Origin: Myxococcota bacterium
GTDB taxonomy: Bacteria > Myxococcota_A > UBA9160 > SZUA-336
Assembly: GCA_965247115.1 (NCBI GenBank)
Contig: CBDFGR010000003.1
Span: 2,464,001 to 2,528,000 of the forward strand
Direction of reading: 5' to 3'
DNA: 64,000 nt
In this document: piece after piece, positions 1-64,000 of the stretch
How the letters are laid out: each line of letters opens with the position of its first letter
Position numbering within the stretch: the first letter of the stretch is position 1
The notes under the pieces: generated by a model
Seen by the model: only the letters and a program-made list of their open reading frames with translations
Told to the model about the DNA's origin: nothing
The model's database searches: none
Program-made: the position numbers and the translations under genes

Positions 1-278
1 TGAATTCAGGGCGCGGCAGTCGGCCGCTCTTGTTGCTCGTTCACGAGTTGGCAAGAACCAGGACACCAGCAGCAAGATCAGAGAGTTTTCCCGCACGGAA
101 GCGACGAGACCGGACAGAACGCGCTCGGAGATCAAGAAGGAAGGTGCCAGCGGCTTCCGCAGCCTGAGTAGGGTCCGCACGAACGACTGGAGGTACTTGA
201 ACGAGATTGGAGGGCGCGCGTCGGCGGCAGAGTTGATTCGAGTCGTAAGCTGCCCGCTGCAGAGGACGAACTAGGAGT

Positions 279-1439
279 ATGGCGATGCGGATCGCCTTCG
301 TCGGGTGCGGCTACGCCGCCGACTTCTACGCAAATACTCTGCCCAACCATCCACACTTGGAGCTTGCCGGCGTCATGGACCGCGACGCCGCTCGTGCAAC
401 GCGATTCGCGGCGCACTACTCGTTTCCCGTCATGGAATCGCTCGACCAGCTGCTGGCCGACCAGAGCATCGATATCGTCGTCAATCTGACCAATCCCTCG
501 AGTCACTACGAGATCTCTAAGGCCGCTCTACTGGCGGGCAAGCACGTCTACAGCGAGAAGCCCCTGGCGATGTCGATGGAGGGGGCAGAGGAGCTGGTCG
601 AAATCGCCGAACGGCAAGGTCTCCTTCTGACCGCGGCTCCGTGCAACGTTCTCGGTGAGTCGGCGCAGACCGTATGGAAGGCATTGCGCGAGCGGCAGAT
701 AGGCGAGGCGCGCCTCATCTATGCCGAGCTGGACAACGGCCTTCTTCACCGACTGTCCTACCTCAACTGGATGAGCGAGTCCGGCACCCCCTGGCCGTAC
801 AAGGACGAGTTCGAGGTCGGGTGCACGCTGGAGCATGCCGGCTACTACTTGACCTGGCTGGCAGCGTTCTTCGGCCCTGCGACTTCGGTTACGTCCCATT
901 CCTCGATCGTGGTACCCGATAAGAAATTGGTCGAGGGCCGCGACGTCCACACGCCAGACTTCTCGGTGGCCTGCATTCAGTTTGAATCGGGTCCCGTCGC
1001 GCGGCTCAGCTGCAGCATCGTTGCACCGCGGGACCACTCGCTGAGGATCTTCGGCGACGATGGGATCCTCACCACTCCCAACTGCTGGGACTACGGGTCC
1101 CCCGTCCATGTCCAGCGCCGGACGCCCCTTCGCCTGCGCGCGGAGAAGTACCCCAGAGCTGCAAGGCTCCTGAGGCTCGGACCAAGGAAATATCCGCTGG
1201 TGAGGAAGCCCAGGTTTGTGTACCGGTGCAAGGGGGCAGAGAGGATGGACTACTGCCGGGGCATCGACGAGCTGGCAGGCTCCATCCGGGAGGAACGTCC
1301 GTGTCGGCTCCCCGCCCGGTTCTGTTTACACGTGAACGAGCTCGCCCTAGCGATCCAGCACCCGCCAAAGGCAGGTGCTCCGCGCCCCCTGCGAACTACC
1401 TTCGAGCCCGTGGAACCGATGTCGTGGGCGGATTCGTAG
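279..1439 (+). CDS. Gfo/Idh/MocA family NAD(P)-dependent oxidoreductase
   Basis: N-terminal GCGYAA Rossmann motif, KHVYSEKP motif, RBS AGGAG upstream. Confidence 0.9.
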   Translation: MAMRIAFVGCGYAADFYANTLPNHPHLELAGVMDRDAARATRFAAHYSFPVMESLDQLLADQSIDIVVNLTNPSSHYEISKAALLAGKHVYSEKPLAMSMEGAEELVEIAERQGLLLTAAPCNVLGESAQTVWKALRERQIGEARLIYAELDNGLLHRLSYLNWMSESGTPWPYKDEFEVGCTLEHAGYYLTWLAAFFGPATSVTSHSSIVVPDKKLVEGRDVHTPDFSVACIQFESGPVARLSCSIVAPRDHSLRIFGDDGILTTPNCWDYGSPVHVQRRTPLRLRAEKYPRAARLLRLGPRKYPLVRKPRFVYRCKGAERMDYCRGIDELAGSIREERPCRLPARFCLHVNELALAIQHPPKAGAPRPLRTTFEPVEPMSWADS

Positions 1440-1762
1440 TCTGAGCGTCGTGCGCCGTTTCCGAATCCAAGTGCTGGTAGTAGGTGTAGCCATCACCCGA
1501 ATTGAGATTCGCGCCAGGAGCGCTCGGCCCGAGCAATCGCCCGAGTTAAGGAGAAGCTCATACGCGGGGTGCTTGGAACCGGCTGCCCCTCATATGCAGT
1601 TCCTGGCCCCACGAGCACAAACGCGACAAGCGAGATGATGTGCGAGTTCCTCCAAATCAACGCGATGAGATGAGTGGGGTGGCCATTGCCCAACGGGCGA
1701 CCAGGGCCCCGCCACTCCATTTTGCCACTGTGCTCTACACTTCGCGTAGCCCGTAGCCGGGC

Positions 1763-2992
1763 CTAGCGGCCAATCAGCAAGTCGTCGATCAGCCGGGTGA
1801 GTTCACGAGCGAAGATCCTGTTGCCGAGCGGGGAAAAGTGGGCATTGCTGAAGAGGGGATCTTGGTCTCCACCAAGACGATCGGCTTCCCTTGCAAAGAC
1901 GGGCATGAGGTCGAGAACCTCGAGCCCAGCTTCGCGAAGCTGCCGCGTTAACGGCATCGAACTCACTCCGCGCCACCTGAAGATGAAATCAGGAGCGGGA
2001 AGCACAACGATCACCGGAATTGAACCGGCCGCGCTCGCCTCTTCGGCGAACGCTTTGGAGATGGCCACAGCCAACTCGTTCGCGATATTGAGCTCGCCCG
2101 AGTAGATATCCCGGTGGAGATTCCTTCGCCGCCAGCGATCGTGGACCGTGGCAACGACCCGAAGGGTTCGGATGTGGTACCACCATTTGAATTTCAGATC
2201 ACCCTGACGAATCCAGAATTCATAGTTGGGTTCCGGCAGAGTCTCGCTCGACATTTCCGCGATCATCTGCTCTCTGCCTCGAATCGGGGTATTGACGGCG
2301 CGCAGTTCCCCATCTTCCAATACGAAGCGCGGTTTCTCGCGTGGCAGCTCTCCGAATGTCAAGTAGTAGCGATTGATAGACAGAAGGCGGAAGAGATTGT
2401 CGGGCCAGATCCCAAAGATGGCCAGGTCTGCTTTGAATCTCTCTGCGTCGCGGCGCCAGCGCAGAAGAGCCTGGGAGGGCCCGTATCCTGGCACTCCGAA
2501 GTTCATGACCTCGACGTCAGGCCGCGATTCCTCCAATATGAAAGGCCAGGTGTCTTCGAAATCGACACGGGTAGCCCAGATCACGGAGTCCCCAACCGCT
2601 AGAAGTCGCAACTTGCCTTGGGGAACCTCCTCCTCGTAGATTCGGTCGCGTCTCGCATGCAAGAACTGCTTACTGACGTTGTTGTCTGGATCTTTGTTAA
2701 TCGGTATCCAGCCGAGGTCCTGATCACGCGCGAGAAAGGATGCTGCAGAAATGTGGTCCCAGGCTGCGGCTAATTGCTCCCGACTCGGACGATGCGGAAG
2801 AAGTTCCATCCTGGGTATGCTGGCTACCCCGCCAGTGCACAGCGTGCCGACAGGCGTGGTGCAGGTCATCAACCGCAGGAGCGCCTCCACTGATGTAGAT
2901 GCGACCATTAGCGAAAGCAAGGCTACAAGCAATTTGACTCGAGTTCGAGCCTTGCGTCTAGGAGTGGTAGCGTTTGAAAACTCGGTAGGCAT
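1763..2992 (-). CDS. Membrane-anchored SGNH/GDSL hydrolase (AlgX/AlgJ-like polysaccharide acylation protein)
   Basis: N-terminal TM, GDS, NFGVPGYG, C-terminal NAHFSPLGN. Confidence 0.8.
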   Translation of the reverse strand: MPTEFSNATTPRRKARTRVKLLVALLSLMVASTSVEALLRLMTCTTPVGTLCTGGVASIPRMELLPHRPSREQLAAAWDHISAASFLARDQDLGWIPINKDPDNNVSKQFLHARRDRIYEEEVPQGKLRLLAVGDSVIWATRVDFEDTWPFILEESRPDVEVMNFGVPGYGPSQALLRWRRDAERFKADLAIFGIWPDNLFRLLSINRYYLTFGELPREKPRFVLEDGELRAVNTPIRGREQMIAEMSSETLPEPNYEFWIRQGDLKFKWWYHIRTLRVVATVHDRWRRRNLHRDIYSGELNIANELAVAISKAFAEEASAAGSIPVIVVLPAPDFIFRWRGVSSMPLTRQLREAGLEVLDLMPVFAREADRLGGDQDPLFSNAHFSPLGNRIFARELTRLIDDLLIGR

Positions 2993-3634
2993 GTTGCGTT
3001 TTAGATCCCATCGGGTCTACCCGAATGATAAGCGATGTTAAGCAGCATCCGAAACCGGAGGGCTCTACGACTGCGCACGCTCCGGCTCCCTAGCGGGAGG
3101 CGAATGGATCGTGAGTGGCCAGAGATTGCCGCCCCCGAGTCAAACCTAGTCCTCTGCCGCAGACGCAGTACCTGCGGACGAGGATGGGACTCGAGGCCCG
3201 ATCTTTGGCTTGACTTCTCGCAGTTGCTGACTTGGGCTAGACTCTATGAAGCGACCGGCTCCGTTCGCAACCTCCGTGCTCAGTGAGAAGCGGCCCTGGT
3301 CGCCGGCTCAAGAAGCTCCTCCTGCGTCGTGGCATCTGCTGTACAGCAGAGGTGCGCATGGACCTAGGCCCACCGCCAGTGGCTGCGAGGGTTAAGTTGG
3401 AGACGGGACGATCTGTCAGGAGGAGCCGGACTGAGCGAGCGTCGGAGCGCTGCATGCTTCCGCGGGATCGACACGCGGCGATCACGGTCGTGGCCGAGTT
3501 CCATGCCCGGCGACGCTATCTCGTCTGCGCGTGAGCGTCTGCCGTCTCCCTCTCCAACCTCAAGGATGCCCCATGAGCACGAAGCCTCGGCGGCTTGCCA
3601 GAAGGTCACTCCACATCAGCTAGCTAGAGACACC

Positions 3635-5173
3635 TTACTCGACAGCGCTCGTGATCTCGAAGAGGTCGTAGATCTGCTCCGTGTTGGGGAACGCGTAGAC
3701 CCGGTCGGGAAGGAGGGGAAGCGAAGTACCAAAATACTCGTTGAAGATGATCCGGAAGGTGTTGACGGGCGTCAGACTTGGGTGAAGTCCCTCCGCCTCG
3801 ACGCCAGGCAGGAGGAGGGCATTCAGGATCCCTGTCTTCTCGCGCAGTTCGTCTGGCGTTGTATCGCGCCAATCAATCAGCTTCTCGTCTGCAAAGATCC
3901 GGGCTGGGAAGGGCCCCTCGTCGGCTTGAATGATGATGATCGGTGCGACCTCGGACCTTCGGAGCAGAGTGTCGACGAGTTTGAGGATCTCGCCGTTGAG
4001 GAACTCGACTTGTCCGACGTAGTTGGTACGTCGATCCCGAAGCCGTTCCTCGGCCTTGCTCATGCAGTTTCCTTGTGCATCGACCACATAGGGCCAATGC
4101 GGGCTCAGTATGTGGGCGAAGACGAACAAGACTTCCTCGCTGGAGGCGATCTCCTTGAGCCGCTCAAACTTGAGCTTCACCCTCCTACACTGAACATCCC
4201 GATTGTTGACACCGGCCAAGATTCTGGTCCTTCGTGTGATGGGCCAGAACAAGGAGGATCGCAGCAGCGTCCTCGTAAACTCGTTCAGGTGCGCGTGTAT
4301 TTGGAGGTTCTCGTCGGCGTTCCGGTTCATGCGGGTGGGGTCCCACCAGGAACCCAGGTGTACGTAGCGATAGCCAGCACCGTGCAGGAGGCGCCCGACC
4401 TCGTGGTCCTGCATCAGGGCTCTCAACGGCTGCGTGTCGCTAGAATCCGGCCCCATCTCAGCCGCAAGTCGATCCAGATATTGCATATTGAGAGAAGAGG
4501 CCAGAGAGTGACCTGTTCTCAGGTAGTTCGACGCACTCCTAGAAGCGACGTAGAATCCTCTTGCTCGAAGTTGATCGAGAAATGGGGAGTTGTCGAAGCC
4601 GTAGCTCTCGGAGAGGACTCTCTGTGAGCCGTATCGGTCGAAGACCAGGAAGTAGACGCTCCGGGCCGGGCCGACGGGTATCAGTTCCGAGATAGGGAGC
4701 GCGAATTGCTCGGCGACATCGTACTCGTGGGTTCGTGCGAAGTGCGCCGCGAGCGAGACGGCCGGCATAATCACGAGGACCGCCGCGGCAATGTTTAAGA
4801 TGCGTGTGGCATCGACGAGAGTGGAGTTGCTCCGAGCGATCCACACGATGACCGTTGCAGAAGCGAGGACCCAAAGGGGGATTACGTAGCGGCCTTTGAG
4901 ACCGATCTCGATGACCGCATCGACCAGCTCGAAGACGTGGCCGTATGAGAACCAGGAGATGATCACGACGGAGGTGATCAATCCAGCCTTCCGCGCGCTC
5001 CTGAAGACCGCGTACACAACGGCGAAAGTAGCGACACCGAAGCCGAGAGAAAGGGAAAACCCAACCCAAGACTCCTCTGGCAGGAGAAGATCCGCTCCAC
5101 TTGCATAAAGCGCTAGCGGGGGATAAAGCGCCAGAAGAAACGGATGCGCGACGGGCGTGCGACGTCCAGACAT
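3635..5173 (-). CDS. Multi-TM protein with extracytoplasmic alkaline-phosphatase/sulfatase-like domain (NoeB/LTA-synthase-like)
   Basis: About 5 N-terminal TM helices; FLVFDRY, SNYLRT, HILSPHWPY, IQADEG motifs. Confidence 0.75.
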   Translation of the reverse strand: MSGRRTPVAHPFLLALYPPLALYASGADLLLPEESWVGFSLSLGFGVATFAVVYAVFRSARKAGLITSVVIISWFSYGHVFELVDAVIEIGLKGRYVIPLWVLASATVIVWIARSNSTLVDATRILNIAAAVLVIMPAVSLAAHFARTHEYDVAEQFALPISELIPVGPARSVYFLVFDRYGSQRVLSESYGFDNSPFLDQLRARGFYVASRSASNYLRTGHSLASSLNMQYLDRLAAEMGPDSSDTQPLRALMQDHEVGRLLHGAGYRYVHLGSWWDPTRMNRNADENLQIHAHLNEFTRTLLRSSLFWPITRRTRILAGVNNRDVQCRRVKLKFERLKEIASSEEVLFVFAHILSPHWPYVVDAQGNCMSKAEERLRDRRTNYVGQVEFLNGEILKLVDTLLRRSEVAPIIIIQADEGPFPARIFADEKLIDWRDTTPDELREKTGILNALLLPGVEAEGLHPSLTPVNTFRIIFNEYFGTSLPLLPDRVYAFPNTEQIYDLFEITSAVE

Positions 5174-5174
5174 C

Positions 5175-6554
5175 TCAACGACACCCGTAGAGGTAGACTG
5201 TACGCGACGTGCCTTCGAGTGGGGATCGTTCCTTTAGATCGAAGTGGGCACCGAATGCCTTCTCGAACGCTTCCTGAGTGTAGTGGGGGAAGATGTCGTC
5301 TCTACTGGCGAGTAGGCGCTGCGTCTGAGAATCCTCTTTCGGGACGAACTCGACGATCAGGTTCTCACAGAGGCCCCGCAGCCAGGCGGCGATGTTCGCC
5401 AGCGGCAAGTTGTTCCCGATCGCCAGGTGGTGGACCAGCGCTAGAGCCATCACGAGATCCGGCGGGCCGCGATCCTGCAGCGACATGCGCTCTGCGCCGG
5501 CCCAACCCAGTCCCGGACTCGGATTCGAGAGATCCATCACCAGCGGGAGGAGCCGCTGCTCTCTGCTTTGGCGCGCCTCTCGGTAATTCTGGTCAACCGC
5601 GCTCGGGTCGTAATCGAAGGAGACGGTATAGGCGCCGAAGTCGGCAGCGAGCCGGCTGAATACTCCCGTGTTGGCTCCTAGGTCCCAGACGGACGCGGGA
5701 CGGGTCTTGTCGATATAGCTCCGTACAACGGACTTCTTCTCGCTGAAAGAGCTATCCGAGTAGCTCGTCGCCCCGTAATAGTCGCCCCACTCCGTGGCTC
5801 CGGGGCTCCACTCCATTCGGCCAACGGCCGATTCGAGATTGTCAATGAGGCCCCGGAGAGCAGTGGGAGAGACCCCCCTGGTCCTCGCCTTCTGGGCGAC
5901 CTCGGGCGATCCCGCATAGCGGCCAAGTGAGCGCGCGTGAATGTGGATGTGTGTAAGAAGGGAGAACGAGAGGCGGCTCCGGAGAGGGAGCAGACGACTG
6001 GCCAGATCCAAAGGAACTCCATCTATGTTGGTGCGCATGAGCTTGAGCGCGTCGTGATGGCAGAGGCTCACGAGTGCGAGTGGAGCCAAGAAGTGGCGGC
6101 AGAACTGCTGGTAGGCCACCCACGGCTGTCCCTCTGGATAGATCTCGAACGAGAGGGTGTCGATGAAAACCGGCTTCGACCCCAAGAACTGAACGTTGTA
6201 GGCGCTTGCATCCTTCAGCCACATCCCCGCTTCGAGCGCCCTCTTCTGGAGGGCCAATGTGAGCAGAGCGGCTTCCTTGAGCTGGCTAAACGTCCACTCG
6301 TAGGGATACGAGATGAATGGAATGGGCTCGGGCCTCAGGAGCCTGTACGCGCCTTCCGTCCCCGGGACACTCGCCGGATCGACCTCCGAATGAGACACGA
6401 CGAGTCCAGCCTCGACGTTCGCTTGATGAAGACCTGACTCCATGAGGTGATCAAAATGGCGGCGATGGGCAGGCGCAACATATCGGTAGAGGAGCCCCCC
6501 GTGATGGAACAGGAAGCCGCTGGGATCCCGAAAGGAGCTAGTGATCCGCTCCAC
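5175..6554 (-). CDS. NoeA-like protein: kinase-like N-terminal domain plus class I SAM methyltransferase (start uncertain, 6554-6617)
   Basis: SFRDPSG, LKDASAYN, IDTLSF motifs; WDLGANTG SAM-binding motif; LALVHHLAI. Confidence 0.8.
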   Translation of the reverse strand: MERITSSFRDPSGFLFHHGGLLYRYVAPAHRRHFDHLMESGLHQANVEAGLVVSHSEVDPASVPGTEGAYRLLRPEPIPFISYPYEWTFSQLKEAALLTLALQKRALEAGMWLKDASAYNVQFLGSKPVFIDTLSFEIYPEGQPWVAYQQFCRHFLAPLALVSLCHHDALKLMRTNIDGVPLDLASRLLPLRSRLSFSLLTHIHIHARSLGRYAGSPEVAQKARTRGVSPTALRGLIDNLESAVGRMEWSPGATEWGDYYGATSYSDSSFSEKKSVVRSYIDKTRPASVWDLGANTGVFSRLAADFGAYTVSFDYDPSAVDQNYREARQSREQRLLPLVMDLSNPSPGLGWAGAERMSLQDRGPPDLVMALALVHHLAIGNNLPLANIAAWLRGLCENLIVEFVPKEDSQTQRLLASRDDIFPHYTQEAFEKAFGAHFDLKERSPLEGTSRTVYLYGCR

Positions 6555-6795
6555 GGTCGACTTCGGAAGCGGAACCGTCGTCCCGATGCGGTGGCGGATC
6601 GCTCGAGCCGAAACCAAGGCGCCCTCGGAGCTTGCGCCAGTAGATCTTGAGCGTGAAGAGGCCCGCCATCAGGCTTGCAAATGCCACTTGGAGCACCATG
6701 CTCCCGGTGCCGAGGTCGAGATAGGCGTGCGCGGACATCGGCCAAACCAACACCAAGACGCCACTTGCGCTCGCGAGTCGCAGTGCCTTACTCAT
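6538..6795 (-). CDS. Small membrane protein (AYLDxGTGS family) usually found upstream of NoeA-like genes
   Basis: Signal-like segment ending AHA, then YLDLGTGSMVLQ, a TM helix and a basic YWRKLR; overlaps the next gene. Confidence 0.75.
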   Translation of the reverse strand: MSKALRLASASGVLVLVWPMSAHAYLDLGTGSMVLQVAFASLMAGLFTLKIYWRKLRGRLGFGSSDPPPHRDDGSASEVDRGADH

Positions 6796-6967
6796 CCTGC
6801 AGAGGCTAACTCGATTTCCCCAGACGAGTCAAAGTCGGCGCGCAGCTCCGGGATCCAACTCTGGGGATCGGTTGCCCTTACACAGCATCTCGCCGCCCCG
6901 GTCCTTTTCCAGCCTCAGGAGAACACCCCCCCCGAGCTGGCCCATCTTGCCGCCCAAGCACCCGCAA

Positions 6968-7687
6968 CTAGCCTCTCAGAACCGTCCTGTATCGTTGGTA
7001 CTCGGAATCTGGAAGCGATTCGACCATGACGCGTGCGGGCGTCCCAGAAGCTATTGACCGCGGGGGAATCGAATCTAGGACTACGGAGTTTGCCGCGATA
7101 ACGCTCTCGTGGCCTACCTCAACCGGTCCGAGAATCGCTGAGCCCGCGCAAACTATGACCCCGTCGCCGAGAGTCGGGCGGTGTAGGTTCCCGCTCCCAA
7201 CGCCAAGTGCGTCACCTACAGTGACACCCTGGTAGATCGTGACGTCCCGGCCAATCACGCAGCCTGAACCGATCACTGTTGAAAGGCCATGAATCAGCTT
7301 CAGCCCTGGTCCAATCTCGGCGGAGTAGTAGATCTCAGATCCAGTCATCGTTCGACCGAGGGCTGCGATGACATCTGGGATCTCGGGGACTTGGGCACGA
7401 TGTAGCTCGTGACTGAGTCGATAGAGATAGGTGGCGAGCAAGTTGGGAGCGAGCAGGAGCCGCTCAAAGAGATGCTCCGCGCTATCGAAGTTGGCCTGCC
7501 AGCGAGCCAAATCGGATTCGAATGCGGCAGCACTTGCAGCCACAGCTCCAACCCACTCCGGGTTTGCCCGAATTCTTCTCGGCGCGAGGAGACGCGTAAA
7601 CCGCTGGTAGGGCCCTGTAGCCAAGCACCCTCGGAGAAACCGACGAACCTTCCCGGGAAAGGCTGGCTTGTTCCACGATGACGGCAC
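6968..7687 (-). CDS. Serine O-acetyltransferase-like (CysE/WcaB) hexapeptide acyltransferase
   Basis: AEIGPGLKLIHGLSTVIG, IYQGVTVG, PTLGDGV, IAANSVV left-handed beta-helix repeats. Confidence 0.85.
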   Translation of the reverse strand: MPSSWNKPAFPGKVRRFLRGCLATGPYQRFTRLLAPRRIRANPEWVGAVAASAAAFESDLARWQANFDSAEHLFERLLLAPNLLATYLYRLSHELHRAQVPEIPDVIAALGRTMTGSEIYYSAEIGPGLKLIHGLSTVIGSGCVIGRDVTIYQGVTVGDALGVGSGNLHRPTLGDGVIVCAGSAILGPVEVGHESVIAANSVVLDSIPPRSIASGTPARVMVESLPDSEYQRYRTVLRG

Positions 7688-7910
7688 GCTCTCTCCTCAG
7701 TTGGGGGCATCGTTTCACACTCTGGGCAACAAACGAGGTCGTCGCTTCGGCCCCCGGGACGGGAAGAGTGGATCGGACTATAGGCTGCCTGGGGGTGGAT
7801 TTCCGCAGTTCCTTCACTCCATGATACACTGAGACAGGAGTTTTCTTGCTGGGCTGTGACTCCATCCCGCGTACCAAGGTGACCCTCCTGGGGGCCCATC
7901 CAGACCTGGC

Positions 7911-9867
7911 ATGACAGAGACCATCCCAGAGATAGCCGACGACCTGTTCGCACAGGCAACGCTCATTCGCACGGTAGAACTTCGCCTGCTGGACCTGTTC
8001 TCCGAGGGAAAGCTCTCCGGCACCGTCCACACCTGCATAGGCCAGGAGTTCACTGGAATAGCCGTGTGCAGTTTCCTGGGGAACGACGATCTCATCTTCA
8101 GCAACCACCGGTGTCACGGGCACTTCCTTGCCCGCACCGGCGATGTAGACGGGCTGGTGGCGGAGGTCATGGGCAAGGAGTCCGGCGTCTGCGGGGGGCG
8201 GGGGGGCAGCCAGCATCTCTGCTCTTCGGGATTCTTCTCGAACGGTGTTCAGGGAAGCATCGTGCCTGTCGCGGCAGGTCTCGCATTGGCCAAGAAGCGA
8301 GACGGCGTAGGAGGAGTCGTAGTTGCCTTTATCGGAGATGGGACACTCGGTGAGGGCGTTCTCTATGAGACGCTCAACATAGCTTCCAAATGGCAACTGC
8401 CGCTTCTGATCGTCCTCGAGGACAACGGATACGCCCAGAGCACCCCGCAGAAGCAGTACATCTCGGGAGAGATACCTCTACGTGCGCGGGCGTTTGGGAT
8501 CGAGACTGGCACTACCGATACATGGGATCTCGAAGGTCTCTTCAACGACAGCAGAAAGGCGGTCGAGTTCGTCCGGCTCGAGGCAAGGCCGTATTTTCTC
8601 AAGATCCGATACGTATCGCCTTATGGCGCACTCGAAGGGCGATGACGATCGCGATCCCGGTGAGGTCCAAGGCTTCTGGGCAAGGGACCCCCTGACGCAG
8701 TTCCGTAGTCGTTCTCTAGATAAGGCTGACTCGTTTGAAGCGATCGCAACAAGTCGTGTTGAGGACGCTGTTGCTAGGGCGGAGAGCGCCTCGCACGCGA
8801 CGCTTCCCAAAGATCTGATACCCGTCGCATCCCGGAGTGTGGAGTGGCTACGAACTGACTTTGATTCACGCGACCGCGTGGTCAACAGGATCCACGCGGC
8901 CCTCAGGGCACGCCTGGAAGCGGACGAACGTGTATTCATCCTCGGCGAAGACATCGAGGGCCCGTATGGTGGGGCGTTCAAGGTAACCAAGGACTTGAGC
9001 TTGGAGTTTCCTGGGCGGCTCCGGAATACACCGATAAGCGAGGCCGCGATAGTCGGAATCGGCGCCGGCCTTGCCCTCGCCGGAAAGCTCCCCGTGTGCG
9101 AAGTGATGTTTGGTGACTTCCTGGCGCTCGCCTTTGACCAGATTCTCAACTCGGCCGCCAAGTTCAACTTCATGTACAACGAGCAGGTGGAGACTCCGCT
9201 CGTTATTCGCGCACCGATGGGGGGGAGGCGTGGGTACGGCCCAACCCACAGTCAGTCGATCGAAAAGCACTTCATGGGGATACCCGGAACGGTCGTTGTT
9301 GCGCCACATCACCGGTACGACCCAGCTCTGCTGTACGAGAGGATCCTGACGACCTGCAAGCGGCCCACGCTCGTAATCGAGAACAAGCTCCTCTACGGAG
9401 AGCGTATATCACCGGAGGTCGAGGACCAGTTCACCCTCGAGCACTCGAACGAGGGCCTCCCAACAACACGCATCCGCCCCGGAGTCGACCCCGATCTGAC
9501 GATAGTCTGCTACGGGGGAATGCTCCGCCAGGTAGAAGCCGCATTGGCGCCGCTCTTCGAGGACTACGAGATCCTTTGCGAAGTGCTGTGCCCGACCCAG
9601 CTTTACCCCTTGAACGCCGGCCCGATCCTCGACTCGGTGCGGCAGACGAGGCGTCTCCTGGTGGTGGAAGAGGGGATCGGTTTCGCCGCTTTTGGCTCCG
9701 AGGTGATTGCCCAGCTATGTGAGCTTCTAGGTCCGCTCCCGTTCAATGTGCGAAGACTCGCCAGTGCACCTGTGCCAATTCCCAGCTCCCCTCCTCTGGA
9801 AAGAGCTGTACTTCCGGGGACCGAGGACGTCGTCGAGGCAGCCCGCGCGACGGTCGGCGATGCCTAG
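7911..9867 (+). pseudogene. Fused 2-oxoacid dehydrogenase E1 alpha/beta (ThDP-dependent), split by a +1 frameshift at about 8606
   Basis: Alpha: HTCIGQE, NHRCHGH, GDG..N ThDP motif, YRLMAHS in the second frame. Beta: GEDI..YGG, NTPISE, GPTHSQ. Removing one C of AAGATCCGAT gives KIDTYRLMAHSKG. Confidence 0.85.
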
Positions 9868-11149
9868 TTCGGTCGAAGTAAGAGCGCCTCGTGAGAATGT
9901 GAATGACGAGTTTATAACTGTAGTGAAGTGGTACGTAAGGAGCGGAGATCACGTAGAGAAGGACCAGCTCATTGTGGAGGTGGAAAGCAGCAAAGCGATC
10001 CTAGAGCTGACGTCCCCTGCTGCTGGCTTTGTTCTGGTCCACTGCGAAGAGGATGTCGATGTGGCCATCGGAACCGTATTGTGCGAGATCGGCGAGTCGC
10101 GATACTCGTCCGTCGACTCGGCGGTAGGGGCGAAGGAGAGCTCGGAAGAGCGACATCCCCGTTTCAGCAAGAAGGCAAGTGAGCTGATCGCTGCGCGCTG
10201 TATAGGATCTGAGGCGTTTGAAGGGCTCCAGTTCGTTCGCGAACGGGACGTGTTCGCTGCGGTAGGGGAGGCACCTGATCCAGGGTCTCGAGTGGAACGG
10301 GGAGGGCGCTCGCGGAAGGCGAGGGCGTCCGACGAGTGCGGGGGAGTTCCCTACACCACTCAAAGACTCTCGCCGAGCAAACGAGCTGAGGGGCGACTTC
10401 TCCGCACGGCGCGAGACCAGAGCGTCCAAGCGGGAGTCACGACTTCGATCCGAGTGCCCGGTCTGATGGAGGGTGCCCGCGCTCATCCTCACATGGGCGG
10501 CAGCATCACCCCGCTCTTGGTCTATGAGGTTGCTCGCCTCTTGCGAAAGTACCCGATCTTGAATGCATTCTGCGACGGTGATTCCGCATGCTTGTATGAG
10601 GATGTGAACGTGGGCGTCGCCGTTGACTCTGGTGAGAGCCTGAGAGTTCCTGTGATTCATCGCGCCGACGCCAGGGGCCTTGCTGCGATCTCGCAGGATG
10701 TACGGGAGGCGCTGGTCGACTATGTAGAGGGTCGGTTGACGCCTGAGCAGGTGACTGGAGGTACGTTCACGATCGCGGATTTATCTGGCGAAGGAGTCTT
10801 GCTGAATCACCCAGTTCTCAATCAGGATCAGTCGGCAATCCTTGGAGTGGGAAGCGATCGAGGACGGGATGACGTGGATATCCTCAACTTCACACTTGCC
10901 TACGACCACCGGCTTACAGAGGGGGTTACGGCAACCCGTTTCCTCAGAGACCTCGAACACCGTCTGGTCGGTCACCAAGAAGCGCTTCGACAGATCGCAG
11001 GTGACGAGTTCGCAAGCGGTGAACCCACGTGTCAACGTTGTTTCCGGGGCGTTGCAGAGCTCGAACGCCAAAATCACTTCGTGGTTCAGACACTGGGTCG
11101 AGACGGCCAGACGGTGCCCATTTGCTCCTCTTGCCTGCAGGGCTGGTGA
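9860..11149 (+). CDS. 2-oxoacid dehydrogenase E2-like acyltransferase (lipoyl domain plus catalytic domain) with C-terminal Cys4 motif
   Basis: EVESSKA lipoyl Lys, GGTFTI, DHRLTEG; tail CQRC...CSSC; ATG overlaps the E1 stop. Confidence 0.85.
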   Translation: MPSSVEVRAPRENVNDEFITVVKWYVRSGDHVEKDQLIVEVESSKAILELTSPAAGFVLVHCEEDVDVAIGTVLCEIGESRYSSVDSAVGAKESSEERHPRFSKKASELIAARCIGSEAFEGLQFVRERDVFAAVGEAPDPGSRVERGGRSRKARASDECGGVPYTTQRLSPSKRAEGRLLRTARDQSVQAGVTTSIRVPGLMEGARAHPHMGGSITPLLVYEVARLLRKYPILNAFCDGDSACLYEDVNVGVAVDSGESLRVPVIHRADARGLAAISQDVREALVDYVEGRLTPEQVTGGTFTIADLSGEGVLLNHPVLNQDQSAILGVGSDRGRDDVDILNFTLAYDHRLTEGVTATRFLRDLEHRLVGHQEALRQIAGDEFASGEPTCQRCFRGVAELERQNHFVVQTLGRDGQTVPICSSCLQGW

Positions 11150-11970
11150 TGAGCGTCCCCGACTCACTCCGCGCCGCGGTTGCCGAATTCTTCAACGTTG
11201 ATTCGGAATTGATCACGGACGACTTCCCTCTCTCAGGCCCTCGGCTCGTCAACTCGATTGCGCGCGCGAAACTTGATGCTGTGATTCGACGCCGGACAGG
11301 CCTCCGATCCGATGCCGCCTATGTCGCTCACACCTATGGAGAACTGGAGGGTCGTCTCCTTCGCCCTCATGCAGTTCAGGTGCCCGGAGATTCTGAAGCA
11401 AGCGTTGCTCGGCATACCGGCGTCTCGGTTCCAGTCTTCCAGGCAGGTCTCTCGTGCGGCATCGACATCGAGGACATCGAGAACCTTCCCGAGGCCAGTG
11501 ACTACTGGGAAGATGACTTCTACAAAGCCAACTTCTCTCCGGCCGAGATCGCCTACTGCGTGGCCCAAGATGATCCACGTGAACACTTCGCAGTGAGGTG
11601 GGCAGCGAAGGAAGCGCTGGCTAAATGCGATCGGCAGCTGGTCGCCGCAGGCTTCGCGGGGGTTGAGATGGTGTCGTCATCTCAGGCAGCACCAACTATG
11701 CGAAATAGCGCGACTAAGCAGTCTCTGCCGGTAGCCGTCAGCGTCTCTCACAGTGCTCGTGCCGCGGTTGCCATCGTAGTTTGGGGAGGTGGGACCACCA
11801 AGGTAGAGACGATCAGTGGACCGCCCGACGAAGGCGAGTCTACCGATCTGAGTAAAGAGGATGACGGCAGGGCGGGCCTGATCTCTTGTCAACGGAAAAC
11901 TAGGTGGCCTGTTGCAGCCGTTGTCGCGGTCGTTGGAGTCTCGATCTACGCTCTCTGGCTGGCCCGCTAG
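11149..11970 (+). CDS. acpS: Acyl-carrier-like domain fused to AcpS-type 4'-phosphopantetheinyl transferase with C-terminal TM
   Basis: GIDIEDI, FAVRWAAKEALAK, VSVSHS; N-terminal ACP-like helix with LVNSIAR; TGATG coupling to E2. Confidence 0.8.
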   Translation: MSVPDSLRAAVAEFFNVDSELITDDFPLSGPRLVNSIARAKLDAVIRRRTGLRSDAAYVAHTYGELEGRLLRPHAVQVPGDSEASVARHTGVSVPVFQAGLSCGIDIEDIENLPEASDYWEDDFYKANFSPAEIAYCVAQDDPREHFAVRWAAKEALAKCDRQLVAAGFAGVEMVSSSQAAPTMRNSATKQSLPVAVSVSHSARAAVAIVVWGGGTTKVETISGPPDEGESTDLSKEDDGRAGLISCQRKTRWPVAAVVAVVGVSIYALWLAR

Positions 11971-11995
11971 GCCGCCACCAGTTTAATGCGTTGTC

Positions 11996-13042
11996 TCATA
12001 GGTTAGTCCTCATGCGCTCCGCGTCGGCATCGAGATCTCCAGTAAGTCTCGAGAGCCAGGCGAGCCGATTGCGAAGCCACACGCGCAGCTCGATCCTGCG
12101 CCTCAGTCCCGAACTCGACGCGAGCTGGGCCGACTTCCGCATGCGCTCGAGAAGGAAGTATAGGTAGGCGAGGAGCGCAAAGGACGCCGAGCTCCCATGC
12201 AGCGTGTACTCGTCCCAGAATGTTTGCCAGAGCTCCGATGCGCGGCGGCCGGCGGCTGCGGTGCGAACGCCGTCGTATTCGAGCGCATGGTGCATGCACG
12301 AGACGTCGTGCTCCATAGGGCCGAAACCGAAGCCCTCCATGTCGAGCGCATAGAGAACGCCGTCGACTCCCATTAGGAAGTTCTTCGGCCTCGCGTCCCC
12401 GCGGGTCGGGTATTCGCGGTGCATGCGAGCGACGTCTGCGTCTCCGAGTCGTCGCACGTACCTCTCCACGTGGCGCACGAGGTGCTCCAATTCATCGGCC
12501 GCCCCCAGAGCGGACTTCAACGCCCCGGCGCGCTCCCGGATCTTGTCAAGGTAAGTGAAGGGATCGAGGCCCCCGTCTGCGCGAGCACCCCGGGCGCGAA
12601 ACACTCCGAGCCAACGAGCGATGTGTCTCGCTTGGCCGCGAGCCTCCTCGACGGGGCGCGAGCGATGCCAGCCGAGCACGGCTCGATCGATGATCGTTCG
12701 GGTGAGCTCTCCAGGTTGGTATCGGGTGACCAGGAAATTGGGACCGGTCCCCCACCCGAGGGGCTGCACGACCCCCAGATCGGCGGTCGAATCTGAAGTG
12801 ATCTCACTGAGAAGCCCCGTGGCGAACTCCAAGGCTTTCTGCTCGTGCGCCGGCGAGTAAGGGTCGGAGTCCACTTTCACCACGTAGAGAGGATCGGGGG
12901 CTCCCCGCGTCGCGACGTAGAAGATCATGCTCTTGTAGTGCCGTGTCTTGAATCTTCGGGGAAGAACCTGCATGTCGGCCTCCCTGCAATCGAGATCGGC
13001 GGCGCAGATCTCGATTGCCTCGGGCGGTAGTCGTGTGGTCAT
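11996..13042 (-). CDS. APH/choline-kinase-like phosphotransferase
   Basis: YVVKV, RGDARPKNFL catalytic loop, ALDMEG. Confidence 0.65.
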   Translation of the reverse strand: MTTRLPPEAIEICAADLDCREADMQVLPRRFKTRHYKSMIFYVATRGAPDPLYVVKVDSDPYSPAHEQKALEFATGLLSEITSDSTADLGVVQPLGWGTGPNFLVTRYQPGELTRTIIDRAVLGWHRSRPVEEARGQARHIARWLGVFRARGARADGGLDPFTYLDKIRERAGALKSALGAADELEHLVRHVERYVRRLGDADVARMHREYPTRGDARPKNFLMGVDGVLYALDMEGFGFGPMEHDVSCMHHALEYDGVRTAAAGRRASELWQTFWDEYTLHGSSASFALLAYLYFLLERMRKSAQLASSSGLRRRIELRVWLRNRLAWLSRLTGDLDADAERMRTNL

Positions 13043-13397
13043 CCCATTCCTTGTCCGCGCAACTTCCTATCCGACCTCCGAGCCAACAATATCCCGTACT
13101 CATCTGAGTCTCTACACGGCTCCTAGGACGCTCAGCCATCCTGCATTCTGATGGACTCTAGTCTAGGCTACCGGCAAGCTGTTGGTGATTCTGTGAAGGC
13201 TCAGGAGCTTTCGGAGAGCATCCTGCTAGCCGACGGATCAAGATGTCTATGAATCGTGCCGAGGTGGGCGAGCTATTGATTCCCCGCAGACCGGAATCGC
13301 TTCGGACGCCCGATCGCACGGGAAGCGAGAGGGTCTCTGAGGCAAGGTCGAACTCTCGCAATGGATCCAACCGGATGAAAACCCTCGGTTTGGGCGA

Positions 13398-14780
13398 ATG
13401 AGGTCGAACGAGTGCATTCCGGGGCACAACTCTCCGCCGAGGTACACCGCTCGAGAAGTCGGCAGCCTTCTCGTCCTTCTGATCGGGATCGCGATAGTCG
13501 GATCCAGCCTCGTACTCAACCCGTGGATCGCTCGACTGTGGCAAGGTCCCTTCGTAGTCGACAAGATTGACGTTCTCTGGAAATACTTCGTTTCGAGCCT
13601 CACCCTTGGCTCCGCGACTGTAGTTCTAAGCTGGGCGCTCCGACGATCCCTGGCGAGGCGGATCGACAAGCTTACAGTGCTCTTTGTGATCTGCACGGCG
13701 ATCTTTCTCGGAGATCGACTTCTGCTGGTTAGGTCCGGCTTACCACTCTGGACCTACGACTCGCAGCTCCACTTCCGCCACCGTCCAGGTGCGGTGCGAA
13801 CCTTGAAGCAATCGAGGCCACCGGGAGATCTGATCCGTATAAACTCTCATGGCTTCCACGACGAAGAATTCGATGAAGAGAAGGGTCGGCGTGAGTTGCG
13901 GGGACTCGTGATCGGGGACTCAGTGACGATGGCATACGGCCTTACCTATAGAGAGACGTTTAGTTCGCACCTCGAGCGACTCCTTGAGACTAATATCGAG
14001 TTCTATTCCTCGTTTCAGATAATCAACACAGGAGTCCATGGCTACGGAACCTCGCAGGAAGTACAAGTACTTCGAGATGCGATGCGATTTGATCCGGACT
14101 TCATCGTCGTTGGTTTCTGCATGAATGACGTGACTGAACCGTTCGTAGTTCGACGCGGGCTCGGAGGTGTTGGCTTCGACTACCATGGAATTCGAGAGGC
14201 CGCAAATCCTTTGTACGGTTATCTCGTCAACGAGACGGGACTGGGCCGGTTCACTCTGCAACTAAAGTGGCGTGCACGGAGGCTCGAGGCAGCCAAACTG
14301 CAAGAGGTCTGGGATGTTAGACAGATGTCCCAGAGCTCTCGACTAGATCCGCCATTCGACAGAGCGTGGGAACTCGTACTGTCGGATCTGGAAGAGATGT
14401 ATGAACTCGCCCAGATCCACGACATCCCAATCGTTCTGTTGATCTTTCCGCTCAGCTTTCAGCTGGTTGACGATCAGCTCCGAATGCCCCAGGAGGTCCT
14501 CAAGGGTCATGCGGCAGATCAAGGAGTCGAGGTTATCGACCTCACCGATAGGTTCAGCGAGCTTGTGTTCTCGGATACGGAGACACTTACTTTCTTACGT
14601 CGGAGGGGCTACGGAGCGGAGGAGATCGAGCAGTTCTTTCAGTGGAGAATCAGTACCTACTTCCTTGACGCTGACCACTTCACCGACGTAGGGCACCAGG
14701 TCATCGCGGAAGCTGTCTTTAACTACCTAAGTACGGATCTGCTGAGTTCGAAACGAGAACCAGTAGGCCCTGCATCTTGA
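13398..14780 (+). CDS. Membrane-anchored SGNH/GDSL hydrolase family protein
   Basis: Three TM segments, INSHGF, IGDSVT, NTGVHGY, FCMND, DADHFT. Confidence 0.85.
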   Translation: MRSNECIPGHNSPPRYTAREVGSLLVLLIGIAIVGSSLVLNPWIARLWQGPFVVDKIDVLWKYFVSSLTLGSATVVLSWALRRSLARRIDKLTVLFVICTAIFLGDRLLLVRSGLPLWTYDSQLHFRHRPGAVRTLKQSRPPGDLIRINSHGFHDEEFDEEKGRRELRGLVIGDSVTMAYGLTYRETFSSHLERLLETNIEFYSSFQIINTGVHGYGTSQEVQVLRDAMRFDPDFIVVGFCMNDVTEPFVVRRGLGGVGFDYHGIREAANPLYGYLVNETGLGRFTLQLKWRARRLEAAKLQEVWDVRQMSQSSRLDPPFDRAWELVLSDLEEMYELAQIHDIPIVLLIFPLSFQLVDDQLRMPQEVLKGHAADQGVEVIDLTDRFSELVFSDTETLTFLRRRGYGAEEIEQFFQWRISTYFLDADHFTDVGHQVIAEAVFNYLSTDLLSSKREPVGPAS

Positions 14781-15331
14781 TAATGATTCGGTCGCACGGT
14801 CAGTGATATGCCTGTAGAAGACTCGCCGATATCCGTTCCCGTTCGCAGGTTTCTCGGCGGTTGCGTGCATGCCGCTACCATGGAACAGGCGGTGGAGATC
14901 TGCCGTGGCGCGATAGCCGGCAAAGGCGGTCTTACGATAGCTGTTGTCAATGCTGCGAAGCTCGTCAACATGCGACATGACCCCGCTCTGCGGGAGGCTG
15001 TTCGCTCGGCCGGGCTGATTCTGGCCGATGGAATCGGCGTGGTCTGGGCGAGTCGCCTATTGGGCGCGCCACTCCCTGAGCGCGTAACTGGAATCGATCT
15101 CTTCCTCGAACTCCTGGAGCTCGCTGATCGCGAGCGGTTGTCAGTCTACTTCTTGGGTGCCAAGACGCTAGTCCTCGAAGACATGCTTCGGCGAGTGCGC
15201 GAACGTCACGTGGGCCTCCGCGTGGCCGGCCATCGCGATGGCTACTTCGGGGCCGAAGAGGCAGAAGAGGTGGCGCATGAGATCAGTGCGGCGGACGCCG
15301 ACATCCTATTCGTAGGCATCTCCACCCCTAA

Positions 15332-16606
15332 CAGGCTGCGGAGAAAGTGACTGGTTGAGGGGTGGTCCTTCCGACGAGGGGGTTCACCGGCCGAGGGGCG
15401 GGGCGCGATTCCCGGTTCGAACCGGTCTTGGGCTCCGCTGATCGCGGGGCGGTTTCGCACATGACCTACGTGGCCTCCAGCAGCTTGCGGATCCGGATCA
15501 GGTTGTAGGCTGCGGCCGTGAAGGTGAAGACCCAGCCGACCCGATCCGTGCCGCGGTGTCGGGTCTTGCGCATCAGCCCCACGGTCTTCATCCAGCCGAA
15601 GACCTCTTCCACCCGTTTGCGAAAACGCTGACTCAGTTCGTAGCCCCGGTGGCGCGTCGTCCGCCCGTCGATCGCGCTGCGTCGATTCGTCGTGTTCTGC
15701 GCCACGTGTGGGGTCACGCCCAACTCTCGAAGCTCTTCCACGAACCCCTTCGTGTCGAAGCCCTTGTCTCCGCCCAATGTCCTCCGACGCCCGCCTCCCA
15801 GACCTTCCACCATCTCGAGCGCCGCTTCGCGCTCCGCATATCCCGACGCCTGCGTGAGCTTCGCCGCGACCACCAAGCCGTTCCGGTTCTCCGTCACCAC
15901 GTGTCCCTGGTACGCGAGTCGGGCGCCTTGGCCTCTCATACCGGCGAGTCGTGCGTCGGGATCCGTCGTCGACGCATGCGTCTGGTTGCTCCGCTTCTCG
16001 CCTCGGAAGTTCACCGTCGGGTTGCCCGGGTCATCGTCGTCTCTCCGTTCCTCGTCCTTCCGTACGAAGCTCTTCTGGCTCGCCCACGCCTCGATCAGCG
16101 TCCCGTCTACCGTGAAGTGCTCCAACGACACCCATCCCTCGGTCTCGGCCTGCTCCAGCACTGCGTCGAAGAAGTGCTCGGCAATCTCGCCCTTGAGCAG
16201 CCGGTCTCGGTTCTTCGTGAACACCGTGGCGCTGAACACCACCTCGTCAAGCTCCAGACCCACGAACCAGCGATACAGCAGGTTGTACTCCAGCTGCTCC
16301 ACCAGCTGCCGCTCGCTCCGGATGGTGTAGAGCACCTGCAGCAGCAGGGCGCGCAGCAGCTGCTCCGGGGGCACGGACGGGCGCCCTACGCCTCTGGCGT
16401 AGATCGCGTCGAAGCGCGGCGATAGCCGCTGCAGCGCCGTGTCGACCATGCGCCGCATCGCTCGAAGCGGATGATCATCCGGAATCCGCGACTCCAGCGA
16501 CACGTAGCTGAACATCCCGCCCTGAAGCGTCCCCTGTCCTCTCACGCCTCCCCCTTTGGGGCTCGCTCCCAAGGTACCCTTCGATGAGGAGTTTTTCAGC
16601 AGCCTG
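15332..16606 (-). mobile_element. IS5-family insertion sequence, copy 1 (1275 bp)
   Basis: IRs CAGGCTGCGGAGAAA / CAGGCTGCTGAAAAA; 4-bp TSD CTAA at 15328-15331 and 16607-16610. Confidence 0.95.
15466..16545 (-). CDS. IS5-family DDE transposase
   Basis: Probable GTG start; SYVSLESRIPDDHPLR, TVDGTLIEA, GDKGFD, RKRVEEVFG motifs. Confidence 0.95.
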   Translation of the reverse strand: MRGQGTLQGGMFSYVSLESRIPDDHPLRAMRRMVDTALQRLSPRFDAIYARGVGRPSVPPEQLLRALLLQVLYTIRSERQLVEQLEYNLLYRWFVGLELDEVVFSATVFTKNRDRLLKGEIAEHFFDAVLEQAETEGWVSLEHFTVDGTLIEAWASQKSFVRKDEERRDDDDPGNPTVNFRGEKRSNQTHASTTDPDARLAGMRGQGARLAYQGHVVTENRNGLVVAAKLTQASGYAEREAALEMVEGLGGGRRRTLGGDKGFDTKGFVEELRELGVTPHVAQNTTNRRSAIDGRTTRHRGYELSQRFRKRVEEVFGWMKTVGLMRKTRHRGTDRVGWVFTFTAAAYNLIRIRKLLEAT

Positions 16607-16963
16607 CTAAGAAGGAGCTGTTTCTGAGGCGGTACGGCGCGCGCATGGGGGTCGGAGTTTCGCATGGTGTGGGGGGTGCCTTCGACATCCTTGCCGGAAA
16701 GACTCGCCGTGCTCCAGTTGCTTGGCAACAGCTTGGTCTCGAGTGGCTCTATCGCCTGTGGCAAGAGCCGCGCCGTATGTTGAAACGGTACGCCATCACC
16801 AACACCCGCTTTATCGCGATGGTGGCGGCAGAGTGGATTCGCCGGAGATTGCAACACTAGTCATGAGATACGTTGAGGAACTGTGGATGGTCGGCCGCGC
16901 GCAGGCGCGACTGTGGTCAGCTTCGACCTCCGTTGGTGCGAGCGCGCTGTAACGTGGAACGTC

Positions 16964-18154
16964 TTAGACGGAGAGGACCTGGGGTGTGAGCCCCATTCTG
17001 TCGAGCTCGATTGTTATCTCGTTACGATAGATTGGATTCATGAGGATCACTGCGTCGGGCTGGTAGCTACGAAGGGCGCCGGGGGCTACGATTTCCTGCC
17101 CCGTACCTGCCTGGAATTTGCCTTGCTTTCGCTCGTTTATGTCGACGACGTACTCGATCTCGTCATGGACACGGAGAGTCGCGAGGAAGCCGGCCGCTTT
17201 CGAACCCGATCCCCATACGGCCATGCGTTTCCCCTGGGCGCTTAAGTCGTCGAGCTTTTGCCGCCAGCGCTTCACCTCCTGGGAGACGTTCCGAGAGAAC
17301 CTCTCAACGCTTGCGAGCACCTCTTCGAGGTCGTCTTCTCCGGGTAGAGGAGCGGCCCTCGGCTCTGGGCCAGAAGTTGCAACGATAGTCAGGTACTGAT
17401 CGTCATAAACTCTGTCGAGCTCCAGAATCTGATGGTCGCAGGAGCGAAACAGACGCGCCAACGATCCCAAGCTGAAGTAGCTACAGTGCTCGTAATAGAG
17501 GTCCCAGAATGCGTTCTCGGAAAGAATGCGGGTGACGTCGGGAACCTCGAAGAATATTCGCGCGCCAGGCCTGGCGCTAGCGGAACCCCGGATCATCTGT
17601 ATGAACGCTCTTGGATGCGCTACGTGCTCTAGCGTGTGACGGCACGCGAAGAAGTCACCGAGCGTGCCCAAGTCCTGTCCGCCATAGAGTTCTCTCACGA
17701 GGGTCACGCGATTGTCTTGCCGGGCTTGCTGATTTGGGGGAGTTAGCGGGTCAAACCCTAATCCGAGATTATCTCCGAGTTCGCAGATCGCTCGCAGGAA
17801 CTCACCGCTGCCGGATCCGATCTCGATGATGGTCTTTTCCCGCAGTCCATGGCGCTCGATGAGTCCATCGCACAGCCCGCGTAGGTACCTGGAGAAGTGC
17901 GGCGAGAATGCTTGGGAGGTCTCGTAGGCCGACTCAGGGACTTGAGTGGGTTCCTGGAAGAGTGAGTTGGCGATGAACCCGCAGACCTCGCAGATCACCA
18001 GCTGCAGGTCCATCCTCGGGAAGGCTAGCGCAGCCTCTCGTGAATCCAGCAGCACAGTGCTCTCGACGGGAATGTCGGACACTTCGTAGAAGACCCGCAG
18101 CCGATCCGCGCCGCAAGCACGGCAGAGGTCAGATGCGATCACACCGCCTCCCAT
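16964..18154 (-). CDS. NDP-hexose C-methyltransferase-like SAM methyltransferase
   Basis: CRAC..CEVC Zn site, EIGSGSG, YYEHCSYFS, C-terminal WGSGSKA...KQGKF domain. Confidence 0.85.
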   Translation of the reverse strand: MGGGVIASDLCRACGADRLRVFYEVSDIPVESTVLLDSREAALAFPRMDLQLVICEVCGFIANSLFQEPTQVPESAYETSQAFSPHFSRYLRGLCDGLIERHGLREKTIIEIGSGSGEFLRAICELGDNLGLGFDPLTPPNQQARQDNRVTLVRELYGGQDLGTLGDFFACRHTLEHVAHPRAFIQMIRGSASARPGARIFFEVPDVTRILSENAFWDLYYEHCSYFSLGSLARLFRSCDHQILELDRVYDDQYLTIVATSGPEPRAAPLPGEDDLEEVLASVERFSRNVSQEVKRWRQKLDDLSAQGKRMAVWGSGSKAAGFLATLRVHDEIEYVVDINERKQGKFQAGTGQEIVAPGALRSYQPDAVILMNPIYRNEITIELDRMGLTPQVLSV

Positions 18155-18193
18155 CGTACGCCGATCTTGCCAACGCGATGGCCTGAAGGTGTC

Positions 18194-18856
18194 TTAGTTG
18201 GTGGGACGAAGTACACCGAGTTTGAGCTTCGGGGCGTAGAAGGCTTCCGCGTATCTGCTGGGCGAGCGACATTCCATTCCCCTCAGCCGCAGTAAAGAGT
18301 AGAAGGTGTCCTCGGTAAACCAGTCCCGTCCGTGTTGGCTCTCAAAGCACGTGTAGAGAGCTTCGAATTTTCGCTGGCAGATCTCCTGGGATAGCGGGAC
18401 AAAGACGTTTGGTGCTCCGAGATCTCCGTCCCACTTCGGGATTTCGTACTCGAGAATCAGATGATCGCGGAAGCTGCTCCAGGTCAGCTCCGAGATGAGA
18501 CGGTGATCCTGGTGGAGGTCGCCACGCTGGTGGGTGAGGATGAGATCGGGCGAGAACTCGCGCTTGAGCCTCTCGAAGTACTCCTTGATGGCGGTACCAC
18601 AGTAGGGAAAGAAGCTCTCCCGAAACTCCTCAACGGCGATGTGCCTGGACCGGGCCTGTGAAAGAAAGATCTCCGCGGACTTCAGGGCCTCTCTCTTTCG
18701 TTGCTCATCCGATGCAAAGACGACCCAGTAGACCTCTGCGCTGGGGACCTGCTCGAGGATTGTGAGAATGGTCCCCCCACAGCCGATCTCGATATCGTCA
18801 CAGTGTGCGCCCAGGCACAGGATCCGATCCACACCCGTGGGATGGAGCTCAATCAT
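18194..18856 (-). CDS. PIG-L/LmbE family deacetylase
   Basis: GAHCDDIEIGCGG and DLHQDH motifs. Confidence 0.9.
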   Translation of the reverse strand: MIELHPTGVDRILCLGAHCDDIEIGCGGTILTILEQVPSAEVYWVVFASDEQRKREALKSAEIFLSQARSRHIAVEEFRESFFPYCGTAIKEYFERLKREFSPDLILTHQRGDLHQDHRLISELTWSSFRDHLILEYEIPKWDGDLGAPNVFVPLSQEICQRKFEALYTCFESQHGRDWFTEDTFYSLLRLRGMECRSPSRYAEAFYAPKLKLGVLRPTN

Positions 18857-20129
18857 CCTCAGGATCAATCACTTCCAGCTTGGGAATCGGGATCACAATC
18901 TTGGCTCCCCAAGCTTTTGTGTACTGCAGCTGCTCCAAGACTTCGTCTCGCAGGTTCCATGGCAGAATCAGGATATAGTCGGGTCGAGTCTGCTCGAGAC
19001 GGTCTGGTGGGAAGATCGGGATGTGCGTGCCTGGCAGGAATTTTCCCTGCTTGTGCGGGTTGCGGTCAACTGTGTAGTCGATGAAGTCCGTTCGAACCCC
19101 GCAGTAGTTCAGAAGCGTGTTTCCCTTTCCTGGCGCTCCGTATCCGGCGATCGTCTTCCCTGCGGTCTTTGCGTCGACCAGGAACGAGAGGAGATCTCGT
19201 TTCGTCTGCTCAACATGCGGCGCGAAACCGGCGTAGCCCTCGAGCGAATCCAGCTGCGCATCTCGCTCGAGCGTTCGCAAGGCCTCGAGTCGATCTTGGA
19301 CTGAATTCGAATCATCTTCGGCGTGTCTCGCCCATATCCGGAGCGAGCCGCCGTGCGTAGGCAGCTCCTCGACGTCGAATAGCGCGAGTCCCTGGTCGGC
19401 AAAAATGCGCTCCGTCGTTACAAGCGAGAAGTATGAGAAATGCTCATGATAGATGGTGTCGAACTGGTTCCCGCGAATTAGCCGCAAGAGGTGCGGAAAC
19501 TCCATCGTCACCGTACCGCCTGGCCTGAGGAGGGTTTTCACGCCCCCCACGAAGTCGGTGAGGTCGGGAACCTGAGCCAGCACGTTGTTCCCTATGATGA
19601 GATCTGCGCATCTCCCCTCCGCCGCGAGTTCGCGGGCCGTCTCCTGACCGAAGAACTTCACAAGAGTCGGTACGCCCTTCTGGTTAGCTGCTGCCGCGAT
19701 GTTGGTAGCAGGTTCGATGCCGAGACAGGGGATGCCGTTCTCAACAAAGTTGCAGAGCAAGTATCCGTCGTTGCTCGCGAGTTCAACCACAAAGCTCTGA
19801 TCTGTGAGGCCGAGTCGGCCCACAACCTCCCGAGAGTAATCTGCTGCGTGCGCGAGCCAGCTGCTGGAATATGACGAGAAATACGCGTAGTCGGAGAAGA
19901 TCTCCTCCGGGTGAACGTACTCGCTTAGCTGAACGAGAAGGCAATCTGCGCAGACAAAGGCCGAGAGAGGGTAGAAGGGTTCCATCCGGTCCAACTCGTG
20001 CGCCGCGAGGTAGCTCTCGCACAGGGGGGACATCCCGAGATCTACGAAGGTCTCGGTGCGGGAGGAGCCGCAAAAGCGACAGGTACGTCGGGGGGCTTGA
20101 GTCTCCTCGCGCATCTCGCTCTCCGGCAC
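18849..20129 (-). CDS. NDP-hexose 3-C-methyltransferase
   Basis: CRFC..CADC, ELASNDGYLL, FDTIYHEHFSYFS, THGGSLR, YGAPGKGNTLLN. Confidence 0.9.
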   Translation of the reverse strand: MPESEMREETQAPRRTCRFCGSSRTETFVDLGMSPLCESYLAAHELDRMEPFYPLSAFVCADCLLVQLSEYVHPEEIFSDYAYFSSYSSSWLAHAADYSREVVGRLGLTDQSFVVELASNDGYLLCNFVENGIPCLGIEPATNIAAAANQKGVPTLVKFFGQETARELAAEGRCADLIIGNNVLAQVPDLTDFVGGVKTLLRPGGTVTMEFPHLLRLIRGNQFDTIYHEHFSYFSLVTTERIFADQGLALFDVEELPTHGGSLRIWARHAEDDSNSVQDRLEALRTLERDAQLDSLEGYAGFAPHVEQTKRDLLSFLVDAKTAGKTIAGYGAPGKGNTLLNYCGVRTDFIDYTVDRNPHKQGKFLPGTHIPIFPPDRLEQTRPDYILILPWNLRDEVLEQLQYTKAWGAKIVIPIPKLEVIDPEDD

Positions 20130-20131
20130 TA

Positions 20132-21382
20132 CTAGACGATCTCTGGGGCCGGGAGGGGAATTATGAACTTGCCACCCCGTTCCCGGTACGCTTGCTGCTG
20201 GGCGAGGATCTCGTCCTTGTAGTTCCAGGCCAGAAGCAGCACGTAGTCTGGCATCTCTCGCAGGAGCTTGGCGGGAGGGTGGATCCTGAGGCGGCTTCCC
20301 GGAGTGTAGCGACCGTGCTTGTGCGAGTTCGCATCTACGGCGAACTCCAGCGCACCTTGCTCTAGATGGAGGTAGCTGAGCAACGTCGTGGCCATGCCAC
20401 CGGCCGCTCCGTAGGCTGCGATCTTCTTGCCCTTCCTCTTGAGGTCCGCGATGAGATCCACCAACCGGCTGCGAGTCTCTTTGGTCCTGGCGGCGAATGT
20501 CGCGTAGTAGTCGGACCGCGCAATACCTTTAGCGGCTTCCTCGGCCAAGAGCTTACTCACTGAGTCCTGGACCCTTTCGCTGGGCTCGAGGAAGAGTCGC
20601 AGGGAGCCTCCGAAGGTCGGAAGGTGCTTGAACTCGTTGAGGTAGAGGCCGTGGCGGCGGAAAAGTCGGTCCAGCGCTGTCGCGGAGAAGTAGCAGACAT
20701 TCTGGTGGAAGATCATGTCGAACTGGCCCTGATCCAGTAGCGTGACTGCGTAGGGCACCTCGAGGACGCAGGCCCCGTCATCCTTGAGTAGGATTTTGAC
20801 CCCCTCCGCGAAGTCATCCAGATCAGAGACCAGGTTGAGTACATTGTTGCCGAGCACCAGATCTGCGCTGGAGCCCTGACTGACGAGTTCTCTGGCCAGA
20901 TCCGCGCTGAAGAACTCACATAAGGTCGGGACACCGGCCTCCCTGGCCACATGGGCGGGTCCACTGGCAGGGTCGATGCCGACGACCTCTATACCCTGTT
21001 CGGAAAACACTCGAAGCATGTAGCCATCGTTGCTCGCGATTTCTATAGCGCGATGGCCGGAGCCCAGCGCGAGGCGCTCGATCAGTTCGTCTGCGCTAGT
21101 GGCGAAGTGGCGAGTTAGGGATGGCAGACTCGAGGTGTAGTAGGGGTACTCACCGCGGTAGAGCAGATCCTGCGGCAACGTGTCCATCAGCTGCACCAGC
21201 GTGCACGTCGGACAGAAGCTCAGGTTGAGGGGAAAGATCGGATCGGGCTCGGAGAGTTGCTCATCGGTCAGGATCAGATCGGCGACCGGTGTGGGGCCAA
21301 ACGACAGAATCAGCTCGAGATCGGAGCGGCAGGCTCGGCAGGTTCGTCTCTGCTCGGCCATGTGCGATCCGCATTTGGTCAA
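20132..21382 (-). CDS. NDP-hexose C-methyltransferase paralog
   Basis: [38 protein letters not shown]. Confidence 0.85.
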
Positions 21383-22383
21383 CAGGTTTCCAGGAGGCTG
21401 AATCGTTTTGTAAGCGCTCTTAGCCTGACGAAGCGATCGGATTCAAAGTGCTGCTTTGAGAAGCCGTAGTCGACCATCTTCGAGTGGAGCTCTTCCAGCC
21501 CGGAGTCCAAGGTGTACGCCAGCTTGAAGTTGGGCAGAATCTCGTTCAATAGGTCGAATCTCACGCGATAGTCTCGGGGATCGGCGCCAGTTTCGCCGGT
21601 GAATACAACAGCTGCACTGGGAATGAGCCTCTTGACGCTCTCCGCAACGTCCTTGACCTGGTAGTTCTCATCGTTGCCGCCTACGTTGACGGCCTTGTTG
21701 TGGATCATGTCGCGAGGTGCGCTGGCAAAGGCGCAGAACGCCCGCGCGATGTCCCGGCAGTGGATCAAAGGCCTCCACGGAGTGCCGTCGCTCATGATGC
21801 GGATCTCCCCGTAGGACATGGCCGAAGCGAGCAGGTTATTGACTACCAGGTCTACCCGGAGCATGGGCGAGTAGCCGTAGGCCGTTGCGTTCCGCAGGTA
21901 TGTCGGCGTGAATTCGTCATCCGCCAGTTCGGACACGCCGGTTTCGGTCTCGATCTTCGAACGTGCGTACGCGCTAAGGGGTGCAAGGGGATCTCCCTCT
22001 TCCAGGTCGAGCTTCTCGCCCGCTCCGTATACCGAACAGCTTCCCGAGAAGAGAAATCGCGCAACCCCCGCCTGCTTGGCGAGCTTTGCAATGCGAATCG
22101 AGGCATCCCGGTTGACGCTGTACGTAATCTCTTCGTTGAGGTCTCCCATCGGATCATTGGAGATCGCGGCCAAGTGCATCACGCAGTCGTAGCCCTCGAG
22201 ATCTCCTATGGAGAGAGTTCGGATATCTCGCGGGAGCTCCTCGTCCGGCTGAGGTAGCTCAGCGAATTCGCATCCGTCGAAGAGGCCGAGATCGCACCCC
22301 GTTACCGAGTGCCCCTCGGCTTTCAAGAGCTCGACTAGGTGAGTCCCGATATAGCCTCTATGACCGGTGACTAGCGTCTTCAT
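21379..22383 (-). CDS. NAD-dependent nucleotide-sugar epimerase/dehydratase
   Basis: [29 protein letters not shown]. Confidence 0.9.
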
Positions 22384-22463
22384 GCGGGAAGTGGAATGTT
22401 GACGTCGGTCTTCGATCAATGCAAGACTGCTCTGAAGGAGCTGGCGGGAGAACGGTCGACGCG

Positions 22464-23402
22464 ATGGAGCCCGCGCTTACGACGGTTGTCATCGTGACGT
22501 ATCAGTCCAGTGTGACTGTGCGGGATGCACTCAACTCTCTGCGTGAGCCGTGCTCGAATAGGCAACTCCGGTGCATCGTCGTTGATAACGCGAGCTCGGA
22601 TGGAACGCTCGAGCTTTTGAGGCAAGAGACGGACTGGCTGGAGCTGATCGAGTTTCCCGTCAATGTAGGGTACGGCAGGGCCTGCAATCGAGCCTGGGGG
22701 GAATCCAGGACTCCGTACGTGCTCTTTCTGAATCCCGACGCCAGGCTAGAGATGTCGGCACTCAGCATGCTCGTCGACTTCATGGAGGAGCATCCAAAGG
22801 CGGGAATCGTAGCCCCTGCTCTGATCGACGCGGAGGGGAACTCTCATCTAGTGGGGGGTCTCCCGACACCGTGGGGGGTCGTGGGGGCTAGCCTGCGCTT
22901 GCGACGGCCTCACCGACAGTGTATCGCCCCAGGTAGCGCTCCGTTCGAGACAGACTGGCTGTGCGGGGCGGTCCAGTTGGTGCGTGGCGAGCTCTGGAGG
23001 CACCTCGGTGGCTTTGATCCCCGTTTCTTTCTGTACTTTGAGGAGACGGACCTGTGTGTTCGTGCACGGCAGGCGGGTTACGAGCTCTGGGCGGTTGGAG
23101 AGGCCGTCGGATTCCATGCGCGGGGTCGGAGTGCCGTTGGTTCAGGACTTCCGCTCAGCGGTAGCATGATCTCGACTCATTTCTATCGCAGCCGCATGTA
23201 CTACCTTGCGAAGCATCACGGATGGCCACAAGCCATTGCCGCCGAGCTCGCGGACGTACTTGGATGTGGTGCCCGGGCGCTGGCTCGCAAGGTCCTTGGC
23301 CGAGATGCTTCTGATCTCGTTGCTCGCTTGCGGGCGCCGATTCTGCGGACTCCCGCAAGGGTGGGGTCTCTCCGCGAACTAGAGCCCTCTCAGTCGAACT
23401 AG
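22464..23402 (+). CDS. Glycosyltransferase family 2
   Basis: VVDNASSDGT, GYGRACN, LNPD, FFLYFEETDLC. Confidence 0.9.
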   Translation: MEPALTTVVIVTYQSSVTVRDALNSLREPCSNRQLRCIVVDNASSDGTLELLRQETDWLELIEFPVNVGYGRACNRAWGESRTPYVLFLNPDARLEMSALSMLVDFMEEHPKAGIVAPALIDAEGNSHLVGGLPTPWGVVGASLRLRRPHRQCIAPGSAPFETDWLCGAVQLVRGELWRHLGGFDPRFFLYFEETDLCVRARQAGYELWAVGEAVGFHARGRSAVGSGLPLSGSMISTHFYRSRMYYLAKHHGWPQAIAAELADVLGCGARALARKVLGRDASDLVARLRAPILRTPARVGSLRELEPSQSN

Positions 23403-24208
23403 TGGCCGGCCTGCTCAACCCCCTTGACCTGGACGCATTGCGAGAGAGCTTCTCTGCTGCAAGGCCATTTCCGTTCGTCCTGATCGAGCAGCTTCTTGAT
23501 CCTGAGTTCGCTCTCGAAGTTGCGGAGTGTTATCCGACCTTCCAGGATTCCGCAGAGCAAGGGTTCCACTTCAATCGTGTGAACGAACAGAAGAAGGTCC
23601 AGATCACGAACGCTGAGGTGTTCCCCGAGCCCGTGAGGCGTCTCAACGACGCACTCGCCGCACCTGAGTTTCTCCGAGACATTGAGTACATCACCAACAC
23701 TCCAAAGCTCCTCGCAGACGAATCCCTGGCCGGAGGTGGGATGCATGTGACCGGGTCCGGTGGACGACTGGACGTTCACGTTGACTTCAACTACGTGGCT
23801 GACAGGCAACTCCATCGCCGACTAAACATCCTGCTCTATCTCAACCCCGAGTGGCAGGACGAGTGGGGAGGCGCGGTGGAGCTCTGGGATCGGCGGGTGA
23901 AGATCTGCCACCACTCGATCAAACCACTGCTGAACCGTTGCGTCCTCTTCGCGACCAGCGAGATCAGCTTCCATGGTGTCGAGCCCGTGGCGTGCCCGAG
24001 TGGCCTGGTTCGGCGGTCATTCGCTGCCTACTACTACACCAAGGAGCCGCCTCCCGAGTTCGATGGACGCCAGCACAGCACGGTGTTCGTTGCACGCCCG
24101 GAAGAGCGCCTACGCAGATACCTGCTGATGCCCGCGGAGAGGCTCCAGCGCAACCTGAGCGGCGGCTTGGAAGCCGCGAAGAAGGTCCTGAAGACATGGC
24201 TGCCCTAG
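23402..24208 (+). CDS. 2OG-Fe(II) oxygenase
   Basis: HVD...FHGV...RRS facial triad and 2OG-binding Arg; start overlaps the GT2 stop. Confidence 0.9.
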   Translation: MAGLLNPLDLDALRESFSAARPFPFVLIEQLLDPEFALEVAECYPTFQDSAEQGFHFNRVNEQKKVQITNAEVFPEPVRRLNDALAAPEFLRDIEYITNTPKLLADESLAGGGMHVTGSGGRLDVHVDFNYVADRQLHRRLNILLYLNPEWQDEWGGAVELWDRRVKICHHSIKPLLNRCVLFATSEISFHGVEPVACPSGLVRRSFAAYYYTKEPPPEFDGRQHSTVFVARPEERLRRYLLMPAERLQRNLSGGLEAAKKVLKTWLP

Positions 24209-24306
24209 GGCCTGTGAAGCGGTTTCGTCTTCCTATCGCCACGTGCGCCCCAAGCTGCAACTCCCCGTTCTCGGCTGGCCAGACCCAAGAGCCATTGCGT
24301 TCCGGC

Positions 24307-26400
24307 CTACTCCGGGGGTGAGCTGTCGAGGGTGAGGCCTTGGATCTGGGCGGGACTCAGGGCCCGCTCGTAGATCCGCACGTCGTCGATCAGGCCGTCG
24401 AACGATTTCGTGCCGGCCCCCTGTGGCTGGTTCCCGATTGCGGCGAGCACGCCGGGATTGGTGTCCAGCGGACCCAACTTCGGCATGTTGCCTACTTCCA
24501 TGCCGTCCTTGTAGATCCGCATCGAGCCGCCGTCGTACACCGCTGCTACGTGCGTCCACACTCCGGGCGACAGATCCCCCGAGGACGCGATCAGTGTCGT
24601 CGTCGCTCCGAGCGTGCGCAGGCGGAAGCGCAGCCGCGTGAGGCCGCCCGACTCAATCGTGCTCACCATCCAGTAGTGGGCGGCCGACGCGGCCCCCGTC
24701 GCCTTGGAGATCAGGCGCCCGTCCTGAGATCCGCCCCCGAAGCCGTTCGCTTTGAACCACAGCGCGATCGTGAGAGGCTCGCCCAGGATGTCGAGACCGC
24801 CGAGATCGATGAGATCGTTGGTATCGAACTCGAGCGCGGAACCGCCTCCGTCCGGAGTGTCCGCCACCCACTGTGGGCCCACCAGGTTGCCCGCGTTCCC
24901 GTTCCCGCTGTCGTCCGAGGCTACCGCGCCAAACCCCTCGTCGAAGCGCCAGTGGGCGATCAGAGCGGGGTCCCCCGGCGGAATCACCTGGACCGCCACC
25001 AACTTGCGAATCCAACCATCCTGCTTCGTGGTGACGTGAAGCTCCCCAGCAAGGTCGATGGCAAACCGGAGATCCGTCCGGCCGATACCGGGGTCTCCCA
25101 GCGCGATCCGCACGATCTCCAAGAGCGTCTTATGCTCTCCTTCGTGCAAAAGACTCAGTTCATACACAGGCGCGGTGGTAGATGGATCGTCGTCATCCGC
25201 AGCGACGAGATCGCTCACAGCTGAGTAGAAGATTCGACCGTTCACAATATCGCCGAATACGAACTTCCCGCGTAGCTCGGCAATGGATCCGCGATACACA
25301 AACCCCCCTGCTATCGCTCGGCCCTCATCATGGTCATACTGGGCGACCGGGTATCTGAACCCGAAACCGGCATCGTTGCCGGGCAAGCCGAATACAGTCT
25401 GCGGATCCGTGGCCACGTCAATCGCGAAGGTCCCCTCGCGCAGCGGCCAGCCATAGTTCCCGCCCTCTGTGAGAAGGTTGACCTCCTCGATGTTCGCCTC
25501 CCCGATGTCGCTGACGATTGCGGCAAGCAGGCCGTCTGGGTCCCAAGAGATGCGATGCGCGTTGCGGAACCCGTGCGCATAGATCTCACCGAGCGTGTCG
25601 GGGTCTCCGTCGTTAGCGTAGGGGTTGGTGCTCGGAATTCCGTAGAAGTAGGTCGTGCCGTTCCTCATGAACGGTCCGCCTAGTGGATCGATTCGCATTA
25701 GCGCACCAAAGGGAGTATCGAGCCGCTGTAGTTGCTCTGGCTGACCCGTCTGCACGGAGCCAAAGTCGCCCGCAGCGACGTATAGGAGTCCGTAGTCGGA
25801 GTCCGCGGGTGTCGCAGTGGGATTGAAGGCGATCTCGCCCAGGTTGTGAAAGTGGTGCGGGGCTGCAATCCGCATCAGCTCTCGAGATGTTCCCGAGAAG
25901 GTGTTGGCTCCTGGATCGCTGGCCTGCCACTCGGTCAACACCGAATGCTGGACGATCGGCGCAGGTACCGCGGGCCCAAGGTTCGCCAGAGTCGATCCCA
26001 CGAACTCTGAGTGGACCGTATAGAACAGGCCGTTGATCCCAAACTCGGGATCCAAGGCGAAGCTGACGAACCCAGACGCGAGCCCAGGATTGATCTTCAG
26101 AAGTGAGAAATCCGCGCTTAAGTCTAGATATGTCTCGGGGATGCCAAATTCGATCACGTATAGCGGACCGTTCAAGTCGTTCACAAAGAGTCGGCCGCTT
26201 CCGTCTGGCGCTTCCCTCAGAACGTTGACTCGTGCGTGTGGTGGTGACGGGGAGCTGAACGGAACCTGGACAACGTCCTCGATGACTACAGTCAGCCCGT
26301 CATCGAGTATCGGGCCGGAAAGCATGCCGGCGAGTGCCGTCGAGCCCGAACAGAGAACGAGCGAGATCGCCACAAGCCAACCAGAATGTAGCCGTATCAT
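24307..26400 (-). CDS. Secreted PQQ-type glucose/sorbosone dehydrogenase beta-propeller with C-terminal LamG domain
   Basis: Signal peptide, HNLG, GFRNAHR, DIGEANIEE, GGNYGWP; AHWRFDEG..WTHVAAVYDG..IDDVRIY. Confidence 0.85.
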   Translation of the reverse strand: MIRLHSGWLVAISLVLCSGSTALAGMLSGPILDDGLTVVIEDVVQVPFSSPSPPHARVNVLREAPDGSGRLFVNDLNGPLYVIEFGIPETYLDLSADFSLLKINPGLASGFVSFALDPEFGINGLFYTVHSEFVGSTLANLGPAVPAPIVQHSVLTEWQASDPGANTFSGTSRELMRIAAPHHFHNLGEIAFNPTATPADSDYGLLYVAAGDFGSVQTGQPEQLQRLDTPFGALMRIDPLGGPFMRNGTTYFYGIPSTNPYANDGDPDTLGEIYAHGFRNAHRISWDPDGLLAAIVSDIGEANIEEVNLLTEGGNYGWPLREGTFAIDVATDPQTVFGLPGNDAGFGFRYPVAQYDHDEGRAIAGGFVYRGSIAELRGKFVFGDIVNGRIFYSAVSDLVAADDDDPSTTAPVYELSLLHEGEHKTLLEIVRIALGDPGIGRTDLRFAIDLAGELHVTTKQDGWIRKLVAVQVIPPGDPALIAHWRFDEGFGAVASDDSGNGNAGNLVGPQWVADTPDGGGSALEFDTNDLIDLGGLDILGEPLTIALWFKANGFGGGSQDGRLISKATGAASAAHYWMVSTIESGGLTRLRFRLRTLGATTTLIASSGDLSPGVWTHVAAVYDGGSMRIYKDGMEVGNMPKLGPLDTNPGVLAAIGNQPQGAGTKSFDGLIDDVRIYERALSPAQIQGLTLDSSPPE

Positions 26401-27052
26401 TTCCGGCTCCTGGCGTACCCTATCGGCACGTGGTCCTCTAGGATGATAGCCGTGACCTCCGACGAGACCGCTTGCCCGCGCCTTCCGTTGAACATCCCGG
26501 CTCTGTGGCAGGAGCCGCGGGCGCGGATAGGCACTGCTCCGCGAACGGCCGTGACTGAAAGCTAGATCGGTAGGTTACGGCTCTTCTGTCTCTTTATCGG
26601 GGCTTGCCAACGTGGTTGTCGCCGGTTCGAGTCCACCACAAGCGCGGGTCTCGGGGGCGAACTCATCGAGTGGCTCAACCGCTTCTGACGAGCTCAAATT
26701 GGCCCACAGTGGTCTGCACCAGCCTTTCGATGCGCCTGGTGATCTCTTCGCCGGTCATAGCAGCCCCACTGAGTGGGAGCGCCTCTTCCGAGAAGGAGCA
26801 GGAGCGCGACGGTCGTCGGCTCAGCCCTTTATGGAGGAGCTCGCGCGCGATGCCCATCCCGTCACCGAGGCGAAGACCGTCCGTCTGCAGCGCCGCGAGA
26901 GCATCGAGGTCCTGAATGGCGCCTGCCTCCAGGCGTCGGAGCAGCCCGGCGGCTACTGACTTCGTTCTCAAGACGAATCTGCCCCCACCGATCCGAAGCC
27001 GTGACGCCGTAGCGCCCATGCCACCAGGAGATATAGTCCGGACGGAAGGAGC

Positions 27053-28045
27053 GTGATGCCGAACGCAGCATTCTGGGACGGGAGGACTGTCCTCGTAACC
27101 GGCGCCACAGGGTTTCTGGGCGGCTGGGTTGTGAGGCGACTTCTCGAGTACCAATGTCGAGTGGTCGCCCTCGTGCGGCGTCCCCGTCCCGAGTCGCAGT
27201 TCTATCTAGAGGGATTCGACAGTCTCGTACTGATGGAATCGGGTTCTGCGGACGACGCCGCAAAGATCGATTCGATCATCGACCGTCATCCGATAGAAGC
27301 CGTGTTCCATATCGCAGCCTTTTGCGACGTGACGAAGGTCATCGACAATCCGGTCGAGTGCTTCCGTTCGACCATCCAAAGCACCTGGAACATCCTCGAG
27401 AGCGTGCGGTGCAAGAATCCCGAGTGTGTCGTGGTCGTGAGCTCCTCCGACAAAGCCTACGGCGTCCAAGAGATGCCGCTACGAGAAACCCAGTGCCTCA
27501 ACCCCCTGCACGCCTACGACACGGCAAAGGCCTCGCAAGACCATATCGCCCAAACATACGGCCGAGCCTACGGGCTCCCTGTGGCCATCACGCGCTGCGG
27601 AAACTACTTTGGTGGGTACGACTTCACCTTCACTCGGATCATCCCCGGTACAATCCGAAGTGTCGCTAGCGGCGAACGGCCGGTTCTTCGCTCCGATGGC
27701 CGCTTTACTCGAGACTTCCTCCACATCGATGACGCCGTCGACGTTCAACTCCTCGTAGCTGAACAACTCATCGAAGGAGCCAAAATTCGGGGGGAACCGT
27801 TCAACTTCTCCTACGGGGTCGAGCTCGAAGTGATCGATATCGTCCACCGCATCTTGCAGATCATGAAGTCTGACCTCGAACCCATCGTGAGGGACGAGGT
27901 TCAGTCAGAGCTCCGATTCCTCGCGCTGTCGACTGAAAAAGCCCGCGCCGTCTTGGGCTGGGAACCCGAGCTGGGCTTTGACGCGGGGCTTGAGCGCACT
28001 GTCGAGTGGTACACCGACTATTTTGCCGAGCCCTCCCCCACCTGA
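27053..28045 (+). CDS. CDP-glucose 4,6-dehydratase-like extended SDR
   Basis: FWDGRTVLVTGATGFLG, SSDKAYG, YDTAK, RCGNYFGG. Confidence 0.85.
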   Translation: MMPNAAFWDGRTVLVTGATGFLGGWVVRRLLEYQCRVVALVRRPRPESQFYLEGFDSLVLMESGSADDAAKIDSIIDRHPIEAVFHIAAFCDVTKVIDNPVECFRSTIQSTWNILESVRCKNPECVVVVSSSDKAYGVQEMPLRETQCLNPLHAYDTAKASQDHIAQTYGRAYGLPVAITRCGNYFGGYDFTFTRIIPGTIRSVASGERPVLRSDGRFTRDFLHIDDAVDVQLLVAEQLIEGAKIRGEPFNFSYGVELEVIDIVHRILQIMKSDLEPIVRDEVQSELRFLALSTEKARAVLGWEPELGFDAGLERTVEWYTDYFAEPSPT

Positions 28046-28442
28046 ACCTGTCCATTCTGTTCCAGACCCCAATCTGGCCCGGCTCGCATCTTGGCGGAGG
28101 AACCGGCCGAGCGAGTGCCGTGGTGTCCGAAGGCCGGCTCTTCCCATCCTGCGGTTCAGTAGAGACCATCGGGTCCGGAGAAGTGTAAGTCTCTAGGTAT
28201 TACCGATAGTTACAGAGTCAGCTGCGAAGCAGAGTCCGGCGCTCGCAAGCTATCTTCTGGTTCTCGCAACAGAGAAGCACGGCTTGTTCGGGGACTCTTC
28301 CAGCGGTTGAGGAGCCGCGGTCGGGACCATTCCTCTAAGCCCGATTGGCGAATCTGCAGAGTTTCCTCACACGTCCGCTGCCGCGATAGGTGTAGAATTT
28401 CACCTCTGGCCCGGTTGGCTTGGTCATCCGGTAGGACCCCAC

Positions 28443-29756
28443 GTGGATACTCGCCTCGAGAACCTGGAACACTTGATCGACCATCGCGAGGCCGAGATGG
28501 GCGTCGTCGGGCTTGGCTACGCTGGACTCCCTCTGGCCGTGGCGTTCGCACAGGCGGGTTTTCGCGTCACCGGGATCGACAGGGATGGGTTCCGGGTCGG
28601 TGAGATCAATGCGGCTCGCTCCTATGTAGGAGACGTCTCTGCTGCAGATCTCCGGCGGCTCGTAGACGATGGGCGCTTGAGAGCTACCTCCAGCTTTCGG
28701 GAGATGGGGAGGCTCGATTGCATCCACATCTGCGTGCCTACGCCGCTGACCCGCACTCGGGAGCCTGACATCTCTCAGCTGCTCTCCGTGATCGAGGAGA
28801 TGCGCAGAACTCTTCGGTCCGGCCAGCTCGTCATTCTTGGCAGTACGACGTATCCCGGCACGACCAGCGAGCTGTTTCTCCCCTTGCTCGAGGAGTGCGG
28901 GCTCAGGGTGGGTGAGGACTTCGCCCTCGCCTTTGCTCCGGAGCGAATCGATCCTGGGAACACCGACTTTGCCCTGCAGCAGATTCCCAAGGTCGTTGGG
29001 GGCGTTACTGAGGCGTGCACTCGGTTAGCCGTCCGTATGTTCCGGACGGTCTTCGACGAAGTCGTGCCGGTCTCGGGTTCGAGCTCAGCCGAGATGGTGA
29101 AGCTACTCGAGAACACTTTTCGCATGATCAACGTCGGCCTCGCCAACGAGGTGGCGATGATCTGCGATCGGCTCGGGCTCGACGTCTGGGAGGTGACGGA
29201 GGCCGCGGCGACGAAACCATACGGCTTCATGAAGTTCGAGCCGGGACCGGGCCTTGGCGGACACTGCATCCCGGTGGATCCAAACTACCTCGCCTGGAAG
29301 CTCCGGAGTCTCAACTACAATGCGCGGTTCATCGAGCTCGCGGGTGAGATTAACGGCGCTATGCCCGGATGGGTCGTGGAGAGGATTGTTCGGCTTCTCA
29401 ACCGCGACAAGCTGGCGGTGAATGGAGCACGGGTCTTGCTCCTGGGTGTCGCATACAAGGCCGACGTGGCGGACACGAGGGAGTCACCTGCGCTCGACAT
29501 CATGGCGCAACTTGGGGAGCTGGGAGCCGACGTGCGATTCCACGACCCCTGGATCCAAGAGGTGGAGGTCGCCGGAACAGCTCATAAGTCCGTGGCTCTC
29601 AGCGACGAGGAACTCGGTGCGGCTCATGTGGCCGTGATCTGTGCCGGGCATCGTGATGTCGACTACGGCCGCGTCGTGCGCCTTGCTCCAAGGGTGTTGG
29701 ACACGCGGAACGCCACGGCGTTGCTTGGACCGAGCCCAAAGGTCGAGAAGCTCTAG
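28443..29756 (+). CDS. UDP-N-acetylhexosamine 6-dehydrogenase (WbpA/WecC family)
   Basis: GLGYAG, CVPTP, PERIDPG, KLLENTFR, GGHCIPVDP. Confidence 0.92.
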   Translation: MDTRLENLEHLIDHREAEMGVVGLGYAGLPLAVAFAQAGFRVTGIDRDGFRVGEINAARSYVGDVSAADLRRLVDDGRLRATSSFREMGRLDCIHICVPTPLTRTREPDISQLLSVIEEMRRTLRSGQLVILGSTTYPGTTSELFLPLLEECGLRVGEDFALAFAPERIDPGNTDFALQQIPKVVGGVTEACTRLAVRMFRTVFDEVVPVSGSSSAEMVKLLENTFRMINVGLANEVAMICDRLGLDVWEVTEAAATKPYGFMKFEPGPGLGGHCIPVDPNYLAWKLRSLNYNARFIELAGEINGAMPGWVVERIVRLLNRDKLAVNGARVLLLGVAYKADVADTRESPALDIMAQLGELGADVRFHDPWIQEVEVAGTAHKSVALSDEELGAAHVAVICAGHRDVDYGRVVRLAPRVLDTRNATALLGPSPKVEKL

Positions 29757-30856
29757 AGGTCCCGGGACTCTCGTACGAGACTCTCGACGATACGATCGGC
29801 GGCTCTCCCGTCCCATAGTTCGGGTGTACCGCCTCCTCCCCAGGTGCCGCGCGATAGCTCCCTCCACGCGGCCAGAATCGAACGCTCGTTGGGGTCGACG
29901 AGCCGATTGGTACCCTGCTCTACGGTCACGGGGCGTTCAGTGTTCCTACGCAACGTCATGCAGGGGACTCGCAAAATCGTAGTCTCCTCCTGCATACCAC
30001 CTGAGTCCGTCATCACGAGGCGTGCATGGCTCATCAGTTTCAGGAAGTCCAGGTACCCGAGTGGATCGATGAGCCAGAGTCCCGACGCACCCCCGAGTCG
30101 TTCCGTCAGGTCGTAATCGCTAAGTCTCTGCCTTGTCCGAGGGTGGATCGCGAAGACCACGGGCGACTCCTGGCTTATCCGAATCAGTCCTTCCATGATC
30201 GACGCAAGAACGGCCGAGTCGTCGACGTTGCTTGGGCGGTGAAGCGTGACCAATGTATAGCTGCCTTGCTCGAGCTCTAGCTCGCTAAGGATTGTGGACT
30301 GCTCGGCGATGTCCTTGTGGCGGAGGAGCGTGTCGATCATCACGTTCCCGACGAAACGAATCCTGGCTTCATCGATCCCCTCTTTTCGGAGGTTCTCAAC
30401 GCCAGAGCGTTCCGTGACGAAGAGCAGATCGCTGATGCGATCGGTCAGGACGCGATTGATCTCCTCCGGCATGGAGCGGTCGAAGCTGCGGAGGCCAGCC
30501 TCCACGTGGCCTATGCGGCCCCCCAACTTTGCTCCTACAAGTGAGCAGGCGATGGTGCTGTTGACGTCGCCTACGACGATGATCCAGTCCGGCCGCTGGT
30601 CGATCAGGAGTGGCTCGAAGCGGCGCATGATCTCTGCGGTCTGGACAGCGTGAGTAGCAGATCCGACCTCGAGATTGACATTCGGCTCCGGAATATCCAG
30701 GTCGCGGAAGAACAGCGCCGACATGTTCTCGTCGTAGTGCTGCCCCGTATGGACCAGAAACGGATCGATCTCGGGGTGCCGGGAACAGGAGCGGAAGAGC
30801 GCCGCAATCTTGATGAAGTTGGGCCGAGCCCCGCAGACGTTCATTACCTTGATCAT
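29753..30856 (-). CDS. wecB: UDP-N-acetylglucosamine 2-epimerase (non-hydrolysing)
   Basis: GARPNFIK, HTGQHYD, GDVNST, HVEAGLRS, TDSGGMQEE. Confidence 0.95.
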   Translation of the reverse strand: MIKVMNVCGARPNFIKIAALFRSCSRHPEIDPFLVHTGQHYDENMSALFFRDLDIPEPNVNLEVGSATHAVQTAEIMRRFEPLLIDQRPDWIIVVGDVNSTIACSLVGAKLGGRIGHVEAGLRSFDRSMPEEINRVLTDRISDLLFVTERSGVENLRKEGIDEARIRFVGNVMIDTLLRHKDIAEQSTILSELELEQGSYTLVTLHRPSNVDDSAVLASIMEGLIRISQESPVVFAIHPRTRQRLSDYDLTERLGGASGLWLIDPLGYLDFLKLMSHARLVMTDSGGMQEETTILRVPCMTLRRNTERPVTVEQGTNRLVDPNERSILAAWRELSRGTWGGGGTPELWDGRAADRIVESLVRESRDL

Positions 30857-31203
30857 CGATCCGCTCCTCGCAGGGAGAATAAGCGAGCCAGAGCACGGGC
30901 GGCAGTAGCAGGCACCCTGATCCCCTCGTTGCGAACCGCTGATGATTCGAGAGTTCGCGTCTGTCTTCGGCGCGCGCTAGCGCGGATCAGCCAAACGCGA
31001 AGGCACTCTCAGACGGCTGCTTGAAGGCGGTCTGAATCACATCGACACATGCCGCGTCCTAACCTCGAGCCGTCCTCGCAGATGCTGAGCGCGGCGCAGT
31101 CGTTCGAGAATCAGCCCTCCGAGAGCGGGATCGAGGAGCACAGTAAGCGAGCCGCCGTCGAGTCGCTGTTCGTTAGGGGATCGCTCCCCTTCGAACGTGG
31201 GCG

Positions 31204-31872
31204 TCAGCTGGCGCGGCGAGACCTCTTCCGGACGCTGGCACCGACGATCGTGGAGCCGACCGCAAAGAGAACCAATGACGTTGGCTCCGGCATGGGAGAT
31301 GCGGCAGATAGAGCGTAGCTGATGCTCCCATTCCAGACGCGCGGGCTAAAGAAACGATCGGGGTACAGGAACGGGACGTTGCTCGCTGACCCGAGCAGGA
31401 GGCTCAGGTCAGAGTTTGCGTAGAACCGGTTGTCCTCGGTGCCGTTCGTGTAGTAGTGACGCGCCTCTCCCGCGGGGCCGTCCAGGACGAGCGCGAAGCC
31501 GTAGGTCGTGTTGGCCTCGACTGTGAAGAAGTTGTCGAGCGTGATCTGGCTCAGATTGTCGATCCCGCTGCCAATGCCGGTTCCGGTAGCGGCAGAGGTC
31601 CACAAGCTCCCGTCCAGCTCGTTTCCGACACTGGTGCTCTCCATGAGGAAGACTTCGAAGCCGAAGGGATCATCGCTGCTCGTGTTGGTCTCGAAGCCCG
31701 TGATCGTGAGCGCGCTATCAGCAGTCACGAGGTCGAAGTACACCGCGCCCCCGCTGTTCCCGTGGTTGTTGCTGTCAGACAGCGTCATGATGCGGGCTGC
31801 ACCCGCCGTGTCGGGTGCAAATAGCAACATCAAGGAGATAACTGCGCCCGTTAGGACTCCCGTTCTGCTCAT
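31204..31872 (-). CDS. PEP-CTERM sorting domain protein
   Basis: Signal peptide; C-terminal MPEPTSLVLFAVGSTIVGASVRKRSRR. Confidence 0.88.
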   Translation of the reverse strand: MSRTGVLTGAVISLMLLFAPDTAGAARIMTLSDSNNHGNSGGAVYFDLVTADSALTITGFETNTSSDDPFGFEVFLMESTSVGNELDGSLWTSAATGTGIGSGIDNLSQITLDNFFTVEANTTYGFALVLDGPAGEARHYYTNGTEDNRFYANSDLSLLLGSASNVPFLYPDRFFSPRVWNGSISYALSAASPMPEPTSLVLFAVGSTIVGASVRKRSRRAS

Positions 31873-31963
31873 TTCTCAGATCCTAGATGCCAGGTGCGGC
31901 AACCGGTCATTTGACACCCAAAACCAACAATAGGGGATTATATCGCTGTTTACCCAGATTCCC

Positions 31964-31992
31964 TTGACGCCGCCCTGCTAGTTGGGTAAACT
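31964..31992 (+). promoter_or_regulatory. Sigma70 promoter of the IS1595 tnp-RM operon
   Basis: TTGACG-N17-TAAACT, then RBS AAGGAGG before ATG 32018. Confidence 0.7.
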
Positions 31993-32017
31993 GTCGCCAT
32001 AAATAAGGAGGCCGGGA

Positions 32018-32995
32018 ATGGCGAAGGGCGGCAAGAAGGGACCGGGAAAGGCGCACCGTAAGGGCCTGTCGATGGTCGAGGTGGCCAAGATGTTCCCGGA
32101 CGACGCGGCGGCCGAGCGCTGGTTCATCGAGGCTCGATGGCCAGATGGCGTGGCCTGCCCCAAGTGCGGCTCCCTGAACATTCAGGAGCGCCCCACGCGC
32201 AAGCCCCAGCCCTACCGTTGCCGCGATTGCCGCAAAGATTTCAGTCTCAAAACCGGGACGGTCATGGAGAACTCCAAGAAGGGCTACCAGGTCTGGGCCT
32301 TCGCCATCTACCTGATGAACACCAACCTCAAGGGCGTTGCGTCGATGAAGCTGCACCGTGATCTACACGTCACTCAGCGCACGGCCTGGCATTTGGCCCA
32401 CCGAATCCGTGAGGTGTGGCAGGATGGGAGCGGTGGAGAGCAGCCCTTCGCGGGGCCGGTGGAAGTCGATGAGACGTATCTGGGCGGGCGGGAACGCAAC
32501 AAACACGCCCGAAAGAAGTTGCGGCTGGGGAGAGGACCCGTGGGCAAAACCGCTGTAGTCGGCGTGAAGGATCGGACCACAAAGCGCGTGAGCGCTGTCG
32601 TTGTGTCCGCGACGGACTCCGCGACCCTCCAGGGGTTCGTTGCCAGTCGAGTCTCACCAGGCGCGAAGGTCTACACCGACGACGCGACCGCGTACAGCGG
32701 CTATCCGAACCGCGAGAGCGTCCGTCACAGCGTGGGGGAGTACGTGCGAGGCCAAGCACATACGAACGGCGTGGAGTCGTTCTGGTCAATGCTCAAGCGT
32801 GGCTATCAGGGGACGTATCACAAGATGTCCCCGAAGCACCTAAACCGCTACGTCTGCGAATTCGCCGGGCGGCACAACGTCCGTGAGTACGACACGCTCG
32901 ACCAGATGCGGACCGTGGCGAGTGCGATGTTCGGGAAGCGCCTGCGATACCGGGATCTAATTCAGGCCACCGGGGCGTCGGCGGAGACGACGTGA
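32018..32995 (+). CDS. IS1595-family transposase
   Basis: CPKC..CRDC Zn ribbon, EVDETYLGG, YTDD, HTNGVESFWSMLKR. Confidence 0.95.
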   Translation: MAKGGKKGPGKAHRKGLSMVEVAKMFPDDAAAERWFIEARWPDGVACPKCGSLNIQERPTRKPQPYRCRDCRKDFSLKTGTVMENSKKGYQVWAFAIYLMNTNLKGVASMKLHRDLHVTQRTAWHLAHRIREVWQDGSGGEQPFAGPVEVDETYLGGRERNKHARKKLRLGRGPVGKTAVVGVKDRTTKRVSAVVVSATDSATLQGFVASRVSPGAKVYTDDATAYSGYPNRESVRHSVGEYVRGQAHTNGVESFWSMLKRGYQGTYHKMSPKHLNRYVCEFAGRHNVREYDTLDQMRTVASAMFGKRLRYRDLIQATGASAETT

Positions 32996-33759
32996 TGGAT
33001 GGCTCGGTTCAAGCGTCAGCCACAAAGCAGCGGAAATCTCGTAGCCCCCGCATAAAGCGCCCAACTATCAAGATGCTTCCGGCGGCTGATGTGCTGGATA
33101 CGCTTGCGGTGGTTCCACCCGTAAATGCGGTCATACTCGACCCTTGGTACAACAAAGGAGTCGGTGGATTCCGACCAGATTATGACGGTTGGCTTACCGA
33201 CGTCATCCATGCTGCGTGCAAGATTTCTGAACACGTCTTCATCTGGGGATTTCCGGAAATTATCGCCCACCAGATCGCTCACATCCCATCGGGTTTCGGT
33301 CTTGTGGCATGGCTCACGTGGTACTACAAGAACTGTCCTTCCGTCATTAGAGGGTGGAGATCAGCGCAGAATACTTGCCTGCACATAGCATCGGACAACG
33401 CGCCGGTTTACCCGGAGCACTTCTTGAATGAGGAGCAACTCAAACGCTTCTACAATGGGAAGATGCGTTTTGTGCCCGGCCCTTCCTCGGTACTGGAAGC
33501 GTCGCTCAATATCGGATTTGTTGGGCGTTCAGAGCAGACGGGCCACCCGGCTCAAAAACCGCTTTCGGTGATTGAGCCGTTGCTGTCCATGTCCACCAAA
33601 GAGAACGACACTGTACTTGACCCCATGTGCGGCTCTGGAACCACGGGCGAAGCGTGCCTTCGCCTCAAGCGAAATGGAATCCTCTGTGACAATTCTCCCG
33701 AATCCCTAACTCTGACGCGATCAAGAATCGCAAAGCACCGGCGTTTGAATGGAAGATAG
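32992..33759 (+). CDS. Beta-class amino (N6A/N4C) DNA methyltransferase, presumed cognate of the KpnI-like REase
   Basis: Motif IV variant DPWY, HPAQKP, motif I DPMCGSGTT in beta order. Confidence 0.9.
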   Translation: MMDGSVQASATKQRKSRSPRIKRPTIKMLPAADVLDTLAVVPPVNAVILDPWYNKGVGGFRPDYDGWLTDVIHAACKISEHVFIWGFPEIIAHQIAHIPSGFGLVAWLTWYYKNCPSVIRGWRSAQNTCLHIASDNAPVYPEHFLNEEQLKRFYNGKMRFVPGPSSVLEASLNIGFVGRSEQTGHPAQKPLSVIEPLLSMSTKENDTVLDPMCGSGTTGEACLRLKRNGILCDNSPESLTLTRSRIAKHRRLNGR

Positions 33760-34396
33760 AAATGCCACCATTCAAGGAACATACCGCCAGGGGTCGATAC
33801 GGAAGCGCATCAAGGCATTCTTTCTGGATAATCCTGGTAAAGTGGCCACTCGTGAACAGTTGATCGAAGTTGCAACTGACCCCGAGTCGGGACGTATCCC
33901 TGAAAACTGGCATCAACGCCTTTCGGAATTACGAACCGACGAGGGTTATACGATCCTATCTTGGCGAAACCGAGACGAGCTGAAGGTCAGTGAGTACATG
34001 ATGCCGAACGCGGAGCGCCGAGCTACAGCACTCCGCCGTACACGCCCCACGGCAGCTACTTGGAAACTCGTTTTAGCTCAATACGAAGATCGGTGCGCTT
34101 GGCAGGAAAGCGGCATAACTTGCAACTTGCGTAACGGCGATACCGACCTTGTGGGCGGAGGGACAGTCAAACTCACACCTGACCATCGAACGCCTCACGC
34201 ACTTCACGCTGAGGCTAACCCCAAAGACCCGACAAAATGGCAACCCCTTTGCGGGCGTCACCAAGTCATGAAGAAGAACTATTGGGATGATGAAACCGGC
34301 TGGCTTAATGTCTTCGCCATTGTTCAGTCGGCGTCCGAGGTGCAAAAGCGTGAAGTCTTTGAGTTCCTGAAGCAGTATTTTGGAGAGTCGAGATGA
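33749..34396 (+). CDS. kpnIR: KpnI-like HNH type IIP restriction endonuclease (probably GGTACC)
   Basis: PENWHQRLSELRTD.GYTILSWR, C..C, GGGTVKLTPDH and LCGRHQVMKKNYWD match R.KpnI as recalled from memory; similar length. Confidence 0.85.
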   Translation: MEDRNATIQGTYRQGSIRKRIKAFFLDNPGKVATREQLIEVATDPESGRIPENWHQRLSELRTDEGYTILSWRNRDELKVSEYMMPNAERRATALRRTRPTAATWKLVLAQYEDRCAWQESGITCNLRNGDTDLVGGGTVKLTPDHRTPHALHAEANPKDPTKWQPLCGRHQVMKKNYWDDETGWLNVFAIVQSASEVQKREVFEFLKQYFGESR

Positions 34397-34581
34397 CCGC
34401 AAACCGTAATCAGTCAGAGTCGAACAAACAGAAACGTCGCCGAGGCCGGCCGGAGAAGCTGGTCATGCCCGACCCGATCCCGGACACACCGGAGAATGTC
34501 GCGCGAGCGCTGATGCGTAGTCCGCCGAAGAAGGAAGACGAGTGGCGCTATCTCAAGCCTGGATCACGAGCTCGGAAGTGA
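34393..34581 (+). CDS. Small basic IS1595-associated hypothetical protein
   Basis: ATGA coupling to the REase; RRGRP..PIPDTPENVARALM. Confidence 0.6.
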   Translation: MTANRNQSESNKQKRRRGRPEKLVMPDPIPDTPENVARALMRSPPKKEDEWRYLKPGSRARK

Positions 34582-34642
34582 TCGGGGCCTTGGGTAAACA
34601 GCGTGAAGGAAGTCAGACGGACGCAAGAAGGGGAATGAGCAA

Positions 34643-34936
34643 ATGACCGATCGACGTAGCGACGGCGGCATCAAGGTTCTGTCTGACGAAGATATGACCG
34701 CAACCATACGTAATACTGGCGTTCCATCTCAGGTGTCCACTTGGGCGTATAGCGACAACGGCCAGACCCAAGAAGACGGAAAGGTCGTTCTTGTTCTGAC
34801 TCCAGATCCGAAGTTGGAGGGGAAGTATCCCCAGACCTCTCTTTGGGATCGGCGTGACCTGATTCAGATGGCGCGGGACACTCTTCGCCTTCTTGCTCCG
34901 AGTCCTGAGGATGAGACTCGCCTCCCGGGAAGCTGA
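34643..34936 (+). CDS. Hypothetical passenger protein
   Basis: 97-aa ORF with a purine-rich upstream region inside the element; no recognisable motif. Confidence 0.4.
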   Translation: MTDRRSDGGIKVLSDEDMTATIRNTGVPSQVSTWAYSDNGQTQEDGKVVLVLTPDPKLEGKYPQTSLWDRRDLIQMARDTLRLLAPSPEDETRLPGS

Positions 34937-35062
34937 TGAGATCACCCATGGCGGCAGCCTCGATAGGTGGTTGATTCAGTCAAAGTACCTAATTCCCATT
35001 AGATCGGAATCTGGGTAAACAGCGATATAATCCCCCAACAATAGGCAAGCAGAAACTCTGGA

Positions 35063-36205
35063 TTAATCCGCGAAGCGCGGATCCGTCCCCAGGAGGCCGA
35101 GATCCGCCAGCATGGGGCGGAACTTGCTGCGCTTGATGCGCTCCTCAAAGCCGGCGCGGCGTAGGCGGGAGAAGTACTCCTCGATCTGCTTGATCTGCAT
35201 GGTGCCTACGATCTCGATGCCGGTCTTGATCTGGTCGGGCTTGGTGCCCTTGCCGGCCAGGACGATCATGCACTCGTTCAGTGCGGCGTCGAACTGGTAG
35301 ATCGAGAAGGTCTCGCCCTCGTCGAGCGCCTGGTGGAGCTCCTCTTTGCGCTCGGGGGTCTCGTCCATGATCCACTTCAGGTGCTGCATGCCGTAGGAGA
35401 CGTGGCGTGCCTCGTCCTGCATCACGAGCTGGAACATGCGCTTGTCGACCGGGGTGGGGGAGATGAACTCGCTGAAGCGGAACATAGTGAGCACGTTCCC
35501 CTCGGCGAGCAGGTGCATGAAGGCGCTGGCGTCGCTGTAAGAGTCGCCGTCCAGGATGGCCTTGAGCGACTGCTCGGCCTGGGGCATGGCCTGCATGAGG
35601 CCGACGCCGCCCGCGAGGGCGCGCTTGCGGAACACCTCGGCGTGTCGCGCCTCGTCCATGGCCTGCGTGGCGATGAACTGCTTGACCTCGTGGAACTGGT
35701 TGTTCATGCGCCAGGCCCACTTGGCCGGGAGATCGGTGGCGATCATCTCGACCTCGGTGAAGAAGGTGCATAGCTGGGCGAAGGCGATCTCCTGCTCCTC
35801 GCTGCGCTCGTAGGTGTCGAGGTCCGCCCAGGGGATGTCCGTGCTGGCGTTCCACTGGCGGCTCACGGCCTCCTCGGTGAAGGACGCGACCCGGTAGGCC
35901 CACACCTCGCTCTTGCGGTTGAGCTCGGGCGAGAGGTCCGCCTGCTCCTCGACGTCGAAGGCGGCGCCGCGAGGCGCGGAGCCGCGTGGACCGCGCGGGA
36001 CTTCGGGCAAGTCGTCATAGCCGTAGCTGCCCTGGTTCAGGTCCAGGTGTGTGAGGCCCCGCTTGGGGTTGTCGGCGTTGAACTCGAGCTGCTCCGTGCC
36101 GGCGTCGAGCCAGCCCAGGTCGAGGTTGCCCTTCTTGATGTCGCGCATGCGCAGGACGAAGTCGTCGTTGTAGTTGTAGTCTTCGACGGAACCGAAGTAG
36201 CCCAT
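35063..36205 (-). CDS. Ferritin-like di-iron carboxylate protein with intact ligands
   Basis: TEVE, MDEARH, LAEG, QDEARH; strong codon bias; RBS AGGAG. Confidence 0.85.
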   Translation of the reverse strand: MGYFGSVEDYNYNDDFVLRMRDIKKGNLDLGWLDAGTEQLEFNADNPKRGLTHLDLNQGSYGYDDLPEVPRGPRGSAPRGAAFDVEEQADLSPELNRKSEVWAYRVASFTEEAVSRQWNASTDIPWADLDTYERSEEQEIAFAQLCTFFTEVEMIATDLPAKWAWRMNNQFHEVKQFIATQAMDEARHAEVFRKRALAGGVGLMQAMPQAEQSLKAILDGDSYSDASAFMHLLAEGNVLTMFRFSEFISPTPVDKRMFQLVMQDEARHVSYGMQHLKWIMDETPERKEELHQALDEGETFSIYQFDAALNECMIVLAGKGTKPDQIKTGIEIVGTMQIKQIEEYFSRLRRAGFEERIKRSKFRPMLADLGLLGTDPRFAD

Positions 36206-36214
36206 GCCTAGCTC

Positions 36215-37297
36215 CTATTCGCGAAGCAGCTTCAAGAACCCGCCCAGCGGGGTCCGCTCTCGTCGGTTGCCAAGGCCTGCGCCAGAGCAGCGAGTCAGGT
36301 ACTCGGCGGTGGCACTCTCGTAGAGGGCGATCACGGGTTCGAGGCCGCCCGAGAGCAGGATCAGCGGCTCGATTATCTCGCGCGCGCCCAGCGCACCGAC
36401 CAGTCCGTTCTCGAGCGGGTCGAGGTGATCCCCGAGCTCTTCGACCATGAGCGGTCGGGCACTGGTCAAGGTGCGGATGTGGTCGACTCCGTAGGCGAGA
36501 AAGCGCGAGGCGTCCTGCGTGAGTCGCGTGCCCAGGTACTCGTCCGCCGCGTTGTCGGCGAGGAACTCGAGCTGACGGCCCAGCGCCTGCACGAACGAGA
36601 ACAGCATGACGTTCATCGAGACCGACGCCTGCGGGTAGGTGTCGGACTCCAGGATCATCTTGAGCAGCTCGCCGAGCGGTTTCGAGTCGATGCCGAGCGA
36701 CCCTGCGCCGTAGAGCGCGCGCTTTCGGAAGGCTTCCGCGAAGCGGGCTGCATCGAACATCTGGACGCACATGAGGTACTTGATCTCGTGGAACTCCTGG
36801 TTCATCCGCCAAACCCAGTACGCGGGAACGTCTGCACAGACGAGTCCGATCGATACGAGCGAGGTGGAGAGCTGGCGAATCGCTAGCTCGCGCTGGTCCG
36901 CGTGATCACGGCCGTCCAGGGTCTGCCAGGGGACGTCACGGGCCGGTGTCCAGCGGCGGGACTTTGCCTCTTCGAAGAGCTGCGGCGCCAGGTCGGACCA
37001 GACGTCGCTCTTGCGATTGACCTGGTAGCCCAGCGACGGGAGCCCCGGCGGCAGGAGGGCTCCGCGAGGCGCCATCGAGAAGTTGTGGCGCACGATCTCC
37101 GGGATGCGATCGGGTCCGTAGCCGCCACTATTGATGTCGTCGAGAGTGAGGCCACGCTCGGCGTGGGAGGGGCGGAAGGAGGCGCGCTCGCCGACGTTCT
37201 TCATCCAGGAGAGGTCGAGCTCCCCCGCCATGAGGCGCAGGATCTTCTCTGCGACATCAGGATCGGTGGCGTAATCCTTGGGGGCGAGATAGGCCAA
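36215..37297 (-). CDS. Ferritin-like paralog lacking iron ligands (putative structural subunit); TTG start inferred
   Basis: Co-linear with the downstream gene (LDLSWM, RGLT, APRGA, NRKSDVW, FRKRAL) but reads FDAARF and QDASRF. Confidence 0.8.
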   Translation of the reverse strand: MAYLAPKDYATDPDVAEKILRLMAGELDLSWMKNVGERASFRPSHAERGLTLDDINSGGYGPDRIPEIVRHNFSMAPRGALLPPGLPSLGYQVNRKSDVWSDLAPQLFEEAKSRRWTPARDVPWQTLDGRDHADQRELAIRQLSTSLVSIGLVCADVPAYWVWRMNQEFHEIKYLMCVQMFDAARFAEAFRKRALYGAGSLGIDSKPLGELLKMILESDTYPQASVSMNVMLFSFVQALGRQLEFLADNAADEYLGTRLTQDASRFLAYGVDHIRTLTSARPLMVEELGDHLDPLENGLVGALGAREIIEPLILLSGGLEPVIALYESATAEYLTRCSGAGLGNRRERTPLGGFLKLLRE

Positions 37298-37440
37298 TCC
37301 GCATCCGTCCCTGGTGGAACTCTGCGAGTATAGCCAGCGATGGACCCGGGCGCCGAACGGGCTGGCCGAGAGCGACTGGAGGATAATTCCCACATTTCCC
37401 CGTTGGATGTGATATGAGATGCATTCAAATGGGACTCTCC

Positions 37441-37986
37441 ATGACGCGACTCCTACGGCATTGCGGTGCAACCGCTTTCGCGATCCTGGTGTCGTTCGCC
37501 GGGGTTGCAGGCGCGGCCAGCATCCCCGTCGAGGTGATCAGAGGCGGCGTCGACGATGACCCGCTGAGCTGGGACGCCAAGTTCGTCTCGCTGACGTCCG
37601 ACTACGTCAAGACCCTCCAGCTCGCGAAGGTCGACGCGGGGAGCTGCATCGGGCGGATCGCCTGCGACCTCGACCTGTCGGCCGACGACCACTGGGAGTA
37701 CTTGATCGTCCAGGCGAACGGCTACTCGGCTCTCTATTGGCTCGACGGTGGGGCGAGCTACGCGGGAATCGACGTCTCGAGCTGGGGGCTTGCCAGCATC
37801 GGGGGTACCGAGTTCAGCGGGAGCTGGCCGAAGCGAGGCAGTTTCCCCGATGTCTCGAGCATTCGCGCCGGGGCCTCGGCACCGATGCCCGAGCCCGGAT
37901 CTGCCGTCCTATTCGCGGTGGGCAGCCTTGTCGTTGGGGTCGCCACGCGGCGACGATCCCGACGGTCGTCGACCCAGCCTGATTAG
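37441..37986 (+). CDS. PEP-CTERM sorting domain protein
   Basis: Signal peptide; MPEPGSAVLFAVGSLVVGVATRRR. Confidence 0.85.
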   Translation: MTRLLRHCGATAFAILVSFAGVAGAASIPVEVIRGGVDDDPLSWDAKFVSLTSDYVKTLQLAKVDAGSCIGRIACDLDLSADDHWEYLIVQANGYSALYWLDGGASYAGIDVSSWGLASIGGTEFSGSWPKRGSFPDVSSIRAGASAPMPEPGSAVLFAVGSLVVGVATRRRSRRSSTQPD

Positions 37987-38187
37987 CGAGGGGCCTTACC
38001 GCCCCCGGACTCCGCCGCGGCTGGCTCCGTCCATCGGGCGGAAGTACCCGTAGCTAGAGGATTTTCGCGATCGGGAGCGTGCAGGGATCACCGTCACCCT
38101 CCTGATCTTGCGGGTATTTCCCCCTGCTGCGCGAAAGTGTGGTACTGTCACCATGGTGACCTTCGGGGGGTGGCACGGGGGTCAGGA

Positions 38188-38877
38188 ATGAAAACGCCTC
38201 TATCGCTCGGACCGGGACTGGGTGTTCTCGTGTTGATGCTCGTCAGCGCACACCCTGCGGCGGCGGCGACCATCTACTTCGAAGACTTCGAGGGTGGTGC
38301 GCCCGGGTCCGAATGGTCGGACACCTCGACGGACGTCACTCCGCTCGGCGGGGACAAGTTCCTGGGCCAGTTCGGTGCGGAGGAGGACTGGACGAGCGTG
38401 AGCCTCTCGCTCTCCGGCCTGGGGTCACACGATTCGTTGACCCTGTCTTTCGATCTCTATCTCGGCGGTTCGTGGGACGGGAACCGGACGAACAACGGCG
38501 GGGAGGACCAGTGGACCCTGGACGTCGACGGGGTCACGCTGCTCGGCACGACGTTCAGCAACAGAGACAGGTGGCTGCAGGCGTATCCCGGAGGGTTCCC
38601 CGGTGGGGACAATCAGGCAGGGACCGGGGCCGTCGCAGAGGATACGCTCGGCTTCTACAACGGCGACTCGACGTACAGCGTGAGCTTCACCTTTGCCCAC
38701 CTGGATCCCAACGCCGTGATGACTTTCAATAGCTGGGTCACCGGGAACGACGAGAAGTTTGGGCTCGACAACGTCCACGTGACCACGCCCATGCCGGAGC
38801 CCGGCTCGATGCTGCTCTTCGGTTCCGGGATGGCCCTGGTCGGGCTCTTCGGACGGCGCAAGGGGCGTCCCAGCTAG
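38188..38877 (+). CDS. PEP-CTERM sorting domain protein
   Basis: Signal peptide; MPEPGSMLLFGSGMALVGLFGRRK. Confidence 0.9.
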   Translation: MKTPLSLGPGLGVLVLMLVSAHPAAAATIYFEDFEGGAPGSEWSDTSTDVTPLGGDKFLGQFGAEEDWTSVSLSLSGLGSHDSLTLSFDLYLGGSWDGNRTNNGGEDQWTLDVDGVTLLGTTFSNRDRWLQAYPGGFPGGDNQAGTGAVAEDTLGFYNGDSTYSVSFTFAHLDPNAVMTFNSWVTGNDEKFGLDNVHVTTPMPEPGSMLLFGSGMALVGLFGRRKGRPS

Positions 38878-38996
38878 CTCTCCTTGAGGGCGCGCTCGAC
38901 ACCCGCGAGCCGGCGCTCGCTGCCTCGCGACGGCGGGCGTAGGTGGACAGCTCAGGGCCTCGACCGCGACAACTGGGGGGGTGTCTCGAGGGTAAC

Positions 38997-39998
38997 TCAG
39001 GTCGCGCGCGCTCGGGCCACCATGAAGGTGATGGGCTCGTTCATTCCAATGGGCTCGAGAGCGATTTCGGGATGTGCGTGCGCGAACACGCGGAACACCT
39101 CGTCGCAAAAGCCCTGTCCCACCACTTCGACGCCGCCGAAGTCGAGGATCACATGGGTGAACTTCGCGAGACCCTCGACCAGGCGTCTCGCCTCCGAGCG
39201 AGATACGAGCGCTGTTCCGAAGGTGCTCAGTCGGATGGTGGCGCGAGTCCGCGTGAAGGCCAGAGTCTGCGGATCGGTGTACCTGCGAAAGACGTCCTCG
39301 AGCTGGGGGGTGCGTCCACGCACGACCTCGAGGACGACTTGAGTTCCGCGCAGCGCTGCGCCCGAGCCTACGGCGCTGTCCGCGGCGAGGTTGTCGACGA
39401 TCCAGGCTACACCCTGGCTCTCGAGCCGGAAGCGAGCCACCGCCTTCGACGAGAAGAACAACCCCTCGCCGCTGTGCTGCGCGGGTTCGCTCGTGAGCTT
39501 GCCCTTCTCGAGCTGCACGATGGCGTCGTGCGGGGTCTCGAAGCCGAAGTCCTCGCACAGGCGGTGGAACACGCCGACGCCGTCGTCTCGCACGGTCGCG
39601 ACCGTAGCGCCCGCCGCGCGGAACTCGATCTGCACCTCGACCCGCGTGCCCCGCGAGTGCTCCACGGCGTTGTTGATGACCTCGGTGGCCGCGTACAGAA
39701 GGCTCCGAGCCTCCGCTGGCGCGAGCGGGCGGATGCGTGCGATGCGCTCGGCCACCTCGCCCCAGGCGCGGTCCTCCTCCAGCCCGCGCAGGCGGAAGCG
39801 CCGGCGCACCGGCCGCAGCGAGTAGCGCGCGGCGGGGCCCCTACCGTGGCGTTGCAGCACCTCCCCCACGACAAGGGCGTGCAGTAGGCGATGGGCAGTG
39901 GCAGCCGACACGCGGAGTGCCTTGACCACGTCGCGGTTGGCCACCTCGCCGCGGCGGTCGACCAGGTCGCACAGCCGCTCCGGACGACTCTTTGGCAT
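38997..39998 (-). CDS. HTH plus HATPase-like plus STAS-like (DUF4325) protein
   Basis: N-terminal wHTH, EVINNAVEHS, DDGVGV, HSGEGLFF, LDFGGVEVVGQGFCDEVF. Confidence 0.85.
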   Translation of the reverse strand: MPKSRPERLCDLVDRRGEVANRDVVKALRVSAATAHRLLHALVVGEVLQRHGRGPAARYSLRPVRRRFRLRGLEEDRAWGEVAERIARIRPLAPAEARSLLYAATEVINNAVEHSRGTRVEVQIEFRAAGATVATVRDDGVGVFHRLCEDFGFETPHDAIVQLEKGKLTSEPAQHSGEGLFFSSKAVARFRLESQGVAWIVDNLAADSAVGSGAALRGTQVVLEVVRGRTPQLEDVFRRYTDPQTLAFTRTRATIRLSTFGTALVSRSEARRLVEGLAKFTHVILDFGGVEVVGQGFCDEVFRVFAHAHPEIALEPIGMNEPITFMVARARAT

Positions 39999-40193
39999 GA
40001 GGTATCCTACTCTATTCACCTCAGTTTATCGAGGCGATGTAATCTTGATCACCTCACAACTAGAAGAGTCCCGCCGAGAACGAAATGCGTAAGAGACCTG
40101 CACCGAACTTCACCGACGAGGACTCCTCTTTTCTGGCGTCGCGGAGTAGGATACCCGGACCCAGAGATCCGATCTCAGCATCGCGGAGGAAGC

Positions 40194-41846
40194 ATGGCCA
40201 GCATCGATGGAGCGACCCTCATCGCTCGCAGTCTCAAGCAGCAGGGCGTGGACTACATGTTCGGCGTCGTCGGGTTTCCGGTGATTCCTGTCGGCATCGC
40301 CGCGCAAAAGGAAGGCATCAAGTTCTACGGGATGCGCAACGAGCAGGCGGCAAGCTACGCCGCCGGTGCGGTGGGCTACCTGACGGGTAGGCCCGGCGCG
40401 TGTCTCGCGGTCTCGGGTCCCGGCATGGTGCACGCGATCGCCGGCCTGGCGAACGCCTGGTCGAACTGCTGGCCGATGATCCTGCTTGGCGGAGCGAACG
40501 ACTCCTACCAGAACGGGCAAGGGGCCTTCCAGGAAGCCCCGCAGGTCGAGTCCGCACGTCCCTGGGTCAAGTACGCGGCACGACCGGATCGTACGAACCG
40601 GCTGCCGTACTACATCGAGCAGGCCGTGCGCTCGAGCATCTACGGCCGCCCCGGTGCGACCTACCTCGACCTTGCCAACGACATCATCGTGGGCGAGGTG
40701 GAAGAGGACGAGCTCCGGGTGCCACCGCGTGTTCCGGACCCGCCGCGCACGCAGGCCCCTGCTGAGGCGATCGACGCCGCCCTGGCCGCCTTGCGCTCCG
40801 CCGAGCGCCCGCTCGTGATCGTGGGCAAGGGCGCAGCGTACTCGCGTGCAGAAGATGAGGTGCGCGAGTTCATCGATGCGACACGGCTCCCCTTCCTGGC
40901 CTCTCCGATGGGCAAGGGCGTCGTCCCCGACGACCACCGCCTGTCCGTGGCGACCGCGCGCTCCCACGCGCTCGGGAACGCGGACCTGATCTTCCTGGTC
41001 GGCGCGCGGCTCAACTGGATCATGCACTTCGGTCTACCGCCGCGCTTCCAGGAGAACGTGCGCGTAGTCCAGCTCGACATTGCAGCGGAAGAGATCGGCA
41101 CGAACGTGCCGACCGAGGTGGCGCTGGTCGGAGACGCGAAGGCCATCGTCGGGCAGCTGAACGCGAAGCTGAAAGATCAACCCTGGGAGTATCCGACAGA
41201 GACGCAGTGGCGCGCGGACCTGGCAGCCAGCGGCTCGGAGAACGCGGCCGCGGTCGAGGCCATGCTCGACGACGACTCCACACCGATGGGCTACTACCGG
41301 GTGCTGCGCGAGATCCGCGATCTCCTGCCGCGTGACGCGATCATCTCGAGCGAGGGCGCCAGCACGATGGACATCGGCCGCACCATCCTGCCGAACTTCC
41401 AGGCGCGTTCCCGGCTCGACGCCGCCACGTTCGGGACGATGGGCGTGGGCCTCGGTCAGGCGATCGCCGCCGCAGCGGTGCACCCCGACCGGAAGGTGGT
41501 TGCCGTCGAGGGCGACTCCGCCTTCGGCTTCAGCGGCATGGAGGTCGAGGTCGCCTGCCGCTACCAGCTCCCGATCACCTTCATCATCATCAACAACAAC
41601 GGCATCGGTGGCGGTCCGAACGAGCTCGATCCGGAGAACATCCCGGTCTCGGCGTACACGCCGAACGCGCACTACGAGCGCGTGATCGAGGCCTTCGGCG
41701 GCAAGGGCTACTTCGTGACCAAGCCCGACGAGCTCGGTCCCGCCCTGAAGGACGCGCTGGCCGACCCGTTCCCGAACATCGTCAACATCATGATCAACCC
41801 GCGCGCGCAGAGGAAGCCGCAGAAGTTTGGATGGCTGACGAGATAG
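40194..41846 (+). CDS. ThDP-dependent 2-hydroxyacyl-CoA lyase / oxalyl-CoA decarboxylase family enzyme
   Basis: MRNEQAA, GAFQE, EGASTMDIGR, GTMGVG, GDSAFGFSGME..NNNG, C-terminal RKPQKFGW; RBS GGAGG. Confidence 0.92.
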   Translation: MASIDGATLIARSLKQQGVDYMFGVVGFPVIPVGIAAQKEGIKFYGMRNEQAASYAAGAVGYLTGRPGACLAVSGPGMVHAIAGLANAWSNCWPMILLGGANDSYQNGQGAFQEAPQVESARPWVKYAARPDRTNRLPYYIEQAVRSSIYGRPGATYLDLANDIIVGEVEEDELRVPPRVPDPPRTQAPAEAIDAALAALRSAERPLVIVGKGAAYSRAEDEVREFIDATRLPFLASPMGKGVVPDDHRLSVATARSHALGNADLIFLVGARLNWIMHFGLPPRFQENVRVVQLDIAAEEIGTNVPTEVALVGDAKAIVGQLNAKLKDQPWEYPTETQWRADLAASGSENAAAVEAMLDDDSTPMGYYRVLREIRDLLPRDAIISSEGASTMDIGRTILPNFQARSRLDAATFGTMGVGLGQAIAAAAVHPDRKVVAVEGDSAFGFSGMEVEVACRYQLPITFIIINNNGIGGGPNELDPENIPVSAYTPNAHYERVIEAFGGKGYFVTKPDELGPALKDALADPFPNIVNIMINPRAQRKPQKFGWLTR

Positions 41847-42325
41847 CCGCTCCCCTCGACCGCTACCGGGCCGTGGTCAAACCGGAGTGGATCGATGAGA
41901 ACGGCCACATGAACATGGGCTACTACCTCGTCGTGTTCGACAAGGCGACCGACGAGTGGCTCGACTACATCGGGCTCTCGCTCGCCTTCAAGGCAGCAAA
42001 CGACGTCACCACGTTCAGCGTGGAGTCCCACGTCACCTTCCAGCGCGAACTCCGCCTCGGCGACCCGCTGCGCTTCACGACCCAGCTCTTCGGCTTCGAC
42101 GCCAAGCGCTTCCACTACGCGCACGAGATGTACCACGCGGAAGAGGGCTTCCTGGCGTCGACGAACGAGCTGATGTCGTTCCACGTCAGCACCAAGACCC
42201 GCCGCAGCATGCCCATGGCCCCCGAGGTCCAGGCGCGCCTCGCCGAGATCCAGGCCGCCCACGAGAAGCTCCCGATCCCGAGCTACGTCGGCCGCGTCAT
42301 CGGACTGAAGGCCAAGAAGGTCTGA
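41831..42325 (+). CDS. Hotdog-fold acyl-CoA thioesterase (4HBT-like)
   Basis: EWIDENGHMNMGYY motif; overlaps the end of the HACL gene. Confidence 0.88.
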   Translation: MADEIAAPLDRYRAVVKPEWIDENGHMNMGYYLVVFDKATDEWLDYIGLSLAFKAANDVTTFSVESHVTFQRELRLGDPLRFTTQLFGFDAKRFHYAHEMYHAEEGFLASTNELMSFHVSTKTRRSMPMAPEVQARLAEIQAAHEKLPIPSYVGRVIGLKAKKV

Positions 42326-42440
42326 GCGAGCAAGTCGCGGGCCGCCCTTCCCGTCGATAGTGGGCGAAGTTCTTTGTGTTAGAAAGGGCTTGCGTTCTGC
42401 TGCCGACGAGTCTCACGGGCCCGGAGGACCTGTTTCGAAC

Positions 42441-44385
42441 ATGGACATTCGCAGGCGAGGCCGACTCGCGGTCTGGGGCGCAATGCTGCTATTGGCCGCC
42501 CTGCCGGCAGCTGGGCAGGATTCCCGCGAGGAGTCCGACGCGGTCCCAGGCGGTCCATCGCCGGGTGTCGCGGGTCCCAGTCTCGTGGGCGAGAGCATCG
42601 CGACGGTCTCGATCGTCACCCGCGACCAGATCCAGGCGCTGGGCACCGACAGCGTGACCGAGGTGCTGCGCATGCTGCCCGGGCTGCACGTTGATGAGGG
42701 TGGTGGGCGAGGCGGCGTCAGCTCGCTTTATATGCGCGGGGCCGAGGCCAACTACACGGTCGTCCTGATCGACGGGGTAATGGTGAACGATCCCACGAAC
42801 TCGCGCGGTGGCTCGTTCGACCTCTCGCTGCTCGGTACTGAGAACATCGAGCGAATCGAGGTGGCCCACGGGCCTCTTCCGGCGGCGTGGGGATCGGCCG
42901 CGATTGCCGGAGCCGTGAACATCGTCACGCGCAAGGGAGCTCCCGACCGGCAGACCAGCCTCGCGGTCGCAGGCAGCGAGAACGGGTATTACCGCGTGCT
43001 CGCCGAAGCGAACGACCGAATCGGCCGGTTCGACTACTCCCTGACGTTCTCCAGAATCGACGCGGGCGTCCCCATCCCGGGAAGCGAGTTCGAGAGCGAC
43101 ACGATGATCGCGAACCTCGGCTACGCGGTCTCGGATCGGATTCGCGCCCGGGCAAATTTCCGTATCAGCGACACCGAGCGCGAGACCTATGCAGAAGCGA
43201 GCGGTGGGCCAGAATTCTCGCCCACGCGCGCGGTTGAGGAGCGCGACACGACCTGGTCGCTGGCGGGCCTGCAGCTTCTCCTCGATCCCACGGACTGGTA
43301 CAGCTCGCGGATCGAATACGGCTTTTTCCATGACTGAGGATCTGATCGAGCCGGCGCGCTTCGATCCGCTGGGCATCAACGCTCCATTCCCGGCCGCCGA
43401 GACCGACAGCGATTTCACCCGGAACGACATCACCTGGCGGAACAGTTTCCGGGTGAGCGACTGGGCTCGCGTGGTCGCCGGCGCCGAGACGCTCTTCGAA
43501 CGCGGAAAGAGCGATGGGTTCATCGACTTCTTCGGCTTGCAGCTCCCGACGAGCTTCTCCCTAGATCGGTACAGCGTGGCGCCGTTCGTCGAGGTGGACA
43601 TCGGACCCATCGCGAACCTGCGCCTTCAAGCCGGTCTCCGGTACGACATGCCCGAGGACGAGGACAACGAGCTGAGTCCGCGGATCGGCGTAAGGTACGG
43701 GCTGAAGTCGATCGACACCGTCCTGCGTGCGAACTGGGGCCGAGGCTTCAAGCTGCAGAGCTTCTTCGCACTGGGCAACCCGCTGGTGGGCGATCCGGCG
43801 CGTGAGCGCTCGGGCCTTCTGGGGCTAGAGCCTGAGACCAGCCAGATCTTCGAGTTGGGAGCCATCACACATCTGTGGGAGGGAAAGGCGCGGGTCGACG
43901 CGACCTTCTTCTACAGCGAGTTCTACGATCTGATCGACTTTGATCCCACGACGAACTTGCTCGTGAATCGGAACACGGTGGTGTCCCAGGGCGGCGAGTT
44001 CGCGGTAGCCGTCCAGCCCCTCGCAACGTTCGGTGTGAGCGGCTTCGTGACCTACGTCGACCACCGTATCGAGAACTCCCACGACGAGCTGCGGAACCGG
44101 CCGCAGTGGCGCGGCGGGTTGAGGATGCGCTGGAAAACGAGCCAGGGGGTGGAGGCCAGCCTGAACGCGGTCTGGGTTGGAACCGTCCACGACTTTGCGA
44201 TCCCGGTGGGCGAGAAGAAGCTCGACCCGTACCTGCGAGTGGATGCCGCGCTGGGCTGGGACGTCAACAGCTACGTCCGCGTCTTCTTCGGTGTAGAGAA
44301 TCTTCTCGACGAGGACTACGAAGAGTTTGTCGGCTTCCCCGCTCAGGGGATCACGGCTCGGATCGGGATGCGGCTGAGTCTGTAG
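42441..44385 (+). pseudogene. TonB-dependent receptor (BtuB-like) with a +1 frameshift in a T5 run at 43323-43327
   Basis: Plug motifs (LPGL, VLIDGV, IERIEV, GAVNIVT) in the first ORF; barrel end ENLLDEDY..GMRLSL in the second; deleting one T joins them (EYGFSMTEDL). Confidence 0.85.
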
Positions 44386-44524
44386 GTGCTTGGGGATCTT
44401 CTGCGGAGCTTTGCGGCCTCGAAGTGATCGTCTGGGGTCCGCTATGGGGAGGGAAGCGCGACGAAGCACTCGACGATGGGGGCCTCGCTATGAGCTCCCG
44501 CCGCTGCCCGTGAAGACCGCCTAG

Positions 44525-45799
44525 CAGGCTGCGGAGAAAGTGACTGGTTGAGGGGTGGTCCTTCCGACGAGGGGGTTCACCGGCCGAGGGGCGGGGCGCG
44601 ATTCCCGGTTCGAACCGGTCTTGGGCTCCGCTGATCGCGGGGCGGTTTCGCACATGACCTACGTGGCCTCCAGCAGCTTGCGGATCCGGATCAGGTTGTA
44701 GGCTGCGGCCGTGAAGGTGAAGACCCAGCCGACCCGATCCGTGCCGCGGTGTCGGGTCTTGCGCATCAGCCCCACGGTCTTCATCCAGCCGAAGACCTCT
44801 TCCACCCGTTTGCGAAAACGCTGACTCAGTTCGTAGCCCCGGTGGCGCGTCGTCCGCCCGTCGATCGCGCTGCGTCGATTCGTCGTGTTCTGCGCCACGT
44901 GTGGGGTCACGCCCAACTCTCGAAGCTCTTCCACGAACCCCTTCGTGTCGAAGCCCTTGTCTCCGCCCAATGTCCTCCGACGCCCGCCTCCCAGACCTTC
45001 CACCATCTCGAGCGCCGCTTCGCGCTCCGCATATCCCGACGCCTGCGTGAGCTTCGCCGCGACCACCAAGCCGTTCCGGTTCTCCGTCACCACGTGTCCC
45101 TGGTACGCGAGTCGGGCGCCTTGGCCTCTCATACCGGCGAGTCGTGCGTCGGGATCCGTCGTCGACGCATGCGTCTGGTTGCTCCGCTTCTCGCCTCGGA
45201 AGTTCACCGTCGGGTTGCCCGGGTCATCGTCGTCTCTCCGTTCCTCGTCCTTCCGTACGAAGCTCTTCTGGCTCGCCCACGCCTCGATCAGCGTCCCGTC
45301 TACCGTGAAGTGCTCCAACGACACCCATCCCTCGGTCTCGGCCTGCTCCAGCACTGCGTCGAAGAAGTGCTCGGCAATCTCGCCCTTGAGCAGCCGGTCT
45401 CGGTTCTTCGTGAACACCGTGGCGCTGAACACCACCTCGTCAAGCTCCAGACCCACGAACCAGCGATACAGCAGGTTGTACTCCAGCTGCTCCACCAGCT
45501 GCCGCTCGCTCCGGATGGTGTAGAGCACCTGCAGCAGCAGGGCGCGCAGCAGCTGCTCCGGGGGCACGGACGGGCGCCCTACGCCTCTGGCGTAGATCGC
45601 GTCGAAGCGCGGCGATAGCCGCTGCAGCGCCGTGTCGACCATGCGCCGCATCGCTCGAAGCGGATGATCATCCGGAATCCGCGACTCCAGCGACACGTAG
45701 CTGAACATCCCGCCCTGAAGCGTCCCCTGTCCTCTCACGCCTCCCCCTTTGGGGCTCGCTCCCAAGGTACCCTTCGATGAGGAGTTTTTCAGCAGCCTG
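44525..45799 (-). mobile_element. IS5-family insertion sequence, copy 2 (1275 bp, apparently identical to copy 1)
   Basis: Same IRs and identical internal translations; the flanks CTAG and TTAG do not match each other. Confidence 0.95.
44659..45738 (-). CDS. IS5-family DDE transposase
   Basis: Same translation as 15466-16545. Confidence 0.95.
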   Translation of the reverse strand: MRGQGTLQGGMFSYVSLESRIPDDHPLRAMRRMVDTALQRLSPRFDAIYARGVGRPSVPPEQLLRALLLQVLYTIRSERQLVEQLEYNLLYRWFVGLELDEVVFSATVFTKNRDRLLKGEIAEHFFDAVLEQAETEGWVSLEHFTVDGTLIEAWASQKSFVRKDEERRDDDDPGNPTVNFRGEKRSNQTHASTTDPDARLAGMRGQGARLAYQGHVVTENRNGLVVAAKLTQASGYAEREAALEMVEGLGGGRRRTLGGDKGFDTKGFVEELRELGVTPHVAQNTTNRRSAIDGRTTRHRGYELSQRFRKRVEEVFGWMKTVGLMRKTRHRGTDRVGWVFTFTAAAYNLIRIRKLLEAT

Positions 45800-45938
45800 T
45801 TAGGAGGCGCAGGATCTCCAATCGCGTGGGGTCGGCCAGGGCGCGAAAGACCCCTACGAGCCCGCCCTGCTGCCGGCGCGGCAGCGGCGGAATGGATTCG
45901 AGCGGGCAGCAACCGTCCGGTCTGGTCCTCATGCTCAT
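45800..45938 (-). pseudogene. arsR: 5' fragment (46 codons) of an ArsR/SmtB repressor truncated by IS5
   Basis: Manual translation MSMRTRPDGCCPLESIPPLPRRQQGGLVGVFRALADPTRLEILRLL, then the IS5 IR; absent from the ORF track. Confidence 0.85.
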
Positions 45939-46032
45939 GTCTCTTTATATTGACACATGTCGAAACTAGGTACTTGTTGCAAATAGGGATTGTAAAAGCT
46001 ACAGAGAGATTTCTCTCACCCTGAGAATCGAC

Positions 46033-46206
46033 CTATTGCTCGCTGTCCGTCTTGCGGCGCTTCGCTTTCTGGCGGGGACGCCGTAGGCGCGGCTTCAAGA
46101 GACTCTGAAGGGCTTGAGCGGGATCACGCTCGATCCTCAGCGACTCGGGTGGAGGCCCCTGTGATTTACCGCTTTTCTTTCTTCTTCGTGAGTCTGCCGG
46201 TGTCAA
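46033..46206 (-). CDS. Small basic IS1595-associated hypothetical protein (start uncertain)
   Basis: GPPPESLRIERDPAQALQSLLKPR; same position relative to the element end as 34393-34581. Confidence 0.4.
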   Translation of the reverse strand: MTPADSRRRKKSGKSQGPPPESLRIERDPAQALQSLLKPRLRRPRQKAKRRKTDSEQ

Positions 46207-46633
46207 AATCCATCTCTCCCTGCGGCGGTTGGGGCGGCTTGTCGATCTTGAGCTTGTGGCCAGCAACATTTCCACTTAGCCCGAGGAGACCCAGTGTTTT
46301 GTTGTCGTCGCCTCCATCGAAGGTGTGAAACTCGTCGGCCTCATGGATGATCGCTGTTGCTAGGTGCAGAGCGTCCGGAGTTGCGACACCGACGACCTTG
46401 AGGGTTCGCCTTCTAAGCGCTTTATCAAACACGCTAAGTGCGGGTTCTGGAATCTGAGCTGGAGTTACCTCTGTCAGCATGATCGTTGATGTGATGATGC
46501 GAACTTCACCCTTGTTCCAGCGAGCTACAACGCCTCGAACGCCTTCCATTTCTCCCGGCTTGCGCGCTTCATCTTTGAGCCAAGCCATGAAGATGCAAGA
46601 GTCCCAATAGTACAGATCAACGGTTCCAGCCAT
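46166..46633 (-). CDS. PIN-domain (VapC-like) protein, possibly with an internal deletion
   Basis: YYWDSCIF, STIMLTEV, PDALHLATA, HTFD acidic tetrad. Confidence 0.85.
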   Translation of the reverse strand: MAGTVDLYYWDSCIFMAWLKDEARKPGEMEGVRGVVARWNKGEVRIITSTIMLTEVTPAQIPEPALSVFDKALRRRTLKVVGVATPDALHLATAIIHEADEFHTFDGGDDNKTLGLLGLSGNVAGHKLKIDKPPQPPQGEMDFDTGRLTKKKEKR

Positions 46634-47441
46634 CGCGCTGCCTTCTGATGAAATCCTCAGAAGAGAGATCACCAGTTGCGTCCGGCGCGATCCCCCTCAG
46701 GTCAGAAAGACCCGGAAGCTCATCGTCGGGCTCAAGAATCTCAATTTCCTCCACTTCTATCTCATGAGGGAAATCGGAACGAGGTAGATACTTTAAGACC
46801 CCGGTGATGCGAACGGAGGAGTCGATTCCGCTGATTGCTTGTCGCTTCAAGCTCTGTGGAAACCTGCATTCGACGGTCTTTGGCTCAAACTCCGAATAGA
46901 TCCGGAAACGGTTCGCTCCGGAGTGGACGTTGATCTGTTCGAGTCGGCCTTCGACGATTCCATAGGATCTATCTACATTCGCGAGGGCCTTATCGACGTT
47001 TGCCGTAAACCGATCAGTCAGATCAACGGACTGCCCGCCAACGGCAATCGACGCAGCACCAACTTGTTTGCCGACGGACCGGGAGAGTTCGCGGATTCTC
47101 CGTAGCATGGGTGCCGACAGCTCTTCCGGCACCTCTCCTTCGTCAATTCGATCAATCACGGAAAAGAATCCATCGACGGTCCGACTTCGCAAGTCAGGCC
47201 GATCTCTCTCTTGTGCTGCCTCGATCACAACGGTCGCAGGACTGGCATGAGACAACTCGATGATCCGAAAGTAACTTGCTCGAACGCCTCCGCTCACAAG
47301 AGCTTCGTAATCGAACAATGTACTCCGGAGCGACTGTAACTCTTGCACAAACGAGGTCAGTCGAAGGTGGCCGCCTTCGCTCTCAAGGCCCGACATGGTA
47401 AGGGTCACTGTCGGTCCGGTGGTCGCGATGTGGCTTCTCAT
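46617..47441 (-). CDS. Hypothetical passenger protein, coupled to the PIN gene
   Basis: 274-aa ORF whose stop overlaps the PIN start; C-terminal DLRGIAPDATGDLSSEDFIRRQRDGW. Confidence 0.7.
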   Translation of the reverse strand: MRSHIATTGPTVTLTMSGLESEGGHLRLTSFVQELQSLRSTLFDYEALVSGGVRASYFRIIELSHASPATVVIEAAQERDRPDLRSRTVDGFFSVIDRIDEGEVPEELSAPMLRRIRELSRSVGKQVGAASIAVGGQSVDLTDRFTANVDKALANVDRSYGIVEGRLEQINVHSGANRFRIYSEFEPKTVECRFPQSLKRQAISGIDSSVRITGVLKYLPRSDFPHEIEVEEIEILEPDDELPGLSDLRGIAPDATGDLSSEDFIRRQRDGWNR

Positions 47442-47481
47442 TGCGATTCCCCGAGAGTGGGCACCTTCCCCTGGGGAGAGT

Positions 47482-48429
47482 CTACGCCAATGGTGAGTCC
47501 CGGTACAAGAGTCGCTTACCCTCAGCGCCCCGCAGGGCCGTAAAGGTCCGCTGTCCGTCGGTAACTGCACGAGTGTTGTACTTGAAGGTAAATTCGGCGA
47601 CGTAGCGGTGGAGGTGATGCTTGCTGACGGAGTGGAACGTACCGTAGATCCCGCGCTTGAGAATCGCGAAGAATCCCTCCACGGTGTTGGTCGTAATATC
47701 TCCGCGGACATACTCGCGCTGGCGGTGATTCACCGTCTCGTGACCGCCCTCAAAGTCTTTGCCGAGACCGTGGTAGTAGCGGGCCTCATCCGAGATCACA
47801 CGAGAGTCACGACGCACGCCCGCGCGAATCTCGTCCTTGAGGTTACCGCCATGGATGCGCGCAATGTGCTTTGCTCGGACGCGGCCTCCGCGCTCGACCA
47901 TCGCGAACACGATTTCCTTGTTGTCGTAGCGCTTGTGTGCAGCCTCGCGTTTGCTCGTCTTGTAGCGCGGCTTGCCGCCGATGTAAGTCTCATCGACCTC
48001 TACTGTTCCGCCCAGGAGCGGCCCGTCGTCTTCTTCCATCGCCAGCCTGATCCGGTGCATCAGATATAGGGCCGACTTGTGCGTGACGCCGCACTCCCGG
48101 CTGATCTGGAGGGCCGAAACGCCCTTTTTGGAGGCACACGCGCGCCAGAAGGCGTGAATCCAGATATGGAGGGGGAGGCGGGATTCTTCCAGCACCGTCC
48201 CAGTGCGAACGCTGAACATCCGGGCACAGTCCCGGCAGCGCCAGCGGAAGTGCTTGTGGCGCTGGCCATTGCGGCTCTTCATCGCGTACACGTCCACCGA
48301 GTTGCAACGCGGGCAGCAAGGCTGGTCGCCCCAGCGCTGGGATTCGAGCAACTCATAGGCCGCGGGCTCGCTGGAAGCGGCTCGGCGAAGTGCCTTGAGG
48401 ATCGGGGACTTGGGGAGCTTCTTTGCCAT
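47482..48429 (-). CDS. IS1595-family transposase
   Basis: CPRC..CRDC, EVDETYIGG, ISDE, TTNTVEGFFAILKR. Confidence 0.95.
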   Translation of the reverse strand: MAKKLPKSPILKALRRAASSEPAAYELLESQRWGDQPCCPRCNSVDVYAMKSRNGQRHKHFRWRCRDCARMFSVRTGTVLEESRLPLHIWIHAFWRACASKKGVSALQISRECGVTHKSALYLMHRIRLAMEEDDGPLLGGTVEVDETYIGGKPRYKTSKREAAHKRYDNKEIVFAMVERGGRVRAKHIARIHGGNLKDEIRAGVRRDSRVISDEARYYHGLGKDFEGGHETVNHRQREYVRGDITTNTVEGFFAILKRGIYGTFHSVSKHHLHRYVAEFTFKYNTRAVTDGQRTFTALRGAEGKRLLYRDSPLA

Positions 48430-48435
48430 GCCCTG

Positions 48436-48464
48436 AGTCTAGGGCATTCTCGATCCATTTGCAA
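48436..48464 (-). promoter_or_regulatory. Sigma70 promoter of the second IS1595 transposase (probably leaderless)
   Basis: TTGCAA-N17-TAGACT, ending 6 nt before ATG 48429. Confidence 0.6.
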
Positions 48465-48500
48465 CAAGTATCTAGTTCCGACACATGTCGATCCGTTGTC

Positions 48501-48525
48501 TAGATTACATCGAACTTTATCGATG
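48501..48525 (+). promoter_or_regulatory. -10 box and putative ArsR operator of arsI
   Basis: TAGATT followed by the palindrome CATCGA-ACTTTA-TCGATG; its -35 TTGACA now lies at 45950-45955. Confidence 0.7.
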
Positions 48526-48548
48526 CGTTGCAAAAAAGGAGACTCGCC

Positions 48549-48953
48549 GTGCCGCTTCCCCGTGTACAGCTTGCCCTGAACGTCCGCGATCTAGAGGAGG
48601 CGATCGCCTACTACTCGGGGCTCTTCGGGGCCCTGCCCCACAAGCAGGAGCCCGGCTACGCGAACTTCGCGATCGACGAGCCCCCGCTCAAGCTCGTCCT
48701 GTTCGAGAACCCCAACGCTCCCGAGCGTCTCAACCACCTAGGAGTGGAGGTGTTCCAGCAGGCCGAGGTGGACACCGCCACCGTGCGACTCCGTCGCGCA
48801 GGGATCGCGGGGGCGGAGGAGAAGGAGAACACCTGCTGCTACGCCACCCAGAACAAGATCTGGTCGACGGATCCGCAGGGGCTGCGCTGGGAGTGGTACC
48901 GCGTGCTCGACGACTCGGACAGCTTCTTCGCATCCCCCCAGCCGGGGGCGTGA
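48549..48953 (+). CDS. arsI: ArsI/CadI family VOC metalloenzyme (C-As lyase-like)
   Basis: RVQLALNV, YANFAIDEPPLKL, LNHLGVEV, TCCYA.Q.KIW..DP, WEWY; RBS AAGGAG. Confidence 0.9.
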   Translation: MPLPRVQLALNVRDLEEAIAYYSGLFGALPHKQEPGYANFAIDEPPLKLVLFENPNAPERLNHLGVEVFQQAEVDTATVRLRRAGIAGAEEKENTCCYATQNKIWSTDPQGLRWEWYRVLDDSDSFFASPQPGA

Positions 48954-48954
48954 C

Positions 48955-49719
48955 TCAGCTCGCCAGGGCCTCTTCCAGGAACGTACACACGGCTGCGTTG
49001 AAGGCTTCTGGCTGGTCGATGTTCGACGCGTGACCCGCGTCGTCGATCATGACGTGAGTCGAGCGAGGGATCTTCCCGGCCATGTACTTCGTGGCTGCAT
49101 GGAAGGGGCGATCCTCGGCTCCGACCAGGACCAGGCTCGGGACCTCGATGCCCGGCAAGGACTCGATCACCCGCGCGTCGAACTGTTTGAGCGTGCCCCG
49201 GGCCGCCAGCGCGAGTCCCGTCGCGGAACGATGCTGGCTGATCCTCACCTCGGCGCCGTCTCCCAGAGCCTCGAGCCCCTTCTTCTCGAGGGCGCGGGCG
49301 CGCGACTCCGCGCTGTCGTTCCAGCCCTCCCGGGCCGCGTCGTTCTTGTAGCCGGGGCCCGTGTCGAAGAGCATGAGCGCCAGAACCCGCTCCGGGTACG
49401 CAAGGTGGAAGGCGAGCGAGAGGTAGCCACCGAGAGAGAGTCCTCCCACCACGGCACGCTCGATCTCACAGTGATCGAGGAGCGCCGCCATGTCGGCGAC
49501 AGCCTCGGTCTCCGCGTAGGCCGCAACGTCCGCCGGACTGTCGCTCTGACCGTGGCCCCGAATATCCCAGCTGACGACGCGGTAGTCGTCCGCAAGGGCC
49601 TCGACCTGGCCGCGCCACATACGAGAGGTGGCGGAGTAGCCGTGACTCAACAGCAGCGCCGGACCGTGGCCGTGGTCTTCGTAGTAGATGCGGACCCCGT
49701 TGCGCTCGATCTCAGCCAT
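48955..49719 (-). CDS. Alpha/beta hydrolase
   Basis: HGY, DIRGHG, GLSLGG, GHASN. Confidence 0.9.
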   Translation of the reverse strand: MAEIERNGVRIYYEDHGHGPALLLSHGYSATSRMWRGQVEALADDYRVVSWDIRGHGQSDSPADVAAYAETEAVADMAALLDHCEIERAVVGGLSLGGYLSLAFHLAYPERVLALMLFDTGPGYKNDAAREGWNDSAESRARALEKKGLEALGDGAEVRISQHRSATGLALAARGTLKQFDARVIESLPGIEVPSLVLVGAEDRPFHAATKYMAGKIPRSTHVMIDDAGHASNIDQPEAFNAAVCTFLEEALAS

Positions 49720-50464
49720 GCTGCGTCTCCATCTTCCGCTCGCTGAACAGATTCCCCGCTCTCCACTTCTCTACGAACTCACCCATGCTCGTGAAGCTCA
49801 CGTCGCGCTCGCGCATGTGTCGGATCAGCTTCTCGAGCATGAGCAGCCGGTGGCCCCGGCCGATTACCTGCGGATGCATTGTCAGCGTGTACACGCCCGC
49901 CCCGAGCTTGTGCCACGAGAACGGCACCTCCACCAGGTCGACCTCGTGCCCGAACACGTAGGGGGCGTCCACCGGGGCCTGGTGGCCGACGCGGCAGTAG
50001 TAGGGCGAAAAATCGTCCGCCATCATGCTGCTGTCGTAGGAGAAGCCGTACTCGACGAGCAGCCCGAGCGTGTTCTCGCTGAAGCTCCCTGACGGACAGC
50101 GGTAGCCCTGCGGCGAGACCCCGGTGAGCCCCTCGATCAGGGCGATCCCCCGCTCCAGGATGCTTCGCTCGTCTGCCAGCTCGAGCGGCCTGGGATCCTC
50201 GTGGCAGTAGCCGTGGTGCCCGACCTCGTGTCCCTCCGCGACGATTCGCTCGGCCGCGGCGGGGAACGCCTCGATCGTGTGCCCTGGCACGAACCACGTG
50301 GAGCGGATCCCGTACTCCTTCAGCAGATCGAGAAAGCGCAGCGCGCCGACGCGACCGAACTCGCCCCGCGAGAGCGCGTTCGGGGACATCGTCCGGAAGC
50401 CTGCGATCCACGATGACATGGCATCGAAGTCGAAACTCAGGCAGACATGAACGCCGTCGACCAC
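49712..50464 (-). CDS. Polysaccharide deacetylase (CE4, PuuE/HpPgdA-like), possibly with an internal deletion
   Basis: SFDFD, HEVGHHGYCH, GYRCP, YDSS, MHPQVIGRG. Confidence 0.85.
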   Translation of the reverse strand: MVDGVHVCLSFDFDAMSSWIAGFRTMSPNALSRGEFGRVGALRFLDLLKEYGIRSTWFVPGHTIEAFPAAAERIVAEGHEVGHHGYCHEDPRPLELADERSILERGIALIEGLTGVSPQGYRCPSGSFSENTLGLLVEYGFSYDSSMMADDFSPYYCRVGHQAPVDAPYVFGHEVDLVEVPFSWHKLGAGVYTLTMHPQVIGRGHRLLMLEKLIRHMRERDVSFTSMGEFVEKWRAGNLFSERKMETQHG

Positions 50465-50482
50465 TCGTCCTCCTGCCGGAGA

Positions 50483-51280
50483 TTATAAAGGAGGCAGGCC
50501 CTCGTCTTCGCGGAACTCGAGGAAGTGAGCGTCGATCCTGTGCACCAGCGTGAACTCCGGGGGCGCGATCTCCTCGAGCAGCGCCGCGTGCTCGAGATCG
50601 AAGGCCCGCACCTGCTCGTCGGAAAGCGAGGCACCGATGCCGCGCAACGCGCGCATCCGCCCCCGCCACGAAAGACGGCTGAAGGGAATCGCCTCGTCAT
50701 AGGCAAAGAACGCGCGCACGTTGAACGCGTCTCGCGACCAGCGCGGATGCGCCGGAACGCGACCATCCCAGTCGACACCGCTCCAGTCCGGGTTGTACTC
50801 GAGCACGAGCCGCTCCGAGGCCTGCGCGATCGCGCTTCGGCGGGGCAGGTAGCTGAAGTGAGAGGTGACCAGGCGGCCCCCTGGTGCCAGTACCCGCCGC
50901 ACCTCTGGAATCGCTCTGGCCAGGTCGAAGTAGAGCCAGCACTGATTCGCGCAGACGACGTCGAAGCTCGCCTTCGCGAACGGGAGCTCCTCGGCGGGCG
51001 CACGGCACAGGCCGATCTCCAGATCCTGTTCACGGGCAAGCGATCGCGCCGCCGCGAGCTGACGTGCGGAGACGTCGACTCCCGCTACCCGGGACTTCCC
51101 GAAGGCGAACGTCCGCGCGAGTTCGCCCGTCCCGGTACCGAGATCCAGGATGCGCTGGCCTGGCCGACCGACACCAAGTGCGAGCAGCCTGGCGTAGAAG
51201 CTTGGCGGAGGTCCCGGTCGATGGCTCGCGTAGTCCTCGGAGGTCTTCCCCCAGTCGATGGATCTACCGCGGTCGATCAC
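50483..51280 (-). CDS. Class I SAM-dependent methyltransferase
   Basis: LDLGTGTG, AEELPF..SFD, VLAPGG. Confidence 0.9.
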   Translation of the reverse strand: MIDRGRSIDWGKTSEDYASHRPGPPPSFYARLLALGVGRPGQRILDLGTGTGELARTFAFGKSRVAGVDVSARQLAAARSLAREQDLEIGLCRAPAEELPFAKASFDVVCANQCWLYFDLARAIPEVRRVLAPGGRLVTSHFSYLPRRSAIAQASERLVLEYNPDWSGVDWDGRVPAHPRWSRDAFNVRAFFAYDEAIPFSRLSWRGRMRALRGIGASLSDEQVRAFDLEHAALLEEIAPPEFTLVHRIDAHFLEFREDEGLPPL

Positions 51281-51283
51281 GGA

Positions 51284-52129
51284 CTATGGAGCGAGACGGT
51301 AGGCGTCTCCATCGCGGACGATGCGACCGGCCGTCGGCGCAACGAAGTGGGTTCCGATCACGAGGACCGGCTGATCCGCGTAGCGGCGCAGGAAGTCACC
51401 GCGCGTTTCCCGGCTCTGATCCTGGTCGTAGTCGACGGCGCTCGACCAGTCCGGCTTCGCGATCTGACAGGGGTGGTGGATCATGTCGCCGGTGATCACG
51501 GCGTCCTCGCCGGCCGAGCGGATCCGCACGCTCACGTGGCCCGGAGTGTGGCCGGGAGTCGGCTCAAGCCAGACCTCGTCTGTCAGCTTGTGATCCATCT
51601 CGACCAGATCCGCGAGCCCCGCGTCGACGATGGGCAGCACGGAGTCGCTGACAACGAGGCCGAAGTCCTCGGGCGCGTCCTTCCAGTACTCCCACTCCTT
51701 GCGGGCGAACAGGTAGCGCGCGTTCGGGAACGTGGGCACCCACTTCTCGTCCACCTTCATCGTGTTCCAGCCCACGTGGTCCACGTGGAGGTGGGTGCAG
51801 AGCACGAAGTCCACCGCCTCGCGCGGAGCTCCCGCCTCGTCCAGGTCGCGCAGGAACGGTCCCGAGAGCATGTTGAATGCTCGGTACGGCCGCTCCTTGT
51901 CGTTTCCAAGGCAAGTGTCGACTACGATGCGTCGGCCTCCTGACTCGACCAGGAGCGCATTGATCGAGAAGAGCAGCCGCCCCTCGGCGTCAAGGAAGTG
52001 CGGCGAGAGCCAGGGGATCGCCCTGACGAGCTCCGGCGTCGCCTGCGGCAGAACCATGCTGCCGATCGAAGCGGTCTCGAGCTCGACCACCTGCGTGATC
52101 GTGACGTCTCCTACGTTCCAGCGCAGCAT
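51284..52129 (-). CDS. MBL-fold metallo-hydrolase
   Basis: THLHVDHVGWN, PGHTPGH, GDMIH, GTHF; RBS GGAGG. Confidence 0.92.
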   Translation of the reverse strand: MLRWNVGDVTITQVVELETASIGSMVLPQATPELVRAIPWLSPHFLDAEGRLLFSINALLVESGGRRIVVDTCLGNDKERPYRAFNMLSGPFLRDLDEAGAPREAVDFVLCTHLHVDHVGWNTMKVDEKWVPTFPNARYLFARKEWEYWKDAPEDFGLVVSDSVLPIVDAGLADLVEMDHKLTDEVWLEPTPGHTPGHVSVRIRSAGEDAVITGDMIHHPCQIAKPDWSSAVDYDQDQSRETRGDFLRRYADQPVLVIGTHFVAPTAGRIVRDGDAYRLAP

Positions 52130-52170
52130 GAATCCTCCCTTTCGATGAGCGACGGAAGTCGCCCGAGTAT

Positions 52171-52250
52171 ACTCCGCCGGACCGGGTCCGCAGTCGTCGG
52201 ACAGGGTCCGCAGTCGCCCGACGGAATCCGCAGTCGCCGGACGGAATCGC
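52171..52250. repeat. Four imperfect 20-bp tandem repeats in a divergent intergenic region
   Basis: actccgccggaccgggtccg / cagtcgtcggacagggtccg / cagtcgcccgacggaatccg / cagtcgccggacggaatcgc. Confidence 0.8.
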
Positions 52251-52306
52251 GTGGGGGTTCGCGAGTCGCGTAGACTACCGCCGGGAACAACACGCGAGGG
52301 TACGCG

Positions 52307-54760
52307 GTGGAGCGAGAAGGTCCTCTGCATGGGACGCGGGTCATCGATGCTGCGACGGCCCGAGCTGAGCTGACGGGGCGGATCCTGGCCGACCTGGGTG
52401 CCGAGGTCATCAAGGTCGAGCCGCCCGGCGGAGCAGCGGCGAGAAATCTGCCGCCGTTCGAGCGAGGCCGCGAAGGAGATCCGGAGGCCTCGCTCTATTG
52501 GGCGGCGCTGGGTCTCGGCAAGCGCAGTGTGGTGCTGGACATTGAGCGAGACGCGGACCGCGAGCGCCTGAAGCAACTGCTCGCAAGCGCCGACATCTTC
52601 ATCGAATCCTTCGATCCCGGCGCGCTCGACGCGCTCGGCCTGGGCTACTCGGCGCTCGGTGAGCTGAATCCCGCTCTGGTGCACGTCTCCGTCACGCCGT
52701 TCGGCCAGGACGGTCCGCAGGCGGCGACTCCGGCGACGGAGCTCACGCTGGAGGCGGCAGGGGGGCTGATCGGCCTGCAGGGAGACCGCGATCGACCGCC
52801 GCTTCCGCTGGGACTGCCGCAGGCCGCATTCCACGCCGGCGCGCAGGCCGCCGCCGACGCGGTGGTGGCACTCCACGCCGCCAGGCAAAGCGGAGCGGGA
52901 CAGCACCTCGACGTCTCGATGCAGGCGGCGATCGTCTGGACCCTGATGAACGCCACGGGCTACCCGCCCAACACGGGCGGAAATCCGCCCAGCACGAGTG
53001 AGTTCCGCGGCGATCCGCTACCGGAGATCCTCCCGGGGCTGACCCTCCCGCACCAGCTCGACTTCGCCGACGGCACGGCCTTCGTGGGTCTGGGCCTGCC
53101 CCTCGTCGGGTGGCGCACGTTCCACTTCCTCATGCGCTTGGCGGAAGATAAGAACGCCCTTCCGGACGAGCTGCGCGGCATCGACTGGCAGAACTGGGTT
53201 GCGGACGTGATGGAGGGAAAGCTCACCAGGGAGCAGGTCGCACGTGCACTCGAGGTACTACTCGCGTTCCTGCGTGGGCAGCGGCGAGCCGAGCTCCTGG
53301 AGGCAGCCATCGATACCAAGCTCCTGCTGGCGCCGATCCTGACGATCGCGGATCTGCGCGCAGACCCTCAGCTCGCAGCGCGTGACTACTGGACACGCGT
53401 GGGCGAGCGGGATCACCCGGGTCCGTTCGCCAGACTCTCGCTCACTCCGGTCCGACTCGCGACACCCGCGCCCCGACTCGGGGAAGCACAGGCGCTGCTG
53501 GACTCGCCAGCGCCAACTCCGCGGAAGCGCGGCTCTGCGACGGTTTCTCGACAGGACGGCACATATTCCGGCCTCAAGGTGGCAGACTTCGCATGGGTCG
53601 GAGTGGGACCCATGATCAGCAAGACACTGGCGGACCACGGGGCGACTGTCGTGCACGTGGAATCGAGCTCGCGCCTGGACGTGCTCCGACAGCTGCCCCC
53701 CTTCAAGGATTCGGAACCGGGCGCTGACCGCTCCCAGTTCATGGCGAACTTCAACACGTCGAAGCTCGGCATGTCGCTCGATCTCTCGACGGACGGCGGC
53801 CGGCAGCTGGCGCGCCGGCTGGTCGACTGGGCGGACGTGGTCGTAGAGAGCTTCACGCCGGGCAACATGAAGAAGTTCGGACTCGACTACCAGACCCTGT
53901 CACGCGAGCGCAGCGATCTCGTGATGGTCAGTACGTGCCTGCGCGGACAAACGGGACCGCAGGCAACCTATGCCGGGTTCGGCAACCAGGGTGCCGCCAT
54001 GGCGGGCTTCGTGGGGATCACGGGTTGGCCGGACCGAGCACCGTGCGGGCCGTGGGGCGCGTACACGGACTTCATAGCGCCGCGCTTTGGCAATGCCGCC
54101 CTCGCCTCCGCCCTGCTCCACAGAGCTGACACCGGAGAGGGTCAGCACATCGACCTGTCTCAGATCGAGGCGGCCATCCACTTCCTTGAGCCGCTGGCGC
54201 TGGACTACACGGTGAATGGCCGGATCGCGGGGCCGATCGGGTACGGCTCGAGCACGGCCTGCCCGCACGGAATCTACGCGGCTGCGGGCGTCGAGCGCTA
54301 CGTCGCAATCGCCGTCGAGACACCCGGGCAATGGGACGCTCTCCGCTCCGTCGCGGACCTCCGCGGTCTGCCGGATGAGGGGCTCAGCACGCTCGACGGT
54401 CGCATCGCAAAGAGAGACGCCATCGACGCAGCGCTCGCCGAGTGGTGTCGAGAGCGCGAGCCCTTCGCTCTTGCTCGCAGCCTGCAGTTCGCCGGCGTTC
54501 CTGCCTACGTCGTGATGCGCCCCACAGACCTCTACGAGGACGCCCAGCTCGCCCATCGCGGGTTCTTCGTAACTCTTGATCACAGCTCGATGGGTCCGAC
54601 GCCGTACGATGGGCCGGTGACCCACTTCTCTGGCACGCCCGCCCGGCTACGCCGGCCAGCCCCGTGCCTCGGCGAGCACACCGAGTATGTGCTGCGCGAT
54701 GTGCTCGGCGTCACGGAAGACGAGATGAGCGAGTACGCGATTCAGGGCGCCTTGACCTAG
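52307..54760 (+). CDS. Two-domain CaiB/BaiF (family III) CoA-transferase
   Basis: Two CaiB repeats (LADLGAEVIKVEPP and LADHGATVVHVE), each ending APxLGE. Confidence 0.92.
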   Translation: MEREGPLHGTRVIDAATARAELTGRILADLGAEVIKVEPPGGAAARNLPPFERGREGDPEASLYWAALGLGKRSVVLDIERDADRERLKQLLASADIFIESFDPGALDALGLGYSALGELNPALVHVSVTPFGQDGPQAATPATELTLEAAGGLIGLQGDRDRPPLPLGLPQAAFHAGAQAAADAVVALHAARQSGAGQHLDVSMQAAIVWTLMNATGYPPNTGGNPPSTSEFRGDPLPEILPGLTLPHQLDFADGTAFVGLGLPLVGWRTFHFLMRLAEDKNALPDELRGIDWQNWVADVMEGKLTREQVARALEVLLAFLRGQRRAELLEAAIDTKLLLAPILTIADLRADPQLAARDYWTRVGERDHPGPFARLSLTPVRLATPAPRLGEAQALLDSPAPTPRKRGSATVSRQDGTYSGLKVADFAWVGVGPMISKTLADHGATVVHVESSSRLDVLRQLPPFKDSEPGADRSQFMANFNTSKLGMSLDLSTDGGRQLARRLVDWADVVVESFTPGNMKKFGLDYQTLSRERSDLVMVSTCLRGQTGPQATYAGFGNQGAAMAGFVGITGWPDRAPCGPWGAYTDFIAPRFGNAALASALLHRADTGEGQHIDLSQIEAAIHFLEPLALDYTVNGRIAGPIGYGSSTACPHGIYAAAGVERYVAIAVETPGQWDALRSVADLRGLPDEGLSTLDGRIAKRDAIDAALAEWCREREPFALARSLQFAGVPAYVVMRPTDLYEDAQLAHRGFFVTLDHSSMGPTPYDGPVTHFSGTPARLRRPAPCLGEHTEYVLRDVLGVTEDEMSEYAIQGALT

Positions 54761-54770
54761 GACTCGCGCA

Positions 54771-55958
54771 TCAGCGCACCTTGTCCTGGGGGACGTCGAA
54801 CTTGAACACCCGCGCGGCGTTCAGGCCAAGGATCTTGGCGCGCTCCTCGTCGGTCAGGTGACTCATGGTGCGCTCGATAGCGGCAGCCGAGTGCGGCCAC
54901 GTGCCCTCGTGGTGCGGGTAGTCGTTCGCCCACATGAAGTTGTCCACGAGCTCGTGCTCCCTCGCCAGGTTGAGCCCCGGAGGGTCCTCTCCGAACGTCG
55001 CAAAGCCGTTCCGCTTGAAGTACTCGCTCGGCAGCAGCTCGAGCCTGGGCCGAACGAACATGTGGTGCTTCACGTAGGCCTCGTCCATCGCGCAGAGCGC
55101 CCAGGCCACCCAGCCGATACCGGCCTCTACCGAGCCGAAGCGGAGCTTTGGATAGCGCTCCACAACACCCGAGGCGCACAGGTTCGCGATCGGCTCCATC
55201 GTGGGCGCGAGCGAGTGGACCGCGTAGTTGATCACGGCGCCCCCATTTCCTCGCGACGTGCGCGGATCACGACCCGTCGATACATGGAATGTGATCGGAA
55301 GGTCCACGTCCTGGATGGCAGCCCACAGCGGATCAAACTCCGGCAGGTTGTAGTTCGAATGCTCCCAGTCCGGGGGACCAAAGACCGGCTTGCAGGGCAG
55401 CGTCAGCCCTCGGAAGCCCAGCTTGGCGACCCGCTGGATCTCCTCGATTGCAGGCTCGACGTCGCCCGAAGCGATCGCCGCCATGGGCGAGAGGCAGTCG
55501 TTGTACGGACCGTAGGTCTCCCAGGCCCAGTCGTTCCACACCCGACACATGGCGAGCGAGAACGCAGCGTCCTGCGTCGCCCACATCATGAGGCCCTTGT
55601 TCGGGAACATGATCTCCGCGTCGATCCCGTCACGGGCGTGGTCGCGCAGACGTTCCTCCGGGGTTCTGCCCGTACGGTTCCGCTCGAGGTCCTCGCCTTC
55701 GAATTTCACGTTGCGTATCCGCACCGGGCGAAAGCCTTCGGTCTTCTGGAACTGCTTGCCTTCCGCGCCCGGTACGATGCCCGGCAGGCGCTCCTGGTAC
55801 TTCGGATCCATACGTTCGCGCCACAGATCGGCTGGCTCATTCGCGTGGCAGTCTGCCGAGACCATGAAGTACTTGTGCGGATCGTCAGCCTGTGCCGTGC
55901 GCTCCCACCCGGCTCTACCTGGGGTTTCTGTTCTCCAAGCGTTCGGATCCGTACTCAT
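54771..55958 (-). CDS. Amidohydrolase_2 family protein
   Basis: SADCH, FH, EAGIGW, NDYPHHE. Confidence 0.9.
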   Translation of the reverse strand: MSTDPNAWRTETPGRAGWERTAQADDPHKYFMVSADCHANEPADLWRERMDPKYQERLPGIVPGAEGKQFQKTEGFRPVRIRNVKFEGEDLERNRTGRTPEERLRDHARDGIDAEIMFPNKGLMMWATQDAAFSLAMCRVWNDWAWETYGPYNDCLSPMAAIASGDVEPAIEEIQRVAKLGFRGLTLPCKPVFGPPDWEHSNYNLPEFDPLWAAIQDVDLPITFHVSTGRDPRTSRGNGGAVINYAVHSLAPTMEPIANLCASGVVERYPKLRFGSVEAGIGWVAWALCAMDEAYVKHHMFVRPRLELLPSEYFKRNGFATFGEDPPGLNLAREHELVDNFMWANDYPHHEGTWPHSAAAIERTMSHLTDEERAKILGLNAARVFKFDVPQDKVR

Positions 55959-56047
55959 CGTGTCCTCTCATAGACGCTGACGCGTGATGTCTGACTCGCG
56001 GTAGGTGGTATTCTAGCGCGATTCGATCGCCACGCTGGGACCCGCCG

Positions 56048-57421
56048 ATGGCCACGGAGCTCTACCTCTCGTCCGCAACGTCCCTTGCAAAATCGATCGC
56101 CGCTCGCTCCCTGTCTTCGGAGGAGGTGGTCCGCGCCTTCCTGGAGCGTATCGAGGCGGTCAACACTGAGCTCAACGCCGTGGTGCAGCTCGCGAGCGAG
56201 CGGGCCCTCGCGGAAGCGCGGGCCGCGGATGCAGCGCTCGCCCGGGGACAGAGCCTTGGCCCACTCCACGGTGTGCCGATGACCATCAAGGATTCCCTCG
56301 ACACTGAAGGCGTCATCTCGACGGGTGGAACCAAAGGGCGCGCCGCCTACGTCGCGGTGCGAGACGCCAGCGTCGTTGCCCGGCTGCGAGCGGCCGGCGC
56401 CATTCTGCTTGGCAAGACGAACACGCCTGAGCTCACCCTCTCGTTTGAGACGAACAACGCGATCTACGGCCGGACGAGCAACCCCTACGACCTGGCGCGG
56501 ACCTCCGGCGGCAGTAGCGGAGGGGCCGCCGCCATCGTCGCGGCGGGGGGCTCCCCGTTCGACATCGGCAGCGACTTCGGGGGGAGCATCCGCCTCCCCG
56601 CACACTGCTGCGGTATCGCAGGGATCAAGCCGAGCTCGGGACGCGTCCCCCGAACGGGCCACATCTACCCGTTTGGCGGAATCCTGGACTCGTTCCAGCA
56701 GATCGGCCCGCTGGCCCGCAGCGTCGAAGATCTCGCGTTGCTGCTGCCGCTCATCTCCGGACCGGACTGGATCGACCCGATGATCGTGCCGATGCCACTC
56801 GGCGACCCGAACGAGGTCGCGCTCCCGGAGCTCCGCGTCGCGTTCCACACCGACAACGGGGTCGCGACGCCCACGCAGGAGATCGTCGAGGCGATCCGGA
56901 GCGCCGGCCGGGCAGTCGGGGAAACGGGCGCTCACGTGGAGGAGGTCCGACCTCCGGGGATCGACGAGAGCTACGAGATCGCCTCGAACCTCTTCTCGGC
57001 CGACGGGGGCGCGGCCAGCCGGCGACTGCTCGCGGCGGCCGGGACCGAGGATTCGAGCCTGGGCGATCGGGGCGAAGCGCTCTCCCCGGTCGAACGCGAT
57101 GCCCTGCACAACCGCTGGGATCGCTTCCGCAGCAGCATGCTCTCGTTCCTCGCGGACTGGGACGTGCTTCTGTCGCCCGTCAACGCCAACCCGGCGCTTC
57201 CGCACGGCGAGTCAATGGCGGAAGGGTTGGCCGGCTTCAGCTACACCATGACCTACAACCTGCTGGGCTGGCCCGGCACCGTCGTGCGCGGGGGTACCTC
57301 CCCGGATGGACTCCCGATCGGTGTTCAGATCGTGAGCCGTCCCTGGCGCGAGGACGTGGGCTTAGCCGTCGCGAGTCACCTGGAGCAAGCACTCGGCGGC
57401 TTTCGTCCTCCCCCACTGTAA
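56048..57421 (+). CDS. Amidase signature family enzyme
   Basis: IKD, GKTNTPE, GGSSGG, GSDFGGSIRLP. Confidence 0.95.
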   Translation: MATELYLSSATSLAKSIAARSLSSEEVVRAFLERIEAVNTELNAVVQLASERALAEARAADAALARGQSLGPLHGVPMTIKDSLDTEGVISTGGTKGRAAYVAVRDASVVARLRAAGAILLGKTNTPELTLSFETNNAIYGRTSNPYDLARTSGGSSGGAAAIVAAGGSPFDIGSDFGGSIRLPAHCCGIAGIKPSSGRVPRTGHIYPFGGILDSFQQIGPLARSVEDLALLLPLISGPDWIDPMIVPMPLGDPNEVALPELRVAFHTDNGVATPTQEIVEAIRSAGRAVGETGAHVEEVRPPGIDESYEIASNLFSADGGAASRRLLAAAGTEDSSLGDRGEALSPVERDALHNRWDRFRSSMLSFLADWDVLLSPVNANPALPHGESMAEGLAGFSYTMTYNLLGWPGTVVRGGTSPDGLPIGVQIVSRPWREDVGLAVASHLEQALGGFRPPPL

Positions 57422-57482
57422 GCCCAGCCTTCGATCAAGGCGCCGCCTGCCCGCCGTAGGGCTGATACACTCCGTCCGACGT

Positions 57483-58553
57483 ATGGAGCTTTGGATGCTC
57501 ACGACTTCGTCGGGGCGCTCGATCGCCGGCACCGCCGAGCGCGCGGAGGCTGCCGGTTGGCACGGACTGGCGGTCGTGGACTCCCAGAACCTGGCGGGGG
57601 ACTCGTACGTCGCGCTCACGATCGCGGCCTCCCACTCCGAGACCCTCGGTCTGGGCACTGCGGTGACGAATCCCGTGACGCGCCACCCGGCGGTCACCGC
57701 CGGCGCAATCGCCAGCGTGCAGCTCTGCTCGGGCGGCCGCGCAACGCTCGGCATCGGCCGCGGAGACTCGTCGCTCGCGCATCTGGGCCGTGCCCCCGCC
57801 CGCGTCCGCACGCTCGAGAAGTACGTGGCAACCTTGCAGGCATATCTGCGCGGCGAAGCGGTGCCCTTCGCCGAGCTCGACTTTCACGAGCGCGCCGCGC
57901 CCGCTGTCGAGGACCTCGGCCTCGCGGATACTCCGGACACGAGCCGCCTGCCCTGGATCGACGGCTCCCTCCCAAAGGTCCCCGTCGAGGTGGCCGCGAC
58001 GGGGCCCAAGGTGATCGCTGCGGCCGCCCGGACCGCGGATCGGATCATGTTCGCGCTCGGCGCGGAGCCCGAGAGACTGCTGTGGGGCATTCAGATCGCG
58101 CGCGACGCTCGCAAGGAAGCGGGGCTGGATCCCGATGGGATCTCCTTCGGGGCCTACGTGAACGCCGTCACCCACCCCGACCTCGCGATCGCGCACAAGC
58201 TCGTGAGCGGCGGGCTCACAACGTTCGCGCGCTTCTCCGTCATGCACGGCTCCGTGGTCGGGCCCGTTGGCGAGGAGCAGCGCAGGGTCCTCGAGGCGAT
58301 CCACGCCACGTACGACATGCGGCAGCACACCCGAGCGGGCTCCCCGCAGACTGAGCACCTGACACCCGAGTTCATCGAGCGCTACGCCATCGTAGGGTCG
58401 TCACAGAACTGTGTCGAGCGTTTGCGCGACCTGGAGACAATCGGGCTCGAGCGCTTGATCGTGATCGGACCCGGCGGTGGAGCGGATCGGGACGAGGCGC
58501 GCCGGGCCCAGCGCCACTTCGCAGACGAGGTGCTCCCGGCGCTGCGCAGCTGA
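57483..58553 (+). CDS. LLM-class flavin (possibly F420)-dependent oxidoreductase
   Basis: DSQN, GTAVTNPVTRHP, GIGRGDS, AATGPK. Confidence 0.9.
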   Translation: MELWMLTTSSGRSIAGTAERAEAAGWHGLAVVDSQNLAGDSYVALTIAASHSETLGLGTAVTNPVTRHPAVTAGAIASVQLCSGGRATLGIGRGDSSLAHLGRAPARVRTLEKYVATLQAYLRGEAVPFAELDFHERAAPAVEDLGLADTPDTSRLPWIDGSLPKVPVEVAATGPKVIAAAARTADRIMFALGAEPERLLWGIQIARDARKEAGLDPDGISFGAYVNAVTHPDLAIAHKLVSGGLTTFARFSVMHGSVVGPVGEEQRRVLEAIHATYDMRQHTRAGSPQTEHLTPEFIERYAIVGSSQNCVERLRDLETIGLERLIVIGPGGGADRDEARRAQRHFADEVLPALRS

Positions 58554-58650
58554 GCATGGGAGCTCCCCCGGTGCGGCGCTGAGAAATCTCTCGGCCGTAC
58601 GAGGCTCCCGAGTCGGGCTACTCCGAGAGATAGCGCTCCGAATCGTCCGC

Positions 58651-60789
58651 TCAGTGCTCCCAGGCGTCCGCTGCGGGCGGTGCGGGATCCATGTCCTCGC
58701 AGCGCGTGTATTCAATCGACCCGTTCGACAGGACATGGGAGACGTCGCCGCCCTCGCGCTCGAAGCTCAGGGTGACGCTCTTTTCGGCGACGAGCTCGAG
58801 CTCCACGTCCTGGGGCGGCTTGCTGTCTAACCGGAGCTGGTAGCGGCCCTCAGGGAGGAGGATCTGCTCGTTCGCACCGAGTGCGCCCTCGCCCACGACC
58901 TCGTCATCACGCAGCACCTCGAAGGCTGTCCCGACGGTCACGGCCAACGCGCCTCTCAGCTCCTCGCCCGACTGCGCCGTGAAGTAGCGACCACCCGAGG
59001 CGGTCGCAATGGCCTCGAGGCGATCCGCATCTTCGTCCGCTGCGTTTCCGAGCCCGAAGCCGATCACGTGAACCACGGTATCTCGCTGCGCGAGCTCACG
59101 AGCGACCTCGATGGGATCCCCGCCACAGCTCTCGATACCGTCGGTCACGAGCACGACCGCGCGTTCGCCAGCGAAGTCTCCGAAGTCGGCCGCCACCTGA
59201 CCCAACGAGTAAGCGAGGGGCGTCTGTCCGCGCGGGCGGAAGCTGGCAATCGCCTCGCGGACCGCGGACCGGTTGTCCGCGCGGAGCGGTACCAGTAGCT
59301 CGGAGTCAGTGCAGTTGCGCAGCTCGCGCGGATGCCTGTGTCCGTAAACGCGCAGCGAGAGCCGAAGGTCGGGTGGCAGCGCGTTCAACGCCTCGTCCAG
59401 GATCTGTTTTGCAATGCTGATCTTCGGCGTTCCGTCGAGCTGACCCCACATGCTGTTCGATGCATCGACCACCATCGCGACGGCTCGATCGGAGATGGAC
59501 AATGTCGGCTGCCCGTCCGCGAGCGCGGTCACCTGCAGCTCCGAGCAGCCGTCCGGACGGACGGAGACCATGACCGACTCCCGTGCGCTGCGGCCATCGA
59601 GGCTCGTCGCAACGACACGCACGCGGTGCTCACCCTCCGAAAGCTGCAGGGTGCCCGCAAAGTGACCGTTTGCCAGCGCCGCCTGCTGCGGAGGCGAGCC
59701 ATCGACTCGGAGCATCACGCTGTCCACCTCGAGCTTCGGCCACGCTCCCTCGAACTCTGCAGGTAGACCGACGAACGCATCGACGTCCCCTTCGACGACG
59801 ACCTCCGAATCGCGGCGCCCGAGCACCGTCCCCTCGACAGGGGAGACAATTCGCAGCGCCATCTCACCGGAGACGATTACGCTGACCGCGGCCTCGCTCG
59901 TTTCGCCGCTCAGGCTGGTCGCCGTAGCAACGATCCGGTTCTCACCGGGGCGCAGTGGCACTCGACCCGAGAAGGTGCCCCCGACCATGCGCGCCGGCAG
60001 CGGCGCGGCGCCGTTCACTTGCAGCGTCACCCGCTCGACTCCCGTCGTGCGGAGATTCATAAACGCCTCGGGAAGTCGCTCGGGATCGACGACCCCGACG
60101 AAGCTGCCTCCTGTTCCGGCCGCGACGCCCCGCAGTATCGTCTCGCCGGCTTCGCTCGCGCCGAGCAGGATCGTATGGACGACCACGCCGCTCTGGCGCG
60201 TCTCGAGCATTGCCTCATGGGCCCGTTTGGCGTGCGACTTCCCATCTGTAAAGAGCATGATCACGCGCGTGGAGTTGATCCTCGGATCGCGGTCAAGCTC
60301 GACGAGGGCGGTGCGGATCCCCGCAGCGATGTCGGTGGTGCCATCCCTGTCGAGACCCTCGATCGCCTCGACGGCCGCGTCCCGATCCGCCGTGAGCGGC
60401 AGGACGAGAGAGGCCTTCGAATCGAAGTCGACCACACCAACGCGCATGTCGCCACGATCGGGCAGGCTGCGCACCAGGCGGACGGCCCCCGCCGCGCGAT
60501 GGTCCTCGGGATCCGTGCTCCGCAGGCTCTGAGAGCTGTCGAGCACGAGCACCAGATCCAGGTACTCGACGCCACCAAAGACCGAGGCGCCGCCCTTCAC
60601 GTCTAGCGACGACTCCCAGTGACGCAGCTCCAGGTCCGTGTAAGGGCTCTGAATTGCGACCCGGAGCTCCCCTCTGCGAGCCAGCTCGGATTCCCAGCTC
60701 ATGCCGGGAGGCAGCTCCCAGAGCTCGGGATCGACCGAGGCACATGCGGACAGAAGTGCGATGAGTGAGACGGCGAGAACGCTTCGCAT
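58651..60789 (-). CDS. Lipoprotein with two VWA domains and Ig-like spacers
   Basis: Lipobox LSAC; MIDAS motifs DSSQS and DASNS, each with a TDG. Confidence 0.85.
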   Translation of the reverse strand: MRSVLAVSLIALLSACASVDPELWELPPGMSWESELARRGELRVAIQSPYTDLELRHWESSLDVKGGASVFGGVEYLDLVLVLDSSQSLRSTDPEDHRAAGAVRLVRSLPDRGDMRVGVVDFDSKASLVLPLTADRDAAVEAIEGLDRDGTTDIAAGIRTALVELDRDPRINSTRVIMLFTDGKSHAKRAHEAMLETRQSGVVVHTILLGASEAGETILRGVAAGTGGSFVGVVDPERLPEAFMNLRTTGVERVTLQVNGAAPLPARMVGGTFSGRVPLRPGENRIVATATSLSGETSEAAVSVIVSGEMALRIVSPVEGTVLGRRDSEVVVEGDVDAFVGLPAEFEGAWPKLEVDSVMLRVDGSPPQQAALANGHFAGTLQLSEGEHRVRVVATSLDGRSARESVMVSVRPDGCSELQVTALADGQPTLSISDRAVAMVVDASNSMWGQLDGTPKISIAKQILDEALNALPPDLRLSLRVYGHRHPRELRNCTDSELLVPLRADNRSAVREAIASFRPRGQTPLAYSLGQVAADFGDFAGERAVVLVTDGIESCGGDPIEVARELAQRDTVVHVIGFGLGNAADEDADRLEAIATASGGRYFTAQSGEELRGALAVTVGTAFEVLRDDEVVGEGALGANEQILLPEGRYQLRLDSKPPQDVELELVAEKSVTLSFEREGGDVSHVLSNGSIEYTRCEDMDPAPPAADAWEH

Positions 60790-60903
60790 GGGTAACCCCT
60801 CGGGGCGCGGAACAGTTGCAGCTTCGCCGTATGGTGTCGGCGGGTCAGGACGGCGGCTTGATCAAGCGCGGCGAGTGCGAGCTGCGTTGACGGGGTTGTC
60901 TGC

Positions 60904-61815
60904 TCAGAGATCCCCTGAGGGAGGGGATAGACCCTCTACCTCGTAGGAACCGACCGCGATCGGAGCCAGCGACTCCTCGGCGGAGTAGATCGTGACCTCG
61001 TACGCTCCTTCGTTCCAACCCTCTGGCTGACCCAGCCAGACGTAGCTGTCGCGGTCTACGGCGCCGATCGGGTAGCGGTCGAACACGAGCAGCTCGGGCT
61101 GGTCGAGGCGCTGCCACTTGACCAGCACGGAGTCCAATCCGTACTGGTCGGTCGGAAAGACGGCGTAGATCCTGTCGGAGTCGGAGCCGAAGGCATCGCT
61201 CGGGGCAGTGGGCGTGTTGTCCAGTCCGACGCCCGTCGAGAATTCGACCTGCATGGCCTGCGAAGGAATCTGCTCTGGCGGCGTGACGACCCCGCTCAGG
61301 GCGATGCTCGCCAGCCGCTCGGCGAAGCCGCGTACGTCCGAGATCTCCTCGAGCTCCGCCTCGCTGAAGAGCGCGGTGCCCGACACGGTGTCGATCAGCT
61401 CGAACTCGCTCATCCCGGCGATGAAACCACCGATCAGCTCCGCGCTCTCTGCATCGAGCTGCTGACCGAGCAAGCCGACGATCGGCAGCTCTCGAGGAGA
61501 GGGAGCCTCGGCGCTTCTGGCCGCGTTCGACCAGGCCTCGGAGGGAGTCGCCGCAGCGGCTCTCAGCAGTGCGTCCCAGGGGACATCGCCGGGCGCCGCG
61601 GACTCCGTCGCTGCGACCGTCGTTGTCGAGATCGCAGCCGCCGCGGTCCCACCAGGAGCGGATTGCACGCGCCCGATCCGCACCCCGAGAAACAGGCCCA
61701 TCACAAAAGCGAGTCCCGTAGCGATACACGCGAGGCGCAGCGGACGCGCGCTTCGTGGAACCTCTCCCCGACTCGGTCGGGTGCCAAGTCGAGGAGCCTG
61801 CGCTCCAGGCGCCAC
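60904..61815 (-). CDS. Hypothetical membrane-anchored protein
   Basis: One TM segment, Ala-rich linker, beta-rich C-terminus; directly follows the upstream gene. Confidence 0.65.
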   Translation of the reverse strand: MAPGAQAPRLGTRPSRGEVPRSARPLRLACIATGLAFVMGLFLGVRIGRVQSAPGGTAAAAISTTTVAATESAAPGDVPWDALLRAAAATPSEAWSNAARSAEAPSPRELPIVGLLGQQLDAESAELIGGFIAGMSEFELIDTVSGTALFSEAELEEISDVRGFAERLASIALSGVVTPPEQIPSQAMQVEFSTGVGLDNTPTAPSDAFGSDSDRIYAVFPTDQYGLDSVLVKWQRLDQPELLVFDRYPIGAVDRDSYVWLGQPEGWNEGAYEVTIYSAEESLAPIAVGSYEVEGLSPPSGDL

Positions 61816-61816
61816 G

Positions 61817-63316
61817 CTAGCGGATGGGCGCGAACGCGATCAGCGCGTCGAGGTCAGCGGCCATGCCGAGGCCGTGGCCAGGCAGAACCATGTCGAACAT
61901 CCCGACCTGATTGTGGAGCGCCATGTAGTTCAGCACGATCGACTCCGCCAGCGAGGTCACGTTGTCCGCAACCCGGGTCGCCGCGGTCTCGACGGAGCCG
62001 TCCGGCCGGAAGTAGCCGATCTGATTCGCGTCGGGGCGTGTGAGCTGCGGCCGCCCTACGGGATCGTAGACCAGGATGAGCGAGGCTGCGGTCGACGAGT
62101 TGTCGCCACGCCAGATGCCCTTGCCACGCCCATCGACCGAGTTGTCGATCTCGCCGTTGCTCGCAACGGAGCCGTCGCTGAGCACGTACAGCATCAGCTG
62201 CTGGCCGCGCAGCGCCGCGAACTCCAGGCAGGCACCCATCATCTGACCCGCGAGGAAGTCACGAATCTCGCCAGTCGCGCGGGAGCTGTCGTGGTAGTCG
62301 TAGCCTCCGTTCTCGATCGTGCCTGCGCCGGCGTAGCCCTCGATCACGAGCTTCATCACCGCAGCGGTCTTCTCGAAGCGGCGCTCGTCCAGCTCGGCCG
62401 CGCTGAAGATGCCTCCATTGATGTCCGGATCGTTCAGGGGATTGAGCGCAGTTGGGTCTCCGAAGCTCGCAACCAGATCCGTCGTCTGCACGTAGCTGCA
62501 GTGGATCAGATCCTCGAGTGCCGGATCTTCTGCCGTCTTCGCGAGCTTCAGATCGCTGAGCTGCTCCATCGCACCCATGACCGACGAAGCGTCTGCCTGG
62601 TCGAGAAGCTCGACCAGCTTGCCCGTGTCCACGAGGCCGCTTGCATCGCTCGCGCGATCGACCTTGGTCGGGCGCACCGCCGGATCCATCTGCGATTGGG
62701 GAGCCTCCGACTTTCCGCCGGAGTCCGAGTTGCGCGTACCGATCAACGCCAGGATGTCACCGTCCGCACCAGCCTTGTTTATCCCGTACATCGGGTTGTG
62801 CGGGTTGTTGTCAGTATCGTTGTCGGAGCGGGCACAGATGATCGTGCCGTTGGTATTGTCACGCGTCGTCTGGGAGGTCTTCGAGATGATGCCTCTCAGG
62901 AACGCGCTATCCGCGTGGAACGCGATGCCGAGCTCCAGGCTGACCTGACCAGCACGGTCTGGCGTCATGCTCGCGGGCAGCCCGAGCTTCTCGTATCCGT
63001 CGAGACCCAGAAAGTCCATCTGACCCCCGGGTCCGCCCACGAGGGCGTTCGACCCCGCAATGTTGGCTCCCCCTGCGAGATCGAAGGCGATGAAGGGCAT
63101 CATGCCTCCGCCACCGGCGACACCGACGCCACAATCGACGACTCCCTGGGCAGCCGCCCTCTGCGGCGAGGCGAGCGACAGCAAGCTCGGCACCATCACG
63201 ATTCCTGCTCCCGAGAGCAGCCCTCTGGCGAGGAAGTCGCGTCGGGAGACGGGCTTCCCGTGACCTTCGAGCTGAAGCAGCGGAGCATCCGGGTTCAGCG
63301 TGGCTTTGCGTTTCAT
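61817..63316 (-). CDS. Tat-exported DUF1501-like protein
   Basis: SRRDFL Tat motif, FDLAGG, GGYDYH, SDG; RBS GAGG. Confidence 0.7.
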   Translation of the reverse strand: MKRKATLNPDAPLLQLEGHGKPVSRRDFLARGLLSGAGIVMVPSLLSLASPQRAAAQGVVDCGVGVAGGGGMMPFIAFDLAGGANIAGSNALVGGPGGQMDFLGLDGYEKLGLPASMTPDRAGQVSLELGIAFHADSAFLRGIISKTSQTTRDNTNGTIICARSDNDTDNNPHNPMYGINKAGADGDILALIGTRNSDSGGKSEAPQSQMDPAVRPTKVDRASDASGLVDTGKLVELLDQADASSVMGAMEQLSDLKLAKTAEDPALEDLIHCSYVQTTDLVASFGDPTALNPLNDPDINGGIFSAAELDERRFEKTAAVMKLVIEGYAGAGTIENGGYDYHDSSRATGEIRDFLAGQMMGACLEFAALRGQQLMLYVLSDGSVASNGEIDNSVDGRGKGIWRGDNSSTAASLILVYDPVGRPQLTRPDANQIGYFRPDGSVETAATRVADNVTSLAESIVLNYMALHNQVGMFDMVLPGHGLGMAADLDALIAFAPIR

Positions 63317-63327
63317 GTCGTTCACCT

Positions 63328-64000
63328 CTAGTGAATGGTTACCGCGGCGCTGCCAAGCACCGAGGAGCATGCGGCCTTCACGACGGTCTGCGTGCGACTC
63401 GCATCGCAGGTCGCCGGGGTACAGCCCGCCGTCAGGTCGTCGAACAGCATGTTCAGGACCGGCGAGATCTCTGCGAAGTTAGGCTGCGTCGCGAGCGCCG
63501 TTCCGACCATCTGATCGACGAGCGCATTGATGATGATGTCGCGCTCGACCTGGCTCGCAAAGGCAGTCGGGACCGGCTGGTTGAACTGGAACACCATCCC
63601 GAAGAAGGCCTCGCGCAAGGCGACGGAGTCGACGAGCTCGTTGCAGTACTCCAGCGCGAGCTTCGCGATTCCCACCTGGTGGGAGGACACGAACGAACGG
63701 ATGTCCGTGTCCATCGGAAGCTGCTGGCGCAGGTCGTCGAAGGCCGCCTGTACCGACGCCGTGTTGGGATCGACTCCAGTGATCTCGGACATGGTGTCGT
63801 TGATCCGATCGTAGTCCCGGATGCCGACGTCGGGACCCGGAGGCGTCACGCTCAGGTCCAGGGTGGGCGTCGGCACAACCGCGACGACGCGAACGTCGTT
63901 TCCTGCGATCAGATCGAAGAACACCGCGAACTGATCGAGATTCGATCCGAGCTCCTTTGACACGACAGAGCACAGGGTCGACAGTACCTGCGGCGACTGG
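63328..64000 (-). CDS. C-terminal part of a large secreted protein (probably LamG-containing), truncated by the window edge
   Basis: Frame open to the window end; INDTMSEITGV, LALEYC and C-terminal Cys motifs; family assignment from recall only. Confidence 0.6.
   Translation of the reverse strand, partial: QSPQVLSTLCSVVSKELGSNLDQFAVFFDLIAGNDVRVVAVVPTPTLDLSVTPPGPDVGIRDYDRINDTMSEITGVDPNTASVQAAFDDLRQQLPMDTDIRSFVSSHQVGIAKLALEYCNELVDSVALREAFFGMVFQFNQPVPTAFASQVERDIIINALVDQMVGTALATQPNFAEISPVLNMLFDDLTAGCTPATCDASRTQTVVKAACSSVLGSAAVTIH

Follow-up and report, generated by a model that had tools for sequence, protein, structure and literature searches.

A three-gene E1/E2/carrier-PPTase cassette in a polysaccharide island: a likely CoA-independent acyl loader for glycan decoration, in a copy that is probably decayed

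Genes and domains of the locus

The window, i.e. the whole 64,000-nt stretch of DNA analysed, contains a polysaccharide island. A Pfam scan of its ORFs finds glycosyltransferases, sugar-nucleotide enzymes and C-methyltransferases, together with IS elements, and the GC content rises from 0.58-0.63 across positions 1-36000 to 0.64-0.69 in nearly all bins beyond. Glycan gene content and lower GC both uphold the setting proposed in an earlier, sequence-only reading of this DNA. One later bin lies at 0.564. The features considered are the following.

1763..2992, minus strand: second SGNH-like protein, weakly matched and anchored at its N-terminus (Lipase_GDSL_2, 24.3 bits, below the cut-off of 32.9)
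6968..7687, minus strand: CysE/EpsC/WcaB-like hexapeptide (LbH) acyltransferase, divergent from E1 (Hexapep, 4.8e-12)
7911..8606, plus strand: E1, first piece, ThDP-binding (alpha) part up to ...RPYFLKI (E1_dh, 6.4e-35)
8606..8607, plus strand: frameshift site, one extra base in a CC dinucleotide (ATC C GAT), placed from the sequence and its relatives
8608..9867, plus strand: E1, second piece in the +1 frame, remaining alpha (DTYRLMAHSKGDD...), then the beta part (Transket_pyr, 1e-28; Transketolase_C, 3.3e-16)
9860..11149, plus strand: lipoyl-E2 (Biotin_lipoyl, 3.4e-12; 2-oxoacid_dh, 7.6e-39)
11149..11970, plus strand: carrier domain (residues 1-72, Ser36), AcpS-type PPTase (101-213) and C-terminal hydrophobic helix (253-272) (ACPS, 9.8e-15)
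13398..14780, plus strand: SGNH/GDSL protein, membrane-anchored (Lipase_GDSL_2, 1.6e-10, 42.2 bits, over the cut-off)
14808..16857, plus strand: WecG/TagA-family glycosyltransferase gene, split by an IS (Glyco_tran_WecG)

The E1 had been read as a fused alpha-beta chain. Both parts are present and are fused in relatives, but here the chain is spread over two frames. From 7911, frame 0 runs to ...RPYFLKI, continues for 11 out-of-frame residues and stops at 8645, and from 8608 the E1 reading is taken up again in the +1 frame, as DTYRLMAHSKGDDDRDP.... The first piece matches E1_dh over profile positions 3-220 of 300 and is 61-64% identical to six of seven intact fused E1s (52% to that of locus L017). 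The second piece, at 49-58% identity to cassette E1s, carries in its beta part the pyrimidine-binding and C-terminal domains. Since seven relatives read RPxFLxIDTYRLMAHSKGDD without interruption, within single-ORF E1s of 653-680 aa, the window E1 carries one extra base at 8606/8607. The reading frame breaks within the alpha domain, immediately ahead of the conserved HS loop. Both the ThDP motif and the conserved His-Ser/His-Ser-Gln motifs are present.

The lipoyl-E2 is an intact ORF in which both domains announced by the sequence-only reading are found. Alignments place Lys45 in its lipoyl domain and the catalytic His350, within a DH(R/Q) motif, in its acyltransferase core; a PSBD-like helix pair is also present. 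Pfam matches and alignments together thus cover the ThDP E1 fold, the lipoyl-Lys and the E2 catalytic His, and the solved chains closest to the cassette E2 are those of PDH E2. The oxyanion position is Ala306 in the window and Thr or Ser in 18/18 relatives. The C-terminal tail is zinc-ribbon-like, with four cysteines (C391, C394, C422 and C425) that are invariant in the alignment. To our knowledge, such a tail is absent from canonical E2s, whose C-terminal end provides the contact for assembly of the 24- or 60-mer core.

The third gene encodes, intact, the predicted fusion of an ACP with an AcpS-type enzyme, as seen from its ACPS match and a modelled ACP fold. Residues 1-72 are modelled as a four-helix ACP fold (pLDDT 84-87) with Ser36 at the start of helix II, and this serine is invariant in 35/35 sequences. 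The best Foldseek matches of the carrier model are almost all ACPs (TM 0.6-0.73). The carrier family profile matches ACPs as well (best E 3.3e-4), its positions 4-56 aligning with residues 4-56 of E. coli ACP (1acp); with its profile position assumed, Ser36 would correspond to about residue 36 of that protein. The carrier domain gives no match to the Pfam family PP-binding (PF00550) even at E<=10, and its motif is (G/N/S)S(I/L/V)xRA instead of DSL. In one related Atlas cluster, 14% of members have a PP-binding match. The PPTase domain scores 55 bits with PF01648 (cut-off 25) and 48.1 with TIGR00556 (cut-off 45.35). Foldseek relates it to the fungal FAS PPT domain and to AcpS (TM 0.7-0.77), the best match being the fungal domain 2wat (E 8.4e-8). 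D106, E108, K154, E155 and K159, which we take to be the catalytic residues of an AcpS-type PPTase, are invariant in the alignment. By hydropathy and alignment, a transmembrane helix or a basic amphipathic tail forms the C-terminus of many carrier-PPTase proteins.

Translational coupling of the three genes is evident from two overlaps: the E1 stop TAG (9865-9867) with the E2 ATG at 9860, and the E2 stop TGA (11147-11149) with the carrier ATG at 11149. The CysE-like acyltransferase lies on the opposite strand, divergent as first described, with 223 bp between it and E1. Its NCBIfam scores are 132.2 bits for EpsC (cut-off 150) and 122.6 bits for cysE (cut-off 210.65), and it is the predicted user of the acyl-carrier. 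An E3 had been reported missing nearby, and the result is the same here: the window ORFs scanned contain no Pyr_redox family and no TIGR01350 match. Two lipoamide dehydrogenases over cut-off map outside the window (C3:16273-17643 and C2:971226-972590), beside other E2 genes.

Two SGNH proteins had been noted near the cassette. Both are in the window, but the one at 1763-2992 falls under the Pfam cut-off. Hydropathy gives the protein at 13398-14780 two hydrophobic segments (21-39 and 93-111) and that at 1763-2992 one (21-39). A role for them with the cassette finds no backing from conservation, an SGNH gene following the cassette only in locus L007, and both are best regarded as context. Downstream, a 1259-bp IS (about 15351-16609) interrupts the WecG/TagA gene. 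The Glyco_tran_WecG match spans only profile positions 1-108 of 168, and the C-terminal remainder resumes from about 16600 (...GVGGAFDILAGKTRRAP...LEWLYRL...). This IS has 28 copies in the genome, at >=99.8% identity.

Conservation of the cassette and its housekeeping paralogs

A search with the fusion profile retrieves 564 cluster representatives at E<=1e-30. According to record titles, the genome loci come from six phyla (Nitrospirota, Planctomycetota, Actinomycetota, Elusimicrobiota, Verrucomicrobiota and Spirochaetota). In 29/31 loci the gene immediately ahead of the full-length carrier-PPTase fusion is E2; the other two loci have little upstream sequence (L097, 502 bp; L100, 34 bp only). 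The fused E1 is present in all 20 loci that have at least 1797 bp of upstream sequence. Judged by gene order, the triad E1/E2/carrier-PPTase is near-obligate. The 148 flanking ORFs scanned across 21 related loci include no E3.

Examination of the neighbourhoods, suggested by the sequence-only reading, finds the triad conserved among glycan genes, with an LbH acyltransferase as a frequent neighbour. Glycan genes flank 17/22 loci (exceptions L011, L012/L095, L013, L091 and L102). In 10 of the 22, the gene next to the cassette encodes an LbH acyltransferase, and in 12 one lies within two genes, while in nine the flanking DNA covered holds no LbH gene; L014/L015 and L012/L095/L102 are close kin, so these locus counts are not independent. 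Nine Hexapep ORFs occur among the 148 flanking ORFs, eight of them as first or second neighbour. The LbH neighbours span several subfamilies (CysE/EpsC-like, WbbJ/WcaF-like, Vat/phn-like and PglD-like), and in L105 carrier, ACPS, PglD_N and Hexapep domains are joined in a single 481-aa ORF. LbH enzymes are common in glycan clusters generally.

The genome has housekeeping sets elsewhere, namely five further E2 genes, several additional E1 sets and the two Lpd genes. In the E1-beta tree, 17 cassette rows separate from five paralogs of this genome with 100/100 support and a branch length of 1.97; in the E2 core tree, cassette and the five own paralogs split at SH-aLRT 100. In both trees the window sequences group with cassettes from other phyla. 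Likewise, identity of the window E1 is 28-35% to paralogs in the same genome and 49-66% to cassettes of other phyla. NCBIfam scores lie far below equivalog cut-offs (e.g. 180.6 versus 393.85 and 133.2 versus 722). The cassette is thus neither a member of the housekeeping clade nor the sole copy, and the claim that it lies outside central metabolism stands, with five E2 paralogs elsewhere and the cassette E1-beta and E2 in a separate clade.

With PDH, BCKDH and OGDH (heterotetrameric E1) the cassette has in common the E1 alpha and beta domains, the lipoyl-Lys, the PSBD-like segment and the E2 core. It differs from them as a distinct clade without an E3 gene, with E1 as a single chain, with a carrier-PPTase gene following E2 and with the zinc-ribbon-like C-terminal extension of E2.

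None of 40 relatives carries the fusion. Horizontal acquisition is proposed because of this absence, the lower GC of the island and its IS elements.

Candidate chemistry and known systems

In the proposed scheme, the ThDP enzyme E1 would take a short 2-oxo acid or a ketose and reductively acylate lipoyl-Lys45 of E2, whose core (His350) would hand the acyl group to phosphopantetheine on carrier Ser36, not to CoA. The fused AcpS domain would prime its own carrier domain, and the C-terminal helix would keep the carrier at the membrane. The adjoining LbH acyltransferase would then transfer the acyl group to a sugar, and a housekeeping Lpd would re-oxidise the lipoyl arm. These chemical steps are taken from domain homology and from the Qnc/Scl precedent. 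An acyl-S-ACP route for glycan decoration, the central suggestion of the sequence-only reading, therefore holds in part: the triad and the LbH link speak for it at the family level, but the local copy is not intact. Where acetyl-CoA exists, there is no obvious need for acetyl-ACP. A search of the literature found no paper describing such a cassette.

The closest parallels by domain content are QncN/QncL/QncM of quinocarcin, NapB/NapD/NapC of naphthyridinomycin, SclQ1-4 with SclP of scleric acid and, likewise, RenH/RenI, as described in the available excerpts of PMC6335953, PMC7570522 and PMC13249901, which cite Peng et al. 2012 as the primary study. In the excerpt of PMC6335953, SclQ2 is a ThDP protein, SclQ3 combines Pyr and TK_C, SclQ4 lipoyl and acyltransferase domains, SclQ1 is an ACP and SclP a PPTase, so that the scl cluster includes a PPTase, like the cassette. 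This domain set agrees with that of the cassette, which lends weight to the Qnc analogy drawn at the outset. Going by the same excerpted descriptions, the Qnc, Nap, Scl and Ren systems and the cassette share a ThDP part, pyrimidine/TK_C domains, a lipoyl domain, an E2-type acyltransferase and a dedicated ACP. Those systems are described there as placing the acyl unit onto a carrier protein rather than CoA, with no dedicated E3, and the same is proposed for the cassette. The cassette differs in that it lies among glycan genes, not NRPS genes, that its likely acceptor is an LbH sugar acyltransferase instead of a condensation domain, that it fuses alpha to beta, keeps E2 as a protein of its own and joins the carrier to a PPTase and a membrane tail, and that its E2 bears the four-Cys tail.

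It is tempting to go further and see in the cassette a true module of the Qnc/Nap/Scl type, in which a ketose phosphate is cleaved, a glycolyl-S-carrier is made and the glycan receives glycolyl. This is a tentative possibility, and on balance doubtful. Besides the equal domain set, it can call on NapB/NapD-type pairs, described in the excerpt of PMC7570522 as generating a C2 unit from xylulose-5-phosphate. A route that avoids CoA is most readily understood if the acyl group lacks a CoA pool, and a D-2-hydroxyacid dehydrogenase near the cassette in L101 could make hydroxypyruvate; such a neighbour, however, occurs in only 1/22 loci. Also against it, the likeness is one of domain descriptions and not of Qnc/Nap/Scl sequences, the fusions differ (alpha-beta here, beta-E2 in QncL), no NRPS or condensation domain is found in the window ORFs or the flanks of related loci, and the E1 alpha is by sequence closest to pyruvate-type E1 alpha.

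Other systems offer parallels to single parts of the proposed acyl loader. LbH enzymes can take acyl-ACP, as LpxA and LpxD do on UDP-sugars. The LbH neighbours of the cassette, in contrast, are CysE/WcaB-, WbbJ/WcaF-, Vat- and PglD-like, and the characterised members of these families known to us use acyl-CoA. The alpha chain of fungal type I FAS holds an ACP and an AcpS-type PPT domain in one polypeptide, like the cassette carrier, which, however, is small, has two domains and a membrane tail, and belongs to no megasynthase. Finally, a dedicated carrier for the modification of surface glycopolymers, as proposed here, is found in DltA/DltC/DltB/DltD, responsible for D-alanylation of teichoic acids, and in rhizobial NodF and RkpF. 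Loading relies there on an adenylating ligase or on fatty acid synthesis enzymes, and in the cassette would rely on the ThDP/lipoyl pair.

State of the local copy and further alternatives

The intact assembly line envisaged for this genome is not what is found. The cassette here is probably no longer working, given the E1 frameshift, E2 Ala306 and the adjacent WecG gene split by a 28-copy IS. The window E2 has a terminal branch of 0.92 (median 0.47) in the E2 core tree. Ala at the oxyanion position may reduce activity without abolishing it, and the split E1 could conceivably still assemble.

That the local copy functions nevertheless, the frameshift being a sequencing artefact or E1 being made as two polypeptides, the second from ATG 8623, is rather unlikely. 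Both E1 pieces are otherwise stop-free and highly conserved, an in-frame ATG follows the break, and the E1-beta terminal branch is ordinary (0.51, median 0.46). Logan contigs of three runs out of three match the window exactly over 8200-9000 (0 differences, 0 gaps); these runs stem from one sample of one study, have a depth of 3-4 and are possibly the source of the assembly, so that a systematic sequencing error is possible. Against a functional copy, the three separately assembled runs agree with the window sequence and show no indel relative to it, the site is a 2-base run and not a long homopolymer, and the break lies in the alpha domain, before the HS loop. The genome also bears other fresh damage, with its near-identical IS copies and the split WecG next door.

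An extracytoplasmic, Dlt-like route is improbable. Here the tethered carrier would serve membrane or SGNH proteins that acylate the polymer outside, and the LbH enzyme would use acetyl-CoA independently. The membrane tails of many carrier-PPTases, the two anchored SGNH proteins of the window and the SGNH gene directly after the cassette in L007 are in its favour. However, no MBOAT or AT3 family is found in the window ORFs or the 148 flanking ORFs, SGNH adjoins the cassette in 1/22 loci versus LbH in 10/22, and in L105 the carrier is part of the same chain as a cytoplasmic PglD-type enzyme.

Least credible is the reading of the cassette as a 2-oxoacid (or acetoin) dehydrogenase of the ordinary catabolic or housekeeping kind, making acyl-CoA, with glycan setting and carrier-PPTase incidental: the best family matches are indeed PDH E1 alpha/beta and PDH/OGDH E2, PDH and BCKDH components are the solved chains nearest to it, and His350 and Lys45 are retained, but all NCBIfam scores are far under equivalog cut-offs, the split from the five own paralogs has full support, no E3 occurs in the window or the flanks of 21 related loci, E2 is bound to the carrier gene by the stop/start overlap and by its place before the fusion in nearly all loci, the E2 tail is of a kind that canonical E2s are not known to have, and the surroundings are glycan genes, not catabolic ones.

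Collectively, we favour, with moderate confidence, a horizontally acquired three-gene cassette that likely loads acyl groups for glycan decoration independently of CoA and is represented here by what is probably a recent pseudogene cassette. By analogy with Qnc/Scl glycolyl-ACP, which serves peptides, the cassette would likely make a short acyl-S-carrier for the acylation of sugars.

Layout and condition of the window cassette

The interval 6968-11970 holds four genes: a minus-strand hexapeptide acyltransferase, followed on the plus strand by E1, E2 and the carrier-PPTase fusion. Window features needed here are:

6968-7687, minus strand: hexapeptide acyltransferase, CysE/EpsC/WcaB-like (EpsC 132.2 bits, cut-off 150)
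10997-11149, plus strand: four-Cys tail of E2, residues 380-429, from the alignment
15351-16609 and 44516-45799: copies of a 1259-bp IS, from transposase domains

The acyltransferase and E1 diverge across a gap of 223 bp. The E1 stop (TAG, 9865-9867) overlaps the ATG of E2 at 9860, and the E2 stop (TGA, 11147-11149) overlaps the carrier-PPTase ATG at 11149. These overlaps and the gap confirm the sequence-only reading of adjoining, translationally coupled genes that diverge from a CysE-like acyltransferase. The absence of an E3 nearby also holds, as the two lipoamide dehydrogenases of the genome that score over the cut-off each lie beside another E2 gene, outside the window. Pfam recognizes a lipoyl domain (3.4e-12) and a 2-oxoacid_dh core (7.6e-39) in E2, and an ACPS domain (9.8e-15) in the carrier-PPTase protein. 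The ~100 residues before the ACPS domain have no Pfam match; the carrier domain, the E2 tail and the E2 linker have no usable Pfam match at E<=10.

The fused E1, previously taken for a single open frame, is broken in the window. Its alpha part reads from 7911 to ...RPYFLKI, where the frame is lost and a stop follows at 8645, while the remainder, DTYRLMAHSKGDDDRDP..., and the entire beta part are read in the +1 frame from 8608. Since seven relatives encode E1 as one unbroken chain of 653-680 aa, reading RPxFLxIDTYRLMAHSKGDD, the window has one extra base in CC 8606/8607. Logan contigs from three runs show no differences and no gaps against the window over 8200-9000, at a depth of 3-4; the runs come from one sample of one study, possibly the source of this assembly, and do not amount to independent confirmation. 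The frameshift is quite probably real. Programmed +1 frameshifting at ATC-CGA was set aside, the site having neither a stop nor a slippery motif and the relatives no shift. All the genes described from the sequence are thus present, but because E1 is broken that description is borne out only in part.

The E2 relatives keep the lipoyl Lys, a PSBD-like segment (RFSxxAxxL...GLVRxxDV) and the DH(R/Q) motif. At the oxyanion site, GGTFT-I/V-T/S-DLS, the window has Ala306 (codon GCG, 10775-10777) in place of the Thr or Ser found in each of the 18 relatives. Studies of E2p and chloramphenicol acetyltransferase assign a catalytic role to this Thr/Ser. The C-terminal tail, CxxC...CxxCxxGW, has four Cys that are invariant in the 17 sequences of the E2 alignment, which leaves out locus L013 (tail absent) and locus L015 (E2 reads garbled). 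The tail may be a zinc ribbon that serves either as a docking site for a partner or to keep the E2 core from assembling. The end branch of the window E2 is about twice as long as the median (0.92 versus 0.47); that of E1-beta is ordinary (0.51 versus 0.46).

Damage extends beyond the cassette. The 1259-bp IS interrupts a WecG/TagA-family glycosyltransferase gene (14808-15350 and about 16600-16857) after position 108 of the 168 in the family profile, and the C-terminal remainder of the gene, GVGGAFDILAGKTRRAP...LEWLYRL..., continues past the IS from about 16600. This IS, with a DUF772 and DDE_Tnp_1 transposase, occurs in 28 copies of 99.8-100% identity in the 5.17-Mb genome, which indicates a recent expansion. 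These signs are most simply read as an acquired glycan island that has recently decayed in a genome under IS expansion. From its coding sequence, the window cassette is probably a fresh pseudogene, which in so IS-ridden a genome makes it a poor experimental candidate; intact copies, e.g. in the related loci L009, L014 and L017, are better suited.

Conservation and relatedness of the triad

The carrier-PPTase fusion is scarce in a word-indexed search, with 11 matches, the closest being P0002, 78% identical, on a 33-kb JGI contig. With a 35-member profile of the fusion, 564 of 1.84 billion cluster representatives match at E<=1e-30, a sizeable and nameless family. Scans of genome and metagenome contigs give 160 loci, 31 of them with a full-length fusion. 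A cassette-type E2 lies directly upstream in 29 of these 31, the exceptions being L097 (502 bp upstream) and L100 (only 34 bp of upstream DNA). Wherever at least 1797 bp of upstream sequence is present, the fused E1 is found as well (20/20 loci). Judged by gene order, the E1-E2-carrier-PPTase triad is a conserved unit. By record title, the genome loci belong to Nitrospirota, Planctomycetota, Actinomycetota, Elusimicrobiota, Verrucomicrobiota and Spirochaetota. At E<=1e-10 the fusion is missing from all 40 relatives of the source genome (two from its genus, 22 from its family and 16 from its class; 29 at least 90% complete). Taken with the lower GC over 1-36000 of the window and the presence of IS elements, this absence suggests that the cassette was acquired horizontally.

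The cassette also stands apart from the housekeeping complexes of its own genome. Six E2-core matches are found there, the window's being the weakest (136 bits versus 211-277), along with eight E1_dh matches and a separate AcpS. The window E1 shares 28-35% identity with its own paralogs versus 49-66% with cassette E1s of other phyla. In a maximum-likelihood tree of E1-beta, 17 cassette rows are split from five own paralogs with support of 100/100 and a branch of 1.97, and the E2 core tree has the same split (SH-aLRT 100). NCBIfam equivalog scores of the cassette are all far below cut-offs. The view that this is not central metabolism, for which a phylogeny had been proposed as a check, is upheld by both trees.

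In the carrier-PPTase protein, Ser36 is the sole invariant residue of the N-terminal domain across 35 aligned sequences. AlphaFold models give a four-helix bundle with helix II beginning at Ser36 (pLDDT 84 for the whole protein, 87 for the domain alone). As Foldseek with the whole model returned the PPTase domain alone, a model of the carrier domain by itself was used for a second search. Nearly all its matches are acyl carrier proteins (TM 0.6-0.73), at weak E-values (5e-3 and above) that are expected for a domain of only 76 residues. The carrier-domain profile also matches ACPs in the PDB sequence set (best 3.3e-4). Its positions 4-56 align with the same residue numbers in E. coli ACP and would place Ser36 near residue 36, the phosphopantetheine serine of that ACP. 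The PPTase domain resembles the fungal FAS PPT domain and bacterial AcpS (Foldseek, TM 0.7-0.77). The C-terminal end is a hydrophobic helix or a basic amphipathic tail in many members, and neither in some.

Glycan neighbourhood and likely acceptor

A Pfam scan of 148 flanking ORFs from 21 related loci (L012 and L095, identical in sequence, counted once) finds mostly glycosyltransferases, epimerases/dehydratases, UDP-sugar dehydrogenases, initiating sugar transferases, Wzm/Wzt-type ABC parts and polysaccharide deacetylases. The scan detects neither an E3 nor an NRPS condensation domain, MBOAT or AT3 in these ORFs. A hexapeptide acyltransferase directly adjoins, or is fused to, the cassette in 10 of 22 loci (the window, L008, L009, L010, L014, L015, L017, L091, L105 and L109; in L008 it is a broken ORF seen by tblastn only), the neighbour counts including close kin (L014/L015 and L012/L095/L102). 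It is the second neighbour in L012/L095 and L094, lies 5.8 kb from the cassette in L007, and is not seen in the flanks of L011, L013, L016, L093, L096, L099, L101, L102 and L107. Nine of the 148 flanking ORFs bear Hexapep, and eight of the nine are first or second neighbours. Left-handed beta-helix (LbH) genes are common in glycan clusters generally. The LbH neighbours fall into different subfamilies; most were missed by tblastn with the window CysE-like protein and found with Pfam and NCBIfam.

In the metagenome locus L105, a 481-aa ORF (8121-9566) combines carrier, ACPS, PglD_N and Hexapep domains, and on this predicted architecture the gene fusion links the carrier to a PglD-type sugar N-acyltransferase. 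The next ORF of the locus (9439-13887, 1482 aa) carries FAD/NAD-binding, AMP-binding, PP-binding, PglD_N and Hexapep domains; its predicted product is another sugar acyltransferase fed by a carrier, this one of the adenylation type. L101 has a 2-hydroxyacid dehydrogenase, L009 and L015 have DAO-type oxidases, and L015 also has a class IV aminotransferase, all possible hints at the substrate. Assignment of the substrate from neighbouring genes was dropped, these hints being scattered and none recurring.

Other genes of the window touch on its glycan and its mobile DNA. Three NDP-hexose C-methyltransferase-type genes (Methyltransf_13/14; 16964-18154, 18849-20129 and 20132-21382, all on the minus strand) surround a PIG-L/LmbE deacetylase (18194-18868, minus) and lie beside an epimerase/dehydratase (21379-22419); the cluster suggests a heavily C-methylated or branched sugar. 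A sulfatase-fold protein (3635-5173, minus) with three N-terminal hydrophobic segments has an LTA-synthase or phosphoethanolamine-transferase-like architecture and might add a phospho-substituent to the glycan. No family matches a 348-aa protein (11996-13042, minus; DinB_2 at 0.0068 only), and a 480-aa protein (5175-6617, minus) shows a weak methyltransferase match at its C-terminus and nothing else; in the other loci, no relatives of either lie next to the cassette. An IS1595-family transposase directly followed by an N6/N4 DNA methylase (32018-33759) lies near the edge of the low-GC island. Outside the island, and unrelated to the cassette, a 4HBT_2 thioesterase gene follows one for a 651-aa ThDP enzyme of the acetolactate-synthase type (39891-42325).

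A proposed carrier-based route to glycan acylation

An acyl-carrier route for glycan decoration, as first suggested from the sequence, finds support at the level of the family, in the triad and its glycan context, but the window copy is probably dead. In such a route, E1 would convert a short 2-oxo acid or a ketose into an acyl-ThDP-derived unit and acylate lipoyl-Lys45. The E2 core would pass the acyl group to phosphopantetheine on Ser36, not to CoA, the fused AcpS domain generating the holo-carrier. The LbH enzyme would then acylate a sugar with the acyl-carrier as donor, and housekeeping Lpd would recycle the lipoyl arm. Use of acyl-ACP by LbH enzymes has precedents in LpxA and LpxD. Among known systems, the nearest is the glycolyl-ACP supply of the quinocarcin, naphthyridinomycin and scleric acid pathways, with which the cassette shares its domain set (PMC6335953, PMC7570522, PMC13249901). 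In the open-access PMC and bioRxiv literature, no paper was found that describes such a cassette in a glycan context.

Tentatively, and with somewhat more doubt than belief, we propose a widespread, mobile, CoA-independent line present in at least six phyla, in which E1 and E2 would load a self-priming, membrane-tethered carrier from which an LbH enzyme puts a non-acetyl group (e.g. glycolyl) on surface glycans. If true, this would be a glycan-tailoring chemistry without a characterized example, and the ThDP/lipoyl-to-carrier logic would extend from a few actinomycete antibiotic pathways to the tailoring of surface glycans in many phyla. Some hexapeptide sugar acyltransferases, routinely annotated as acetyl-CoA enzymes, would draw their acyl group from a private carrier protein, and environmental polysaccharides would bear unrecognized acyl substituents.
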